From: an uncultured Gammaproteobacteria bacterium
GTDB lineage: Bacteria > Patescibacteriota > Microgenomatia > Levybacterales > JACOYD01
NCBI GenBank assembly: GCA_964445095.1
Contig: CAYUJR010000002.1
Span: 5,176 to 69,175 of the forward strand
DNA: 64,000 nt
Direction of reading: 5' to 3'
This document shows positions 1-64,000 of this stretch, piece after piece (the stretch's first letter is position 1; every line of letters begins with the position of its first letter). The translations under genes and the position numbers were made by a program. The notes beneath the pieces were generated by a model. It did not search any database. It was given only the letters and a program-made list of their open reading frames with translations, and had not been told where the DNA came from.

Positions 1-681
1 GTGCGGGGGAATTTTAAGGATTTAGGGGAAATTGCACGTTCAAATGGTTTTGATAAGGTGAGCGGCATAATTTTTGATTTGGGAGTTTCCAGTCATCAAT
101 TAGAGACTGAAGAGAGAGGTTTTAGTTTTCAGAAGGATGCGCCGCTTGATATGAGAATGAATTCGTCAGCTGACGAACAAGCGGTTACAGCGGCAGACTT
201 AATTAATGGCTTAACTAGAAAGGAGTTATATGAGCTTTTTACTAAATTGGGTGAGGAGCAGTTTGCTGGGCCCATTTCTGACTCTATTATTAGGGCCCGT
301 CAAGTAAAACCCATTGCGACAACCGGTCAATTAGCAAAAGCGGTAGTAGATGTTTATAAAAAATATCATATGAAAAGAGGAAAAATTAATCCGGCAACAA
401 AAGTTTTTCAAGCTTTACGAATGGCTGTTAACGACGAGCTTAACAATTTAAGACAAGCCTTGCCGCAAGCCTTAGACCTGTTATTGCCCGGCGGCCGCTT
501 GGTGGTAATTAGCTTTCATTCCTTGGAGGATAGAATTGTTAAAAATTTTGCCAAAGAACAGCAGGCATTGGTCTTAGCGCGTATTTTAACAGAGAAACCA
601 GTTACGCCCGATTTTACGGAAATAGAAAGTAACCCCAGAGCTAGAAGTGCCAAGATGAGAGTGCTGGAAAAATTAGCATGA
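1..681 (+). CDS. rsmH: 16S rRNA (cytosine1402-N4)-methyltransferase RsmH/MraW, C-terminal part (5' end lies outside the window)
   Basis: Translation contains GIIFDLGVSSHQLE...ERGFSF...DAPLDMRM, the RsmH signature. First gene of the dcw cluster. Overlaps the next ORF by 4 nt (ATGA). Confidence 0.85.
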   Translation: MRGNFKDLGEIARSNGFDKVSGIIFDLGVSSHQLETEERGFSFQKDAPLDMRMNSSADEQAVTAADLINGLTRKELYELFTKLGEEQFAGPISDSIIRARQVKPIATTGQLAKAVVDVYKKYHMKRGKINPATKVFQALRMAVNDELNNLRQALPQALDLLLPGGRLVVISFHSLEDRIVKNFAKEQQALVLARILTEKPVTPDFTEIESNPRARSAKMRVLEKLA

Positions 682-962
682 ATAATCGTCATATTTTATT
701 ATTAAGCCTGGTTGTAATTTTAGTAATAGCTCTAACTGTGATGCAGGTAATTCTTTCCAATAAGCTGTCAACGGCAGGAAAAGAATTAGCCAAAATTCAA
801 AACGTGATTAATGAGCAGGAGTTAATTGGCGAGGAGTTGAGGATTAAAATAGCCAGCGCCAGCTCACTTACCGCCATTGCCCAAAATGCGGGAAAACTGG
901 GATTTGTCAAAGATAGCTCGCCGCTGGTGGTGGGCGGCAGCGAATTTGTGGCTCAACGATGA
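678..962 (+). CDS. ftsL: FtsL/DivIC-like small bitopic division protein
   Basis: 94 aa with an N-terminal TM helix then a coiled-coil. Sits between rsmH and ftsI as in canonical dcw clusters. 4-nt overlaps on both sides. Confidence 0.55.
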   Translation: MNNRHILLLSLVVILVIALTVMQVILSNKLSTAGKELAKIQNVINEQELIGEELRIKIASASSLTAIAQNAGKLGFVKDSSPLVVGGSEFVAQR

Positions 963-2647
963 TATGGCGAACACAAACCCTGTTTTTCTTTTTCTTATTT
1001 TTATTTTTTCTCGTAATTGCCAGACTCTTTTACTGGCAAATTATCCGAGGGAGTGAGCTTTTCCTGCAGGGTCTTTCCCAATACACCCAAACCACTGTTC
1101 ATTTACCCGAGCGGGGGAAGATCTATACTTCCGACAACTTTCCCTTGGTAGCTAATTCTCCCGGATATCTAGTTTTTGTTCAGGCAAGTCTGGTAAAAGA
1201 CCAGGACAGCAAAAAACAGCTCATCAATAAACTTTCTTATCAGCTTAGCCTAGAGGTGGCTTCTGTAGCTGCTACTTTAAATCAAGATTTGCCCTGGATT
1301 CCTATTAAGCAGCGAGTTGATAGATCAATAAAAGAGCAGATAGAAAGTTTAAAACTAACCGGAGTCGGATTTAACAGGCAGGATTTCCGCTTTTATCCGG
1401 AGGCTTCTCTGGCGGCTCATCTGACAGGGTTTACCGGTAAAGACGAGAGCGGGGCAGATAAGGGCTATTTTGGCCTGGAGGGATATTATGACAGAGAACT
1501 GCGCGGTAGAGTTGGCCGAGTCAAAGAGACCAAAGATGCTCAAGGAAAGCCGATTTTAATTGCCGAGCGGCTGGGAGAGAATAAAATTGACGGGCAAGAA
1601 CTAGTTTTACACCTTGATAGGAGAATTCAATTTATAGCAGAAAATGCCTTAAGAGAAGGCGTAGAGCGCTACGGGGCCAAGGGAGGAACAGTGGCGGTGA
1701 TGGATCCTCAAAGCGGAGGAATTATGGCCTCTGCCTCCTATCCCAATTATGAGCAGGAGAAATACTTTAATTATGGCGAGGAGCAGTTTCGCGATTCTCT
1801 AATTTCGGATACTTATGAGCCGGGTTCAACCTTTAAGGTTTTGACTATGGCGGCGGCGTTTAATGAGAATGCGGTGACGGTGGACACTAAATGCGACTCT
1901 TGTGGCGGTCCGGTGACTATTTTTGATTACACTATTAGAAATTGGAATGATAAGTATTTTCCAGATACTAATATGAGAGATGTGATTATTCATTCCGATA
2001 ATACCGGCATGGTCTTTGTCTCCAAAAAATTGGGACTGGATAAAATGTTTACTTATCTCGAGAAATTTGGTATTGGCAGTTCAACCGGCATTGATTTACA
2101 GGGTGAAGCAAGTAGTAAGCTGCGGCCAAAAGACCAGTGGTATCCGATTGATCTGGCGACAGCCGCTTTTGGTCAGGGAGTGGCGGTTACTCCGATTCAA
2201 ATGCTGACGGCGGTTTCGGCTCTGGCTAACGGCGGTCGCCTGATGGAGCCCCACGTGGTCGCCAAAATTAAAGATAGCGGCGGTAAGGAATTTAATATCA
2301 AGCCAAAAGTGGTGCGAGAAGTAATTTCTCCAAATACCGCTCAACTCATCACGGAGATGATGGTAAACGCGGTAGATAATGGTGAAGCTAAATTTGCCAA
2401 GCCTCGCGGTTATCGCATTGCCGGAAAAACCGGTACCGCCCAGATCCCGATAGCCGGACATTATGATCCCAACCGGACCGTGGCTTCTTTTGTCGGTTTT
2501 GCGCCGGCGGATGATCCTAAATTTGTGATGATTGTGATAATTCGTGAACCAACCGCTTCAGTTTTTGGTTCGGAAACCGCCGCCCCCATTTTCTTCAAAA
2601 TCACCCGAGAATTATTAAGTTACTACAACATCCCCCCGAAGGAGTAG
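959..2647 (+). CDS. ftsI: Peptidoglycan D,D-transpeptidase FtsI (class B PBP)
   Basis: N-terminal poly-Phe TM segment. SxxK (GSTFK), SDN (HSDNTG) and KTG(T) motifs are all present. Position follows ftsL. Confidence 0.9.
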   Translation: MIWRTQTLFFFFLFLFFLVIARLFYWQIIRGSELFLQGLSQYTQTTVHLPERGKIYTSDNFPLVANSPGYLVFVQASLVKDQDSKKQLINKLSYQLSLEVASVAATLNQDLPWIPIKQRVDRSIKEQIESLKLTGVGFNRQDFRFYPEASLAAHLTGFTGKDESGADKGYFGLEGYYDRELRGRVGRVKETKDAQGKPILIAERLGENKIDGQELVLHLDRRIQFIAENALREGVERYGAKGGTVAVMDPQSGGIMASASYPNYEQEKYFNYGEEQFRDSLISDTYEPGSTFKVLTMAAAFNENAVTVDTKCDSCGGPVTIFDYTIRNWNDKYFPDTNMRDVIIHSDNTGMVFVSKKLGLDKMFTYLEKFGIGSSTGIDLQGEASSKLRPKDQWYPIDLATAAFGQGVAVTPIQMLTAVSALANGGRLMEPHVVAKIKDSGGKEFNIKPKVVREVISPNTAQLITEMMVNAVDNGEAKFAKPRGYRIAGKTGTAQIPIAGHYDPNRTVASFVGFAPADDPKFVMIVIIREPTASVFGSETAAPIFFKITRELLSYYNIPPKE

Positions 2648-2649
2648 TT

Positions 2650-3240
2650 TTAGGGTGAGTAAAATAAAGACAATGCTCAATCCTACAGATTATTTAATCT
2701 ATTGAAGATGGATCAAATTTGGGAAAGTCTTCATTTAAATATGCAGAACGAGGATCCCTTTTGGAGAAACCAAAAGTCCTCCCTCTCTCTGGTTGTCGCC
2801 TGACCACAATCTCAACCTCTTCTCCTGCTCTTCTTGCTGCTTCTTCCAATTCTGCCACACCTGCTCTTAATGTTCTTTCTCCTGCTCCAGGGGTACGCTC
2901 ATAGAGAGTAGTAGGTTCTCCTATAAATTTAATTGAGCCATCTTCTCCCCTTTTTGTTCCTATGGGTCTTAATCCCACGACTGCGTTTAAGGCAATATTA
3001 TCGCCTGTGTGTCGCCGCCTGGTTTAGCTTCTTTTCTCATGTAGAAGAATTTAGCAAATAGTAATTCAAAAGTCAAGTGTATGTCTTGTGGCGTTGAGCT
3101 TCAAATGGCCTGTGATGAGTTCTATCGAACCATGCCATGGCTCTGAGTTTATCGAAGGGTTATAGCATTGAGCCTGCCGAAATGCTTGCCCTGAGTCCAT
3201 CGAATGGGGTAAAATATGGGAAGAAAATATGAGTTTATTT
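2650..3240. other. Anomalous GC-/CT-rich non-genic-looking segment between ftsI and lexA (degraded gene or structured RNA; not identifiable)
   Basis: Composition differs sharply from the flanking AT-rich DNA. Overlapping ORFs on both strands (2694-2978 minus; 2719-2904 plus). No SD or promoter context. The minus-strand ORF starts at GTG and is rich in AGA/GGA/GAA codons. Confidence 0.3.
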
Positions 3241-3246
3241 TTCCTC

Positions 3247-3276
3247 TTGACAGACTGACTATTTAGTCAGTATACT
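3247..3276 (+). promoter_or_regulatory. lexA promoter with embedded perfect palindromic operator (putative SOS box)
   Basis: TTGACA at 3247-3252, then 18 bp, then TATACT at 3271-3276. The ATG follows 9 nt later, so the mRNA is near-leaderless. The perfect inverted repeat ACTGACTA-TT-TAGTCAGT (3254-3271) fills the spacer. Confidence 0.6.
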
Positions 3277-3285
3277 GGATGGGTT

Positions 3286-3900
3286 ATGGATAAAATAACT
3301 GCCCGTCAGGCAGAAGTTTTGAAACTGATTTATAAATCGATTTCCGATTCCGGTTACCCCCCGACTTTGGCCGAACTGCGTGAGTCTTTGGATGTTTCTT
3401 CCAATCAGGCAGTTTTGGATATTCTAAAAATTTTAGAAGATAAAGGTTATATACAGAAAGAGGAAGGAACAGCAAGAACCATTAGAATTTTAGATAAAGG
3501 CATTAAAGAATTGGGTTTAAAGCAAGTTGCTCCTGTTGCAGGTATCAGCGCAGCCGGCCCATATATGCAAGCCTATGAAATTAATGAATGGAAAGTTATA
3601 GACGATGTACAAGTAACCCCAAAAGACCGTCTGGTAAGAATTTCCGGGGATTCCATGATTGAGGCAGGCATTAATGATGGAGACATTGTCATAGTTCGTG
3701 AATCTAAAGAATTTAAAAACAGGGATATAGTTTTAGCCAGAAATAATGATGAAACAACAGTTAAAAGGTTTGTGCATGATGACGGTAAGGTTTACTTAAA
3801 ACCGGAAAACCCAAAATATAGAAATATTCCCATATATCCGGAGACTAGATTATTGGGTAAAGTTGTAGGTATACTTGGGAAAAGTAAAATTAATGACTAA
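3286..3900 (+). CDS. lexA: LexA-type transcriptional repressor (S24 peptidase)
   Basis: Canonical LexA winged-HTH N-domain (TARQAEVLKLI...YPPTLAEL...GYI). Ala-Gly cleavage site (AAGP), GDSM serine and VKRF lysine are present. The palindromic operator lies in its own promoter. Confidence 0.9.
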   Translation: MDKITARQAEVLKLIYKSISDSGYPPTLAELRESLDVSSNQAVLDILKILEDKGYIQKEEGTARTIRILDKGIKELGLKQVAPVAGISAAGPYMQAYEINEWKVIDDVQVTPKDRLVRISGDSMIEAGINDGDIVIVRESKEFKNRDIVLARNNDETTVKRFVHDDGKVYLKPENPKYRNIPIYPETRLLGKVVGILGKSKIND

Positions 3901-4717
3901 TGTTATGATACCGCAAATTATAAACAGAACAGGATTAGACCATCAGCCTAACAGAAATAATGCTAAAAAGCTTTTATATCCGGAAGATTTTATAAATAAA
4001 ATTATGTGTGGGGATGCTATCGAAATAATGAAACAAATCCCTAATCAAAAAGTAGACCTAGTTGTTACTTCGCCTCCTTATAATCTCAAAAATTCTACCG
4101 GTAACGGAATGAAAGACGGACGAGGTGGTAAATGGGCAAATGCTGCACTACAAAATGGATACACACATCACGACGATTGTATGCCCCATGATAAATATGT
4201 TAAATGGCAAAAAGAATGTTTGAATGAAATGATGAGAATAATTCCAGAAGATGGCGCAATTTTTTATAATCATAAATGGCGTGTTCAGGATGGCTTATTA
4301 CAAGATCGCCAAGATATCGTGGCTGGATTTCCTGTCAGGCAAATTATTATTTGGAAGAGAAAAGGAGGTCTTAATTTCAATTCCGGTTACTTCTTGCCTA
4401 CTTATGAAGTTATTTACCTTATAGCTAAACCGAAGTTTAAATTAGCGCCAAAAGCAAATGCTTATGGTGATGTTTGGGAATTTACCCAAGAAATGAAAAA
4501 TGAGCATCCCGCTGCTTTCCCTGTCAAATTAATTGATCGTATCATTTCTTCAACCAATGCAAAAATAATTCTTGATCCTTTTATGGGTTCAGGTACAACA
4601 GCTATTTCTGCGATTAATTTTAATAGAAAATATATAGGTATTGATATTTCACCGGAGTATTGTAAGATGGCACAGGAGCGAATTGAGCGCCACAATGCGC
4701 AAATAAAACTCCTGTAA
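3893..4717 (+). CDS. Beta-class N4-cytosine/N6-adenine DNA methyltransferase of a type II R-M system
   Basis: Motif IV TSPPY (VVTSPPYNL) precedes motif I DPFMGSGTT, which is beta-group order. SPPY is typical of N4C MTases. The ORF is open from TTG 3875; the start is placed at ATG 3893 and overlaps the lexA stop. Confidence 0.8.
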   Translation: MTNVMIPQIINRTGLDHQPNRNNAKKLLYPEDFINKIMCGDAIEIMKQIPNQKVDLVVTSPPYNLKNSTGNGMKDGRGGKWANAALQNGYTHHDDCMPHDKYVKWQKECLNEMMRIIPEDGAIFYNHKWRVQDGLLQDRQDIVAGFPVRQIIIWKRKGGLNFNSGYFLPTYEVIYLIAKPKFKLAPKANAYGDVWEFTQEMKNEHPAAFPVKLIDRIISSTNAKIILDPFMGSGTTAISAINFNRKYIGIDISPEYCKMAQERIERHNAQIKLL

Positions 4718-4721
4718 AACT

Positions 4722-5519
4722 ATGGCAAGTAAACCGATTATTTATACAAAACAAACGCTAATTGATAAACTTAAAGAAATTGTGGTTATGGGTTGGATTC
4801 CAAACGCCCGGCGAGGTAATTCTGGGGGTATAGGAAATACATTAGAAGATTTACTTGGTATTAAAGAAAATAATTTACCAATTCCAAACGCCGCTGAATG
4901 GGAGTTAAAAACTCAACGTATTAATTCTTCTTCATTAACGACCCTTTTTCATTCAGAGCCCTCACCTCGAGCTATTCGTTTTGTTCCACAAGTTTTGTTG
5001 CCAAAATATGGATGGGCTCATCAGGAAGATGGCAAGAAATATGCCAAAGGTGAGATGAGTTTTCGGCAAACAATTCATGGTCAATCAAGAAGTGATCGTG
5101 GTTTTATGGTTATTATTGATCGTTCAGAGAAAAAGATTTTAATTTCCTTTGATTCAAAAAGTGTGGCCATAAAGCATAAAGACTGGCTCGAATCAGTGAA
5201 AAAACGTGTTGGATTAAAAGAACTTGACCCCCAACCATATTGGGGGTTTGATGATTTAGAACATAAAGCCGGAACAAAATTACTTAATACCTTCTATGTT
5301 CAAGCTGAAGTGAAAGTTGAACGTAAAAAAGAATATTATAAATATACAAAAATTATGATGCTCCAAAAATTCAGTTTTGAAGGATTTTTGAAAGCATTGG
5401 AAGAAGGAAAAATTCTTGTAGATTTTGATGCTCGTACAGGACATAATCATGGAACAAAGTTTAGGATGAGACAGGATTGTTTACCAATACTTTATGAAAA
5501 AGTAACGGTGATTATTTAA
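4722..5519 (+). CDS. Type II restriction endonuclease partner of the MTase (size and context fit MvaI/BcnI-like enzymes)
   Basis: Starts 5 nt after the MTase stop. At 265 aa it matches the size of monomeric MvaI/BcnI-family REases that pair with N4C MTases. No motif strictly recognised; the call rests on context. Confidence 0.5.
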   Translation: MASKPIIYTKQTLIDKLKEIVVMGWIPNARRGNSGGIGNTLEDLLGIKENNLPIPNAAEWELKTQRINSSSLTTLFHSEPSPRAIRFVPQVLLPKYGWAHQEDGKKYAKGEMSFRQTIHGQSRSDRGFMVIIDRSEKKILISFDSKSVAIKHKDWLESVKKRVGLKELDPQPYWGFDDLEHKAGTKLLNTFYVQAEVKVERKKEYYKYTKIMMLQKFSFEGFLKALEEGKILVDFDARTGHNHGTKFRMRQDCLPILYEKVTVII

Positions 5520-5567
5520 ACATTAATCAGAAAAAGAAATTTTGGAGAATTTAAGAAAGGTAAAGAT

Positions 5568-6230
5568 ATGAATTCAACAACAGAAAAACTCATAGAACGA
5601 GTTAGCCAACTTTTGTCTAAGGGGCAATCTGTCGCTGGGACACGATACAATGATAGTTCTGAACATGTTTTCGCTCCAGACGAAGTAAATAGTACCCCAT
5701 TTCATGCATGGAAGAATAACTCACAAAACTGCGTTTTAATGGTTTGTGGAGAAAACAGTCCTTATTATAAAAACTTTATTGAAGGAGTGAAAATAGCTCG
5801 CCCTAGCGATGTAGATCGTGGTATTGGCATACTCACAGCACTGAAAGAAGATTTGGAGTTAGGTTATTTAACCAAAGTTAGAGATTTGGTAAGCGCTGAA
5901 ATCTTTACAGATTTTATCGAAATGGCTCAGCACCTCTTGGATAATAACTATAAAGACCCTTCCGCTTCCCTGATAGGTGCTGTATTGGAAAATGGCTTGA
6001 GACAAATCGCACAGAAAAATACAGTTGAAGTCAAATCGGGCGATGACATAGGATCACTTAATACAAAGCTCGCAGACAAAGAAGTTTATAGTCGCTTGTT
6101 ACAGAAACAAATTCAGGCCTGGAAGGCAATAAGAGATAGTGCTGATCATGGTAAGTTTGAGGATTACAAAACAGAGGATGTTAAGGCTATGTTAGAAGGT
6201 GTGAAAAGATTTTTAACGGAGAATTTGTAG
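5568..6230 (+). CDS. HEPN-domain protein, Abi-like (DUF4145-like), RNase-type Rx4HG motif
   Basis: The C-terminal helical domain carries ...AWKAIRDSADHGKF..., i.e. R-x4-H-G. It sits immediately downstream of the R-M genes, as stand-alone HEPN/Abi genes often do. Confidence 0.55.
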   Translation: MNSTTEKLIERVSQLLSKGQSVAGTRYNDSSEHVFAPDEVNSTPFHAWKNNSQNCVLMVCGENSPYYKNFIEGVKIARPSDVDRGIGILTALKEDLELGYLTKVRDLVSAEIFTDFIEMAQHLLDNNYKDPSASLIGAVLENGLRQIAQKNTVEVKSGDDIGSLNTKLADKEVYSRLLQKQIQAWKAIRDSADHGKFEDYKTEDVKAMLEGVKRFLTENL

Positions 6231-6232
6231 AT

Positions 6233-6589
6233 ATGCAAAATCAGATACCAATAACAAATAAAATAAAAACCATCAAACTTGAGAAGATGCCAACTCTTAT
6301 TAAAGAGTTTATGGTTGATAGAACTCCTCGCAATAAAAACTTCGGCCAACTCTTAAAAATTTTCAATTCTTGCTACAAATCTTTTTCTCCTGATCCATCT
6401 AACGATTTGCGAATACTGAAGTACGTCGAGGATATGAAGAGTGGGGAATGGAATGATTTGATAATTATAACTTTTCAAAATGGACAGGCTATAGACGGTG
6501 TGCATAGAGGTATTGCATATCTAAAATGCGTAAAAGAAGGAAGTAAGGAGGATACTCTTCCGCAGATTTATTTAAGTAGAGTAAAATAA
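6233..6589 (+). CDS. Hypothetical 118-aa protein whose first 8 codons are duplicated at 6591
   Basis: The ORF starts 3 nt after the HEPN stop. The 24-nt segment holding its start (6231-6254) is repeated exactly at 6589-6612. Confidence 0.5.
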   Translation: MQNQIPITNKIKTIKLEKMPTLIKEFMVDRTPRNKNFGQLLKIFNSCYKSFSPDPSNDLRILKYVEDMKSGEWNDLIIITFQNGQAIDGVHRGIAYLKCVKEGSKEDTLPQIYLSRVK

Positions 6590-6590
6590 T

Positions 6591-6737
6591 ATGCAAAATC
6601 AGATACCAATAAATTGGCAGTTGAAAGCTGTAGAATTAGTAAGTAAATCGCACGAGGCAAGAAAGAAATCAAAAGAGCTTTTGGAAGAAGCGAAAAGAAA
6701 AGTTGAGGAAATGGTTGAAAAAGGAGGTGAGAATTAG
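6591..6737 (+). CDS. 48-aa coiled-coil small ORF (MQNQIPINWQ...EKGGEN) sharing its start with the preceding gene
   Basis: Not in the ORF track because it is under 60 aa. It has the same ribosome context and first 7 residues as 6233-6589. Its 3' end encodes the AAAGGAGGTGA SD of the next gene, and its stop overlaps that gene's GTG start. Confidence 0.4.
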   Translation: MQNQIPINWQLKAVELVSKSHEARKKSKELLEEAKRKVEEMVEKGGEN

Positions 6738-7108
6738 TGAAACTTGATGAATTTATAACGAATGTTTTAATGGATATTGACAATGGATTAGCAGTCGCAA
6801 AAGAAAAAGCTAATAGAAATTATTATGTGTCATCTACAGATAAAGGGGGAGTTAGTTTCGATATTGCCGTAACCACAACTTCTTCAAGTGGTTCAAAAGC
6901 CGAAGGAACAGCAAAAGTAGGCATAATCCAAGTTTTGGGTGCTGGTGTTAATGCCGGGTTAGAAAGTAAGGAAGAAAATAGTCATGTAAGCAGAATACGG
7001 TTTTTTGTTCATGTACCAAGTAGGACAAAAACTGAAATTGAAGAGGATTCTAGAGAAATAGCAGAGTTAAATAGAAGACAAAGAGAAGAATCTAGTTTTG
7101 GAACTTAG
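6737..7108 (+). CDS. Small cytoplasmic protein, trypco2-like (trypsin-co-occurring domain 2-like) pattern
   Basis: GTG start 7 nt after a strong SD. Pattern: an amphipathic helix, then VSFDIAVTTT...KAEGTAKVGIIQVLGAGVNAG...H.SRIRFFVHV, resembling trypco2 conflict-system domains. This is recalled from memory, not aligned. Confidence 0.35.
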   Translation: MKLDEFITNVLMDIDNGLAVAKEKANRNYYVSSTDKGGVSFDIAVTTTSSSGSKAEGTAKVGIIQVLGAGVNAGLESKEENSHVSRIRFFVHVPSRTKTEIEEDSREIAELNRRQREESSFGT

Positions 7109-7306
7109 CTGGATGACCTCCCTCTTTCATTTCTCCTTCGTCCTTTGGGACTATGGAAGGACACAGTAAAATTACGGAAGGGCAGGCACGCCGGTTTGCC
7201 CTGAGCGAGGCCAAAGGAAAGAAATTGCAATTGTGGAGGATAGTGTAGCACAGTAATTTTATGAAACAGATGAAAATTAAATTAGCAATTTTTGAAGGAA
7301 GTGAGT

Positions 7307-7325
7307 CGGTGACAAATTGTCACCG
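7307..7325. repeat. Perfect 19-nt palindrome CGGTGACAA-A-TTGTCACCG in the spacer after the defence-like operon
   Basis: Exact inverted repeat. No U-tract follows it, so it is more likely a protein-binding site than an intrinsic terminator. Confidence 0.6.
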
Positions 7326-7465
7326 TTTGAAAATGTTGGCTGTTTACGAGATAATTATTTACCAAGTAATATAATTAAAAAACTAAAATGAGCAATTATT
7401 ACAACATTTAAATTCCCGAGGTGTTTTTGGTTGCATTGCGGATATATTTCCATAAATAATACTAA

Positions 7466-7891
7466 ATGAATAAAGACAAAAGTTATACATGGAATGCCCC
7501 AGACAAAGAAGTTAGCCAGTTAAGCAGTAAAGAGATTGTAATAATATATATTCTTAAAAAGATTAGTCCCTATCTAACAACTCTAACAAGATTTTTCCCA
7601 TTCTCATTACTCTGGCAGGATCGAAGATTTCATTACAAACACAAAAAGATTGCTGACGCCGATGATCTTATTATTAAAATTGCCGGAGAAAAAGACTTTT
7701 GGTTTAAATTATTTTCTTACGATGAAGATGATCGTTTTTTAAACATTATCGGTAAATTTATACCTTTAAAAAAAGACTCTAGCAAAGATAAATTGTTCCA
7801 GTATTTTAGAAAGAAAATGGAGAATGAAGACTTTTATATAAATGACTTGGAGGATGGGAGAGTTAAAATTTCCTTAATGCAAAAGAAATAG
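7466..7891 (+). CDS. Hypothetical protein (AT-rich orphan)
   Basis: 141-aa ORF with no recognisable motif. Very AT-rich and isolated by a 357-bp spacer. Confidence 0.4.
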   Translation: MNKDKSYTWNAPDKEVSQLSSKEIVIIYILKKISPYLTTLTRFFPFSLLWQDRRFHYKHKKIADADDLIIKIAGEKDFWFKLFSYDEDDRFLNIIGKFIPLKKDSSKDKLFQYFRKKMENEDFYINDLEDGRVKISLMQKK

Positions 7892-8001
7892 ATATGAGAT
7901 TATAATCAAAACAAGCTGGTCCTTCGGTAGACTCAGGATAAAGGGATTTTGGAAATGTTTTAATTTTCGTTATACTTAAATAGTAGAGAGGAGGTGAGGA
8001 A

Positions 8002-8523
8002 ATGAATATTAAGAAATTGTTAATAGGTGGTGCGGCCGGGGCGATCATGTTTGCTGCGGTAGTCGCACCGGCTTTGGCAGCGGGTGGATTTGACCAGTTT
8101 GGCTATAACAGAACTGCCAGAAACTTTGTGGGTACCTGTTTAAGCTGGGGCATGGGTAAATATGGATGGACCCAGGCTCAAGCTCAAGCTTACTGCGGAG
8201 TTTACTCCAATGATAAACTGGTGATGAAATGGAATGCCGAGTGGGACCGGGGTAATGCCGAGGGTTGGGCAAACGGCCCGTATGATGCCTGGATTGATAA
8301 TGAGTGGAATGGCAGAAACAATGGGTCAGGGGAAATCTGGCATTATAAAATAGCCTGGGACAGGGGTTGCGCAGACTCCGGTACTCCTTCGGGAGCGGCT
8401 GTCAAAGGAGGGGCCTATTGTATTTGGGGGCCTTTTGCCATGCTGCAAAGCCAGGGGTCTGGTGCGGATAAAGTGCATTATTGGGATGTGCTGCTGGCGC
8501 CTGCCGGTTACGGAGCATATTAA
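8002..8523 (+). CDS. Secreted Trp/Gly-rich hypothetical protein (Sec signal peptide)
   Basis: Strong SD (GAGAGGAGGTGAGGAA) 6 nt before the ATG. Signal peptide with AxA site (APALAAGG). Higher GC than its neighbours. Three Cys. Confidence 0.6.
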   Translation: MNIKKLLIGGAAGAIMFAAVVAPALAAGGFDQFGYNRTARNFVGTCLSWGMGKYGWTQAQAQAYCGVYSNDKLVMKWNAEWDRGNAEGWANGPYDAWIDNEWNGRNNGSGEIWHYKIAWDRGCADSGTPSGAAVKGGAYCIWGPFAMLQSQGSGADKVHYWDVLLAPAGYGAY

Positions 8524-8572
8524 TATAAGGAGAAATGGAGTTTTGGGGCTTTCTGAGGTATAATAGAGCCTG

Positions 8573-9709
8573 ATGTGGCAGAGCCTCAAAAACATCTATC
8601 ACTTGGCCATGGCGGTGGTGGCTAATTTGTGGTTTGGTTTTCCCTCAAAAAAGCTGACGGTCATTGGCGTGACCGGCACTGACGGTAAGACGACTACTGT
8701 TAACCTCATTTACCATATCTTAAAAACCGCCGGAAAACAGGTTTCGATGATTTCTTCGGTGGGGGCGGTTATTAATAGCAAAAATTATGAGACAGGTTTT
8801 CATGTGACCACTCCCTCTTCCTGGAAACTGCAAAAGTTTATCAAGAAAGCAGAAGGTTATTTAGTTCTCGAAGTTACTTCGCACGCTCTTGACCAGTACC
8901 GTGTTTGGGGCATAGATTTTGCAATTGGGGTACTGACTAATGTTACCAATGAACATCTTGATTACCACAAAACCTGGGAACAATATGTGAAAGTCAAATC
9001 AAAGTTGTTAAAAAACGCCAAGATAGCAATTGTTAATAAAGATGACAACTCCTACGGAGTAATTTCCAATTTCCAATTTCCAATTTCCAATAAATTAATT
9101 ACTTATGGATTAAAAAACTTTTCTTTTAAGACAAAATTGATGGGGGAGTTTAATAAATATAATATTTTGGCGGCGGCGGCGGCGGCAAAGACTTTAGGAA
9201 TAAAAGATCAAGTGATAAAAAAAGCAATAGCCAGTTTCCAATTACCGATTGGCAGGATGGAAGTTGTTTATAACGGCGCGTTTATGGTTATTATTGACTT
9301 TGCTCATACTCCAAACGCCCTAGAGCAAGCTTTATCGACAGTGAAAAAAAATGTTAGTGGTCGGTTAATTCATATTTTTGGTAGTGCTGGAGAAAGAGAT
9401 TTTCAGAAACGGCCGGAAATGGGAAGAGTTTCTAGCAAATACGCAGACATTATTATTTTGACTGCGGAGGATCCACGTTCGGAATCGGTTGATAAGATTA
9501 TCGAAGAGATTGAATCAGGAATTAAAAAGTCAGGAGTTTTGAGGGTTCAAAACAGGCAGGAGGCGATTAATACTGCTATTAAAATGGCCAAAAAAGGAGA
9601 TGTGGTGTTACTTACCGGTAAAGGGCACGAACAGTCGATGAATTATGGTCGGGGGGAGGAGCCGTGGAGTGAACATGAAGCAGTTAAACAAGCACTTAAA
9701 AAAAGTTAA
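8573..9709 (+). CDS. murE: UDP-MurNAc-L-Ala-D-Glu:meso-DAP/L-Lys ligase MurE (short form)
   Basis: GVTGTDGKTTT P-loop and DFAHTPNALEQAL (MurE DNAAHTPDAL-like) motifs. TATAAT at 8559-8564 sits only 8 nt before ATG 8573; the true start could instead be M at 8609. Confidence 0.85.
   Translation: MWQSLKNIYHLAMAVVANLWFGFPSKKLTVIGVTGTDGKTTTVNLIYHILKTAGKQVSMISSVGAVINSKNYETGFHVTTPSSWKLQKFIKKAEGYLVLEVTSHALDQYRVWGIDFAIGVLTNVTNEHLDYHKTWEQYVKVKSKLLKNAKIAIVNKDDNSYGVISNFQFPISNKLITYGLKNFSFKTKLMGEFNKYNILAAAAAAKTLGIKDQVIKKAIASFQLPIGRMEVVYNGAFMVIIDFAHTPNALEQALSTVKKNVSGRLIHIFGSAGERDFQKRPEMGRVSSKYADIIILTAEDPRSESVDKIIEEIESGIKKSGVLRVQNRQEAINTAIKMAKKGDVVLLTGKGHEQSMNYGRGEEPWSEHEAVKQALKKS
9062..9089 (+). repeat. (ATTTCCA)x4 heptanucleotide array, in-frame in murE
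   Basis: Four perfect units. With flanking bases it forms a 30-nt insert encoding ISNFQFPISN. Confidence 0.9.
9169..9186 (+). repeat. (GGC)6 trinucleotide repeat in murE (poly-Ala)
   Basis: GGCGGCGGCGGCGGCGGC encoding AAAAAA. Confidence 0.9.
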
Positions 9710-11099
9710 ACGCATCCATTTTGTCGGGATTAAAGGCGTAGGGGTGGCGCCGTTGGCAATTTACGCCAAACAGGCCGGCGTTATTGTTAGTGGAAGTGAC
9801 ATTGAAGATGAGTTTATTACAGACTTGCCTTTGAAAGAAGCGGGCATATCCTGGACTGTGGGATTTGACTCCAAAGATTTACCTGACAAGTTGGACTTGG
9901 TAATTGCTACCGGTGCTCATGGTGGGATGACTAATTCGCAAGTGGCGGAAGCCAAAAAGCGGGGGATTGCCGTTTGGATGCAGGGCGAGGCAGTGGGTAA
10001 ATTTATGGAGGATTTTTTTGGTATTTCGGTCACCGGTTGCCATGGTAAAACTACCACCGCGGGCATGTTAGCCACGTTACTGGTTAAATCTGGTCTTGAT
10101 CCCTCATATATTGTCGGTTCGGGAACAATCCGGCCCCTCGGAGCGGCCGGACACAAAGGTAGGGGTAGATATTTTATTGCCGAAGCGGACGAGTACGCCA
10201 ATGAACCGACATTTGATAAAACTCCCAAATTTTTATATCAAGACCCCAAAATGATAATTCTCACCAACATTGATTTTGACCATCCGGATTTGTTTAACAG
10301 CATTGATCAAATTAGAGAAAGCATATTAAAATTCTTACAAAAACTGGGTAAAGACGGCGTGGCTATAGTTAATGGCGATGACAGTCAAATTCAAAAAATC
10401 CTTCCCCAGATTGGAGCTAAAGTAATTACTTTTGGCACTACGCCCAAAAATGATTTTTATCTAGCCCGCGTAGGTACCATTCCCGGTAAAACTACCCTTA
10501 ATATTATCAATAAAAATGTCAGTCTGGGTGAGTTCTTGCTTAGTCTGCCGGGAGTTCATAATGCCAAAAATGCCTTGGCGGTGGTGGTGGCGGCTTTGGA
10601 GCTGGGTATTTCTGTAGATAAAATAAAACAATATCTGCCGGTCTTTGCGGGAGCCAAAAGACGGTTTGAGTTAGTCGGTAAGTTAAAAAGCGGCGCCCAA
10701 GTTTACGATGATTACGCTCATCATCCCAAAGAAATTACCGAAACGCTTTTATCTGTCAAGCAATGGTTTCCCAAATCAAGAATAACTGTTATTTTTCAGC
10801 CTCACACTTATTCCAGAACCAAAGCCTTATTTATTGATTTTATCCACGCTTTTTCCCAAGCCGACCAGGTTATTTTTACCAATATTTATCCATCTTTGCG
10901 GGAAGAGCCGGATTTAACAGTTTCCTCTCAAAAACTGGCTGCCTCGACCGGTAAATTTCATCCCAGCGTTAAGTTTTTAGCCCAGCCTCGGGATGTGATA
11001 GAATATATAAACAATCAAGAATGGACGGAGAAAGATTTAATAATGACCATGGGAGCGGGAGACGTGTATAAGATTGCAGAAGCAATCTTGCGCGCATAG
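9675..11099 (+). CDS. murC: UDP-N-acetylmuramate--L-alanine ligase MurC
   Basis: IHFVGIKGVGVAPLA...SGSD N-terminus, GCHGKTTT and DDYAHHP motifs. The ORF is open from 9645; ATG 9675 is chosen and overlaps the murE 3' end. Confidence 0.9.
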   Translation: MKQLNKHLKKVKRIHFVGIKGVGVAPLAIYAKQAGVIVSGSDIEDEFITDLPLKEAGISWTVGFDSKDLPDKLDLVIATGAHGGMTNSQVAEAKKRGIAVWMQGEAVGKFMEDFFGISVTGCHGKTTTAGMLATLLVKSGLDPSYIVGSGTIRPLGAAGHKGRGRYFIAEADEYANEPTFDKTPKFLYQDPKMIILTNIDFDHPDLFNSIDQIRESILKFLQKLGKDGVAIVNGDDSQIQKILPQIGAKVITFGTTPKNDFYLARVGTIPGKTTLNIINKNVSLGEFLLSLPGVHNAKNALAVVVAALELGISVDKIKQYLPVFAGAKRRFELVGKLKSGAQVYDDYAHHPKEITETLLSVKQWFPKSRITVIFQPHTYSRTKALFIDFIHAFSQADQVIFTNIYPSLREEPDLTVSSQKLAASTGKFHPSVKFLAQPRDVIEYINNQEWTEKDLIMTMGAGDVYKIAEAILRA

Positions 11100-11132
11100 C
11101 GCTAAAAATTGCCGATGCAATTTTGTCAAATC

Positions 11133-11153
11133 CTAAATTCTAATTTCTAAATC
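11133..11153 (+). repeat. Three heptamer units CTAAATT-CTAATTT-CTAAATC abutting the murB ATG
   Basis: Occupies the expected SD position. Same ATTTCYA family as the murE array. Confidence 0.8.
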
Positions 11154-12146
11154 ATGAACATTATGGATAAAAAACTACAAGAATTGGAGAAAAATTTAGG
11201 GGCGGGTAGAGTTCGTGTCGGTGAGGTGATGAGCGCACATACTACCTTTAAAATTGGCGGGCCGGCCCAATTTTATTTTGAAGCAAATACCATTGACGAT
11301 TTGGTAAATGCAGTCAAAACAGCCAATAAATTAGATCTACCTTTTTTTGTTTTTGGCGGAGGTTCAAACATTATAGTTTCCGACAATGGCATTAAAGGTC
11401 TGGTGATTAAAAATAACTGCCGAAAATTCACCGTCTCTAAAATGAGCGGAAGCGTAAGGGGTAAAAAAGTGGGAGTTGATAAGGCATTGGTAGCGGCAGA
11501 AAGCGGAGCGCTAATGAATCAATTGGTGCGTTTTACCATCGACCAGGGTTTACAGGGTTTGGAATATCAATTGGGATTGCCGGGAACAGTAGGTGGGGCA
11601 ATATATATGAATTCCAATTTCCCCAAAAAGGGAGCCTACGCGGGAGACTCCCTATATCAGGCTAAGCTCATAACTCGAGAGGGAGAAATAAAAGAAGTTA
11701 GTAATTCTTATTTCCAGTTTGGTTACGATAAGAGCATCTTGCAAGAAACAGGGGAGATAGTTTTATCAGTAGTTTTTCGTTTTAAACCGGCCGATAAAAA
11801 AATATTGTGGGAAAAGGGAATGGAGGCCTTAAATTATCGCAGCCTAACTCAACCTAAGGGAGCATCAGCCGGTTGCACCTTCAGAAATATTTCCGTAGTT
11901 GATGCGGTTAGAATTCCCACCCCGCAGCAAATTACTTCCGCCGGATACTTAGTTGATAAGGCTGGGTTAAAAGGAAAACGAATAGGTGACGCCATGATTT
12001 CTCCGCTTCATGCCAACTTTATTCTGAATTTTGGTCGAGCTCATGCTCAAGATGTGACGTCGCTAGTTAAGCTCGCCAAAGACGAGGTTTATAAAAAATT
12101 CGGCGTAAATTTACAATTGGAGGTTAAAACCGTCGGTTTTAGTTAG
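11154..12146 (+). CDS. murB: UDP-N-acetylenolpyruvoylglucosamine reductase MurB
   Basis: HTTFKIGGPAQFYFEANTIDDL and GGGSNII FAD-binding motifs. Three heptamer units (CTAAATT CTAATTT CTAAATC) abut the ATG. Confidence 0.9.
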   Translation: MNIMDKKLQELEKNLGAGRVRVGEVMSAHTTFKIGGPAQFYFEANTIDDLVNAVKTANKLDLPFFVFGGGSNIIVSDNGIKGLVIKNNCRKFTVSKMSGSVRGKKVGVDKALVAAESGALMNQLVRFTIDQGLQGLEYQLGLPGTVGGAIYMNSNFPKKGAYAGDSLYQAKLITREGEIKEVSNSYFQFGYDKSILQETGEIVLSVVFRFKPADKKILWEKGMEALNYRSLTQPKGASAGCTFRNISVVDAVRIPTPQQITSAGYLVDKAGLKGKRIGDAMISPLHANFILNFGRAHAQDVTSLVKLAKDEVYKKFGVNLQLEVKTVGFS

Positions 12147-12157
12147 ATAAGCTCACT

Positions 12158-13480
12158 ATGAAAAAATACATTGTTAAGGGCGGAGTCCCATTAAGAGGTG
12201 AGGTGAGCGTTTCCGGAGCAAAAAACGTGGCGCTTAAGGCACTGGTGGCGGCCGCTCTAACCAGGGAGGAAGTAGAGATTGATAACGTTCCGCTGATTTC
12301 CGACTTGTTTATTATGATAGACATTATTCGTGAATTGGGAGGCGAGGTCAAGATTTTAGATCATCAGTTAAAAATTAGAGTAGGAGATATTAAAAAGCAT
12401 AAAATCTCGCTTGACAAAGCCAGCGAAATCAGAACTTCTTCAATGTTTCTCGCGCCACTACTGGCCAGAACCGGTCAGGCGATTATTCCCAATCCCGGCG
12501 GTTGCAGAATCGGCGCCCGGCCAATAGACAGGATAGTAGAAGGTTTGAAAAAACTGGGATGCGATATTATCTATGACAGTAATGATGGATACTTTCATGC
12601 CAAAACCAAAGGTTTGGTAGGCGCTCATCATAAATTTGATAAAAATACCCATACCGGAACGGAAACGATGATTTTGGCCGCAGTGCTGGCTCGTGGCCGG
12701 ACGGTGCTGGAGAATGCCGCTCAAGAGCCGGAAATAGATGAGCTGATAATTCTGCTTAACAACATGGGGGGAAAGGTTATTCGAAGCCGCTCTCGCACTA
12801 TTGTAATTGAAGGAGTAGAAAAACTTCATGGAACGAAATTTTCGATCGGCCCGGATAGAAACGAAGTAGTCACCTTTGCCCTGGCTGGATTGGCGACGGG
12901 TGGAGAGGCGACAGTAGTAGGTGCCGAAAAAAAATCAATCAAGGCTTTTTTAGATAAACTTTCCCAAGCTGGAGCAAATTGGCAGGAAGTTGAGAGAGGA
13001 ATACATTTCTCGGGTAAGAATCTGCGGTCTACAGAGGTGACGACTTCTTTTTTTCCGGGTTTTATGACTGATTGGCAGGGACCCTGGGCGGTGTTAATGA
13101 CCAAGGCTCAAGGCATATCAATAATTCACGAAACAGTCTACGAAAATAGATTCTCATATATTGGCGAGTTGTTAAGAATGGGGGCCAAAATTGAATTGTT
13201 TAACCCCAAAGTTAAAAACCCGCAAGAGCTCTATAATTTTAATTGGGCAGATGACAAAGATGAATACTTTCATGCTGCCAAAATTTACGGTCCCACCCCG
13301 CTGCATAATGCCGCTCTGTCAATCTCTGACTTACGGGCCGGAGCGACGTTGGTTTTAGCCGCTTTGGCGGCCTCGGGCGAAAGCGTTATTCATGGCATAG
13401 AGCATATTGACCGCGGATATGAAGATTTTGCGGGAAGATTAAAAAAACTTGGCGCCAATATCAAGAGGTTAGAGGATTAA
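12158..13480 (+). CDS. murA: UDP-N-acetylglucosamine 1-carboxyvinyltransferase MurA
   Basis: KGGVPLRGEVSVSGAKNVALKALVAAAL N-terminus typical of MurA/EPSP-fold enzymes. Length 440 aa. Confidence 0.9.
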   Translation: MKKYIVKGGVPLRGEVSVSGAKNVALKALVAAALTREEVEIDNVPLISDLFIMIDIIRELGGEVKILDHQLKIRVGDIKKHKISLDKASEIRTSSMFLAPLLARTGQAIIPNPGGCRIGARPIDRIVEGLKKLGCDIIYDSNDGYFHAKTKGLVGAHHKFDKNTHTGTETMILAAVLARGRTVLENAAQEPEIDELIILLNNMGGKVIRSRSRTIVIEGVEKLHGTKFSIGPDRNEVVTFALAGLATGGEATVVGAEKKSIKAFLDKLSQAGANWQEVERGIHFSGKNLRSTEVTTSFFPGFMTDWQGPWAVLMTKAQGISIIHETVYENRFSYIGELLRMGAKIELFNPKVKNPQELYNFNWADDKDEYFHAAKIYGPTPLHNAALSISDLRAGATLVLAALAASGESVIHGIEHIDRGYEDFAGRLKKLGANIKRLED

Positions 13481-13481
13481 T

Positions 13482-14708
13482 ATGCAGGCAATTTTACTAG
13501 CAGCTGGCAGTTCCAGTCGTTTTTATCCTTTTAACGGGACGCATAAATCAATGGTTTATCTTTTGGGCAAGCCGATACTAGCTCACGCAATTGATGGACT
13601 AAGAAGTATTGGCATAAAAGAGCTTATTATTGTAGTAAGAGATGATGGAATAGTTAAAGATTATTTTGGCGATGGTAAAAAATTTGGAGTAGAAATTAAT
13701 TATGTTGTCATAAATCAACCCTTGGGAATGGGTGATGCCCTACTTCAAGCTAAAAAACACCTTAAGGGTGATTTTATTTTTTTAGGGGGAAACCATGTTA
13801 ATAGTAACATTTTAGTTAGTAAATTATTGACTAACAGAAAAAATACTGATGCGGTAGTATTAATTAACCAAAGATTAAATACTTGGGAATATGGAGTTGT
13901 TAAGCTGGTAGGGCAGCAGGTTAAGGGAGTGGTGGAGAAGCCCAAGAAAGGTCAAGAACCGTCAAAATTTTGTTTAGTCAGTATCTATTTATTACCTATT
14001 AATTTTTTGGCGGTTTTAGAAAAAACTAAAGTGCATCAGTATAATTTTGAAGAGGCTTTGGATGAGTTTACCAAGATAGCAAAAGTCGCGGCAGTGGAGA
14101 TTAAAGAGGAGATAGCCACCTTAAAATACCCTTGGGATTTATTAAACGTTAAGAACATGCTGCTAAAAAAGATGAAAGACTATCGGGGAAAAAATGTCAA
14201 AATTGCCAAAAGCGCGGAAATTATTGGCGAAGTTTCTATTAGTGATGGTGTAGTAATTATGGAAGGAGTGCGTATTAAAGGTCCTGCTTATTTGGGAAAA
14301 AATGTGACAGTTGGTAATAATGCCTTGTTGCGTGGTGGAGTTGACGTGGAAGAGGGGTCGGTAGTTGGTTCTTATATGGAAGTTAAAAATAGTCTGGTAA
14401 TGAAAAATAGTACTACCCACTCCGGTTTTATTGGAGATTCAGTAGTTGGAGAAGCTTGCAAAATTGGCGCCCAATTTTGCACCGCTAATGTCAGAATTGA
14501 CAGAAAAACTATTCATGATAGTGGTCGTAAATTCTTAGGCGTAATTATGGGAAATAATGTTCATATCGGTATTAAATCATCCACCATGCCGGGAGTTATT
14601 ATTGGTAATAATGCTACCATTGGCCCCTCTACCACAGTTTTGCAAAACGTGTCTGATGATTCCCGTTACTACACCAAATTTGAAAAAATAGTGGAGGAGA
14701 AAAATTGA
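13482..14708 (+). CDS. GlmU-like bifunctional sugar-1-phosphate nucleotidyltransferase / left-handed beta-helix acyltransferase (archaeal-type)
   Basis: N-terminus LLAAGSSSRFYPF...K (NTP-transferase G-loop). C-terminal hexapeptide repeats. Lies between murA and glmS. Confidence 0.7.
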   Translation: MQAILLAAGSSSRFYPFNGTHKSMVYLLGKPILAHAIDGLRSIGIKELIIVVRDDGIVKDYFGDGKKFGVEINYVVINQPLGMGDALLQAKKHLKGDFIFLGGNHVNSNILVSKLLTNRKNTDAVVLINQRLNTWEYGVVKLVGQQVKGVVEKPKKGQEPSKFCLVSIYLLPINFLAVLEKTKVHQYNFEEALDEFTKIAKVAAVEIKEEIATLKYPWDLLNVKNMLLKKMKDYRGKNVKIAKSAEIIGEVSISDGVVIMEGVRIKGPAYLGKNVTVGNNALLRGGVDVEEGSVVGSYMEVKNSLVMKNSTTHSGFIGDSVVGEACKIGAQFCTANVRIDRKTIHDSGRKFLGVIMGNNVHIGIKSSTMPGVIIGNNATIGPSTTVLQNVSDDSRYYTKFEKIVEEKN

Positions 14709-15376
14709 AAAAGAAACTAATACTTTTTGATTTGGATAATACTCTTTTTAATTCTGCTTCTTTAAGAGAAGCGATTTTTCTTAAAGTAGGGCAAGTATTG
14801 GCCAGTGATAAAAGTGAGATTGGCATAATAAGCGCCGTTGCTTCACGGATTTATGACGAACTAATGCGGGAGTTTGGCATATTTGATCCAACGCTTTTTT
14901 TGGAAGAAGTATTCAACCAAACCGGTAAGGGTGATGCAAAAGAAAAAAGAGAAATAATTCGTTTTATTATGGATAGAAATACTATCAAGGGACATTTCCA
15001 TAAAGAGGTGATGAATATTTTACTGCAACTATCAAAAATCGGACATTTGGGGATTTATTCCCAGGGAGAGAAAAAATTGCAGCGCCGAAAAATATCTTTT
15101 ATCAAACACTTGTTGCAACCCAAAATAATTCATGTCACTCGAAGTAAAAAATCGCAAATGAGAAGAATTTTTCGAAAATACAATAACTATAAAATATTTT
15201 ATATTGACGATAGATTACCGATGTTACAGCTTGCCAAGGAGATAGGAACAGATGTGGTTGGCGTTTGGGTTAAACGCGGTGGATATGCTAAGATGCAGCA
15301 ACCAATCGCCGGTTTTAAACCTGATGCGCAATTTAGTGATATTAAAAAAATTGTGGAACTAGTTGCTAATTATTAA
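14705..15376 (+). CDS. HAD-superfamily hydrolase/phosphatase
   Basis: ILFDLDNTLF motif I (DxDxT). 4-nt overlap with the upstream gene. Confidence 0.7.
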   Translation: MKKKLILFDLDNTLFNSASLREAIFLKVGQVLASDKSEIGIISAVASRIYDELMREFGIFDPTLFLEEVFNQTGKGDAKEKREIIRFIMDRNTIKGHFHKEVMNILLQLSKIGHLGIYSQGEKKLQRRKISFIKHLLQPKIIHVTRSKKSQMRRIFRKYNNYKIFYIDDRLPMLQLAKEIGTDVVGVWVKRGGYAKMQQPIAGFKPDAQFSDIKKIVELVANY

Positions 15377-15386
15377 TTTCTAATTT
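15366..15386 (+). repeat. Three heptamer units CTAATTA-TTAATTT-CTAATTT abutting the glmS ATG
   Basis: Occupies the expected SD position. Confidence 0.8.
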
Positions 15387-17153
15387 ATGTGTGGAATATT
15401 CGGTTACGTAGGTAAAAAAAATGCCTCCGATGTTGTAATAGCCGGTTTAAAAAGACTGGAATACAGGGGTTATGATTCGTGGGGTATTGCCGTAGTAGCC
15501 GATGAAATAAAACTCAATAAAAAAGTGGGAGCGATCGGAGATATGCTTCCGTCATCCAACTTCCAACTTCCAGCCTCCAACATCGGTATTGGCCACACCC
15601 GCTGGGCTACTCATGGGGGAATCACCGAAACTAATGCTCACCCACATTTTTCCACTGATAAATCTTTTGCCCTAGCCCAAAATGGAATTGTGGAGAATTA
15701 TCAAGTATTAAAAGATGAACTTAAGGAAAGGGGTTACAAATTTTTTACAGAAACAGATACGGAGGTAATTGTCCGGTTAATAGAAGATAAATTGAAGCTA
15801 ATTAAAGACCTGCAGGAAGCTGTCAGAAAAGCTTTTTTGGAGCTTGAAGGTAGAAACACAATTATTATTTTGACTAAGGATGGTCAAATTATTTCTGCCA
15901 GAAATGGTTCTCCCTTGGTGGTTGGAGTTAATCAAAAAGAAGTATTTTTTTCATCCGATACTTTATCTTTTGCGCCATTCGTCAAAAAAGTAATAGTGAT
16001 AGATAATGGCCAGATGGTTTATTATAACGGTAAACTTAATGTAGTAGATATTAAGTCCGGCAAAAGTCTCCAATACCATCTTGAAAAGATCGATTTTAAA
16101 AACAGTAAGGTTGATAAAGAAGGCTACGACCATTTTATGTTAAAAGAAATTCATGAAAGTCCTTATGTGATTGGTCAAGTAATCAATCAAGCTCGTGGCT
16201 TAGACGCTCTTGGTAGAGCTATAAAGAAAGCTAAAACTGTCTACTGCGTCGCTATTGGCACAGCTGGTGGTGCTGCTTCCCAAATAGCCTTCTATTTAAG
16301 GGTTCATTCTGGGATTAAAGCCTTGAGTTTAACGGCAGCTAATGCTCTTGATTATTACCCTTTGTTTACCACAGACGATTTGATCATTAACCCCTCCCAA
16401 TCCGGAGAATCAGCTGATGTTTTGGAGGTTTTGGAAAAAGCTAAAGAAAAGGGAGTAAAAATCGCTTCTTATGTTAATATGCCGGGTTCAACTACGACCA
16501 GAATGTCAGATTTTAAGTTCATGTCTAATGCCGGACCGGAAATTTGCGTGATGTCCACAAAAGTTTATGCTTCTCAAATAGCCTGGGGGTATTTGCTGTC
16601 AAAAGTGGTAAGCAGAAAGCAGGAAGATGGACAGACAAACCTTAAGTCTTTATCTTTGGAGGTGGAAAAGTATTTAAATACCGAAAATAATCACGATTTG
16701 ATAAAAAACCTGGCAAAGGAGCTGGTTAAAAAACAGCACATTTTTCTTCTGGGTAAATACCAAAACTTAAATATAGCTCGCGAAGGTATGATTAAAATTA
16801 TCGAGGGTTCATACATTCATGCTCATGCTATGCCGGCAGGAGACTTAAAGCATTACGCCATTACTCTAATGGAAAAAGGGGTGCCAGTGATTGTAGTAGT
16901 TTCTGAAGATATAGCAAGAGATGATGTGATAAACGCCGTAAATGAGGTCAGAGCCAGAGGGGCTTGGGTAATAGGCATTGCGCCCAAATCACACCCGAGT
17001 TTTGATGTCCATCTACCAGTGCCTAATACAGGGGAAACATCAGCCATCATGAATATAATCCCTTTACAGCTTTTAGCTTATTATATGGCAGTAGAACTGG
17101 GTCACAATGTAGACAAACCCAGAAATATTGCTAAGAGTGTAACAGTCAAATGA
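15387..17153 (+). CDS. glmS: Glutamine--fructose-6-phosphate aminotransferase GlmS
   Basis: MCGIFGYVG Ntn-amidotransferase start with two SIS domains; 588 aa. Three heptamer units precede the ATG. An internal (TCCAACT)-type 4-unit array lies at 15555-15582. Confidence 0.92.
   Translation: MCGIFGYVGKKNASDVVIAGLKRLEYRGYDSWGIAVVADEIKLNKKVGAIGDMLPSSNFQLPASNIGIGHTRWATHGGITETNAHPHFSTDKSFALAQNGIVENYQVLKDELKERGYKFFTETDTEVIVRLIEDKLKLIKDLQEAVRKAFLELEGRNTIIILTKDGQIISARNGSPLVVGVNQKEVFFSSDTLSFAPFVKKVIVIDNGQMVYYNGKLNVVDIKSGKSLQYHLEKIDFKNSKVDKEGYDHFMLKEIHESPYVIGQVINQARGLDALGRAIKKAKTVYCVAIGTAGGAASQIAFYLRVHSGIKALSLTAANALDYYPLFTTDDLIINPSQSGESADVLEVLEKAKEKGVKIASYVNMPGSTTTRMSDFKFMSNAGPEICVMSTKVYASQIAWGYLLSKVVSRKQEDGQTNLKSLSLEVEKYLNTENNHDLIKNLAKELVKKQHIFLLGKYQNLNIAREGMIKIIEGSYIHAHAMPAGDLKHYAITLMEKGVPVIVVVSEDIARDDVINAVNEVRARGAWVIGIAPKSHPSFDVHLPVPNTGETSAIMNIIPLQLLAYYMAVELGHNVDKPRNIAKSVTVK
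15555..15582 (+). repeat. TCCAACT-TCCAACT-TCCAGCC-TCCAACA heptamer array, in-frame in glmS
   Basis: Encodes SSNFQLPASN, close to the murE insert peptide ISNFQFPISN. Confidence 0.9.
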
Positions 17154-17860
17154 AAAATATTCTTATTCTGCATGGTTGGGAATTGCGCGGCAGTGTTTAT
17201 AATCAGTTAAAAAAACTTCTGGAGAAAGAGGGTTTTACAGTTTTTGTTCCTGATTTGCCGGGGTTTGGTGAACGGCCATTGTCAAAACCGGTTTTAACTC
17301 TTGCCGATTATGTTAATTTCGTGAAAGATTTTATTAAAAAAAATATCAAACAAGATCTGGTTATTATTGGTCATTCTTTTGGGGCGCGGGTGGCGATTGT
17401 GCTAGCTTCACAAAACCCAGAAAATTTAAAAAAATTGGTATTAACCGGAGCGCCGGGAATTCGCCGACCCCTGCCTCTTCGTTCAAAAATTGCTTTTTTT
17501 CTGGCTAAAACTGCTAGTGGAATCTTTACTGTACCGCCATTCTCTTTTCTCCAAGGTTTTTTTCGAAAATTATTGTATAAATTTACCGGAGAATTTGATT
17601 ATTATAAAGCCGGAAACTTAAGAGAAACTTTTAAGAATATAATTGCTCACGAGCTGACAGATCATTTAGCAAAAATTAAAATACCAACATTACTGGTATG
17701 GGGAGAACAGGACTTGATTGTACCTGTTTCTGATGGTCAGGCAATGCGAGAGTTTATATCCAATGCCAAATTAATAGTTATTAGAACAGCCAATCATAAA
17801 TTGCCCTATCTTCAGCCGGATATTTTTGTCAAAACAATTTTACCCTTTCTCATAAAATGA
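17150..17860 (+). CDS. Alpha/beta-fold hydrolase
   Basis: GHSFGARVA (GxSxG nucleophile elbow). 236 aa. 4-nt overlaps with both neighbours. Confidence 0.7.
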   Translation: MKNILILHGWELRGSVYNQLKKLLEKEGFTVFVPDLPGFGERPLSKPVLTLADYVNFVKDFIKKNIKQDLVIIGHSFGARVAIVLASQNPENLKKLVLTGAPGIRRPLPLRSKIAFFLAKTASGIFTVPPFSFLQGFFRKLLYKFTGEFDYYKAGNLRETFKNIIAHELTDHLAKIKIPTLLVWGEQDLIVPVSDGQAMREFISNAKLIVIRTANHKLPYLQPDIFVKTILPFLIK

Positions 17861-19425
17861 TAGACAAAATTTTTTCAAACATTGTTATTATTGCTTTTAC
17901 AATTCGCACAATTCGCAGTGCTCTATTGCTGGTCGGGCTATGGCAAGTAAAAGAGTATCGTTTTGATAGATTGTGGATTCATTTGCGAGAAACACAAGTC
18001 GGCAGGGAATTTCTCTTTAGTAAAATATCAAACCTCAAATGGCTGCTCGTTATTCTTTATCCTCTAACTTATGCGATGCAATTTCCTGATTGGTTTTTTC
18101 CCTTGCTGGTGGTAGCTATTTATGGTTGGGAAATAATAACTACAAGGCAAATTAAACGTCCAGTTTTAACCGCTAAATCAGTCGTTTTAGTTGGGTTAAC
18201 TCTGTTTATGGCTTTTGTTTTTCTTAACCTACCGCTCTTTGAGATCTTTTTTTGGGTGTTGATACTGGATAAAAGCTTACCTTTGATAGTAGCTATAGTA
18301 GTCTTTTTGCTATCGTTTCCGACGGAAATCTGGCGAGATAGGATAATTCTGCAGGCAGAAGAATTACTGCGCCAGCGCAAAAAATTAACTGTTATTGGTG
18401 TTACCGGTAGTTTTGGCAAAAGTTCCACCAAGGAGTTTGTAGCTCAAGTTTTAAGTGAAAAATTTAAAGTCCTAAAAACTCCCGGTTCACAAAATACTCC
18501 AATTGGTATTGCCAAAACAATCATTAAAGGACTAAGAAAAGATACACAGGTTTTAGTAGTAGAAATAGGAGCTTATAAAATTGGAGAAATAGAAGAAGTT
18601 TGCCAAATTATCAAACCCTCGATAGGTATTTTAACAGGTATTAGCGCGCAGCACCTGTCTCTTTTTGGCAGTATAGATAATATTATTCAGGCTAAGTACG
18701 AACTGATAAAATCTTTACCAAAAAACGGCTTGGCAGTTTTTAACAGTAATAATTTATATTGTCGGGAGCTTTATCAAAAAACAAAAATTAATAAATTAAG
18801 ATATGGTTTTAGTCAGGAAAGTGATGTTAAAGTTAAAGACTGGAAAGTTAACCCGCAAGATTTGAGATTTACTTTTCAGATTGGCCGGACTCGGCAGTCG
18901 GTAAAAATTAATTTACTGGGACGCCATAACGTCGAAAATCTGCTGCCGGCGATTCTGGTGGCTCATCATTTAGGCATGACGCTAATACAAATAAAAAAAG
19001 CTCTGGAAAAAATTTCTTATCTGCCCCTGACCATGCAACCGATTAAGTTTATGAACGCCATGTTTATTGATGACACTTTTAATGCCAGCCCCGAAGGAGT
19101 CAATGCCGCCTTTGACTATCTAAAAGTTTTCAAAAAAAGAAGAAAAATTCTTATTCTTACTTCCCTGATTGAATTGGGAAAAGAAGCGGATAAAGTTCAT
19201 GAGAACTTAGGCCGAGAAGCCGGCAATATTTTTGATATCGTATATCTAACTAATAATAATTTTGCTCAAAGTTTTGCCGATGGCCTAAAAAGAGGAAAAA
19301 AAACAACTAATTTCCGAATTGCCAGAAGTAAAGAAATTAAGGAGATGCTTCTGGGAAATATAGAGAAGGGCGATGTAGTGCTTTTTGAAGGAAAAGAGGC
19401 GGGGACAGTTCTAAAATTACTATGA
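17857..19425 (+). CDS. murF: UDP-MurNAc-tripeptide--D-Ala-D-Ala ligase MurF with an unusual N-terminal polytopic membrane extension
   Basis: VIGVTGSFGKSSTKE P-loop and IDDTFNASPEGV (MurF IDDSYNANP) motifs. The first ~170 residues are hydrophobic with several predicted TM helices, replacing the usual short MurF N-domain. Confidence 0.8.
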   Translation: MIDKIFSNIVIIAFTIRTIRSALLLVGLWQVKEYRFDRLWIHLRETQVGREFLFSKISNLKWLLVILYPLTYAMQFPDWFFPLLVVAIYGWEIITTRQIKRPVLTAKSVVLVGLTLFMAFVFLNLPLFEIFFWVLILDKSLPLIVAIVVFLLSFPTEIWRDRIILQAEELLRQRKKLTVIGVTGSFGKSSTKEFVAQVLSEKFKVLKTPGSQNTPIGIAKTIIKGLRKDTQVLVVEIGAYKIGEIEEVCQIIKPSIGILTGISAQHLSLFGSIDNIIQAKYELIKSLPKNGLAVFNSNNLYCRELYQKTKINKLRYGFSQESDVKVKDWKVNPQDLRFTFQIGRTRQSVKINLLGRHNVENLLPAILVAHHLGMTLIQIKKALEKISYLPLTMQPIKFMNAMFIDDTFNASPEGVNAAFDYLKVFKKRRKILILTSLIELGKEADKVHENLGREAGNIFDIVYLTNNNFAQSFADGLKRGKKTTNFRIARSKEIKEMLLGNIEKGDVVLFEGKEAGTVLKLL

Positions 19426-20645
19426 TTGCTATTTCACTTTCTCCAAATACGCAAAAAAAGGATTATATGACAGCTCTTGCTCAGCTTTTCTCTCCCTGGT
19501 CTTATATCCATGGGCAATACGTCAAGAAAGTTGAGCAATGGTTTCAAAAATATTTTAATGCTCGTTTTGCCATTAGTTTTGACAGCGGCCGCTCGGCCCA
19601 ATACGCTATTCTCTCGGCGTTAGGGATAGGAAAAGGGGACGAGGTGTTAATTCAGGCTTTTACTTGCGTGGCAGTACCTAATTCTGTGTTGTGGACCGGA
19701 GCAAAACCCATTTTTGTTGATATAGAAAAAAATTCTTATAATATGTCGCTAGGGGATCTGGTAAAAAAGATTAACAAAAATAGTAAGGCCATAATTGTCC
19801 AGCATACTTTTGGTCAGGCGGCCAAAATTAGTGAAATTTGTCAAATTGCCAAAAAACACAAATTAGTATTAATCGAGGACTGCGCTCACGCGCTGGGCGC
19901 CAGCGTTAATAGTCAAAAACTAGGAACATTTGGAGAGGCGGCCTTTTTTAGTTTCGGACGCGATAAAGTGGTGTCTAGCGTTTTTGGAGGAATGGTTGTT
20001 ACCAGGGATAAGAGGATAGAGGAAAGGGTTAAGGAGTTTCAAAAAAATCTCGCGTATCCCTCAATTTTTTTGATAGTTCAGCAACTGCTTCATCCGATAT
20101 TTTTCTCCATGATTCTGCCAACTTATAATTTTTTTAATCTTGGTAAAGTTATTTTGAAAGTTAGTCAGGCGCTCCACTTATTAGGTAAACCAGTGATAGA
20201 AATGGAAAAGAAGGGACAGAGGCCCAGGTTTTATCCCCGAAAACTGCCTAATAGTTTGGCCAGACTAGCTCTAGTTCAGTTAGGGCGACTGGAAAGTTTT
20301 AATAAAAAAAGAAAGGTAATAGCCGCTGTATATGCCAAAGAGCTTAGTATCAAGATAAAAGACCAAGATATTCATGTCCGTTTTCCGCTTTTGGTTAATC
20401 GTCGAGACGAGTTATTAAAATCGGCCAAGAGTAGGGGAATTCTGCTGGGTGACTGGTATTCTCACGTGGTCGACCCCAAAGGTGTAGATTTGACAAAAAT
20501 CGGTTATGCTTTCGGTAGCTGTCCGATGGCAGAACAATCAGCAACCAAAATTGTTAATCTGCCAACCTATCCCAGGATGTCGGTTAATGATGCCCAAAAA
20601 GTTGTACGAATTGTCAAAAACTATGTTAATAATAAAAACAGTTGA
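19422..20645 (+). CDS. DegT/DnrJ/EryC1/StrS-family PLP-dependent sugar aminotransferase
   Basis: ...FDSGRSAQYAILSALGIGKGDEV...AFTCVAVPNSV... and a conserved SFGRDK lysine region. Confidence 0.8.
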   Translation: MIAISLSPNTQKKDYMTALAQLFSPWSYIHGQYVKKVEQWFQKYFNARFAISFDSGRSAQYAILSALGIGKGDEVLIQAFTCVAVPNSVLWTGAKPIFVDIEKNSYNMSLGDLVKKINKNSKAIIVQHTFGQAAKISEICQIAKKHKLVLIEDCAHALGASVNSQKLGTFGEAAFFSFGRDKVVSSVFGGMVVTRDKRIEERVKEFQKNLAYPSIFLIVQQLLHPIFFSMILPTYNFFNLGKVILKVSQALHLLGKPVIEMEKKGQRPRFYPRKLPNSLARLALVQLGRLESFNKKRKVIAAVYAKELSIKIKDQDIHVRFPLLVNRRDELLKSAKSRGILLGDWYSHVVDPKGVDLTKIGYAFGSCPMAEQSATKIVNLPTYPRMSVNDAQKVVRIVKNYVNNKNS

Positions 20646-21639
20646 TAATAAAGACAATTGGGAAAAATTTTTGCTTGCTCAACCCTATCAGCCTTTTTTC
20701 CAGAGTTGGAGTTGGGGAGAAATACAGGAAGGGTTAAGGAATCGTGTTTTGAGACTTGGTGTTTATGACCCTTCAACAAGTTCAGGGCTGGTGGGTATTT
20801 GTCAGATCGTCGAAGTTAGGGCTAAACGCGGTAATTACTTTCACCTGCGGCATGGTCCGCTATTGACAAATTTTAAGAAACAATTCCCCTTGTTAATAGC
20901 TGAAATTATTAAGATAGCCCGCGCCGCCAAGATGGACTTTATTCGGATGTCACCATTATTGACCGAAGACTTTGAGATTAAGTTTTTACAAAAACGGGGG
21001 CTTCGTAATTCTCCAATTCATAATATGGATGCGGAAAATGCTTGGGTTTTGGAACTTAACATTAGTGAAGAAGAATTATTAAAGCAGATGAGGAAGACCA
21101 CTCGTTACTTAATTAAAAAAGGGGAGCGGTCAGGTTTAGAGATTACCCCAGCCAAGTCAACGGATGATACTAAAACTTTTCTTAAACTTTATCAAAAGAC
21201 TGCTCAAAAACACGGCTTTGTCCCCCACGGGGGGATTGGGGAAGAAATTGAAGTGTTTAAAAAGGATGGGCAGGCAGAATTGTTTTTGGCGCGGTACAAA
21301 AAAAAGATAATTTCTGGGGCATTGGTGATATTTTATGGTAATTCGGCCATTTACCATCATGGGGCGACAGACCCAAAGTACGAATATCTCTCCCCTTCTT
21401 ATTTACTGCAATGGGAAGCGATCAAAGAAGCTAAAAAAAGAGGAAAGAAAATCTATAATTTTTGGGGAGTGGTTCCCCCATCAAAACCTCACCATCCCTG
21501 GCAGGGTTTGACTCTTTTTAAAACCGGCTTCGGCGGCCGTCGCGTCAACTTCATCCACGCCCAAGACCTGCCGTTAACGCCTTGGTATTGGAAAACATAT
21601 ATAATTGAGACTATAATGAGGATTAGGAAAGGATATTGA
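20623..21639 (+). CDS. FemAB-family peptidyltransferase (peptidoglycan cross-bridge formation, FemX-like)
   Basis: FemAB-like length and composition, e.g. YHHGATDPKYEYLSPSYLLQWEAIKEAKKRGKKIYNFWGV. The ORF is open from 20506; start placed at ATG 20623 to avoid a long overlap. Confidence 0.6.
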   Translation: MLIIKTVDNKDNWEKFLLAQPYQPFFQSWSWGEIQEGLRNRVLRLGVYDPSTSSGLVGICQIVEVRAKRGNYFHLRHGPLLTNFKKQFPLLIAEIIKIARAAKMDFIRMSPLLTEDFEIKFLQKRGLRNSPIHNMDAENAWVLELNISEEELLKQMRKTTRYLIKKGERSGLEITPAKSTDDTKTFLKLYQKTAQKHGFVPHGGIGEEIEVFKKDGQAELFLARYKKKIISGALVIFYGNSAIYHHGATDPKYEYLSPSYLLQWEAIKEAKKRGKKIYNFWGVVPPSKPHHPWQGLTLFKTGFGGRRVNFIHAQDLPLTPWYWKTYIIETIMRIRKGY

Positions 21640-22260
21640 GTGGAAGTTGCATCGGCTGTAGCAAGAGTTGCACGAAGAACTGTTGAGGGTCGTACTCACG
21701 CCCCAGATGTGATTAGTTGGATTGAGACAAATCCGGTCGAACTTCAAAATCTACTTGATAATTTTGATAAGGTTATTAATAGATTTAATAGTATAAATTT
21801 AGGAGAACCTCCAGTTAGTTTAATTAATGCCATAATAGTCAAAGGAGAGCTTAGTCAAGATCAATTACCAACTTTTAATACAATAATTTCACAATCTCAA
21901 TCAGCTTTCTCCAAAGGATTTCGTTCTTTTGTTAATACACTGAAAGATATGAATAAAATGATGGAAAGAGGCGAAACTACGCAAGCCGAACCGTTTCTTG
22001 CTTTCCATAAGACCGAAACAGATACTCCGGCTTTAGTTATAGGTGGCATTTTCCATACATATGAAGAAATGTTGATGCGTGATCCAAAATTTTCCGGGCG
22101 ATTCAAATGGGGACAATTAGTAGATGCACTTGTTGAAACACTAGCCGAAGATAAAACAAATCCTCTTTATGATGCGGTGGCAAATAAAAGTAGACTGGAT
22201 TGGATTGATGGATGGGAAGGATTTTCGGAGCAATTTCGTAAAGAAAATGGATTTAATTAA
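21640..22260 (+). CDS. Hypothetical protein
   Basis: 206-aa ORF with a GTG start after an AGGAAAGGA SD. No recognisable motif. Confidence 0.45.
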   Translation: MEVASAVARVARRTVEGRTHAPDVISWIETNPVELQNLLDNFDKVINRFNSINLGEPPVSLINAIIVKGELSQDQLPTFNTIISQSQSAFSKGFRSFVNTLKDMNKMMERGETTQAEPFLAFHKTETDTPALVIGGIFHTYEEMLMRDPKFSGRFKWGQLVDALVETLAEDKTNPLYDAVANKSRLDWIDGWEGFSEQFRKENGFN

Positions 22261-22267
22261 ATGAAAA

Positions 22268-22597
22268 ATGAGTAAATTTGTTAAAATTGTTGTTTATGTG
22301 CCAGAAAGTCATGCCGATATTATCAGACAAGCTATGGGAAATGCCGGAGCCGGAGTAATTGGCAATTATAGTCACTGCACTTTTTCTATTAAAGGCAAGG
22401 GGAATTATAAACCCCTAGAAGGAGCGAAACCATTTATTGGAGAAGTAGGAAAATTTGAAGAGGTGGAGGAAGAAAGAATAGAAACAGTTTGTCCTCAAAA
22501 AAAAGTTAAAGAGGTAATAGAAGCTATTAAAGAAGTCCATCCGTATGATGAAGTAGCCCTAGATATTTATTCGTTGCTAAGTAAAAAAGATTTATGA
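22268..22597 (+). CDS. Small PII/CutA-like protein related to the insert domain of Nif3 (YqfO)-family proteins
   Basis: 109 aa. The C-terminal EVHPYDEVALDIYSL resembles the HPYEEPAYD signature. Pattern recalled from memory. Confidence 0.35.
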   Translation: MSKFVKIVVYVPESHADIIRQAMGNAGAGVIGNYSHCTFSIKGKGNYKPLEGAKPFIGEVGKFEEVEEERIETVCPQKKVKEVIEAIKEVHPYDEVALDIYSLLSKKDL

Positions 22598-23106
22598 AGA
22601 CGATTTTGTATATGGCTATAACTGCTAATGGGTTTATTGCCAGAACTGATGGTAACACAGATTGGACGTCAGAGGAGACTTGGAATGAGAGCTATTTCAA
22701 GCTCTTAAAAAGAACTGGAAATTTAATTATTGGCCATAATACATATGACATTATGCCGCCAAAAGAATTTTTACCAGAAGTTTTGTATATAGTTCTTACC
22801 AAAGGTAAGCCTCTCAAGAAAAAAGTCCCTAATGTTATTTTTACGAATCAAACTGCAAAAGAAGTTCTAAAAATGCTTAGCGACAAGGGTTTTGAAGAGA
22901 TATGTATAGGAGGTGGCAGTATAATAAATTCCTCTTTCATCAAAGAAAATTTAATAGATGAGATAATTCTAGATGTTGAGCCAATTGTTTTTGGGAAAGG
23001 GATCCAGCTTTTTGCCCCGGAAGACTTTGAATATAAATTAAAACTGCTGTCAGTTAAAAACTTAAACAAAAACACAGTTCAATTACATTATAAGGTTTTG
23101 AAGTAA
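22594..23106 (+). CDS. Dihydrofolate-reductase-family protein (RibD C-terminal-domain-like)
   Basis: MKTILYMAITANGFIARTDGNTDW start and 170 aa length are typical of the RibD_C/DHFR-like family. Confidence 0.6.
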   Translation: MKTILYMAITANGFIARTDGNTDWTSEETWNESYFKLLKRTGNLIIGHNTYDIMPPKEFLPEVLYIVLTKGKPLKKKVPNVIFTNQTAKEVLKMLSDKGFEEICIGGGSIINSSFIKENLIDEIILDVEPIVFGKGIQLFAPEDFEYKLKLLSVKNLNKNTVQLHYKVLK

Positions 23107-23161
23107 GGCTCCAATAAACTTTGCTACTGCGGGATTAAATGTAGTATAATAACCCAATCTT

Positions 23162-24169
23162 ATGCAGTTGTTGGGTTTAATTATACTTTCTACCTTTATC
23201 ACCGGTCTACTGCTTGTTCCTTTTATTGACTTTCTCTATAAGATGAAGTTCCAGCGGCAAAAGCAGAAGACACGGGATGTTTTTAATAGACATACTCCCA
23301 TTTTTGATAAATTTCATGCCTGGAAAGCCGGTACGCCTTTTGGCGGAGGAGTATTAATTTTAGCAGTAGTGACAGTTTTGACTCTGTGGGCCTACGGCAT
23401 TTTTGAGATTAACATCAAAGGCTGGGAGCTATTTGTTCTGCTTTTTTCTTTTCTGTCCTTTGGGGCGTTGGGATTTTACGATGACCTAAAAAAAATGATT
23501 AATGGCAAAAAGTCAGATTTTTTTGGATTGCGTTTTCGTTATAAATTTTTCATCCAATGGGTGCTGGCCTTTATTATCGGCACTATTTTTTATACTCAAC
23601 TCGGCTACGACTTTTTCTTCATCCGTTTTTTAGGCGAATTTAATATTGGAATTTTATACATTCCTTTGGCGGCTTTTATTATTGTTTCTTTTACCAATGC
23701 CTTTAATATTACAGATGGTTTGGATGGCTTGGCCGGCGGACTTTTCCTCATTTGCATGATTGCTTTCCTGGTTATTTCAGCCGGTTTATTAAATCAGTGG
23801 CTGGGAATTTTTATTGCCATACTAATTGGTTCAGTCATCGCCTTTTTATACTTTAATATTTTTCCGGCCCGGCTGTGGTTGGGAGACGTTGGCTCAATGT
23901 CTCTGGGGGCAATGCTGGCGGTAGTTGGACTTTTAACGGGAAAAATTACCGCTTTGGCTATTATCGGCGGCGTTTTTGTAATAGAAGTAGCTTCTTCTCT
24001 TTTTCAGATTTTGGCAAAGAGATTTTTAGGTAAAAAAATTCTGCCTGTCACCCCCTTTCATCTCTTTTTACAAAACCAGGGATGGGAAGAGCCCAAAATT
24101 GTGATGCGACTATGGCTGCTGGGAGTTCTTTTTGCCGTAGTAGGGCTCTTTATCGCCGGTATTAAGTAA
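23162..24169 (+). CDS. mraY: Phospho-N-acetylmuramoyl-pentapeptide transferase MraY
   Basis: NAFNITDGLDGLAGG signature and polytopic membrane topology. Confidence 0.92.
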   Translation: MQLLGLIILSTFITGLLLVPFIDFLYKMKFQRQKQKTRDVFNRHTPIFDKFHAWKAGTPFGGGVLILAVVTVLTLWAYGIFEINIKGWELFVLLFSFLSFGALGFYDDLKKMINGKKSDFFGLRFRYKFFIQWVLAFIIGTIFYTQLGYDFFFIRFLGEFNIGILYIPLAAFIIVSFTNAFNITDGLDGLAGGLFLICMIAFLVISAGLLNQWLGIFIAILIGSVIAFLYFNIFPARLWLGDVGSMSLGAMLAVVGLLTGKITALAIIGGVFVIEVASSLFQILAKRFLGKKILPVTPFHLFLQNQGWEEPKIVMRLWLLGVLFAVVGLFIAGIK

Positions 24170-24177
24170 ATTTCTTC

Positions 24178-24942
24178 ATGAATAATTATCCAATCGGCAT
24201 TCTTGATTCTGGAGTTGGGGGTTTATCTATCTGGCGAGAATTAGTCCGTCAGTTGCCCCGCGAGAGCACCGTTTACCTGGCGGACCAGCAAAACTTCCCT
24301 TACCGCCAGAAAAAAGGCTACGAACTCTACCAAATTGTTTCCCAGAGAGTTAACTGGTTTTTAAAAAATAACATTAAGCTGTTGGTAATTGCTTGTAATA
24401 CTGCCACAGTGCATACCCTTGATAAGCTTCGTCAAAATTTTTCAATTCCCATGGTGGGAATAGTTCCCGTTGTCAAAAAAGCAGCCGAGTTAAGCCGAAA
24501 GAAAAAAATCATCGTTTTGGCAACTTCGGCTACAGTCAAAAGTAGATATTTAAAAAAACTCATTGAAAAATTTGCCAACAGCTGCCAGGTTTTTACCCAC
24601 GGGCTTGATGAGATAGTTGACCAAATTGAAGACCTACAAAAAGTGGTTATTACAGAAGAATTAGCCACTTTATTAAAAAAAGATGTTGATGTGGTGGCGC
24701 TGGGTTGTACCCACTACGGTTTTATTAAACCGCAATTGCAAAAACTTTTTGGTAAAGAAGTACTGATTCTCGAGCCTGCCGGAGCTGTCACCAGACAGGT
24801 CAAGCGAGTTTTAACCAACAATCAGACTCTGGCTGGAAAGACAAAACCGCGCTATACTTTTTATACCACGGGAGATGTGGAAAAGTTTAATAAGCAATTA
24901 GGGGTTTTACTAAAGAAAGAATACAGAGTAAACAAGTTATGA
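24178..24942 (+). CDS. murI: Glutamate racemase MurI
   Basis: IGILDSGVGGLSI and VIACNTATV motifs, including the catalytic Cys pair. Confidence 0.88.
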   Translation: MNNYPIGILDSGVGGLSIWRELVRQLPRESTVYLADQQNFPYRQKKGYELYQIVSQRVNWFLKNNIKLLVIACNTATVHTLDKLRQNFSIPMVGIVPVVKKAAELSRKKKIIVLATSATVKSRYLKKLIEKFANSCQVFTHGLDEIVDQIEDLQKVVITEELATLLKKDVDVVALGCTHYGFIKPQLQKLFGKEVLILEPAGAVTRQVKRVLTNNQTLAGKTKPRYTFYTTGDVEKFNKQLGVLLKKEYRVNKL

Positions 24943-26246
24943 AAAAGTTTAATATTAAAGAAAAAAAAGTTTTGGTCATGGGATTAGGTTTATTGGGCGG
25001 AGGGGTAGCAGCCGCCCGTTATTTTGCACGAAAAGGAGCTAGAGTAACCGTAACTGATTTACGATCTCGAAAGACTCTTCTACCTTCAATTAAAAAACTT
25101 TCAAGGTTACCAATACGATTTATACTAGGCGAACACAGAATAGAAGATTTTGCTAATACAGACTTAATCATTCGCAATCCCGATGTAATGCCCGACTCCC
25201 CATACTTAGAAGTTGCCAGAAAAAAGGGGATTCCCATAGAGATGGCGGAAAGTTTTTTTGCCAAGAACTGCCCGGGTAAAATAATCGGAGTCACGGGAAC
25301 GCGGGGTAAGTCAACTACCGCCACTCTCATTGCTAAAATCTTACAAGATGCGGGAAAAGATGTGGTATTGGCAGGCAACGTGGCAGGAATTGGCACTCTT
25401 ACCTATCTTGATAAAATTGACGTTCGGACAATTGCGGTTCTTGAGCTTTCTTCTTTTCAGTTAAACGCATTAGGTGAGGTTAAGATTAGCCCTGACATTG
25501 CGGTTATTACCAATATTTATCCTGAACATCTTAATCACTATGCTACTTTTGATAACTACGTTGCTGACAAAAAAAATATCTTCCGCTATCAGACCAAGAA
25601 AGACTATCTGGTGCTTAATAAAAACAGCAAGTTTTCTCAAGATTTTGCCAAAGAGGCTCCCTCTAAAGTAATATTTTTTGACTCCGACAATTTATCAAAA
25701 AACTTACCAACCAAATTATTAGGCGAGCACAATAGAGAAAATATAGCGGCGGCTTTAGCGGTGGGACAACTGTTGGGAGTAGAAATGGACTTAATGAGAA
25801 AAACCATCGCTAACTTTAGTCCACTGCCCTATCATCTAGAAAATGTGAGAACTATTAAGAAAATTAAATTTATCAATGACGGAGTCAGTACTTCGCCGGA
25901 GGCTACCATAGCCGCTCTTAATACGTTGAATGGTAATATTATCCTTATTTTGGGCGGTAATGATAAAAAATTAGATTTTAGAGAGCTGGGTTTACTAGTG
26001 TCACGAAAAGTAAAGGCCATTATTATAATGCGAGGAACAGCCGAGTCAAAGATTAAAAAAGCAATTCCCCAAAAGGGGTTGATAAAGGGAGAATTTGATA
26101 ATCTTAGAGAAACAGTCCGGTCAGCCTGGGCGCTTGCCAAGCCGGGAAGTATAATCCTTTTTTCTCCTGCAGCCACCTCTTTTAACTGGTTTAGTAATAC
26201 CTACCAACGAAGTAAGCTGTTCACTGAAATTGTGAAGAGTTTATAA
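24939..26246 (+). CDS. murD: UDP-MurNAc-L-Ala--D-Glu ligase MurD
   Basis: VLVMGLGLLGGG Rossmann start and GVTGTRGKSTT P-loop. Lies between murI and ftsW. Confidence 0.9.
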   Translation: MKKFNIKEKKVLVMGLGLLGGGVAAARYFARKGARVTVTDLRSRKTLLPSIKKLSRLPIRFILGEHRIEDFANTDLIIRNPDVMPDSPYLEVARKKGIPIEMAESFFAKNCPGKIIGVTGTRGKSTTATLIAKILQDAGKDVVLAGNVAGIGTLTYLDKIDVRTIAVLELSSFQLNALGEVKISPDIAVITNIYPEHLNHYATFDNYVADKKNIFRYQTKKDYLVLNKNSKFSQDFAKEAPSKVIFFDSDNLSKNLPTKLLGEHNRENIAAALAVGQLLGVEMDLMRKTIANFSPLPYHLENVRTIKKIKFINDGVSTSPEATIAALNTLNGNIILILGGNDKKLDFRELGLLVSRKVKAIIIMRGTAESKIKKAIPQKGLIKGEFDNLRETVRSAWALAKPGSIILFSPAATSFNWFSNTYQRSKLFTEIVKSL

Positions 26247-26251
26247 GTGTT

Positions 26252-27322
26252 ATGAGAAATATTGACTTATCTATTTTTTTGATTACAGTCGTACTGGTTC
26301 TTTTTGGAGTTTTGATGGTTTATGATGCTTCATCCGTTATCGCCTTTCGGGATTTTGGCGATAAATACCACTTTATCAAAGATCAAATTAGATGGGTAGC
26401 GGTAGGATTTATTTTTTTAGTTTTTTTTGCCAATTTGGATTACCATTTATTAATAAAATTGGCAATACCGCTCTTCATTTTAACCATAGTTTTTTTAGTG
26501 AGTGTTTTTATACCGGGCTTGGGGATAAAAGCCTCGGGAGCCAGCCGTTGGCTTGATTTTAAATTTTTCGTGCTGCAGCCGACAGAGTTTGCTAAATTAT
26601 CGCTGACAATTTATTTGGCAGCTTGGTTTGCCAATAAGGAAAAAGGCAGGTTTTGGGCTTTTCTATTATTGTTAATGGTGGTAGTGGGATTAGTCATTGC
26701 CCAGCCAGATATGGGGACTGGTATAATTTTAGCTAGTACTTCCATCGCTCTTTATTTTTTATCGGGAGCCAGTATTCTCCACTTTTTACTTATTTTGCCT
26801 ATTTTTGCCCTGACTGCTTTTGCCTTTATCAAAATTGCTCCGTATCGAATGGCTCGAGTACTGACCTTTTTTGACCCGCTGCGCGATCCGCAGGGCACCT
26901 CATATCATATTCAACAAATTTTAATTGCCCTGGGTTCAGGGGGTCTAGTTGGTCTGGGATTAGGACAGTCAAAGCAAAAATTTGAATATCTGCCGGAGGC
27001 CATGACTGACTCGATTTTTGCCATCATCGGTGAAGAAATAGGCTTTATAGGCACTCTATTTTTACTTCTGCTTTTTATCTTACTTTTTGCCAGATGTTTT
27101 AAGGTGGCGCGGGAGGCCCGAGATAATTTTGGCAGACTTTTAGCCGGAGGGATAGTCAGCTTTCTTGCTATTCAAACAGTTATTAATATTGGAGCGCAGG
27201 TGGCTCTTCTGCCGCTAACCGGCGTTCCCCTGCCATTTATATCCTACGGCGGCTCTTCTTTAATAATTTCTCTATCGGCAATTGGTATTATTCTAAATAT
27301 TTCCAAAGTAAAAGATAAATAA
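26252..27322 (+). CDS. ftsW: SEDS-family peptidoglycan glycosyltransferase FtsW
   Basis: 10-TM SEDS protein between murD and murG. Conserved C-terminal ...PLPFISYGGSS. Confidence 0.85.
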   Translation: MRNIDLSIFLITVVLVLFGVLMVYDASSVIAFRDFGDKYHFIKDQIRWVAVGFIFLVFFANLDYHLLIKLAIPLFILTIVFLVSVFIPGLGIKASGASRWLDFKFFVLQPTEFAKLSLTIYLAAWFANKEKGRFWAFLLLLMVVVGLVIAQPDMGTGIILASTSIALYFLSGASILHFLLILPIFALTAFAFIKIAPYRMARVLTFFDPLRDPQGTSYHIQQILIALGSGGLVGLGLGQSKQKFEYLPEAMTDSIFAIIGEEIGFIGTLFLLLLFILLFARCFKVAREARDNFGRLLAGGIVSFLAIQTVINIGAQVALLPLTGVPLPFISYGGSSLIISLSAIGIILNISKVKDK

Positions 27323-27324
27323 AG

Positions 27325-28374
27325 ATGAAGATTCTAATAACCGGTGGACATTTAGCGCCTTTACTGGCAGTATTGGAGGAGTTACCTAAAGAAGCTCAAG
27401 TGCTGTTGGTGGGTAGAAAACATGCTTTTGAGGGAGATAAAAGTCTTTCTTTAGAATTTCAAATAACTAGGAAGCTCAAAATTCCTTTTCAGGAAATTAC
27501 CACCGGCAGGCTGCAGCGGACATTCACCAAATATACAATTCAATCATTGCTCAAATTTCCCTGGGGTTTTTGGCAAGCCTGGGGAATAATTAAAAAATAT
27601 CAACCCGACGTCATTCTTTCTTTCGGCGGCTATATTTCTCTGCCGGTGGTATTAGCAGGAGCAATACTGCGAATACCAATCGTAGTGCATGAACAGACGC
27701 TTAGTGCGGGTTTGGCTAACAAAATCGCCTCACTTTGGGCCCATAAGATATGCATTTCCTGGGAGGAAAGCAAAAAATATTTTCCAACTGCAAAAACAGT
27801 TTTAATCGGTAATCCGGTTAGAAGTTTTAAAATTGACAAACTCCCCTTTAAAATTTCCGACGAGGCTCTACCCCTGCTCTATATTACCGGTGGAAGTACA
27901 GGCTCACACGCTTTAAATAACCTCGTTGCTAAAAACCTGGAGAAGCTGGTGACAAAATTTCGCATTATTCATCAAATTGGAGGCAGTTGGGATTTTAAAT
28001 CAAGAAAGAGATATTTATCTATAAAATTTATTAATCCATCGGATGTGGGGATAATTATTAGCAGAGCAGATTTGATAATTAGTCGAGCGGGGATTAATAC
28101 CATTAGCGAGTTGCTGTTCTTTAAAAAACCCGCTCTGCTGCTTCCCCTCAATAAAGAACAAATAGAAAATGCCTTATTTTTTAAAAAATTAGGACTGGGA
28201 GAAATTTTAGCGGGAGGAAATATTTCCAGTAAAGACTTTTATAATGCTATCATTCTAATGATGGAAAACTATAATAAATATAAAATAAATAAAAATGTGA
28301 CAGAACTAATCCGATCGGATGCCAGTAAAAATTTAGTTGCTATTATTTATGAAGTCTGTAAGCAGAAATATTAA
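27325..28374 (+). CDS. murG: Lipid II synthase MurG (UDP-GlcNAc:MurNAc-pentapeptide-undecaprenol GlcNAc transferase)
   Basis: MKILITGGH...GG start and a GT28 C-domain. Lies between ftsW and ftsA. Confidence 0.85.
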   Translation: MKILITGGHLAPLLAVLEELPKEAQVLLVGRKHAFEGDKSLSLEFQITRKLKIPFQEITTGRLQRTFTKYTIQSLLKFPWGFWQAWGIIKKYQPDVILSFGGYISLPVVLAGAILRIPIVVHEQTLSAGLANKIASLWAHKICISWEESKKYFPTAKTVLIGNPVRSFKIDKLPFKISDEALPLLYITGGSTGSHALNNLVAKNLEKLVTKFRIIHQIGGSWDFKSRKRYLSIKFINPSDVGIIISRADLIISRAGINTISELLFFKKPALLLPLNKEQIENALFFKKLGLGEILAGGNISSKDFYNAIILMMENYNKYKINKNVTELIRSDASKNLVAIIYEVCKQKY

Positions 28375-28756
28375 TGGTAAATCAAGAAGGCGCCTATTTA
28401 TAGCGATAGCTCTGGTAATTATTTTTTTGACGCTTACGGCTGTAGGTTTTTTAAAAAATTGGAGCTTACCGTCTTTTTCCAGCGAAACAGTCACGCCGCT
28501 ACCCGCAATTGATCCGATTAATCAATTAACCAATTTGCTGTCGGAAAAAAATATCCCGGTTAGCTTTCCCCTGATAGCCACCGGTTCCGGAATTTTAGCT
28601 CGACTGACAGATGGAGGCGAAGTTTATCTATCAATTAATAAAGATTTTACTTCCCAAGTTGAGACTTTACAGATAATGTTGGCTCGTTTTAAAATAGAAG
28701 GCAAACAAATGAAAAAAATAGATCTTCGCTGGGCACAGCCAATTGTGGTATACTAA
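28337..28756 (+). CDS. Short FtsQ/DivIB-like bitopic division protein
   Basis: Basic N-terminus and TM helix (RRRLFIAIALVIIFL), small extracytoplasmic domain ending IDLRWAQPIVVY. Lies between murG and ftsA. Confidence 0.45.
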   Translation: MLLFMKSVSRNINGKSRRRLFIAIALVIIFLTLTAVGFLKNWSLPSFSSETVTPLPAIDPINQLTNLLSEKNIPVSFPLIATGSGILARLTDGGEVYLSINKDFTSQVETLQIMLARFKIEGKQMKKIDLRWAQPIVVY

Positions 28757-28761
28757 AAAAG

Positions 28762-30078
28762 ATGACTAAACCTACGCAAATTGTGGTGGGGATAGACGTG
28801 GGCACAAGTAAGATTGTGACTATGGTAGCTGGTTTTACCTCTGATAATGCTCCTTGGGTCAATGTTCTAGGAGTTGCCAGCGCCCCTGCAGACGGCATAA
28901 AAAGCGGACAAATTGTCGATATCAATAGTGCGGTGACTGTTATTAATGCGTCTCTTGAGGCAGCCGAGAGAATGGCCGGACACTCTGCTTCTCATGCAGT
29001 AGTTTCTATCAGCGGCAAGCACATAGAAAGTCAAAATTCACGGGGGGTAGTGGCAGTGTCTAGCCCAGAGCGAGAAATTTCTCAAAATGATATTACCAGG
29101 GTTTTGGAAGCGGCCAAAGCCATCTCTCTTCCCACCGCCCGAGAGGTTATCCATGTTATTCCCAGAATGTTTATTGTTGATGGCCAGGAGGGTATTAAAG
29201 ACCCAATTGGCATGACTGGAGTGAGACTAGAAGTTGATACTCATATTGTCAGCGCCAACTCCACCGCTCTTAATAACTTGGTTAAAGCTATCGAAGAGGT
29301 TGGGGTGGACGTGGATGATGTTATTTTTAGCGGTTACGGCTCAAGTCTGGCAGTGTTATCTCCTACCGAAAAAGATTTGGGAGTGGTGCTAGTAGATATC
29401 GGAGCAGGTACTACCGATATCTGTATTTTTATCGAAGGATCACTTTCTTACTCAAGCGTGTTGCCAATTGGGGCCCGTCATATCAGCAATGACTTGGCTA
29501 TTGGGCTGCGAATATCTTTTGAGTCGGCAGAAAAGATAAAATTATTTTTAACTCCTAAAAAGTCAAAAACAGTTTTAACTCCAGAAGATCCGGCAGAAAA
29601 AGAAGAAAAAACTATCAAAGAAGGAGACGAAATTGATTTAGCAGCGCTTGGGATGGCAGAAGAGATTAGAAAAGTTTCCAAGAAAACTTTAATTGAGGGA
29701 ATTATTAAACCTAGACTCAACGAAATTTTTACCATGGTGGGACTGGAAATCAAAAAAAGCGGTTTTGGAGGTCAAACCCCATCCGGGGTGGTGTTAACCG
29801 GAGGCGGAGCGCTGACCGTAGGTGCGCCAGAGGCTGCCAAGAAGATGTTGTCTATGCCGGTGCGGGTAGCTGTCCCGCAAGAGATGAACGGTTTAATTGA
29901 TGAGATAGAACATCCCAGTTTTGCTACCGCCGTGGGGTTGGTCAAATATGCCGGTATGGAGATTGATGAGCAAGCCGGTCTGCCCTTTGGCCTAGCCATG
30001 CCCAAAATTCCCTTTAACTTTCCCATGAAAAAGAGCTTTGGCAAAGTGATCGATTTTCTAAAATCCTTCCTACCATAA
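28762..30078 (+). CDS. ftsA: Cell division protein FtsA
   Basis: IVVGIDVGTSKIVTMV actin-fold phosphate-1 motif. 438 aa. Directly upstream of ftsZ. Confidence 0.9.
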   Translation: MTKPTQIVVGIDVGTSKIVTMVAGFTSDNAPWVNVLGVASAPADGIKSGQIVDINSAVTVINASLEAAERMAGHSASHAVVSISGKHIESQNSRGVVAVSSPEREISQNDITRVLEAAKAISLPTAREVIHVIPRMFIVDGQEGIKDPIGMTGVRLEVDTHIVSANSTALNNLVKAIEEVGVDVDDVIFSGYGSSLAVLSPTEKDLGVVLVDIGAGTTDICIFIEGSLSYSSVLPIGARHISNDLAIGLRISFESAEKIKLFLTPKKSKTVLTPEDPAEKEEKTIKEGDEIDLAALGMAEEIRKVSKKTLIEGIIKPRLNEIFTMVGLEIKKSGFGGQTPSGVVLTGGGALTVGAPEAAKKMLSMPVRVAVPQEMNGLIDEIEHPSFATAVGLVKYAGMEIDEQAGLPFGLAMPKIPFNFPMKKSFGKVIDFLKSFLP

Positions 30079-30130
30079 AAATTTTTATGGGGTTGCAAAG
30101 ATAAAAAACTTGTGGTAGGATGCGGGCAAG

Positions 30131-31228
30131 ATGCTGATTCGTCCTCAAACTCCCAATTTTGCCAAAATCCGCGTCATCGGAATTGGCGGCGGCGGCAATA
30201 ATGCCGTTACCTCGATGATTACCGTTAATCAAATCCAAGGAATTGAGTTTGTGACAGTAAATACCGATGCCCAAGCTCTCCTTATGTCTCAAGCCGCTAC
30301 TAAAGTACAAATTGGGGAAAACTTGACTAAAGGATTAGGCAGTGGCGGGGATCCCGAAATTGGACAAAAAGCAGCCGAGGAATCTGGAGAAAAATTAAAA
30401 GACCTAATTGCCGGTTCAGACATGGTTTTCTTGACTGCGGGGTTTGGTGGCGGTACCGGAACGGGAGCTACTCCAGTAATTGCCAAAATCGCCAAAGATG
30501 GGGGAGCGCTGACGGTGGCGGTCATTACCAAACCCTTTACTTTTGAGGGGACCAGACGCATGGTGGCGGCAGAAGAAGGTATAGAGAATTTAAAAGATAA
30601 AGTTGATACGTTAATTGTCATACCTAATCAGAGAATTCTAGATGTGGTAGACAAAAAAGTTTCATTGATAGAGGCCTTCCGAGTGGCCGATTCGGTGCTT
30701 GGGCAAGGGGTGCAGGGAATTTCTGACCTTATTACCATGCCGGGATTGGTCAACGTGGATTTTGCCGATGTCAGAACTATTATGAAAGATGCCGGTTCGG
30801 CTCTAATGGGAATTGGTACCGGCGTGGGAGAAAATAGAGCTCAAACTGCCGCCCGGAGCGCCATCGCTTCTCCTTTGCTGGAAGTCTCAATAGAAGGAGC
30901 TCGGGGAGTGTTATTTAATATTATCGGCGGACCGGATCTGACCATGAATGAAGTTGATGAAGCGGCCCGAATTATTTCAGAGAGTGCCGATCCCGATGCC
31001 AATATTATTTTTGGGACTACCATTGATGACACCATGCACGATCAGATAAAAATTACAGTGATTGCCACCGGTTTTGATCAGGCTAGGCAGCGACTAAAAG
31101 ATTTGTCTAAGCCTCTTGAAGCAACCAGAGTCCCCCAACCGCCAACATCAGTCGCTGAAGAAGAGATTGTTAAAAAGGAAGAAGAAGACATTTTCGACAT
31201 CCCAGCCTTCTTAAGACAGAGGAATTAA
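30131..31228 (+). CDS. ftsZ: Cell division GTPase FtsZ
   Basis: [10 protein letters not shown] tubulin signature and NTDAQAL motif. C-terminal DIPAFLR peptide. Confidence 0.95.
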
Positions 31229-31256
31229 ATAGCCTGCTGATATAGTCTCTGTTATA

Positions 31257-31856
31257 ATGCCGCTTATGTATATTTACTTTGAAGATTGGAGTGCTTTTAA
31301 GTGGATGCTTGGGGGAAAGGGTGTACCTAGAAGATTTATTGCAGATAGATTTATTAAGGCTATTGCTTCGGAAACTCACCCGCAAGACTTGGGATATAGC
31401 GGTGTGGTTTTGGAGTATGATGCAAATCCATTTAGGGCTGATTCGACATATGTAATTGGACCATCTGATAGCACGTTTACTTATAATGGACAAGAACTGG
31501 AAGAACAAATAGCAGCTTTAAGTTTAACGTATAATGAGAAAAACAGATTTCGGGCACTACTGCGTTTTGGATTCGATCAAAGATTAAAGTATGTTGAACA
31601 GGCAGTAACCACTGTAATTGGAGGAAGGCGATTAAAAGACCATCCGGTAGATACAGTAGATGTTCATTTAGATAAACGAACAGGTAGTAGGTTGCCGCAT
31701 TTTGATTTTTTTACAGAAGGAACTTTGGATAGGCTTAATAGAATAATAGGTTTTAGAGATAGGGAAAATATTTTGTTTTCTCCCCGTGAAGGTAGATTTT
31801 TTAGACAAGGAACTCCTCGAGCGCGGTTAGAAGGAAATAACATAATAAGAAGATAG
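31257..31856 (+). CDS. Hypothetical protein
   Basis: 199-aa ORF after ftsZ. No recognisable motif. Confidence 0.4.
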   Translation: MPLMYIYFEDWSAFKWMLGGKGVPRRFIADRFIKAIASETHPQDLGYSGVVLEYDANPFRADSTYVIGPSDSTFTYNGQELEEQIAALSLTYNEKNRFRALLRFGFDQRLKYVEQAVTTVIGGRRLKDHPVDTVDVHLDKRTGSRLPHFDFFTEGTLDRLNRIIGFRDRENILFSPREGRFFRQGTPRARLEGNNIIRR

Positions 31857-31880
31857 ATTTTTTTCTTAGCAATGAATAAC

Positions 31881-31912
31881 AAGGTCGGACCTTATGTCAA
31901 GGTCCGACCTTA
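31881..31912. repeat. REP-like hairpin repeat, copy 1 (13-bp stem, 5-nt loop)
   Basis: AAGGTCGGACCTT-ATGTC-AAGGTCCGACCTT followed by A. Identical to the copy at 32635-32666. Confidence 0.8.
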
Positions 31913-31941
31913 ATAATCTAAACTTTAATAACATAACGTAC

Positions 31942-32619
31942 TCACAATTCATCTTCCAGAATTAATTCGCCAAGTAGCTCTGTTGATTCTTGACTATAGT
32001 CTTCAACAAAGCTCTGATAAGATAGAACATCTTTTAAGCCTTTTAGTTGGGCATTACGGAAATAGCCAAGAATTTCCTGCGGTTTAATCCAGCTTGCTTC
32101 TTTCTTACCTAAATAATAGTGGTAACTTGAAAAATCTATAAAATCGATTGATGGACTAGAGATATTAATTGGATTAAGGTGGATGTATCGTGAAAGGTGA
32201 AGAAGATAAGATTCGGTTTCAATAAGCGCGGCTTTATATTTATTTTGAAAAAGAGAACCCACGCGTTGATATTTCTTATTGAAGTACATAGCGTAGCTAG
32301 TTAATACACGCCTCGTGAGTTTTATAATCCCATCTATAGTATGCTGTTTTATTTGTAAATGAATATGATTTGGCATAAGAGAAAACGCAAGAAGGTCTAC
32401 CTCGGATGATAAGTTTAATCTAATGAATCTTCTAAGACGCATATGAAGATCTGCTTGTTGTTTGATTTCTTCAACAGGAGAAAGATACAGCTTTAAATAA
32501 TAGAGGAATGTTGCGCAATCTTGCTTATCTATGAAGATTTGCCGTTTTTCTACGCCACGATTATAGATGTGATAATATCCATTCTCAACATATGTCTTAA
32601 CAGTATTTTTAGCAGGCAT
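31942..32619 (-). CDS. IS200/IS605-family Y1 (HUH) transposase, RAYT-like
   Basis: HUH motif (MPNHIHLQIK) and C-terminal catalytic-Tyr helix RYIHLNPINI (Y1_Tnp yixxNP pattern). Flanked by identical hairpins. Confidence 0.8.
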   Translation of the reverse strand: MPAKNTVKTYVENGYYHIYNRGVEKRQIFIDKQDCATFLYYLKLYLSPVEEIKQQADLHMRLRRFIRLNLSSEVDLLAFSLMPNHIHLQIKQHTIDGIIKLTRRVLTSYAMYFNKKYQRVGSLFQNKYKAALIETESYLLHLSRYIHLNPINISSPSIDFIDFSSYHYYLGKKEASWIKPQEILGYFRNAQLKGLKDVLSYQSFVEDYSQESTELLGELILEDEL

Positions 32620-32634
32620 ATCTTTATATTAATT

Positions 32635-32666
32635 AAGGTCGGACCTTATGTCAAGGTCCGACCTTA
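32635..32666. repeat. REP-like hairpin repeat, copy 2
   Basis: Exact 32-nt copy of 31881-31912 in the same orientation. Sits 16 nt upstream of the transposase start codon. Confidence 0.8.
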
Positions 32667-32717
32667 TTTGTTTGGCGGCTTGCGGGTTAGTTCGGTTTCT
32701 ATTACAATATAGTTTGT

Positions 32718-35534
32718 ATGTTTAAACCGGTGACGCCGCAAGTTGATTTTCCCAAGCTGGAAGAAGAAATACTGCAGTATTGGAAGAAAAATAAGATTTT
32801 TGAGAAATCACTTGCCAAAGATACTCCCAAAGGTAACTGGACTTTTTTAGATGGGCCGCCGTTTATTACCGGCCTTCCTCATTACGGCAGTCTTCTTTCA
32901 AGTATCCCCAAAGATTTATTTCCTCGTTACAAAACCATGCAAGGTTATCGAGTTAGACGAGTTTGGGGATGGGATTGCCATGGATTACCGGCCGAAAATA
33001 AAGTAGAGCAGGAACTGGGAATAAAAAGAAAGAGAGATATTGAAGAAAAAATTGGTATTAAAAAGTTTATCGAGTCCTGCAAGCTTTATGTTAAAAATGT
33101 TTCTTCCGAATGGCAATGGTACGTTAATCATGTGGGGAGATGGGTGGATTTTGAGAATGCTTATAAAACCATGGACTTATCATACATGGAAACGGTGATG
33201 TGGGTATTTAAGCAGATGTACGACAAAGGATTTATCTACAAAGGTCTTCGAGTACTCCTCTATTGTCCACATTGTGCGACGCCAATTTCCAATTTTGAGG
33301 TAGCTATGGATGCCGATAACTTTAAGGACTTATCCGATCCGTCCACAATTTATAAATATCAGCTAGCTGGTAAGCCAAAAACATATTTACTGGCTTGGTC
33401 AACCACGCCGTGGAACAAAATTGTAACCCCGGCTCTGGCTGTAAATCCTAAACTTACATATGCAAAAGTAAAACTGGGACAGGAAAATTATATTCTAGCT
33501 AAAACCACCCTGAAAATTTTGGGAAATGAAAAATATCAAGTTGTGGAGGAGTTTGGGGGTGAAAAACTGGTTGGTCAAAAATTTGTCCCCCATTACGACT
33601 ATTACAAAATTGATAAAGGTAAAAAAGCTTTTATAGTAGTCGGCGGCGACTTTGTAACTGCGGAAGAAGGAACTGGTATCGTCACGCTAGCCGTCTACGG
33701 CGAGGAAGATTTGGCCGTCATGCAAAAGGAAAACATACATATAGAAGTCCATCTCAATGAAGAAGGAATCGTTAAAAGTGAAGTGCCGAAATTTGGCGGT
33801 CTATATTATCTTAAGGCCAATGAAGCTGTCAACGAAGATCTTAAAGAAAGAAGATTAATTTATCGGGAAGAAGATTATATTCATACAGTTCCCACCTGCT
33901 GGCGATGCGGTACTAGGCTTTATTATGCGCCGCAAAACGCTTGGTATGTTGCCGTGCAAAAATTAAAAGTCCAAATGGAGAAAACTAATGAGTTCATTAA
34001 TTGGTTTCCTGAGCACTTTAAGCACGGACGTTTCTTAAAAAGTTTACAATCTGCCCCTGACTGGAATATTTCCAGAAACCGTTATTTTGGTTCGCCTGTC
34101 CCTGTTTGGGAATGTATGTGTGGTGAGCGTTTTGTGCCGGGGTCTATCAAAGAATTGGAAGAAAGAGCTGATCAAAAGATTACAGATTTGCATAAACCAC
34201 AGATTGACGAAATTACGATTACCTGTAAGAACTGTAGTAAAAAAGTAAAACGAGTACCGGAGGTTTTGGATAGCTGGATAGAGGCAGGAAGCGCTTCATT
34301 CGCCGAGCGCCACTTTCCATTTGAGAAGAAAATAAGATTGTCAGAATTTTTTCCGCCTGATTTTATTGTAGAATATACAGGGCAAATTCGTGCCTGGTTT
34401 TATGTTTTACATGTGATTGCCGCGGCTCTTTTAGACTCACATGCCTTTAAAAATGTTATTGTAACGGGTGTTATTTTGGGAACAGACGGAAGAAAGATGA
34501 GTAAAAACTACGGTAACTATCCGGATCCTCGGGAAATGCTTGGGAAATATGGCGGAGATGCGCTGCGTTTATATCTGATGGGTAGCCCGGTTATGAAAGG
34601 CGAGGATATTCTTATTTCGGAGGAACAATACAGAAATCAAGTACGAGGATTACTTTTAATTCTTTGGAATGTATACAATTTCTTTGTAGTTAATGCCAAT
34701 GCTGATAAATGGATACCGCCTTCTAATAATCAAAAATTTAAACCTATTCATGTTCTTGATCAGTGGATTTTATCTCGCCTTCATGGAAACGTCAGTAATG
34801 TTACTAAGGCGCTTGAAAGATTTGATACGGTTGATGCAATAGGTCATGCGGGAATCCTTTTTATTCACGATTTGTCAAACTGGTATGTGAGAAGAATTCG
34901 CGACCGGGTTGGACCAAGCGCACCTAATAGTCAAGACAAAAAAGATGCTTATCAAACTCTGTGGCTTGTTCTTAGTGAATATTGCAAAGTGCTTGCGCCC
35001 ATAATTCCCTTCGTTACGGAAGAAATCTATAAAAATCTGACTGGAGAAGAGTCAGTTCATCTTGCAAGCTGGCCTGCACTTAATAAGTCTTTACGTGATG
35101 TTAAGCTTGAAAAAGATATGAACAACGGGATAAATTTGGCTTCGGTTATTCACTCATTTCGTAAGACGGCGACTCTTAAAGTGCGGATTCCGCTGCAAAC
35201 ACTTACCTACGAAGGTCCTCAGCAATTATCAGATGAGGCAAGAAAGGTTGTTGAGGATGAAGTTAATGTGTATAAACTTATCTATCAGGGTAAAAGTAAA
35301 GAATATACGGTTACCGGTGATACAAGCGAGAAGAACCAAGATCTAGTTGCCGGAGAGGCTAGAGAAATTATCAGGCAAATTCAGCAAGAAAGAAAAAAGT
35401 TGGGAACTCGACTTGATGAAAAGGTTGATGTGTTTTTGCCCGACTGGCCAGAAGATTTTACAGAAGTTATTAAAAGTCAGGCTTTGGTTAAAAACATTGC
35501 CAAGGGAAACGAGTTTTTTGTTAAGCGGTTATGA
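32718..35534 (+). CDS. ileS: Isoleucyl-tRNA synthetase, type 2 (eukaryote-like)
   Basis: PPFITGLPHYGS (HIGH-region variant of type-2 IleS), WDCHGLP, KMSKNYGN (KMSKS). 938 aa. Confidence 0.92.
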   Translation: MFKPVTPQVDFPKLEEEILQYWKKNKIFEKSLAKDTPKGNWTFLDGPPFITGLPHYGSLLSSIPKDLFPRYKTMQGYRVRRVWGWDCHGLPAENKVEQELGIKRKRDIEEKIGIKKFIESCKLYVKNVSSEWQWYVNHVGRWVDFENAYKTMDLSYMETVMWVFKQMYDKGFIYKGLRVLLYCPHCATPISNFEVAMDADNFKDLSDPSTIYKYQLAGKPKTYLLAWSTTPWNKIVTPALAVNPKLTYAKVKLGQENYILAKTTLKILGNEKYQVVEEFGGEKLVGQKFVPHYDYYKIDKGKKAFIVVGGDFVTAEEGTGIVTLAVYGEEDLAVMQKENIHIEVHLNEEGIVKSEVPKFGGLYYLKANEAVNEDLKERRLIYREEDYIHTVPTCWRCGTRLYYAPQNAWYVAVQKLKVQMEKTNEFINWFPEHFKHGRFLKSLQSAPDWNISRNRYFGSPVPVWECMCGERFVPGSIKELEERADQKITDLHKPQIDEITITCKNCSKKVKRVPEVLDSWIEAGSASFAERHFPFEKKIRLSEFFPPDFIVEYTGQIRAWFYVLHVIAAALLDSHAFKNVIVTGVILGTDGRKMSKNYGNYPDPREMLGKYGGDALRLYLMGSPVMKGEDILISEEQYRNQVRGLLLILWNVYNFFVVNANADKWIPPSNNQKFKPIHVLDQWILSRLHGNVSNVTKALERFDTVDAIGHAGILFIHDLSNWYVRRIRDRVGPSAPNSQDKKDAYQTLWLVLSEYCKVLAPIIPFVTEEIYKNLTGEESVHLASWPALNKSLRDVKLEKDMNNGINLASVIHSFRKTATLKVRIPLQTLTYEGPQQLSDEARKVVEDEVNVYKLIYQGKSKEYTVTGDTSEKNQDLVAGEAREIIRQIQQERKKLGTRLDEKVDVFLPDWPEDFTEVIKSQALVKNIAKGNEFFVKRL

Positions 35535-36601
35535 GTCGAGTTTTAAAGTTTGACCTATTAATTCCCATTTTTATTCTCATCTTTTTTAGTCTAACGACTC
35601 TAGTTTCGCTTGATTTTGCTCTTTTTAGAAACCAACTAATCTTTACTTTTCTTGGCTTAATAGTTTTTTTCACCCTTTCTTTGATAGATTATAGAGTCCT
35701 TAAAAAATTAGCAAGTCCTATATTAATTTTTTCTTTAATTGCTCTTTATCTAGTTTTACTGATAGGAATTGAAGCTAGGGGGGCTACGCGGTGGCTCGCG
35801 ATAGGAGGATTGCGTCTTCAATTATCAGAAATTCTTAAGCCCTTTTTGCTGGTTAGCTTTGCCTCTTTTTTAATTCGTCAAAAACTTTTCTTCATGGCGT
35901 TTTTAGCGACTCTAGTAGTTATCGGCCTAGTTGTTCTGCCGATATTTTTTCAACCTGACCTAGGGAACACTTTGGTTTATATTTTTACCGCAGTCATTAT
36001 CTTTATTTTTTATGGGGTGCCTATTATTTGGTTTATGGCGCCCACTCTTGTTTTAGCTATCGCTTCACCAATTTTATGGCAGATATTACGCGACTATCAA
36101 AGAGAGAGGATTATATCTTTTATCAATCCAACTCTTGACCCCCAAGGCATTTCTTATAATTTAATTCAATCTGTGATAGCGATAGGCGGAGGACAATTTT
36201 TTGGCAAAGGATTAGGGCACGGCACACAATCTTTGCTGAAATTTCTACCCGAACGTCATACGGATTTTATTTTTAGCACAATTGCTGAAAATTTTGGTTT
36301 TGTGGGTGCCGTTATTGTAATTGCGGCATTCGTTTTTCTATTGTTTAGAATATATGATGCTTTAAATAAAGTTGATGACCAGTTTGGTAAGCTGATTTGC
36401 GGGGGCGTTTTCTCCTTTTTATTAGTACATTTTATTATTAATATAGGAGGTAATTTGGGAGTTTTACCGATTACCGGTATAACACTGCCTCTGGTTTCTT
36501 ATGGCGGAAGCTCCCTCTTGTCCACATTTATACTACTGGGGCTGGTTAGCTCTATAGCTAATTTGACAGCAAGAAGCCCTCAAGTACTGGAAATTCGCTA
36601 G
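35531..36601 (+). CDS. rodA: SEDS-family protein RodA (second SEDS paralogue)
   Basis: Polytopic, ending PLVSYGGSS. 4-nt overlap with ileS. Confidence 0.75.
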   Translation: MSRVLKFDLLIPIFILIFFSLTTLVSLDFALFRNQLIFTFLGLIVFFTLSLIDYRVLKKLASPILIFSLIALYLVLLIGIEARGATRWLAIGGLRLQLSEILKPFLLVSFASFLIRQKLFFMAFLATLVVIGLVVLPIFFQPDLGNTLVYIFTAVIIFIFYGVPIIWFMAPTLVLAIASPILWQILRDYQRERIISFINPTLDPQGISYNLIQSVIAIGGGQFFGKGLGHGTQSLLKFLPERHTDFIFSTIAENFGFVGAVIVIAAFVFLLFRIYDALNKVDDQFGKLICGGVFSFLLVHFIINIGGNLGVLPITGITLPLVSYGGSSLLSTFILLGLVSSIANLTARSPQVLEIR

Positions 36602-36625
36602 TTTTTCTGCTACAATTCATAAAAT

Positions 36626-36940
36626 ATGGATTACGCAGTCATCAAAACCGGTGGAAAACAGTATAAAGTCAGTGAGGGAGAAACGATTGAAGTAGATAAG
36701 TTAGCTGCTAGTAAAGATGGCGTGGTAAATTTTGACCAGGTCTTATTGGTAGTAAGAGAAAACAAAATAGAGATCGGCACTCCGACTGTGGCTGATGTGA
36801 CTGTTAAGGCTAAAGTGCTGGAACAGAAAAAAGGAGAAAAAATAAGAGTAGCCAAATTTAAATCTAAAGTCCGTTATCGCCGCGTCATGGGCTTCCGGTC
36901 ACTACTAACAAAAGTTAAAATTGAAAAAATCGGAAAGTGA
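36626..36940 (+). CDS. rplU: 50S ribosomal protein L21
   Basis: MDYAVIKTGGKQYKVSEGETIEV start, canonical for L21. Confidence 0.95.
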   Translation: MDYAVIKTGGKQYKVSEGETIEVDKLAASKDGVVNFDQVLLVVRENKIEIGTPTVADVTVKAKVLEQKKGEKIRVAKFKSKVRYRRVMGFRSLLTKVKIEKIGK

Positions 36941-37003
36941 TATATTTTGATAGTCTTGACTTATGTGAAAAGTCCTACTAAAATATGCTAGTTTTCACAA
37001 AAG

Positions 37004-37024
37004 TTTCAAATTTTAAATTTCAAT
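37004..37024 (+). repeat. Three heptamer units TTTCAAA-TTTTAAA-TTTCAAT abutting the rpmA ATG
   Basis: Same placement as at murB and glmS. Confidence 0.75.
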
Positions 37025-37276
37025 ATGGCACATACAAAAGCACAAGCAGCCACCAAGGGCAATAGAGATTCAATCTCTAAAAGATTGGGCGTCAAACTTT
37101 TTGGCGGACAAAAGACTTTTCCTGGTAATATCATCATCAGACAACGGGGAAGCAAAGTTCATCCCGGAGAGGGCGTAAGGATGGGGCGGGATTTTACCAT
37201 TTTTGCCGTCAAGGAAGGGCAGATTAATTTTAAAACACATCGTGGACGTGCATTCGTGGAGGTCATAAATGGATAA
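37025..37276 (+). CDS. rpmA: 50S ribosomal protein L27
   Basis: [16 protein letters not shown]...GGQ start, canonical for L27. Three heptamer units (TTTCAAA TTTTAAA TTTCAAT) abut the ATG. Confidence 0.95.
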
Positions 37277-38081
37277 GCAGGAAGAAAGAATTTTTGAAAT
37301 AGATATAAATTTACTGGAAACAAATCCTCATCAGCCGCGGGGAATTATTATTCCGGAGTCTTTAACGGAATTAGTAGATTCTATTAGAGAACAGGGGATA
37401 CTTGAGCCATTGGTGGTAGCTAAGACCCCAGCCGGCTATCAAATAATTGCCGGTGAACGGCGATGGCGGGCGGCTAGAATTGTGGGGCTCAAAAACGTGC
37501 CGGTAGTTATTAAAGAGACTTCACCGCAAGGGATGCTTGAGATGTCCATCGTAGAGAATATTCAAAGAGAAGATTTAAACCCAATAGAAAGAGCGCAAGC
37601 TTACAGAAAATTGATTGACGATTTTGGTATTACGGTAGGAGAAATAGCCACTAAAATCGGTAAAAGTGTCCCTTACGTTTCTAATACTCTAAGACTTTTG
37701 GCACTTCCTGATGCCATTAAAGATTCTCTAGCGGCAAATGTGGTAGTTGAAGGACAAGTTAGACCGCTTCTGGCACTGGGAGATCAAAAATTAATGATAG
37801 AGGCCTTTAAAATGTTGCTGCGTCGGGGAGGAACTGTGCGTATGGCTGAAGAATTAGCCAGAAAATTAAAGGATCAAATTGTAAAAACTAAGCTTACTCC
37901 TGCCTTGGGACTTTTGGGGCAAGAGCTAGAGGTATTGGAAGAAGATTTACGAAAGAAGCTAGAAGCCGATGTGAGGGTTGATCAAACCAAAAATCGTGCC
38001 CGCTTTATAATTGTTTTCCGAGGAACACCCGAAGAAACTACACAAAAAGTTAAAAAGTTTTCTCAGCTCCTACAATCTTAA
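37269..38081 (+). CDS. parB: ParB/Spo0J-family partition protein (orphan; no parA adjacent)
   Basis: [10 protein letters not shown]...[13 protein letters not shown] ParB box and an HTH. Its start overlaps the rpmA stop. Confidence 0.85.
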
Positions 38082-38610
38082 AAGAACTCAAGGGCCAATA
38101 GACGATAAATGATCGGCCAATTATTTGCTCCCTTTTAACAAAACCCCATTCGCGAGAATCAGAACTATTGGTTCTGTTGTCTCCCAAGACAAAATATGAA
38201 CCTGCGGGAACTGTATATTCTACCCCCTCTTTAATAGTTGAACCAGAATATGTTTTGATATCTGCCGGAAGGTATTGTTCAATGAGCAGCTGGCCATTGA
38301 TAAAAACCCGGCCTTTTTCAATTTTTACTTGATCGGCGGATTTAGCAATAATTCGTTTAATGTAGTCACGTTCTAGATTATTGGGAGCTTTAAAAACAAT
38401 GACTTCCCCTACTTGAGGAGGACGAAGTCTATAGGAAATTTTGTCGGTTAAAATATATTCTTTATTATGGAAGTTGGGAAACATGGAGTCGCCTACTACC
38501 TGATGTGGTTGGGCAAAAAGCCAATAGATGAGAGCAAAAATTGCCGCGGCCGTAACGATGGTTTGCAGGCTGTCTGCTAAAAAAGAACCAATTCTACGGG
38601 TCAGCGGCAT
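38050..38610 (-). CDS. lepB: Signal peptidase I (S26)
   Basis: GDSMFPNF catalytic Ser box, K in ...YIKRIIA, and GDNRTNSSDSR box. Confidence 0.9.
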   Translation of the reverse strand: MPLTRRIGSFLADSLQTIVTAAAIFALIYWLFAQPHQVVGDSMFPNFHNKEYILTDKISYRLRPPQVGEVIVFKAPNNLERDYIKRIIAKSADQVKIEKGRVFINGQLLIEQYLPADIKTYSGSTIKEGVEYTVPAGSYFVLGDNRTNSSDSREWGFVKREQIIGRSFIVYWPLSSFKIVGAEKTF

Positions 38611-38617
38611 ATTAAAA

Positions 38618-39775
38618 TTATTGTTTCAGATTGACTGGTCGTGTGTCAAGGACAAAACCGCTACGAAGAATATCTGAACCATATTTTCTTTTTAGCATCA
38701 GAATAGTTTTTACTCGCGGTATTAAATTATTTTCTTTTTTGAGTTTTGATGTCCTGACGCCTAGCAGGCGAACTTTAGTTTTTTTATCCCAGGCTGTATT
38801 AAATAATTCTACTGCCTGATGATACAGTTCGCTAGGATTTTTGGGAAAATCAGAGATTGTTTTACTTTTTTGTTTATCGGTAAAGTTGGGATAGCGAAGT
38901 GATATCCCCACGCATCCGGCGGTTAAATTTTTATCCAGTAATTCATAAAATACTTCGTCACATAATTGAAAAAGAATAGAGTTGATATGGCTGGCGTTAT
39001 TAGTATTTTTTGCTAAGGTAGTTGAGCGGCCGATGCTTTTTATTTCTGCTCTTTCTCCAAACCAGATATTGTCAATTCCGCAAGCCGCCAGGTACAGATT
39101 ATATCCAAATTTACCCAAAAGATTTGTTAGTTTAATCTCATTCTTTACCAAATCGGCGATTATTTTAATGCCGTTATTCCCTAGAACTATTTGTGTTTTG
39201 GGACCAACTCCGGGTAAATACTCAACAGGTAGAGGATGGACAATTCTTTTAATATCTTCTTTGCCAATAGTAAATAATCCATTTGGTTTACCTAGGTTAC
39301 AGGCAATTTTAGCCAGTATTCTAGAAATAGATAACCCTATAGAAACCGGTAGACTGACCTGGTTTTGAACTTGGCGGCGTATTTTCTCACACAGTATTTT
39401 TGTATCGGGGTATAATTCTTGGCATCCAGTAAAGTCCAGGAAACCTTCGTCTAAGCCGGTTTGTTCAAGCTTAGGAGTAAACCTTTTTATAATTGTTAAA
39501 ACCATCGCCGAATGAGCTTGGTAGGCAGAAAAATTTCCCCCCACGTAAATCCCTTGTGGACATAAAATTCTCGCTTGGTAGACAGGCATTCCAGATTTAA
39601 CTCCGTAGCTTCGGGCTTCATAAGAAGCAGTTGAAACAACGCCGCGGTTAACATTTTGACCTTGAGGATCAACTCCACAGACAATAACTGGTTTACCGCG
39701 CAGTCTGGGGTTTAGTTTTTGTTCAACCGAAGCAAAAAAGGCATCTAAATCAAAATGAGCAATGGGCAGAAACAT
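38618..39775 (-). CDS. dinB: DNA polymerase IV (Y-family) DinB
   Basis: IAHFDLDAFFASVE catalytic start with SYEARSYGVKSGMP. 385 aa. Confidence 0.9.
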   Translation of the reverse strand: MFLPIAHFDLDAFFASVEQKLNPRLRGKPVIVCGVDPQGQNVNRGVVSTASYEARSYGVKSGMPVYQARILCPQGIYVGGNFSAYQAHSAMVLTIIKRFTPKLEQTGLDEGFLDFTGCQELYPDTKILCEKIRRQVQNQVSLPVSIGLSISRILAKIACNLGKPNGLFTIGKEDIKRIVHPLPVEYLPGVGPKTQIVLGNNGIKIIADLVKNEIKLTNLLGKFGYNLYLAACGIDNIWFGERAEIKSIGRSTTLAKNTNNASHINSILFQLCDEVFYELLDKNLTAGCVGISLRYPNFTDKQKSKTISDFPKNPSELYHQAVELFNTAWDKKTKVRLLGVRTSKLKKENNLIPRVKTILMLKRKYGSDILRSGFVLDTRPVNLKQ

Positions 39776-39864
39776 AGTAAGTTTATATTTCCATAAAAAA
39801 TCCGAAAAGTCAATCGGTAAATTGAGGTTACCTGGCTATTTATGTTAAAATACTAAAAAAAGAT

Positions 39865-39936
39865 GGACTCGTAGCTCAGCGGTAGAGCGCTGCATTCACA
39901 TTGCAGATGCCAGAGGTTCAAATCCTCTCGAGTCCA
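39865..39936 (+). tRNA. tRNA-Val (anticodon CAC)
   Basis: Acceptor stem GGACTCG/CGAGTCC with discriminator A. D-arm GCTC-AGCGGTA-GAGC. Anticodon stem-loop CTGCA-TTCACAT-TGCAG. T-arm AGAGG-TTCAAAT-CCTCT. 72 nt; CCA not encoded. Confidence 0.85.
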
Positions 39937-39946
39937 CCCGCGCTTT

Positions 39947-40936
39947 ATGAAGATTGTTTTTCTCTGCCGCTTTTCTGCTTATAGAGTTGGTGGTGTGGAA
40001 ACGCATGTAAAAAAAGTTGCCGCCGGGTTAGAAAATAAGGGCCATACAGTTAATATTATCAGTAACATCAAATATCCGAAGATAAAATTTTTAGGGTTAC
40101 TGGTCATTTGGTGGCAGTTATTAAAAACATTTAAAGTTATTAAAACGGCTGATGTCGTTCATGTTCATGACGTTTTTATCTGGTATCTGCCGCTTCGTTT
40201 TCTATTCCTCAAAAAGCCTGTTTTTATTACTTTCCATGGCTATGAGACCAAATTTCCTCCTTCAAGATGGTCAATATTAATTAGAAAAATTAGCGAGAAA
40301 TTATCTTGGGGAAATATTTGCGTTGGTGATTATATTAAAAAATGGTATGGGACAAAGCCGACTTACACCACCTATGGTGGCGTAAGAATACTACCAATAA
40401 ATACCAATACTACAAATACTACCAATAAAAATAATAAACTCAAAATTTTATTTATTGGAAGATTAGAGAAGGATACGGGAGTTAATATTTATTTACAAGT
40501 CTTAAAGATTCTTAAGAAGAAAAGAATTAGGTTTGAGTTTGAAGCCTGTGGAGATGGACAGTTGCGGAGTGAGGTAGAAAAAATTGGCCAAGTCCATGGT
40601 TTTGTCAAAGATATATCTTTCTATTTAGCGAGGTCGGACCTGGTTTTTAGCTCGTCTTATCTTTCTATTTTAGAAGCAATGGTGAATAAAAAGCTGGTCT
40701 TTGCAGTTTTTAATAATCCGCTTAAAGAAGATTATCTCAAAATGACTTCTTTTGCTCAATGGATAATTATTGAAAATTCGTCGATTAAGTTGGTCAAAAA
40801 AATGCAATACTACTTAAGTCATAAAATTACCCGAGAAAAATTAACAAACAGGGCTTATCAGTGGGTCAAAAGTCAAACATGGGAGGAGGTCGTAAAAGTT
40901 TATGAAAGTTTCCATAGTGGTTACGGTCTTAAATGA
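39947..40936 (+). CDS. GT-B glycosyltransferase, family 4/group 1
   Basis: GT4-type N-terminus (RVGGVETHV) and a C-terminal EX7E-like region. Contains an Asn/Thr-rich low-complexity insert from short tandem repeats at 40387-40435. Confidence 0.7.
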   Translation: MKIVFLCRFSAYRVGGVETHVKKVAAGLENKGHTVNIISNIKYPKIKFLGLLVIWWQLLKTFKVIKTADVVHVHDVFIWYLPLRFLFLKKPVFITFHGYETKFPPSRWSILIRKISEKLSWGNICVGDYIKKWYGTKPTYTTYGGVRILPINTNTTNTTNKNNKLKILFIGRLEKDTGVNIYLQVLKILKKKRIRFEFEACGDGQLRSEVEKIGQVHGFVKDISFYLARSDLVFSSSYLSILEAMVNKKLVFAVFNNPLKEDYLKMTSFAQWIIIENSSIKLVKKMQYYLSHKITREKLTNRAYQWVKSQTWEEVVKVYESFHSGYGLK

Positions 40937-41834
40937 AGAAGAGACAATAGGTGAGCTATTATCGTCAATACTTCAACAATCTGCGTTGCCAGATGAGGTG
41001 ATTGTTGTTGATGGAGGTTCAACTGACCTGACGGTCAGTAATATCAAATATCAAATATCAAATATCAAATATTTCAAAAGCAGATTAAGACCTTTTATTA
41101 AAAAAAGTAATAGGGCAATAGGTAGAAATTACGGGATTTCCAAGGCAAAAAATGAGATTGTCGCTCTCACCGACGCGGGATGCATTCTTGATAAAAATTG
41201 GTTAAAAAATATTACAACTCCATTCGAGAGTACAGAGGTCGATGTCGTTGCCGGATTTTATCAAGGATTACCGAAGAGTATTTTTGAAAAGTGTCTGGTG
41301 CCTTATGCTCTGGTTATGCCCGATAAGGTTAACCCCAAAACATTTCTGCCCGCTTCACGCTCGATGGCGCTGCGACGATCTATTTGGCAAAGGGCTGGTG
41401 GTTTTCCGGAAGAATTTTCAGATAATGAAGATTATGTATTTGCTCATAAATTAAAGAAAATGCATGCCAAAACTGTTTTTCAGAAAAAAGCGGTGGTTTT
41501 TTGGATGCCCAGAAAAAACTTGATAGAAGCTTTTATGATGTTTTTCAAGTTTGCTAAAGGGGATATGGAGGCCCAAATTGTCAGACCAAAGGTAGTATTA
41601 TTATTTCTGCGCTATATAATCGGACTGACTTTGGTTATACTGAGTATAGAAAGAATTTGGTTACCATCATATTTTTTAATACTAGTCACGGTTTATTTAT
41701 TTTGGGCAATTGGGAAAAATTATCGATATGTGGCTGACTGGCGAGCAATTTTTATCTTGCCACTTTTACAGCTAACAGCAGATACATCTGTTTTAACAGG
41801 AAGTATTTATGGGATATACAAAAGAGGCAATTAA
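40902..41834 (+). CDS. GT-A family 2 glycosyltransferase with C-terminal TM segments
   Basis: VSIVVTVLNEE...DEVIVVDGGSTD (GT2 DxD region). Contains an (ATATCAA)4 array at 41041-41075. Confidence 0.75.
   Translation: MKVSIVVTVLNEEETIGELLSSILQQSALPDEVIVVDGGSTDLTVSNIKYQISNIKYFKSRLRPFIKKSNRAIGRNYGISKAKNEIVALTDAGCILDKNWLKNITTPFESTEVDVVAGFYQGLPKSIFEKCLVPYALVMPDKVNPKTFLPASRSMALRRSIWQRAGGFPEEFSDNEDYVFAHKLKKMHAKTVFQKKAVVFWMPRKNLIEAFMMFFKFAKGDMEAQIVRPKVVLLFLRYIIGLTLVILSIERIWLPSYFLILVTVYLFWAIGKNYRYVADWRAIFILPLLQLTADTSVLTGSIYGIYKRGN
41041..41075 (+). repeat. (ATATCAA)x4 plus a degenerate fifth unit, in-frame in a GT2 gene
   Basis: Encodes SNIKYQISNIKYF. Confidence 0.9.
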
Positions 41835-43020
41835 GGGAATTTCCTGGGTGACTGCTTTTAGGGGAGTCTCCAGAGGAATAGCCTTTACGAGAACCATTAT
41901 TTTAGCCCGTCTTCTAACGCCGTCTCAATTTGGACTGGTCGGTATAGCTACCATTATTTTGGGATTAGTCGAGATGTTGACTGAAACAGGAATTAACATT
42001 TTCCTTGTCCAAGAGAAGAAAATCGACAAATTTTTGGATACAGCCTGGATAATATCTATTATTCGCGGTTTTATTATAGCCATTTTAATTGCCGCAACAG
42101 CTCCTTTAGTTGCTAAATTTTTCAATAGTACCGAGAGTTATCAGTTGCTGTTACTCATCAGTCTGGTTCCTATTATTAGAGGTTTTATTAATCCCGCTAT
42201 AGTTAGCTTTCAAAAAGAACTAGCTTTTGATAGGGAGTTTTGGTTTCGTTTATCTATATTTCTAGTTGATTCGCTGACCGCAATTATTCTAACCTTTATC
42301 ACGCGCTCCGCCACCAGTCTTATTTTCGGTTTTATAATAGGTGCTTTAGTAGAAGTCGCGTTATCATTTCTAGTAGTTTTACCAAAACCCGTATTCCGTT
42401 TTAACCTTTCTCATGCGGGAGAAATTTTTCATAAGGGTAAGTGGGTAACAGCTTTCTCGCTTACCAACTACGCCTTTCAAAATGGAGATAGTGCCGTAAT
42501 TGGTAGATTATTAGGCTCTTTTTCTCTTGGTCTTTATCAGGTCGGTTATAAATTAGCCAATATCCCAACGGAAGTGGTAGATAGCATCTCGCGGGTAACC
42601 TTTCCGGTCTATACCAAGATAGCCGGAGACAAAACTAGGCTAAAACGGGCGTTTTTTAGAACCATCGCCGGGGTGGCTATTCTGACTATTCCCTTCGGCA
42701 TTATTCTATTTTTATTTACCAGAGAGCTTGTTTTATTGTCGTTGGGAGAAAAATGGTTAGAAGTGGTGCCGACTCTTAAAATATTGGCTATTTTTGGAGT
42801 GGTGCGGGCAATTTACGCTTGCGCCTCACCTCTTTTTTTATCGGTCAAAAAACAAAAATATGTGACAGTAGTTACTTTGGTTAGTTTCGGGGGATTGATA
42901 ATTTCCATTATTCCTTTAATATCTCGCTTTGGCATTATCGGAGGAGCACTGTCAGCATTAACCGGCGTCACGCTCGCTTTACCCTTGACTATTTATTTTT
43001 GCTGGAGAATTCTTAAATGA
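41809..43020 (+). CDS. Wzx-like polysaccharide flippase (MOP superfamily)
   Basis: 12-TM protein with a Wzx-type N-terminus (RGVSRGIAFTRTIILARLL...FGLVGI). Confidence 0.7.
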   Translation: MGYTKEAIKGISWVTAFRGVSRGIAFTRTIILARLLTPSQFGLVGIATIILGLVEMLTETGINIFLVQEKKIDKFLDTAWIISIIRGFIIAILIAATAPLVAKFFNSTESYQLLLLISLVPIIRGFINPAIVSFQKELAFDREFWFRLSIFLVDSLTAIILTFITRSATSLIFGFIIGALVEVALSFLVVLPKPVFRFNLSHAGEIFHKGKWVTAFSLTNYAFQNGDSAVIGRLLGSFSLGLYQVGYKLANIPTEVVDSISRVTFPVYTKIAGDKTRLKRAFFRTIAGVAILTIPFGIILFLFTRELVLLSLGEKWLEVVPTLKILAIFGVVRAIYACASPLFLSVKKQKYVTVVTLVSFGGLIISIIPLISRFGIIGGALSALTGVTLALPLTIYFCWRILK

Positions 43021-43766
43021 TAAGCGCTGTTATTTTAACAAAAAACGAAGAAAAAAATATTGAAGTTTGCTTGAAGAGTCTGGATTTTTGCGATGAGATA
43101 ATCGTGATTGATGATAATTCTGCAGATAAGACGGTGGAGTTAGCAAAAAAATCAAAAGCAAAAGTATTTGCTAGGACGCTTAATAATGATTTTTCTCGTC
43201 AAAGAAATTTTGGATTAGAAAAAGCCCACGAGGAATGGGTATTATTTATTGACGCCGATGAAAGAGTATCTCCATCGCTTTGCGATGAAATAACCCAATT
43301 AACTAATAACCCAATAACCCAATGTAATGGATTCTATATCAAGAGACGAGATTTTATGTGGGAAAATGAGTTAAAGTATGGTGAGACTGGAGATATAAAA
43401 TTATTACGATTAGCCAGAAAGGAAGGGGGCAAATGGGAGGGGAGAGTTCATGAGAAATGGAAAGTTAAAGGTAAACTGGGTGAGCTGAAAAATCTCCTGC
43501 TTCATTATCCTCATCAAACAATTACGGAATTTTTGCGAGAGATAAATTTCTACACCGATATTCGAGCTCAAGAACTTTACGAAAAAGGGACCAGCGTATA
43601 CTGGTGGTCAATTATTCTTTATCCTAAGGTAAAGTTTTTCCGAAACTTTTTTGTCAAAAAAGGTTTTCTTGACGGACTGCCGGGGCTAATCCTGGCTCTA
43701 ATGATGAGTTTTCATTCATTTTTAGTTAGAGGCAAATTATGGTTAATGCAGCAAAAGAAAAACTAG
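43017..43766 (+). CDS. GT-A family 2 glycosyltransferase
   Basis: ISAVILTKNEE...IIVIDDNSADKT, with DAD in FIDADE. Contains short AATAACCC repeats at 43291-43322. Confidence 0.75.
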   Translation: MISAVILTKNEEKNIEVCLKSLDFCDEIIVIDDNSADKTVELAKKSKAKVFARTLNNDFSRQRNFGLEKAHEEWVLFIDADERVSPSLCDEITQLTNNPITQCNGFYIKRRDFMWENELKYGETGDIKLLRLARKEGGKWEGRVHEKWKVKGKLGELKNLLLHYPHQTITEFLREINFYTDIRAQELYEKGTSVYWWSIILYPKVKFFRNFFVKKGFLDGLPGLILALMMSFHSFLVRGKLWLMQQKKN

Positions 43767-44935
43767 TAATTATTCTTATTTTAACTTTGGCTTTAGGGCA
43801 GTTAGTTAGAATACCAATAGAATATCAAGGTCTGCAAAGTATTTATATTACTCCTTTTGATCTGATAGCCGTAATATTAGTGACGTTATGGATTATGAGT
43901 AAGCCAAATCTAGCGCAGGCAGAATTAGCTCAACCGATAGCGATTTTTGCCGGTCTGGCTTTGTTATCCCTAGTAGTTAACGCTAGGAATCTTTTATCAA
44001 ATGAGCTTATCGCCTCTTCTCTTTATTTTTTTCGTTGGTTAATGCTAACTTCTTTATATTTTATAGTAAAAGATTTTACTCTGCAATTTAAGAAAAGGTT
44101 GTTGGGGTGGCTAGTATTGAGCGGGATGTTAGTGGTTTTGGCGGGAATAATTCAATATTTTTTCTACCCTGATTTGCGAAATCTTTATTATGCCGGGTGG
44201 GATGAACATCTTTATCGTGTTTTTTCCACCTTTCTTGACCCTAATTTCGTCGGGGCATTTTTTGTGCTTAATTTTATTCTCATGTTAGTATTAGCTCTAC
44301 ACACCAGGAGTGTAGCCTGGAAATTTAGAATACTAGTTATTGGGGCAGTTTTAACTTTGGTGGCAATTTTACTAACACATAGCAGAAGTGCTTACGTGAT
44401 GTTTTTTGTTACCAATATAATGCTACTTTTACTTACTAAAAAAAAGATGCTTTTGATATTTATGGCGGTTTTTATTATTGGAATAATTCTTTTGCCAAAA
44501 AATTTACCCGGCGAGGGAGTTAATCTCGCTCGGACCGCCTCGGTTGCGGCTCGACAACAAAGCATGGAGCGGGCAGTAAAAATTTGGCAAGACCATCCGT
44601 TATTTGGCGTAGGATTTAATGCCTATCGATATGCACAAAAACAATACGGTTTTTTACCGGAGGATAATTGGCAGACGCTTCATTCCGCGGCAGGAACAGA
44701 TAATAGTTTTCTTTTTGTGGCTTCAACAACCGGAACAGTGGGTTTATTATCCTTTTTTTATTTATGGTACTGGGTAGTAAGACTTACCTGGCGGCAAAAA
44801 CAGAGGCAAATTTCCCAAGTTGTGCTGGTTTTGGTGGTGGGAATTTTAGTTAACAGTCTTTTTATAAATAGCCTTTTTTTTGAAAGTATACTGGCCTGGA
44901 TATGGATACTGGTGGGGATTAGGGAGAAAAATTGA
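43739..44935 (+). CDS. O-antigen ligase/polymerase-family membrane protein (Wzy_C/WaaL-like)
   Basis: Polytopic. Carries a THSRSAYV loop motif typical of the O-antigen ligase domain. Confidence 0.6.
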   Translation: MVNAAKEKLVIILILTLALGQLVRIPIEYQGLQSIYITPFDLIAVILVTLWIMSKPNLAQAELAQPIAIFAGLALLSLVVNARNLLSNELIASSLYFFRWLMLTSLYFIVKDFTLQFKKRLLGWLVLSGMLVVLAGIIQYFFYPDLRNLYYAGWDEHLYRVFSTFLDPNFVGAFFVLNFILMLVLALHTRSVAWKFRILVIGAVLTLVAILLTHSRSAYVMFFVTNIMLLLLTKKKMLLIFMAVFIIGIILLPKNLPGEGVNLARTASVAARQQSMERAVKIWQDHPLFGVGFNAYRYAQKQYGFLPEDNWQTLHSAAGTDNSFLFVASTTGTVGLLSFFYLWYWVVRLTWRQKQRQISQVVLVLVVGILVNSLFINSLFFESILAWIWILVGIREKN

Positions 44936-45629
44936 CTTTTCTTTCCAAAGACGTTTCGTTGCCGGCCGGGTCAAGAGATTTTATATTAATGATATTTTCC
45001 CCATTAGTCAGTTTAAAGAGATAAGAAAATTTACCCTCGCTATCGACAATTGCCCGAAAGTCATTAACAGTCACGGTTGAGTCGACATCGGTTTTTCCTC
45101 TCACTTCAACCGTATTTTCTCCGCCGGCAAAGGATTGATTTGATGTTGGGTTGGTAACCTCAAGCATGGGCCCAGTATCATCAAAAATGACGGTTTGTTC
45201 CGGCGAAAAATCACTGGTATTATCGTTGTCGCGCGTCCTGGCTTTAATTGAATTCTGTCCGCTGTTAAGCTTAAGACTGGCAATTTCAAATTTACCAACG
45301 TGGTCTGATTTAATTGTATTGACAAGACTATTGCCCACAAAAACTTCTATTTCTTTATCTGTAATTGCTAAACCACTAATTTTGATGGTAGCGGAATTAG
45401 TAGCTATGGGGAGCGGGTCAAGCTGTGGCGGCTGGATAAATGATGGTTTATCAGATTGAGTTTGAATGTTTGACTGTCCAATTTGGGCAAGCAGCGGTAT
45501 ACCAAGTTTAAAAATGGCAATGATAATCAGAATAGTTCCGGCTACAGTCAATATAAAATTTCTTTTACTTTGCTTTTCTACTTTCCGTAGGATTCGCGAG
45601 CGATTGCGCCTCATATTAGCTACTCCCAT
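44919..45629 (-). CDS. Membrane-anchored protein with Ig-like beta-sandwich repeats
   Basis: Signal-anchor (FILTVAGTILIIIAIF) followed by Thr/Asn/Val-rich repeats typical of Big-like domains. Confidence 0.5.
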   Translation of the reverse strand: MGVANMRRNRSRILRKVEKQSKRNFILTVAGTILIIIAIFKLGIPLLAQIGQSNIQTQSDKPSFIQPPQLDPLPIATNSATIKISGLAITDKEIEVFVGNSLVNTIKSDHVGKFEIASLKLNSGQNSIKARTRDNDNTSDFSPEQTVIFDDTGPMLEVTNPTSNQSFAGGENTVEVRGKTDVDSTVTVNDFRAIVDSEGKFSYLFKLTNGENIINIKSLDPAGNETSLERKVNFSP

Positions 45630-47146
45630 TCCATGGTGGCTGGTGGTTTAGTAGTTATATCATACACTACCCGAGAAATTCCCTCAACCTCGCTGGTTAA
45701 GCGTGAGGTAATTTTTTGCAGCAGCTGGTAGGGAACTTTACCCCAGTCTGCCGTCATGCGATCTTTAGAAGTAACTAGGCGGAGTGCTACTACCTCGCCT
45801 AAAAAGCGGCCATCCCCCTTAACGGAAGTACTGTTAACTCCCGTAAGAACGGGAAAAGAATGAAGAAGTTTTTTATACCAACCGGCTTTTTTAACTTCCT
45901 CGACTACAATTTGGTCTGCTTGTTGAGCTAGTAAAAGACGAATAGGCGTAACCTCTCCCATAATGCGAATGGCAAAGCCGGGACCTGGATGTGGTTGTTG
46001 GTTTATTATTTCTGGAGGAATTGCCAATTTTTTGGCCAGCTGTCGGACTTGGTCGGTATACAAAAAGCGGATTGGTTCTAGTAATTTAAGTTTAAGATTT
46101 TTTGGTAGACCCCCTACATTATGATGAGACTTAATATTGACAGCATTTTTTGTTCCTTTACTTTCGATCACATCAGAGTAAATGGTTCCCTGGACTAAAA
46201 AGTCAACGTTTTTGTATCTTTTAATCACCTGCTGAAATAAATCGATGTAAAGCTTGCCAATGCGTTTTCGCTTTTCTTCCGGATCAGCTACTCCTTTCAG
46301 CGTTTTTAAAAAGACATCCTCTTTTTTAAGAATAATAGGTATGAGGTCAAGCTTACTTTGAAAAAAATCTTTTACTCTTTCGGTTGTACCTGTTCGCATT
46401 AGCCCACTGTCGACGTAGACTGGCAGGAGTCGCTTGCCAATAGCTCGAGCCACCAAGGTAGCGGCCACTGTCGAATCCAGTCCGCCTGACACTGCCGCCA
46501 GAGCCCGAGAGCTACCGACGTCTTTTTTAATTTTGTTGATAATACTCTGGAGATCGATAGAGTATTTAGTAGTGGTAACTTGACAAACGTGTTCTAAAAA
46601 ATTTTTTAAAATAAGCAGGCCGTGTTCCGTATGCTCAACTTCGGGATGGAATTGCACTCCATAAATTCGCCGTTGTTCGTTGGCCATGACCGTACCCTGG
46701 ATGCGGTCCGACTGACCAATAAAGCTAAAGCCGGGCGGGGGCAGAACTACCTCATCACCATGGCTCATCCAGATACGGGAGTGAGGGGAAATAGAATCTA
46801 GCAGAGGAGAAGAGAGATTAATTTTTAAGGTGGCTGGTCCATCTTCCCGCACTTTTCCCCGCCTAACTTTTCCTCTCAATAGATGAGCGATTAGTTGCTG
46901 GCCATAGCAAATTCCCAGAATGGGAATACCCAGGGTAAAAATTTTCCTCTCAAGGGTAGGTGCGCCTTTTTCATAGACCGAAGCAGGACCGCCGGATAAA
47001 ATAATTCCCTGGGGTTTTATTTTCTTGATTTGAGTTAAGGCTTGTTCCGGTTCAATAATAGAGACAGTTGCGCCTAGCTCTTTAATTCGGCGGGCGATTA
47101 AGTGGCAGGTTTGGGAACCAAAATCAACAACAACTATCATAGACAA
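45620..47146 (-). CDS. guaA: GMP synthase (glutamine-hydrolysing) GuaA
   Basis: Class I GATase N-domain (ICYGQQL Cys). SGGLDSTV PP-loop. 508 aa. Confidence 0.92.
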   Translation of the reverse strand: MSMIVVVDFGSQTCHLIARRIKELGATVSIIEPEQALTQIKKIKPQGIILSGGPASVYEKGAPTLERKIFTLGIPILGICYGQQLIAHLLRGKVRRGKVREDGPATLKINLSSPLLDSISPHSRIWMSHGDEVVLPPPGFSFIGQSDRIQGTVMANEQRRIYGVQFHPEVEHTEHGLLILKNFLEHVCQVTTTKYSIDLQSIINKIKKDVGSSRALAAVSGGLDSTVAATLVARAIGKRLLPVYVDSGLMRTGTTERVKDFFQSKLDLIPIILKKEDVFLKTLKGVADPEEKRKRIGKLYIDLFQQVIKRYKNVDFLVQGTIYSDVIESKGTKNAVNIKSHHNVGGLPKNLKLKLLEPIRFLYTDQVRQLAKKLAIPPEIINQQPHPGPGFAIRIMGEVTPIRLLLAQQADQIVVEEVKKAGWYKKLLHSFPVLTGVNSTSVKGDGRFLGEVVALRLVTSKDRMTADWGKVPYQLLQKITSRLTSEVEGISRVVYDITTKPPATMEWE

Positions 47147-48777
47147 TTTCGCAAGAATTCAATAAAAATTGGGTGAGGCGACAGCGGTCTGCTTTTATAT
47201 TCGGGATGTCCTTGAGTACCAAGATAAAAGGGGTGGTTGGGGATTTCGATAATTTCTGCCAAGTTTTCTACCACCGAGCGAGCAGAAATAATCAGGCCAT
47301 TTTTTTCAAAAAGAGAGGTAAACTTATCATTAAATTCATAGCGATGTCGGTGTCTCTCGCTGGTTAAGCCGGTCTTCTTGTTTAAGAACGCATCGTTCTT
47401 ATTATAAATATCCCAAGTTAGCGTCCCCCTTTTAACTACTGCCTGCCAGGCGCCCAGCCTCATGGTACCGCCATAAGCGCGATGTTCCATAAACTTTTTT
47501 TGGGCCGGCATCAGATGAATAACAGGATGAGAAGTTTTTGGATCGTTTTCCGTAGTGTTGGCATCCTCGAGGTTTAATACATCGCGAGCAAAAGAGATAA
47601 CTGCCAACTGCATGCCGTAGCAAAGACCTAAATAGGGGATTTTTTTATCACGGGCAAAGCCGGCGGCCTTAATCATTCCTTCCGCTCCTCGCTCTCCCCA
47701 GCCAATCGGTACAATTATGCCATCAACTTTTCCTAAAGACTCTTCTGGTTTAAACACTTTTTCTGCATCCACCCAGTGGGTTTTTAAATTGATGTTGTGA
47801 TATAGGGCGCCGTGAGACAGAGCGTCAAAAAGAGCGGCGTAAGAATCGCGTAACTGATAATTGCCAGTGCCAAAATATTTGCCGACAATGGCAATCTCGA
47901 CTGTTTTATTTTTTGGGCTGTTAATTTTTTCGACTAATTTTACCCAACTGGTTAAAGCCGGTTTTTTAAAAGGCAGGCCCAGTTTCCGGCAAATTTTGCT
48001 GTCTAAATTCTGCTCTCGCAGTTGTAGCGGAATTTTATAAACAGAGGAAACATCGGGGCTCGAAATAATATCATCTTCATGCATATTACAAAATAAGGCA
48101 AAGCGCTGCCTTCGGCGTAAATCTAAATACCGGTCAGAACGAGCGATGATAAAATCCGGTTGAATTCCCATAGAATTGAGCGTCTTGACAGACAGTTGGG
48201 TAGGTTTGGTTTTGGGCTCGCCCAGATGCGGCGGCGTCGGCACATAACTGACATGAACATGAATGACATCTCGGGGGTTTTTTAAGGTTAAAATTCTGGC
48301 AGCCTCATAGTATAAGGCATTTTGATATTCTCCCACGGTTCCGCCGAGTTCAATAATGACGATTTGCATACCTTTACCAGCCCGATTAATTCTTCTCTTA
48401 ATCTCGTCGGTAACATAGGGAATGGCCTCCACATCCTCCCCTTGATATTCAAAGGCCCGTTCTTTATCAATCACCGTTTTATAAATTTGACCCATGGTAA
48501 CAAAATTATTTTCTCCCATATTTTCATTAAGAAATTTTTCATAACTGCCAATATCCATGTCTGTTTCCGTACCGTCCTCGCATAGAAATGGGTCGCCATG
48601 TTCAATGGGGTTGATAGTACCGGCATCTAAATTTAGATAATTTTCAAACTTTACGGGGGCGATTTTAAATCCGGCACTTTTTAAAAGAAGTGCGATAGAG
48701 GCGGTGGTGATTCCCTTACCAATACCAGAGATTACTCCACCGGAAACAAAAATGTACTTAAGGTTTTCGCGCGGCAT
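47137..48777 (-). CDS. pyrG: CTP synthase PyrG
   Basis: KYIFVSGGVISGIGKGITTAS start and a C-terminal GATase with GLCYGMQ. Confidence 0.95.
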   Translation of the reverse strand: MPRENLKYIFVSGGVISGIGKGITTASIALLLKSAGFKIAPVKFENYLNLDAGTINPIEHGDPFLCEDGTETDMDIGSYEKFLNENMGENNFVTMGQIYKTVIDKERAFEYQGEDVEAIPYVTDEIKRRINRAGKGMQIVIIELGGTVGEYQNALYYEAARILTLKNPRDVIHVHVSYVPTPPHLGEPKTKPTQLSVKTLNSMGIQPDFIIARSDRYLDLRRRQRFALFCNMHEDDIISSPDVSSVYKIPLQLREQNLDSKICRKLGLPFKKPALTSWVKLVEKINSPKNKTVEIAIVGKYFGTGNYQLRDSYAALFDALSHGALYHNINLKTHWVDAEKVFKPEESLGKVDGIIVPIGWGERGAEGMIKAAGFARDKKIPYLGLCYGMQLAVISFARDVLNLEDANTTENDPKTSHPVIHLMPAQKKFMEHRAYGGTMRLGAWQAVVKRGTLTWDIYNKNDAFLNKKTGLTSERHRHRYEFNDKFTSLFEKNGLIISARSVVENLAEIIEIPNHPFYLGTQGHPEYKSRPLSPHPIFIEFLRNCL

Positions 48778-48847
48778 GATTTATCATAACAAAAACAACA
48801 AAAATAGTCAAGAGAAAAAAACCAAGGGATCAGAGGTGTTTAGACAT

Positions 48848-49537
48848 TTATTTACTTAAAATTTCAGAATGCATTACTCTAAAGGCCTGTGAGCTTCCGT
48901 CTTTAACAAATATTTCGGGTATCACTCCTAAGGGGGAAAGAGAAAGACTCTGCTTATGATAATCTACTTTAGTAGGTATACCATGGAGCGGAACACTAAA
49001 AGACCCACCAGCTTCTGATTCTAAAGCTGCCGTTACCCCTCCATTAGTAGCTGGTACGTTTATATATGGTTTGCCATCAATTAAAATATTTTCTAGATTT
49101 CTCTTGTCGTTCAAATACACTGCCGTAAAATTGCCGTCCAAACCTGATCGATAAATCAACCACGCTTGCCCTTTTTGATGATCAATTGCTTCCCAGGGGT
49201 TATTAACGATCTCTACTAAAGTACCACTGCCGCCTTTGTATCCCACAGCGGGACCAGTTTGAATATCATCTGAATATGCTGGGGAAGCAAACCATCTTAA
49301 TCTTGTAGCTCCTTTATTAATTGTCACAACTCCTCTAACTATTTCTAATGGTTGTCCAGGTTTTATCCTTTCTCTCATTAGTTCTTGAAATCTAATTGCT
49401 TCTGGGGGTAATTGTTCTTCCTGACGATATGCAAGACATGATGTCACTAGCAACGGAGAAACTACAACTAAACTACCTCCTAGTGAGAGTTTTTGTAAAA
49501 ATTTTCTTCGTGTGCTTCCGCGTTCCAACACCTGCAT
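48848..49537 (-). CDS. Hypothetical exported protein with twin-arginine signal peptide
   Basis: STRRKFLQKLSLGG matches the S/T-R-R-x-F-L-K Tat consensus. Confidence 0.55.
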   Translation of the reverse strand: MQVLERGSTRRKFLQKLSLGGSLVVVSPLLVTSCLAYRQEEQLPPEAIRFQELMRERIKPGQPLEIVRGVVTINKGATRLRWFASPAYSDDIQTGPAVGYKGGSGTLVEIVNNPWEAIDHQKGQAWLIYRSGLDGNFTAVYLNDKRNLENILIDGKPYINVPATNGGVTAALESEAGGSFSVPLHGIPTKVDYHKQSLSLSPLGVIPEIFVKDGSSQAFRVMHSEILSK

Positions 49538-49595
49538 AAGTAGAAGTATTATATCACACTATATCACATCTTGTCAAATAAAATGGTTATTGGCC

Positions 49596-50780
49596 TCATT
49601 TTAACTCAAAAGGTACTCTCACCATAGAATGAGGATTATCCCATATTCCTCGAGAGTAGACCAAAACTCCAGTTCTATCCGTAATTTGATCTGTAGGTTT
49701 ATTTAAAGACCAAAGGCTCGGATTACTGGCCCATAACTGACCTCTTTTATGAGGATATTGCCCTTGAGGAAATTTTAAGATAAGCTTAGCCTCGTCCCAG
49801 GTTAAACCATCGTTTGAAGTAGTTACGCAAAATCCAACATGCGTTTCAAAAACAGCCAGGTATTTACCTAAATAGGTATTATAGCTTACACTAGGGAGTG
49901 CGGCATACCCACTCTCCGCTATATCGGCTGGTATAGGAATAACTGGTGATACAGTAGTGGGGGAAACTTCAACTCCTTTTTGAAAACCATTTTTTGTATA
50001 ATGTTCGAAGGCTCCAACATTATCCCCTTTTACCTCTGTTCTAGAAAGGTGAATTTGATATTCTCGCCCTTCATGAGAAGGCCAATAAATATAATAAACA
50101 TAGACAAATCGCTTATCCCCTTCCTCTTTAATAATCGCACAAGGTTGACCTACTCCAGTAACATTTTTTCCAGGTTGTAATGCATCAGCTGCTTTTAAAG
50201 CAACTCCTTTATCCAACCAATTTTTTCCTCCATCAACTGATTCTAAAATACCAATAGTACTCGTGAAGTTACGATAATCTAAAGAACCATCTCTATTTGC
50301 CCATTGTTCATTGTGGGTTATCCCAAAAAGATGATTAGGATTTTCCTTGTTTAACTGAAGGATGCTTGTAATTGCAGTATATCCATTTCTATATTCCCCC
50401 CCCCTATCAGGGCCAACCACAGGTATGGCTTGTCCTTGCTGGTTACGTTCTCTTGGTATAAATAGACTTCCTTTATCTTCTAGCATGGCGAACGAAGCTG
50501 CATTTCCAGAAACATAATATTCCCGCCTTCCATCGGGAAAAGTTATATAAGGAATATGGCCGTCGGGAGTCCAGTTGATACCATATTTTGACAGCTGAAT
50601 TGGTTCCTCTTTACCAAGCATCATCAAATCATTTTCCGGAGTTTCAAATCCTCCTCTGGTTGACCGTTCATTAACAAGCAGTGCGCCTCGTCCTAGAGCA
50701 ACAGCTCCCAATCCAATCGCTCCCCATTTAATTGCAGTTCGTCGAGTTATTTGAAGTCGTTTAGGTGTATCTTCTGCCAT
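49596..50780 (-). CDS. Tat-signal exported protein, beta-propeller/glycosidase-like (function unknown)
   Basis: ITRRTAIKWGAIGLGAVALG Tat-type leader. Rich in W/Y/G, as in propeller folds. Confidence 0.45.
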   Translation of the reverse strand: MAEDTPKRLQITRRTAIKWGAIGLGAVALGRGALLVNERSTRGGFETPENDLMMLGKEEPIQLSKYGINWTPDGHIPYITFPDGRREYYVSGNAASFAMLEDKGSLFIPRERNQQGQAIPVVGPDRGGEYRNGYTAITSILQLNKENPNHLFGITHNEQWANRDGSLDYRNFTSTIGILESVDGGKNWLDKGVALKAADALQPGKNVTGVGQPCAIIKEEGDKRFVYVYYIYWPSHEGREYQIHLSRTEVKGDNVGAFEHYTKNGFQKGVEVSPTTVSPVIPIPADIAESGYAALPSVSYNTYLGKYLAVFETHVGFCVTTSNDGLTWDEAKLILKFPQGQYPHKRGQLWASNPSLWSLNKPTDQITDRTGVLVYSRGIWDNPHSMVRVPFELK

Positions 50781-53700
50781 ATTTTATTAAATACATTATA
50801 GCCGATATTATGAGCAATAGAAAGCCTAGATACTCGAGGTATTGGGGAAGATAAAGAATGACGAGGCTGGAAGCTGGAGGCTGGAAGCTGGAATTATTCA
50901 GCACCCATCCATTAGCCCAGTTGTTAACTAGGACGTGGTTTTTAATTTCTCTACCAAACACCATTGGTAGTATTTGACATTTGACATTTGACATTTGACA
51001 TTGATACGCTTTCCATCCTGTGTCATAAGACTGGGAAAGAACAAGGACGGGATTATTAATTGTTAAATTGTTAAATTGCTCAATTGTTATGGAATAAAGA
51101 CTGGGGTTGGGGTGATTGACCTCGAGCTCGGTTAATCTGACAGGAAACTGGTTAGTGCTTGATTTTTTCAAAACCAGACCGGTTAGGAATTTATAGGGGA
51201 TGGGGTTGACAGTAATTTTACCCAGTTCATTAGTGGATTTTTCTTTACCGATTGAGACATTGTCAAAATGGAGGACGTATCCTACCCCGTCTTTTTCCAT
51301 GGGAGGCTGGATAAAATAGCTAGACGCTAAATGCTTGCTGCTAGACGCTGGTAAATAAGTTTCAATGTCGGCACGTCTCGAGTTGGGGTTTTCCAGCCAA
51401 AAAAGAATAGGGCGACCAGAGATGTTTTTAGTTTCCGCTGTAATAAGGTAGGCCATGTCATGCGTCAAATTGGGTAGATTAAAAGCGGTACAGTTACTGT
51501 TATTTATTAACGTCAATCGCAAGAAGCCGCGGACAACATTGTCGCAATTGACAGTAGTCGGTTCAATCTCGGCACTGAAGTAGCCGCCGGCTTTGGGAAC
51601 TTTGACCTCGATATTTTTGCCGTCAAAAAAGACATCAAGCGGCACGGTTTTTGTTTGAGACAAGTCATTGGGGTCAACCCAGGTTAAGATTTGACTACTT
51701 GGTGGTGGCACTTCTAAAACATAGTTGTCGCTACCGGCAGGTAGAGTTTTACTAAAGGCAAAATAATCGCCCCTGTCTTCTACCGTAAATTCTAAATCTT
51801 GTTGGCTCCTGCCCGTAAATAAACTCCTAAATGGATAGTAAAAACTGGAAGCTGGAGATTGGATGCTAGAAGCTAGATAATAACCATTATCATTAAAGGC
51901 GCGGTCGTAATTATTCCATTTGTAAATGGGGCCGGTAGTAGCGAGATTTTCTGCCAAAAAGACAAAGTTGTTAACCGGCGCTTCAAGATTTACTCGATAA
52001 ACTTTAATTTTGCCTGCTTGCGCAGGCGAGCCGAATTGTTGGGTTAGGGTGACTTTATTTGAATTTTTAAGCGTCTCTTCCAATTCATCCAGATAAAGCG
52101 CCTTGGAAGAGGGAGGATTAATAATATTTTCATCAACCAGCAGCCACCTGATTTGATATTTTTCAAGGACATTTTCAAGTAACGCAGGATTTTTAGAATA
52201 AACAGCATAAGAAGCTTCCCAATAATAATTCTCATTATATGGAGACCACCGGTCAAATTCCCGATCGAGCAACGGTTGTTTTAAACCAAACCACAAAAAT
52301 CCTGCACCTTCATACTGCCAATCATAGTAAGCCCAGCCCCAAAAAGTATGGACGGGAAATTCGGCAATTCTGCCTGTTGTTTCCTGCTTGTTTAACCAGT
52401 TAAACATAGCAAAATACTCCTTTGGTATTTGTACTTTCATGCTATGACTGATTAAGTTTCCTTTAAATGCTGGCCACATATAATAAACAAGGGCAATTAA
52501 TATAGTTAAAGCTTGTAGTAAATAAAGTATTCGTTCTTTTTTTACCCTTTTAATTAATAGTCCAGTTAGCCAATTCAAGGCAACTGCAAAATAAACGGTG
52601 TAAGCAAAGAGTAGTAAAATAGAAAATTTAGTAAAGGGAAAGCGGAGAGCCTCTCTAAAAAAGGGGACCTCATTTTGTAAAAAGGCAAAAATTTCTCTAA
52701 AAAGCGGCAGATCATTAGCAATAAATAAAAACGAGACAATAAAAACAGGTAAAATTGCTAAACCATACTTTTCTTGTCTGCGAAATACTATAGCTATTCC
52801 TCTTAAAACTAAAGTAAAAATACCGTAAGCAATAAAATTTGCAATCGGGCTATTTAGATGTGGAGTCCACTCATCAAATAAACTAATAGATTCTTGTTTT
52901 TTGTCATCATATTCTCCCCAGTCAAATAAAAAGTTTTTCAAAATTGCCGTGTCTTTGATGGTGCCAAATTGTCTGCCAGTTAAAAAAGCTTTTTCCGAGA
53001 ATTGAGTATGAATTTTTGAGTCGACTACATCCTTGCCGTGACTTGCAACAAAATAAATATTAGGCAATAACCAGAAGCTATTTAATACGAGAGTGGTCAG
53101 TAGAATTAACAAAGCTCGCCGAATAGTCTCCTTGAAAGAGAAAAAGGCTAAAGTACTAATATATAATAGTAAACCCAAAAAATAGGCATAAAAAAGCGTG
53201 GCGGTGTGGGCCATAGAGGTTGACAGAATAGTTATTAATGAGAAAAATATCAGATTTCTGCTTGTTCCATTCTCTAAATATTTACTGGTAAAAAGAAATA
53301 GCCAGGGAAGGGTGGCAAAGTGGGTGGCAAACATCTCCAGCGGTACATAATAATGTTGAAGGGTAGCTAGATTTAAAAGATATAGCAGAGCTCCACTAAA
53401 AGCGGCTGTTTGGCCAGCTATGCGGGGCAAGTTTTTTAAAATAACCCGTTCTAGAAAAAAGTAAGTCCCCAGCGTGCCAGCAATTAGAGTCAAGAAAAAA
53501 TAGCCGTAGCGCAAAAATGAGTCGGGAAGAATAAGCGAAGATAAATAATAAATAAACATTCGGGGAAGCTCCGAAGCATGGGCTTGCGAAGCAACAGCCC
53601 CCAGTCCTTGATGTTCTTGCCAAACACCAAAGAAAATTCGTTTAAAATAAAGTCCAAAGTCAAACTCCGGATGTAGCGTATCCCAACCGGAAAGATAAGT

Positions 53701-53793
53701 GCCAGGCGAATAATTTACCCAACAAATAATAACAGTAAGAATAAATAATGCTAAAGGAAAAATATTTCTTTTAAATATTGGAGATATTCGCAT
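50761..53793 (-). CDS. Large (1010 aa) polytopic membrane protein with huge extracytoplasmic domain; GT-C-like (YfhO/AftD-like) candidate
   Basis: About 12 N-terminal TM helices, then roughly 550 aa soluble, then a C-terminal TM. Carries three heptamer-array inserts (50866-50893, 50973-51000, 51846-51877). Confidence 0.5.
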   Translation of the reverse strand: MRISPIFKRNIFPLALFILTVIICWVNYSPGTYLSGWDTLHPEFDFGLYFKRIFFGVWQEHQGLGAVASQAHASELPRMFIYYLSSLILPDSFLRYGYFFLTLIAGTLGTYFFLERVILKNLPRIAGQTAAFSGALLYLLNLATLQHYYVPLEMFATHFATLPWLFLFTSKYLENGTSRNLIFFSLITILSTSMAHTATLFYAYFLGLLLYISTLAFFSFKETIRRALLILLTTLVLNSFWLLPNIYFVASHGKDVVDSKIHTQFSEKAFLTGRQFGTIKDTAILKNFLFDWGEYDDKKQESISLFDEWTPHLNSPIANFIAYGIFTLVLRGIAIVFRRQEKYGLAILPVFIVSFLFIANDLPLFREIFAFLQNEVPFFREALRFPFTKFSILLLFAYTVYFAVALNWLTGLLIKRVKKERILYLLQALTILIALVYYMWPAFKGNLISHSMKVQIPKEYFAMFNWLNKQETTGRIAEFPVHTFWGWAYYDWQYEGAGFLWFGLKQPLLDREFDRWSPYNENYYWEASYAVYSKNPALLENVLEKYQIRWLLVDENIINPPSSKALYLDELEETLKNSNKVTLTQQFGSPAQAGKIKVYRVNLEAPVNNFVFLAENLATTGPIYKWNNYDRAFNDNGYYLASSIQSPASSFYYPFRSLFTGRSQQDLEFTVEDRGDYFAFSKTLPAGSDNYVLEVPPPSSQILTWVDPNDLSQTKTVPLDVFFDGKNIEVKVPKAGGYFSAEIEPTTVNCDNVVRGFLRLTLINNSNCTAFNLPNLTHDMAYLITAETKNISGRPILFWLENPNSRRADIETYLPASSSKHLASSYFIQPPMEKDGVGYVLHFDNVSIGKEKSTNELGKITVNPIPYKFLTGLVLKKSSTNQFPVRLTELEVNHPNPSLYSITIEQFNNLTINNPVLVLSQSYDTGWKAYQCQMSNVKCQILPMVFGREIKNHVLVNNWANGWVLNNSSFQPPASSLVILYLPQYLEYLGFLLLIISAIMYLIKYGRRYT
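50866..50893. repeat. (GCTGGAR)x4 heptamer array inside the 1010-aa membrane-protein gene
   Basis: The minus-strand reading TTCCAGC TTCCAGC CTCCAGC TTCCAGC encodes SSFQPPASSL. Same family as the glmS array. Confidence 0.9.
50973..51000. repeat. (TTTGACA)x4 heptamer array inside the same gene
   Basis: The minus-strand reading (TGTCAAA)4 encodes QCQMSNVKCQ. It is one transition away from the GT2 ATATCAA unit. Confidence 0.9.
51846..51877. repeat. Degenerate heptamer array (CTGGAAG CTGGAGA TTGGATG CTAGAAG) inside the same gene
   Basis: The minus strand encodes ...SSIQSPASSF... Confidence 0.6.
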
Positions 53794-53801
53794 ATTGTAA
53801 G

Positions 53802-54716
53802 TTAAGTTTTTATTGCACTGGGTGTACTAGGTATTATTGGATTTTGGAATGGAGTTGTTAAAATTTTAGTGTATATAAAGTAATAAAGATTATTAACAGT
53901 CTGCGGTGGGAAAAATTCCGATAACGCTTCAGCGAAAAAATTATAACCGTGAAGTGCGTATTTTATTATATCAAAAACAAATCGACTATCACGATATCTT
54001 TCTAAGTCTGAAGGCGTCAGGTTATCGCCGCTTCTTCCTCTGCTAGGACGACCTAAAGTTGACGACATATCTGAGTAGAACTTACATTTTTCTTGTACTT
54101 CAGGCTCCAGTCTATCACAACCGCCGCTTTCTAGAGCTCGTTTATTAAAAATACTGTATTTTTCTTCAATCCTTTGATATAACTCGCCCTCCGGATTTCT
54201 TAACTCTGAAAGTTTTTTACCTAATATTCTCTCAACGTTTAGTACCCATGGCGTCCAACCTGCAGGGCTAAGACCATCAGGATGATTTCTTGGTATCCAG
54301 AGATCCACCAACTTTTCAAGAAATGTTTCATGAAATCGAAATTGTGGATAGTTTTCAGGTAAAAATTGGTCTGGGAATATTTGTATAGCATACTCGTGTG
54401 GAGATAAATATTCACCTCTATTTTCCCTAATTATTTTTAAACGCAAACCCTTAGATTCGTTTCTGTAAAAGTGACGGGGAATTCTGTCTAAAGATGATTC
54501 CAATAGATCGAGCTCCTGTTTATGCCAGTAGCCTGCACGAACATCTGCAGAAAAATTAATATCAAATCTTATTGCAATCTCACGTTCTAGTTGTTGCACT
54601 GTTTGAAGCTCTGTAGGTTCTCTAAAGACATGAAAATTCTCTACGGCTTTTCCTACAGCTAAACCTGCCAAACTTGCTGATGCTCCAATAATTAACTCTC
54701 TTCGTGTGAATGGCAT
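53802..54716 (-). CDS. Hypothetical exported protein with Tat-type signal
   Basis: FTRRELIIGASASLAGLAVG leader. Confidence 0.5.
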   Translation of the reverse strand: MPFTRRELIIGASASLAGLAVGKAVENFHVFREPTELQTVQQLEREIAIRFDINFSADVRAGYWHKQELDLLESSLDRIPRHFYRNESKGLRLKIIRENRGEYLSPHEYAIQIFPDQFLPENYPQFRFHETFLEKLVDLWIPRNHPDGLSPAGWTPWVLNVERILGKKLSELRNPEGELYQRIEEKYSIFNKRALESGGCDRLEPEVQEKCKFYSDMSSTLGRPSRGRSGDNLTPSDLERYRDSRFVFDIIKYALHGYNFFAEALSEFFPPQTVNNLYYFIYTKILTTPFQNPIIPSTPSAIKT

Positions 54717-54733
54717 AGACGAAGTATAGCATA

Positions 54734-56308
54734 CTATAAGTCTTTTATCAAGGTGATTTCATAGATGGATAAATTATCTCCATCAGGTAAGGAGTATTGT
54801 TTAATTAGCTTTACTTTCTCAGGGTAAGAATGAATTAAATATTCTTTTAATTGTTTTAGGATAGATAAATGACGTAGCACACCTTCTGGGCCAAAGCTTT
54901 CATTTGGAATCAAAACGTAATCAAAATAAGCTAAATATGCCTTCATTTTTGATGTTTCAGTAAACGGGTTTAAATTGTAAGGAGCCCTAAATTTTATGGA
55001 AGTATTTCTCTGTTTTCTCTGATGTAGTTCTAAATTCATTGCATTAAGCTCACTTTTATCGACTAAAACTAAAACTTTTATGAGCTCATTCGAATTTATT
55101 GAGCTTAAGTCAGCAATAATTTGCTTGTGGGGCCAGACCGTTGTTTCATGTTTCGGGGCCAAATATTGACTGGTGTTTTTACCCAAGTTAATATAGTCAA
55201 TCCAACCGACTATAGGAAGCTTAACTGCTCTTTGATAGTCAACTATTTTGGGATTGAAAGGAAAGCCAAAAGACAGACTAAAGAAATATAGAAAAAAATA
55301 TAGGCCAACGAATAGACTTATCAAAATACCCCAAAATTTTATAGCATTAATTATTTTTAATAACAGAAAGCCAATAGCCATTGAGGCAAAAGGTAATATA
55401 GGTAAAATATAGCGCGGGTCCTTATTGGGAATAAAGGTAAAAATGAGATAAATAGAGAATATAACTACGGTAATTAAAATACCCTTTTCTCTTTTGGTAT
55501 AAATAAGCACCGGAATAGCTACCAAAAGTAGGATTATTCCTAGCCAGGTTAAATGAAAGTTAACTAAAATCGACAAATAATAAGTAAAATTTGGTATACT
55601 TAATAGCGCCTGAGGATCAACTGCTTCAGCTGTAAAACTGACTTTTGCCCGGTTTAATATATTAGTAAAATTAATAAGATACCAGGGTAAACTGATTAAG
55701 GCAACTGTGCCTAACGATATGAACAAGTTTTTTAGATGAATTTTTTTAAGCGAAATTATAATAGGAATTAATAAATAAACTATTGCTACCCATTTTGTTA
55801 GCAGAGCAAAGCTTAAGAAAATTGTTGCTAATAATGAAGTTCTTAGATTCGCAAATTTTTTTGATTTTTCCAGGAAATATAAACTACCTAAAATCAAGGC
55901 TATCAGCGGTATTTCTAGTAAAAAATTCCGGGACTGGCTATAGACAACAGGTAAAAAAGAGAAAAAAAGAGCTGAAAATATGGCTATTTTCCCATCATTA
56001 AAAACTTCTTTGGTGTAAAGATATAAGAAACTTATTGCCATAAGGAAAAACCCAGTTACCACTAAAGGCCCAATTAATAGCAGTGGTCCAGTAAAAATCA
56101 TTATTAATGCAACTATAAGATGTGCTAATGGTGGATAATAATCCGAAATCTGGAAAAAATTAACTTGACCTTGACCTTTAAAGAAATCTACGAGGTCAAA
56201 AGAGATTAGAGTATGGCCTGCTTGATCCCAAGCTAAAGGTGATTTATCAAGTAAGATCCAAATTAAATTAGCCAGAAAATGAAAAGCAAGAAGTAGAAAC
56301 AACGGCAT
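54734..56308 (-). CDS. GT-C fold glycosyltransferase (ArnT/PMT family-39/83-like)
   Basis: Polytopic, with an N-terminal loop ...DKSPLAWDQAGH... resembling the GT-C catalytic loop. 524 aa. Confidence 0.55.
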   Translation of the reverse strand: MPLFLLLAFHFLANLIWILLDKSPLAWDQAGHTLISFDLVDFFKGQGQVNFFQISDYYPPLAHLIVALIMIFTGPLLLIGPLVVTGFFLMAISFLYLYTKEVFNDGKIAIFSALFFSFLPVVYSQSRNFLLEIPLIALILGSLYFLEKSKKFANLRTSLLATIFLSFALLTKWVAIVYLLIPIIISLKKIHLKNLFISLGTVALISLPWYLINFTNILNRAKVSFTAEAVDPQALLSIPNFTYYLSILVNFHLTWLGIILLLVAIPVLIYTKREKGILITVVIFSIYLIFTFIPNKDPRYILPILPFASMAIGFLLLKIINAIKFWGILISLFVGLYFFLYFFSLSFGFPFNPKIVDYQRAVKLPIVGWIDYINLGKNTSQYLAPKHETTVWPHKQIIADLSSINSNELIKVLVLVDKSELNAMNLELHQRKQRNTSIKFRAPYNLNPFTETSKMKAYLAYFDYVLIPNESFGPEGVLRHLSILKQLKEYLIHSYPEKVKLIKQYSLPDGDNLSIYEITLIKDL

Positions 56309-56424
56309 ACAAAAAATATATCATACTATAAGTCTTTCGTCAAGAAGCGATAGGGGAGTTATGCAAACAACCCCGTTTAAAATTTAAAACGGGGTTGCTG
56401 TACTACGATATTTTGGGCAGCGGG

Positions 56425-57420
56425 TTAATAATTCTTAAACTTGGCAGTCCAGCCTTTACCAGCATTTGCAATAGCTTCTTGCAAATTGGCTCCCCGGCCC
56501 GCACTATGTTCCCACACGCCAAAAGCTCTGGTATTTAGATCCAGATAGACAATTGTTACTCTACTGCAACCTTCAAGTCCGCAATTTGAGTCGCTTCTAT
56601 GTGAAGTTGCTACCATTTGCTTAGCTTGACCTTCAGACCAGAAAGCACTATTTTCTGCCTCACTACCTCCCGGATGTCTCATACCTAAGGTGGCCGCAGG
56701 TTGGTAGTCGGTTAACCTTACTATGGTATTTCTTGGGCTATCTTGCTTGCCATCTGGGTAAAGACCTCTAACAACAATTAAGTAGTTTCGACCCTTTTCT
56801 GCTGGTGCTTCGACTTTCATATCAGTACCAGCGATTTCAAAACTTAATTGAGGAGCGCTAAACACCGCCCATCCGCCTTCTGAAGCCAGATATGATGCTG
56901 GTGGGTCAGTAACAAATGAGTGTTGGCTATCTGGACTAAATGGTCTAATATGACCTTTGCTATCCCACATAGTTTGCCACCCATTAGGATTATCTCCCCA
57001 GGGATTATTCTTGCTTTTAGATTCAAAATCTGGTCCCACCCATAAAAAGCCAGGTTCTGCGGCAAAAGCTTCCATGCCCTGACCAAGGCTAGATTTAAAA
57101 CTACCCCGGGCCAGTTCTACGTTACTGGCGCTGTCAGGAATACCAACTGTTTTTACCCCACCCCTATCAACCATCTGAACAGGGTCTTTTTGGTCCGGTG
57201 ATGGAGCAGCCCCAGCTCTATCCGGGAGTGGTGCTCTGCCTCCGCCAGATTGAGTTCTGCTTCTATTTTCTCCAGCTGCGTCTGTCTTTGAAGCTCCTGA
57301 TAATAACCATGCTACACCAGCACCACCACCAAGAGCGCCTAATCCACCAGCTGCTACCAATCCAAGCAGTCTCCTTCTTGATGGCTGAGGTACTTGTCCT
57401 AGTTGTCTTTCTTGTGCCAT
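56425..57420 (-). CDS. Hypothetical exported protein with Tat-type signal
   Basis: SRRRLLGLVAAGGLGALGG leader. Its 5'UTR (GGGGGTGAAAGAT) is the same 13-mer as in the next gene. Confidence 0.55.
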   Translation of the reverse strand: MAQERQLGQVPQPSRRRLLGLVAAGGLGALGGGAGVAWLLSGASKTDAAGENRSRTQSGGGRAPLPDRAGAAPSPDQKDPVQMVDRGGVKTVGIPDSASNVELARGSFKSSLGQGMEAFAAEPGFLWVGPDFESKSKNNPWGDNPNGWQTMWDSKGHIRPFSPDSQHSFVTDPPASYLASEGGWAVFSAPQLSFEIAGTDMKVEAPAEKGRNYLIVVRGLYPDGKQDSPRNTIVRLTDYQPAATLGMRHPGGSEAENSAFWSEGQAKQMVATSHRSDSNCGLEGCSRVTIVYLDLNTRAFGVWEHSAGRGANLQEAIANAGKGWTAKFKNY

Positions 57421-57455
57421 TTATCTTTCACCCCCTTTTCCGTTATCAATCCTTA

Positions 57456-58034
57456 TTACGGATAAACGACTCTAGTTTCTCGAATTTTTCCAGTTTGACC
57501 ATCAATAACAACAACGTCAACCGGACCGGTCAGTCCACCACCGTCCCGACCATTTTTATTCGCGGGATCTCTTAGAGAACTAACCCTTTCATCTATAAGT
57601 TCTTGTAACTGGTTTCCATCTAACCGCGTACTGCCATTTGGTTTCGGAGTAACTCCTACCCAATTATATTTTGCTCTTACAACTGGATTAACCTCTGCTC
57701 CTCCATTTGATAAACCAACAGGACCTTCGGCCAATATTAGACTAGCGCGATCCTGACTAGCCCCTTTCCCTACGAACTCTACTCCACGACCGGCAGAGTC
57801 TGTAAAAGTAAAATCCCCAGTAGTAACAGCCACGACATTGCCATCAGCTGTGCTAAGTCCTAATGGTACCTTGTCACCGGGATTTCCTTCTGGAATACCT
57901 ACTGCAGAATAACCCCACTTAATCCACGAACCATCTGCCCGTGCTTCCCTTGACCCTAATCCGACAGCTGCTAATCCTGCGCCTGTTGCTATTGCTGCTC
58001 CTGCCTTTAACGCTTCACGTCTACTAAAACCCAT
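57456..58034 (-). CDS. Hypothetical exported protein with Tat-type signal
   Basis: FSRREALKAGAAIATGAGLAAVG leader. Same GGGGGTGAAAGAT RBS context as 56425-57420. Confidence 0.55.
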   Translation of the reverse strand: MGFSRREALKAGAAIATGAGLAAVGLGSREARADGSWIKWGYSAVGIPEGNPGDKVPLGLSTADGNVVAVTTGDFTFTDSAGRGVEFVGKGASQDRASLILAEGPVGLSNGGAEVNPVVRAKYNWVGVTPKPNGSTRLDGNQLQELIDERVSSLRDPANKNGRDGGGLTGPVDVVVIDGQTGKIRETRVVYP

Positions 58035-58049
58035 AATCTTTCACCCCCT

Positions 58050-58676
58050 TCATCTTTTCTTTACTCTTACTAAATAAACACCACTTGTCAAAGCGAGAAG
58101 AGAGAGAACGGTAAATAATATAGTATGTTCTGGGCCGGTGGGCGGAAGAACCGGAGCGCCTTTTTGGGGAAGAACTTTGCGCTCCAGACAAACTTGGGCG
58201 GTGTCGCGGTCTTTATCCTCGCCGCTTACCGCTTCTGCCACATTGACTACGCATACTACGCTTTTGTCTTTAGGAAATTTATCAGCTCCGGCCACTTTGA
58301 CTTTTATCTCCTGCTCTTTTTCTTCGCCCACTTTCAAGTCTTTAATTTGAAATTGGGGATTACCGTCAGTTTTTAAGAGGTCCGGCAGAATATCTAAAAC
58401 ATTGATGGCGTCAAAAGTGTTGTCTCCCACATTTTTAACTTTAATTTTAAAAGTAACTTGTTCGCCAGGGGAGAATTTGTGGTCGTTAAGACCCAGGTTA
58501 TCCACAAACTTTTTATTGCGGGGATCAAAAACTTCTTTATTAACCTGCAGTTTACCGGTTCTAATGCAAACTTCTTTTCCTCCATATTGAGTTTCGCAAC
58601 GAACAGCCGCCAGCGATGGTTTTACCAGAAAAAAACCCGCCAACATAATTATTAATAATATAGAAAAGGTCTTCAT
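58050..58676 (-). CDS. LPXTG-anchored cell-wall surface protein (sortase substrate)
   Basis: Sec signal peptide. C-terminal LPPTG, then a hydrophobic stretch and a KKR tail. Upstream promoter: TTGACA (plus-strand 58737-58742, reverse complement), 17 bp, then TATAAA (58714-58719). Confidence 0.8.
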   Translation of the reverse strand: MKTFSILLIIMLAGFFLVKPSLAAVRCETQYGGKEVCIRTGKLQVNKEVFDPRNKKFVDNLGLNDHKFSPGEQVTFKIKVKNVGDNTFDAINVLDILPDLLKTDGNPQFQIKDLKVGEEKEQEIKVKVAGADKFPKDKSVVCVVNVAEAVSGEDKDRDTAQVCLERKVLPQKGAPVLPPTGPEHTILFTVLSLLALTSGVYLVRVKKR

Positions 58677-58761
58677 AAAAACAAAAACCTACCATTTAGG
58701 CAGATTAAGAACTTTTATAGCAATAATTTATTAGTTTGTCAAGTAAGAGCTTTGTAAGAGT

Positions 58762-59557
58762 TTAGTCTGTCAATACGGGCTCCGCGACAATTATTAATCT
58801 CTTCCAAGTAGTGCCGGGCGGCCAGCAGGTTTGTAAAATCAGGCGCTGGCTGCCGTTACTGCTTTTTGTTAACCAAGAAGTGTCATTGGCTGCGGTAACA
58901 TGTTTTTGCGAAACTTTATATTTGTAGGCTTTGTTTAGAAAAAAAACATAAATTTCATCATTTGGCTCTAGCTCCCGTAGCAGATAAAAAATAGCATTAT
59001 ATTGGGAAACGTTCCAGGCCACATCGGTTGAATGAGCAAACAGATAAGTTGCGCCATCTATGCCGGGAAAGCGGGAGCCGGCCGCGTGAGCCACTCCTCT
59101 CATTAATGCCTCCTTCATGGCCTCCGGATTACTGGGGTCAACGTTAGAAATAACTGGGGCTCGAGCATTAATTTTAGGAATATACAAAGAAAAGTTAGTA
59201 TTTTGGATGTTAAATTGAGTAGCTAATTTTTGCGTTTCATAAAAATCTTGATTAATGGCCGCCTCATATTCATTTTGAGCTAGTAAAAAGGAGAAACCGC
59301 TAAAACTTTGTTGTTGGGGAGCGACCTTGGTTATTTGACCGCTTCTATAATTTAATTCGGCAGACACCACCGGCCAAAAAGTGATTAAAATTCCGGCCAG
59401 AGCCGCCACTATCAATCCATGGCCAAACAGCCGGACAATCCGCCAGGTCAGACGGCGGATAGTTTCCCTTTTCTCCTCAAAAATCACCCCGCTGGTTTTT
59501 AGCATAAAGGTAAATTCAATTATAGCACGTTGAAGCCACAATTGTTTAACTTGCATT
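58762..59557 (-). CDS. Sortase (C60 cysteine transpeptidase)
   Basis: N-terminal TM anchor, His in YLFAHST, catalytic LILQTC (TLxTC-type). Adjacent to the LPPTG protein gene. The ORF is open to 59823; start placed at ATG 59557. Confidence 0.6.
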
Positions 59558-59590
59558 TTACTTAAACCTATAGTATACTTATTTACAAAT

Positions 59591-61438
59591 ATGAATGAAC
59601 GTTCTACCGCAGTTGAGCAGTTTAGATTGTCAAGAAGAAGTCTTTTGGGTTTAGGAGCAGCGTCAGCATTAGGTGGGATAGCTGCTGGACCAATTACAAG
59701 AGTATTACAATACGGAGATAGTATTCGATTTATGTTGGATAGAAGGTCGTGGAACACAGAAGAAAATTCATACTTTCCGCCAGTTCCAGACAATATATTA
59801 TCTAGAGAAGCATCTGACCGCATTCTTGATGCATTAAATCTCGTAGCAGAAAATCAGTATTCTCATACAATTACACCAGAAGCATTTCAGGTAATTATTC
59901 AACGCCCCGCCAGAATTGCTAGTTTATACTTCCACCCTAACGAAAATAAAACCCTGCAAGAAACAGATAGGGATTTTGCTGATCATTGTGTACGATTTTT
60001 TACTGCTATGAAGAGCCAGGCTGATTTTATGGAAACGGATTTTATCGCCACCTTGCTAATGTACCAAGTTTCAGGTGACGCCAATTCAACCCAACGAGCA
60101 TTTAATAAAGATATCATGGAAGAACGAGTACGTGTTGCATTAAATATAGCAAGGAAGGAACTTGGACCTATCGCATCAGATGCGCTGATCAATATTTTGA
60201 GAGAAACAGAATTATTAGATTTTGCAGTACCATATTATGCAATGCCTCGGTTGGAGGGAGTTGTAACTATGGGCATTCATGATATAGAGACGGTTATAAC
60301 AGCACGTTCCCTAAGAGATTTTGAACAAACGTTGCCAGATAAATGGATACAAGTAGCTCATTATCTAAAAACTCGTGCTCCAAAATTTTTTTCACAATAT
60401 GGTAGTTACGCTGAAATGTATGACCAGTTTGAGGCAGAATCGGAACAGCTTAAACAAGACTTAATGAGCTTACCTCAATTTGGTGAATATCTTAGTAGAT
60501 TATATACACCTGAAGTTATGCGAAGAATTCTCACGACGGATGATCAGGTAGATGCCTATCAATTACAAAGAACCACACTTTTTTGGGCGAATGTTTCAGA
60601 GATTAATGTCAAGAATGGGTTTGCGATGCAAGCGCCTGGTAGAAAAAGAACTGAACAGCAAGCGCTTGAGCGCACCCTTCAACAATATGTGCAAGCAGGA
60701 TCACCAATCCCTTTTTTCTTAGACCAAATTTTAAACCCCAAAATACTACAAATGATTTCGGCCGATGCTAATCGTGGTAATACGACAGCCCAGGAGCTCC
60801 TTGCTAGGTGTAAAAAGTTTGAAGCTGATGGCGAGCGACTAATTGTTGCAGATCGAGCAATAATTGCGGCACTTGCCGAAGAACAGACTGAACAAGATAT
60901 GCAATTCCAACTTGTTACAGGGCAAGCATATGTACGGATGTTACTCCATGATGCATACACATTTACTCATAGAAAATCCCCTAAAGATGGGAAAATTAGG
61001 TATGATAATTCTGACGAGCTTGCTTATGATGCGTTTATGGCAAATGGGAACCGTGAAAATTCACCAACATATCAGCTTGCAGGAACGCGGCCTCTGCATC
61101 GTGCGACATTACCCTTTAGAACACCCGATATAGAATTTGATACAATGCAAGACTTTATTGAACAAGTTTATAGGCAGGTTGAAACGCTAGATCCACAAAT
61201 GGACTTTAAGAAATTTTCTAATTATTTATTTCTACTACTTATTGAGCGTTTTCTAGAACCATTTATAGGAATAAAAAATTACTATCCATCTATAGACCAG
61301 GAAAGCGCAAGAAGGGCATCAGTATTTCTTCATAAAGCAGAGGCATTCGGTGTAGATAGAAAAATAATCACGCCACCACATTGCAACTGGATGCGTGCTA
61401 TTGAAGCAACTACGGGGTACATTAACACTATGCAGTAA
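59591..61438 (+). CDS. Large hypothetical exported protein with Tat-type signal
   Basis: LSRRSLLGLGAASALGGIAAG leader. 615 aa. TATACT sits 11 nt before the ATG. Confidence 0.55.
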   Translation: MNERSTAVEQFRLSRRSLLGLGAASALGGIAAGPITRVLQYGDSIRFMLDRRSWNTEENSYFPPVPDNILSREASDRILDALNLVAENQYSHTITPEAFQVIIQRPARIASLYFHPNENKTLQETDRDFADHCVRFFTAMKSQADFMETDFIATLLMYQVSGDANSTQRAFNKDIMEERVRVALNIARKELGPIASDALINILRETELLDFAVPYYAMPRLEGVVTMGIHDIETVITARSLRDFEQTLPDKWIQVAHYLKTRAPKFFSQYGSYAEMYDQFEAESEQLKQDLMSLPQFGEYLSRLYTPEVMRRILTTDDQVDAYQLQRTTLFWANVSEINVKNGFAMQAPGRKRTEQQALERTLQQYVQAGSPIPFFLDQILNPKILQMISADANRGNTTAQELLARCKKFEADGERLIVADRAIIAALAEEQTEQDMQFQLVTGQAYVRMLLHDAYTFTHRKSPKDGKIRYDNSDELAYDAFMANGNRENSPTYQLAGTRPLHRATLPFRTPDIEFDTMQDFIEQVYRQVETLDPQMDFKKFSNYLFLLLIERFLEPFIGIKNYYPSIDQESARRASVFLHKAEAFGVDRKIITPPHCNWMRAIEATTGYINTMQ

Positions 61439-61489
61439 TACACAAAAATCACCCCACTGCCGGTTAACATAAAAACAGTGCTGATTATA

Positions 61490-62674
61490 CTATATTTTAA
61501 GGGGTAACTCCAGAATAAATGTAGAACCTTTCTGTAATTTGCTATAAATCTTAACTCTTCCCTTATGAGCTTTAATAATTTGAGAAGAAATATATAAACC
61601 TACCCCTAAACCGTTTGAGTGTTTGTTTGAATAATCAGTTCGTTTGAAAAGATCAAAAATAAGCTCTTGATCTTTTGGGGAAATTCCAATTCCCTGGTCT
61701 TTTATAGCAAGTCTGGCTATATTCTTATCATTTGATATTTGAATACTAATAGGTTTACCTTCTCCATATGCAATAGCATTTGATAAAAGATTAGTTATTG
61801 CTTGCTCGAGTCTTGCTTTATCAAATTTTCCCGAAACAGCAGAATTTGCTTCAAATTTTATTTTATATTTCTCCTTTTTTAAAATTTCCGAAAAATTTTC
61901 TAACACTTTTTTTGTAATCTGGACCAGATCAGTTTCTTCCGGTTTCAATTTCATCCTACCTGTTGTTATAAGGGAAATATCTAACAAATCATTAATCATT
62001 GCGGTTAGATTCTTTATCTGTTTTTCAGAAATTTTTATTACTTTCATAAGCTGGGGAACAGAAAAATTGGCAAAGGAAACATTTTGAATAGTATTCAACA
62101 AATTGTGTAGCTTAAGAAGCATTATAGTGAGAGGAGTTCTTAACTCATGAGACACAACAGAGAGAAACTCATCCCTTGCCTTAATTTCGCTTTGAGCTTT
62201 TGTATATGCGTCATGAAGTTGCACGAGTGAAAGTGCATAACTTTTTTCTTGCCTTTTTAGCCTGTTTATAATATTTGTTCGTCGAATACTATCTATAAGT
62301 AAACTCGCTACTACAGCACCGATGATAAAGAAGACAATTTCTAGAGATAAACCTATTCCAAATTTGAAAAAAGCCACCACAGAGATGATTATAGTTGCTA
62401 AAAGAGCAGGGCTTAAACCGCCAATACCGCCGCAAAGTAACACAAGAATAAGATAGAAAATAAAAATCGGCGTCTTATCGGGATAGAGTTTTACTAAAGG
62501 GGTTACAAAATAAGCAACCACGGAAACGGTAATAGAAAATCCGTATGTAATAAAAATATTTAACCATCTATGCGATATATACTTTTTTGAATACGTATAT
62601 AATTTTGTATATGATTTTTTTTGAGCATTTAGACTATTTTCCATATAGAAAAGCTTTCTAAAATATCTACCCAT
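61490..62674 (-). CDS. Sensor histidine kinase (DUF4118/KdpD-like membrane sensor + HisKA + HATPase_c)
   Basis: H-box VSHELRTPLT. N, G1 and G2 boxes (NAIAYG, KDQGIGI, GLGVGLYI). Four N-terminal TM helices. Confidence 0.85.
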   Translation of the reverse strand: MGRYFRKLFYMENSLNAQKKSYTKLYTYSKKYISHRWLNIFITYGFSITVSVVAYFVTPLVKLYPDKTPIFIFYLILVLLCGGIGGLSPALLATIIISVVAFFKFGIGLSLEIVFFIIGAVVASLLIDSIRRTNIINRLKRQEKSYALSLVQLHDAYTKAQSEIKARDEFLSVVSHELRTPLTIMLLKLHNLLNTIQNVSFANFSVPQLMKVIKISEKQIKNLTAMINDLLDISLITTGRMKLKPEETDLVQITKKVLENFSEILKKEKYKIKFEANSAVSGKFDKARLEQAITNLLSNAIAYGEGKPISIQISNDKNIARLAIKDQGIGISPKDQELIFDLFKRTDYSNKHSNGLGVGLYISSQIIKAHKGRVKIYSKLQKGSTFILELPLKI

Positions 62675-62746
62675 GGAATATACCAGCTTTTTTTATTTAA
62701 TTCAAGAAAATCTACTAGTTAGCTAATGTGGTATAATCCAGGTAAA

Positions 62747-63673
62747 ATGAAAAAAACAATCCTTATCGTAGAGGATGATGCGGATTTAAGGGTTTTTTTA
62801 CGTAAAATTCTAGCGGCAAATAACTTCAGAGTGTTAGAAGCTGCTGATGGAGCAGAAGCTTTAGAAAAAGTAGAAAACGAATTGCCTGAATTGGTAATAT
62901 TAGATTTTGGGTTACCCCTTGTCCCCGGAGAAACTGTTTGTGTCAAAATTAAAGAAAATCATCCTGAAATAATTGTAATTGCAGTTACTGAAAAAAAACT
63001 AAGCTCTGATGTCGTCCGTGGTTTACAAATTGGAGCAGATGATTATATCAGCAAGCCTTTTGTGGCCGAAGAATTGATTGCCAGAATTGATGCAAGACTA
63101 AAAAGCGTAAAAAGTGAGGACGCTCCTGTCAAAACAAAATCACAGGATCTAAAATCAAATGAACCTAGATTGGTATTTAGGGAAAGTGTTGTTTTAATTG
63201 CCATAAGACTTATTATGGTTGAACTGCTTTTTGGGCTGACAATAGTTTTATCAACCTCACTTTTTTCTTTCCTAGGAACTCTTTTACAAACATCTAATAC
63301 TTTTGCCTTGAATTCAATTATTCTAGTTACAATATTTATTTCTAATATAGTATTTGTGGTTTTTATTATACTGAAGTGGGGATCCGAATTTATTGAATTG
63401 ACTCAAGATAGCCTGATTAAACATAAGGGGATCCTTAACAAAACAGAAGAGAAATATGCCTGTAACTTTGTAGAAACAATTACCATTGAGCAATCTATGC
63501 TTGGAATTATGTTCAATTATGGAACAATAGAGTTATATGACCCGGCTCTAAAAGAGCGGATTTATCTTGTAAATATAGCGAGTCCAAAAAAATACAGAGA
63601 GATTATAGAAAAAAGAGTTTCCAAAGGTCGGGATCGGCCAATACCATTTGTTGCTCAGCAAGAGGGGGGATAA
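62747..63673 (+). CDS. Response-regulator receiver fused to a membrane-anchored bPH-like (YdbS/YdbT-type) domain; no DNA-binding output
   Basis: REC domain: ILIVEDD, phosphoacceptor D in LVILDF, and K in ISKPF. Then two TM helices and a roughly 100-aa domain with bPH_2-like features. Extended -10 TGgTATAAT at 62729-62737; ATG 62747 preferred over 62726. Confidence 0.7.
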   Translation: MKKTILIVEDDADLRVFLRKILAANNFRVLEAADGAEALEKVENELPELVILDFGLPLVPGETVCVKIKENHPEIIVIAVTEKKLSSDVVRGLQIGADDYISKPFVAEELIARIDARLKSVKSEDAPVKTKSQDLKSNEPRLVFRESVVLIAIRLIMVELLFGLTIVLSTSLFSFLGTLLQTSNTFALNSIILVTIFISNIVFVVFIILKWGSEFIELTQDSLIKHKGILNKTEEKYACNFVETITIEQSMLGIMFNYGTIELYDPALKERIYLVNIASPKKYREIIEKRVSKGRDRPIPFVAQQEGG

Positions 63674-64000
63674 TATGTTTGAAGTAAAAGAGGTTCAAGC
63701 AAAATCTATTCTGACAGAGACACATCTGAAAGACGCTGACTTTGACTATAGCGTCAATCCTTACATTGGTTGTCGTTTCGGCTGTATTTACTGCTATGCC
63801 AGTTTTATGGGAAGGTTTGTGGGAAAAAAAGTAAAGGATTGGGGAGAATATGTTTATGCCAAAGTCAACGCCCCAGAGTTACTCGAGAAGGAAATTAAGA
63901 AATTAAAGAACAAAGGTAAAGGTAAGACAATTTGGTTTAGTTCAGTCACCGATCCATATCAAGGACTAGAGATGAAATATCAATTAACCAGAAAATGCTT
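63674..64000 (+). CDS. Radical-SAM protein, SPL/DNA-photolyase-like family (3' truncated by window edge)
   Basis: CRFGCIYC is a CxxxCxxC cluster in the context typical of the spore-photoproduct-lyase family. The ORF runs off the window end. Confidence 0.7.

Follow-up and report, generated by a model that had tools for sequence, protein, structure and literature searches.

The divergent gene pair at positions 61490–63673 of the window (the whole 64,000-nucleotide stretch of DNA analysed, from a Microgenomates (CPR/Patescibacteria) bacterium) encodes a histidine kinase (HK) on the minus strand and a response regulator (RR) on the plus strand. As judged from profile and fold comparisons, the RR is a receiver domain fused to a complete YdbS-like membrane PH module, which makes up its C-terminal 170 residues. 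We assign a probability of about 0.6 to the reading that the two proteins form a cognate pair with a direct membrane output, in which phosphorylation-driven dimerisation of the receiver would alter the membrane PH module. The receiver-PH regulator is no isolated case, being conserved, usually together with a kinase, in organisms with few regulators, and it would mean that signalling in Microgenomates can bypass transcription. It would also amount to a YdbS-like module with a natural on/off switch; modules of this kind are linked to antimicrobial-peptide resistance and bacteriocin export. A literature search found no description of a receiver-bPH_2 fusion or of a membrane-integral RR, and integral-membrane response regulators are, to our knowledge, rare.

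Open reading frames and Pfam domains bore out the original prediction of a divergent two-component pair, and comparison with orthologues refined the boundaries of both genes. The HK gene occupies 61490–62644 (minus strand; 384 aa; HisKA E = 2e-12, HATPase_c E = 8e-25). Its longest ORF, 61490–62674, starts at 62674; ATG 62644, which is M11 of that frame, was preferred because every HK orthologue starts M[EK]N/S and a start codon is missing from the position equivalent to 62674 at locus L005. ATG 62674 was rejected by this comparison. The RR gene occupies 62747–63673 (plus strand; 308 aa plus stop codon). The ORF call allowed a start at either 62726 or 62747, and ATG 62747 was taken as the true start because the homologues all begin M[QK]KTIL and the extension to 62726 is unconserved; ATG 62726 was discarded on the same grounds. 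With these starts, the intergenic region is therefore 62645–62746, or 102 bp. The 52-bp control region described earlier was derived from the longest ORFs, is inconsistent with the RR start at ATG 62747 that was given alongside it, and should be replaced by the 102-bp figure. The downstream radical SAM gene was considered as a functional partner and rejected, as it is not found downstream in other loci.

The receiver spans residues 1–125 (62747–63121, plus strand) and belongs to the OmpR/PhoB lineage, as determined from Pfam, NCBIfam and PDB matches. Response_reg (PF00072) was matched at residues 5–114 with E = 7e-26 and a score of 91 bits against a gathering score of 30.2, and was found in all 72 of the RR family members analysed. 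The aspartate in LVILDF and the lysine in ISKPF, both picked out in the original prediction, correspond to D53 (codon 62903–62905) and K103 (codon 63053–63055). The other key residues are D9/D10, T81 and Y100. D10, D53, Y100 and K103 do not vary across the 72 homologues, T81 is kept in at least 90% of them, and the spacing of T81-Y100-K103 equals that of the counterpart residues in CheY, T87-Y106-K109. The best NCBIfam matches were all to the OmpR/PhoB family (E 1e-29 to 1e-18), while the best PDB matches, as found by phmmer, were the receivers of B. subtilis PhoP, MtrA, ArlR, YycF and PhoB (E 3e-21 to 1e-18). The likeness to OmpR/PhoB regulators (PhoP, MtrA, YycF/WalR, PhoB) covers the receiver, its GADDYxxKPF...EL.ARI alpha4-beta5-alpha5 region and the flexible linker. 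The Trans_reg_C winged helix of those regulators, however, is missing here, and a membrane hairpin and PH domain are present instead. Partial receiver matches to PADLOC defence models were disregarded.

Downstream of the receiver lies an acidic disordered linker (residues ~122–140, 63110–63166, plus strand; pLDDT below 50 at 124–138), which varies in length from 22 to 38 residues among the 72 homologues. It is followed by a short beta strand ahead of the membrane hairpin (residues 142–146 in RLVFRES, 63170–63184, plus strand), assigned as a strand by DSSP in both AF2 models. R145, E146 and S147 of the RES motif are nearly invariant in the RR family, and the motif is also conserved in stand-alone relatives of the module. 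The two transmembrane helices previously described were located by hydropathy and AF2 at residues 148–180 and 186–213, where they form a helical hairpin with a short uncharged outer loop (63188–63385, plus strand). Over 72 RR sequences, K and R together average 3.15 residues ahead of TM1 and 2.82 following TM2, against 0.03 in the loop. From this charge distribution the predicted topology is N-in/C-in, with receiver and PH domain both cytoplasmic. Inter-domain confidence in the AF2 monomer model of the RR was low (pTM 0.44).

The hairpin leads into a cytoplasmic bacterial PH domain (bPH_2; residues 214–296, 63386–63634, plus strand) of six strands and a C-terminal helix. The window RR clears the Pfam gathering score of 22 bits only narrowly (23.4 bits, E = 7e-5, residues 216–286); across the family, bPH_2 (PF03703) was matched in 65 of 72 members at E ≤ 0.01. 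Structure prediction and fold search identified the last ~100 residues as a PH superfold, a beta sandwich capped by the C-terminal helix, with 3dcx and 3hsa among the Foldseek matches. Conserved motifs of the domain are W211, SEYxE, KYACNFVE and NYGTIELYDPALKE. The protein ends in a disordered 12-residue tail (63635–63670, plus strand; AF2 and alignment) in which a P-x-P-F motif (P300, F301) is nearly invariant, and strand, hairpin, PH fold and tail fully cover the residues beyond 140. PF08000 proteins (PHb1 3dcx, 3hsa; PHb2 3b77) have the PH superfold in common with the RR, but the RR domain belongs to a different Pfam family and has no detectable sequence similarity to them. A published analysis described DUF304, the former name of bPH_2, as lacking strand beta1 (PMC2817789). 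The AF2 models suggest, in contrast, that the conserved strand at residues 142–146 probably supplies beta1 by pairing with the PH sheet.

A profile built from residues 138–308 of the RR matched 1499 clusters, 473 of them at E ≤ 1e-10. The best 150 of the 1499 matches were nearly all stand-alone proteins of 165–200 aa that aligned end to end with the module. These relatives match bPH_2 at 32–45 bits, are linked to the module at E values down to 1e-42, and carry source names such as 'PH domain-containing protein' and 'membrane protein YdbS with pleckstrin-like domain'. The expectation of a roughly 100-residue bPH-type domain after the TM helices was thus confirmed by the Pfam match, the PH superfold and the profile link to stand-alone bPH_2 proteins. 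Against PDB sequences, phmmer matches of the RR were confined to residues 1 to ~135, and the profile of the C-terminal module found nothing meaningful. YdbS of B. subtilis (COG3402) and DdE of E. faecalis, which were likened to the module by their plan and through the profile-linked relatives, share with it a short cytoplasmic N-segment, a two-helix hairpin and a cytoplasmic bPH_2 domain. In contrast to YdbS and DdE, the RR module has an N-terminal phospho-receiver and an HK partner, and no adjacent gene for a YdbT-like partner or transporter.

Profile searches for a cryptic DNA-binding domain, which would have contradicted a non-transcriptional output, found none in the RR or its family. No HTH or winged helix was matched by Pfam in the RR even at E ≤ 1, and neither Trans_reg_C, HTH nor any other DNA-binding family was matched at E ≤ 0.01 among the 72 family members. 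NCBI often names RR homologues 'response regulator transcription factor'. The name is doubtful because Trans_reg_C is absent, with the membrane hairpin and PH domain in its place, and for the receiver-PH family this recurrent database label is probably wrong and can now be corrected. The output originally proposed, protein or membrane interaction rather than transcription, is probably correct, given a membrane PH module and no DNA-binding domain. Nor is the C-terminal part a separate ORF. A frameshift does not account for the fusion, since independent assemblies yield it in more than 120 protein clusters; the RR frame is uninterrupted in these clusters and in ~40 loci.

The partner HK has a membrane sensor region of four predicted TM helices joined by minimal loops (residues ~28–118, 62291–62563, minus strand), in which no extracytoplasmic domain was seen by hydropathy. 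The HisKA/DHp domain (61961–62179, minus strand) carries the phospho-accepting histidine, residue 166, within SHELRTP, and the catalytic ATP-binding domain (HATPase_c, E = 7.9e-25) spans residues 275–383 (61496–61822, minus strand). SHELRTP is invariant across orthologues and includes the H-E-x-x-T phosphatase motif, and a second conserved motif, LY.YSKKYIS, is found in the cytoplasmic N-terminal segment. The sensor had been called DUF4118-like. Matches to DUF4118 (PF13493) recur weakly among orthologues: 6 of 11 show one at E ≤ 0.1, the best at 3.6e-5. The window HK itself scores 15.6 bits, below the cut-off of 28.4, which makes the assignment weaker than first stated, and four orthologues have a two-TM form of the sensor that lacks ~50 residues. 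Because the sensor consists of membrane helices only, without an external domain, the stimulus of the HK most likely lies within or at the membrane. With a HisKA/HATPase_c core directly after its membrane helices (two to four among orthologues), the HK resembles intramembrane-sensing kinases of the LiaS/BceS type and DUF4118-type sensors such as the membrane domain of KdpD. The window HK differs from these in its sub-threshold DUF4118 match, in the two-helix form of four orthologues, and in having a partner RR that is itself in the membrane.

Full-length RR homologues were found in more than 120 protein clusters with 52–77% identity, from Levy-, Davies-, Curtiss- and Roizmanbacteria. By this measure the RR type is common in Microgenomates (CPR) and conserved across several lineages. 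Co-occurrence with the kinase, proposed in advance as a check, was high: an orthologous divergent HK adjoins the RR in ~32 of 36 informative loci (~90%). The pairing is not obligatory, because three lineages (L001/L002, L023 and L026) have the RR without an adjacent HK, and because the receiver is deleted at locus L017. The lineages without an HK retain the receiver-PH fusion intact. In L001/L002 the place of the HK is taken by a 321-aa ORF, which was considered as a degenerate kinase and rejected, having no Pfam match, no TM helix and no real HK similarity. Besides the HK, no conserved neighbour of the RR was found in the loci examined. A YdbT-like three-PH partner was absent from the window and from the related loci examined. 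Conserved genes for an ABC transporter or a small peptide were likewise missing next to the RR and around the stand-alone relatives examined; for two such relatives, the neighbouring genes gave no clue.

In the mechanism that we favour, the HK would phosphorylate D53 of its cognate RR, and the phosphorylated receivers would dimerise through the alpha4-beta5-alpha5 face, as OmpR/PhoB regulators do. Receiver dimerisation may in turn alter how close the membrane PH modules lie to one another, or change their oligomeric state or conformation; related bacterial PH domains assemble into oligomeric rings. The RR would then act directly and post-translationally on a membrane process, for instance transport, permeability or protection of the envelope, rather than through transcription. 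CheY, PleD and RssB-type adaptors are soluble RRs with non-DNA-binding outputs. As with these proteins, phosphorylation of the RR would be expected to control protein-protein or protein-membrane events, although the RR described here differs from them in being an integral membrane protein. The long disordered linker runs counter to any rigid coupling between receiver and output.

The membrane PH module might instead serve as a tether or co-sensor, with the receiver acting as a phosphate sink or signalling to a soluble partner; we consider this unlikely. The module would in that case hold the receiver near the HK, or sense the state of the membrane and feed back on the kinase, much as accessory membrane proteins feed back on intramembrane-sensing kinases. 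Such a role would fit a kinase whose sensor is limited to 2–4 membrane helices, their number varying among orthologues, and a pair in which HK and RR are both membrane-embedded and co-conserved. The LY.YSKKYIS motif of the HK and the P-x-P-F tail of the RR are possible docking sites, and no downstream target is conserved nearby in the loci examined. However, the module is a complete and strongly conserved copy of an abundant stand-alone family, which implies an activity of its own. KYACNFVE and NYGTIELYDPALKE are also constrained at least as much as the receiver, and the fusion is retained whole in HK-less lineages.

The direct-output reading may be taken one step further. PF08000 PH domains form 5- and 12-membered rings, and membrane PH families including DUF304 were predicted to be intracellular and perhaps to form pores or transporters (PMC2817789). 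It is conceivable, if rather doubtful, that the receiver-YdbS fusion forms a phosphorylation-gated membrane ring or pore, by which the HK would control permeability, or the export or uptake of a cargo, directly. Control of this kind would act within seconds and without a transcription factor. It could be a main route of response to environment or host in the small, regulator-poor genomes of Microgenomates, and would provide the first switchable handle on the very widespread bPH_2/YdbS family.

Less probable again is a pair devoted to small membrane-active peptides, with phosphorylation switching on either their export or immunity against them. The sole experimental phenotypes of bPH_2 membrane proteins that we know of are of the antimicrobial-peptide resistance or bacteriocin export kind, and the module is YdbS-like. 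YdbS/YdbT are reportedly linked to intrinsic antimicrobial resistance in a paper on the sigma-W regulon. The ydbST and ddEF loci typically have an adjacent YdbT-like partner bearing three PH domains. DdE and DdF, homologues of YdbS/YdbT, are needed for export of a leaderless bacteriocin (PMC8657885), which provides a second parallel. A simple transfer of YdbST/DdEF function is nevertheless disfavoured, because the surroundings of the RR and of the stand-alone relatives examined show no conserved gene for a YdbT-like partner, an ABC transporter or a peptide; the search of PDB sequences with the module profile was also without a match. Finally, the RR could be a transcription factor whose DNA-binding element is cryptic, or the fusion could result from misassembly or a frameshift. 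This possibility is in keeping with the NCBI name and the OmpR/PhoB lineage of the receiver, but is effectively refuted by the 0 of 72 members with a DNA-binding family match, the assignment of all residues after 140, and the recurrence of the same frame across clusters and loci.

Expression of both genes would be driven by back-to-back promoters in the intergenic region, which appear to depend mainly on their -10 boxes. The predicted RR promoter has an extended -10 box, TGgTATAAT, at 62729–62737 (plus strand), ending 9 nt before ATG 62747; these positions agree with those first given. In all 38 orthologous loci a TATAAT box lies 6–11 nt upstream of the RR start codon, most often at 7 nt, and it usually follows TGn; no conserved Shine-Dalgarno sequence precedes the start among these loci. 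The constant position of the box supports an RR mRNA that is predicted to be leaderless or nearly so, with a leader of at most 3 nt, and the apparently leaderless start noted beforehand thus gains strong comparative support. This strict promoter-to-start geometry, which includes GTG and TTG starts, would constitute a concrete CPR case for leaderless translation; a literature search on leaderless genes in CPR found nothing relevant. On the HK side, a promoter scan predicted a TTGAAT box, a 17 nt spacer and TGgTATATT (62677–62705, minus strand; -10 hexamer 62682–62677). The TATATT box is present in 10 of 13 loci, in most of them within a shared AGTCTGnTATATT motif. Its distance to the HK ATG is 32 nt in the window, 11–14 nt in 5 of 12 orthologous loci, and 20–66 nt in four others.

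Pfam searches of the response regulator (RR) encoded at 62747-63673 found Response_reg at residues 5-114 of the 308-aa form (E = 7e-26) and bPH_2 (PF03703) at residues 216-286 (E = 7e-5; 23.4 bits vs a gathering score of 22), with no helix-turn-helix or winged-helix family at E ≤ 1. Among 72 homologues, Response_reg was matched in 72/72 and bPH_2 in 65/72, with no DNA-binding family in the set. The original prediction of a bPH-type output in place of a helix-turn-helix was upheld on both points, as the module also aligned with stand-alone bPH_2 proteins. D10, D53, Y100 and K103 were invariant in the 72 sequences, D53 and K103 being the receiver Asp and Lys singled out originally, and T81 was at least 90% conserved. 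The nearest solved structures were OmpR/PhoB-family receivers, led by B. subtilis PhoP (3e-21) and followed by MtrA, ArlR, YycF and PhoB; no solved-structure match extended past residue ~135. NCBIfam groups the receiver with MtrA, PhoB, OmpR, WalR and similar regulators, over residues 1 to ~140 only. The receiver is phosphorylatable and of OmpR/PhoB type, and is separated from the membrane part by an acidic, flexible linker of 22-38 residues. Homologues are frequently annotated 'response regulator transcription factor', a label contradicted by the architecture.

The origin of the output was traced with a profile of RR residues 138-308, searched against 1.84 billion cluster representatives. It matched 1499 proteins with E ≤ 1e-3, of which 473 reached E ≤ 1e-10. 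Of the 150 best matches, almost all were stand-alone proteins of 165-200 aa, with bPH_2 scores of 32-45 bits and source names including 'PH domain-containing protein [Candidatus Roizmanbacteria]' and 'membrane protein YdbS with pleckstrin-like domain'. Their alignments began at profile position 2-7 and ended near 155-165, so that the pre-membrane strand, hairpin and PH domain were all included. Only two representatives, P0126 and P0128 (313-318 aa), carried a receiver. The motifs hhhR[ERKQ]S, W, YYEI, Y.C..IE and F.YGT..LY.P.L were common to the RR and its stand-alone relatives. These end-to-end matches and common motifs indicate that the RR is an intact YdbS-like protein with a receiver joined to its N-terminus. 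A stand-alone subgroup (P0139, P0144, P0150, P0153, P0160 and P0190; 230-255 aa) has a different N-terminal extension of 70-85 conserved residues, with the motif QDF..WL...PL..LQD.Y and no Pfam match in the one member tested; this may represent a further regulatory addition to the YdbS-like module. In the relative P0124 (221 aa), only the first ~30 receiver residues (MKTVLVVDEDG...) are left, joined to the linker and PH module, and the receiver appears to have decayed.

An AlphaFold2 model of the RR was built on the 72-sequence alignment (mean pLDDT 78.9). It comprised the receiver (residues 1-125), a disordered stretch (124-138), a short strand over a nearly invariant R-E-S (142-146), two long helices (148-180 and 186-213), six strands and a helix (215-296), and a disordered tail with a nearly invariant P-x-P-F (residues 300-301, 63644-63649). 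A separate model of residues 138-308 alone gave the same elements. The canonical seven strands and C-terminal helix are present if the pre-membrane strand is counted, and DSSP assigned this segment as a strand even in a model without any other sheet. Both observations suggest that the pre-membrane strand is β1 of the PH domain, and the membrane hairpin would then be an insertion in the β1-β2 loop. Across the 72 sequences, K+R counts averaged 3.15 on the N-terminal side of TM1 and 2.82 on the C-terminal side of TM2, against 0.03 in the loop that joins the two helices, which argues for an N-in/C-in topology, with receiver and PH domain both cytoplasmic; the topology prediction called for originally thus gave a clear orientation. 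Cysteine 239 (KYACNF, 63461-63463) is invariant in the RR PH domain and is also common among stand-alone relatives.

The longest ORFs of the pair face away from each other, at 61490..62674 (-) for the histidine kinase (HK) and 62726..63673 (+) for the RR. Alignments of 27 and 72 homologues placed M[QK]KTIL at the N-terminus of every RR, in agreement with the predicted ATG at 62747; a start at ATG 62726 was rejected, its seven-codon extension lacking conservation in homologues. All HK orthologues start M[EK]N/S at the second-Met position, equivalent to ATG 62644. A start at 62674 was contradicted by these and by the closest relative, L005, which lacks a start codon at that upstream site. The genes therefore occupy 61490-62644 (-, 384 aa) and 62747-63673 (+, 308 aa), with a gap of 102 bp. 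The 52-bp control region first proposed derives from the maximal ORFs and clashes with the ATG at 62747 proposed alongside it.

The HK consists of an N-terminal LY.YSKKYIS, four predicted membrane helices joined by minimal loops, HisKA (E = 2e-12) with SHELRTP, and HATPase_c (E = 8e-25). LY.YSKKYIS is a conserved cytoplasmic motif kept in all HK forms of the orthologue alignment. Four orthologues (L007, L010, L015 and L016) have two membrane helices, and the two forms differ by a clean deletion of ~50 residues. The sensor is firmly assigned as purely membrane-embedded. Its description as DUF4118-like is weakly supported, since DUF4118 scored 15.6 bits vs a Pfam cut-off of 28.4; it matched at E ≤ 0.1 in 6/11 orthologues.

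The PH module is an intact, membrane-embedded YdbS-like unit on the cytoplasmic face, and a kinase with a membrane-only sensor is co-conserved with it. We propose that the kinase would phosphorylate D53 and that receivers would dimerise via α4-β5-α5, like their closest relatives. With a flexible linker, signalling would rely on proximity or release of occlusion and not on a rigid helix, and the PH modules would change in oligomeric state or conformation as a result. Bacterial PH domains of a related family form 5- and 12-membered rings, and for the membrane PH families an intracellular location and a possible role as pores or transporters have been predicted (PMC2817789). Phenotypes of bPH_2 proteins are limited to resistance to membrane-active peptides or their export (PMC8657885). 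We therefore consider a direct effect on a membrane process the likeliest output.

Full-length RR homologues form >120 protein clusters (52-99% identity), those named belonging to Levy-, Davies-, Curtiss- or Roizmanbacteria or unclassified Microgenomates. Together with its base composition (34-44% GC), these homologues assign the window to a Microgenomates (CPR/Patescibacteria) genome. Neighbourhoods were compared at about 40 loci, drawn from metagenomes and species-representative genomes. Genomic co-occurrence, proposed originally as a check, was clear: an orthologous kinase (43-64% identical) lay directly upstream and divergent in ~32/36 loci with enough upstream sequence. It was absent beside an intact RR in three lineages (L001/L002/L032, L023 and L026). 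The PH module might instead be a tether or co-sensor for the kinase, which we consider unlikely. A specific role of the pair in peptide export or immunity, recalling the bPH_2 phenotypes, is more doubtful still, as YdbT, ABC transporter and peptide genes are absent nearby. The readings of the RR as a cryptic transcription factor and of the fusion as an artefact are effectively refuted. In L001/L002 the place of the kinase (6980-7945) is taken by a low-complexity 321-aa ORF without a Pfam match, amid otherwise conserved synteny (CTP synthase, L19, UvrB, LexA). In L017 (5039-6435; one MAG), a deletion has removed the kinase 5′ end, promoters, receiver, linker and half of TM1, so that a kinase without its first ~30 codons abuts an RR C-terminal module beginning mid-TM1; either the system has been pseudogenised or the assembly is at fault.

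Neither YdbS-like proteins nor two-component systems with a non-transcriptional output are new in themselves. What is new is that the two are combined, that the combined protein sits in the membrane and that it is conserved lineage-wide among CPR bacteria. A full-text literature search found no receiver-bPH_2 fusion or membrane-integral response regulator, and the architecture, visible in precomputed Pfam annotations and so not hidden from databases, appears uncharacterised.

The RR start had been described as apparently leaderless, and the promoter geometry agrees. Each of the 38 loci has a TATAAT box that in most cases follows TGn; the box ends 6-11 nt (mode 7) upstream of an ATG, GTG or TTG start codon, and transcription is therefore predicted to begin at the start codon or within about 3 nt of it. 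No Shine-Dalgarno sequence is conserved among these loci, and the remaining spacer has diverged. On the opposite strand, a TATATT box precedes the kinase start in 10/13 loci, in most within a shared AGTCTGnTATATT motif; a promoter scan gave TTGAAT-17-TATATT with TG. The box lies 32 nt from the start in the window and 11-14 nt from it in 5/12 orthologous loci. Four other long ORFs in the window have TATAAT 7-11 nt before the first start codon (8559-8575, 23145-23164, 31253-31268 and 49537-49558(-)) and no obvious Shine-Dalgarno. Such short or absent leaders are thus probably usual in the source genome and not special to the RR gene; transcripts with a very short leader, or none, may be common there.

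The kinase was the only conserved neighbour across the ~40 loci, and the window holds no further receiver, kinase or PH-module gene. A radical SAM gene (63675-64000, +; CxxxCxxC, Pfam E = 2e-7), not found downstream of the RR at other loci, starts 1 nt past the RR stop. Its strong Shine-Dalgarno-like GAGGGGGG (63662-63677) lies inside the RR 3′ end, indicating that the organism does use such sites for operon-internal genes. A 615-aa ORF (59591-61438, +) that separates the sortase gene from the kinase had no significant Pfam match; its N-terminus, LSRRSLLGLGAASALGG, resembles a twin-arginine (Tat) signal peptide. The sortase gene (Pfam E = 6e-21) lies beside the gene of a small LPXTG-anchored DUF11 surface protein (58050-59823, -). 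Together they form a cassette for anchoring proteins to the cell wall, a short way upstream of the two-component pair; large GT-C/PMT-like glycosyltransferase genes lie farther upstream (50761-56308).
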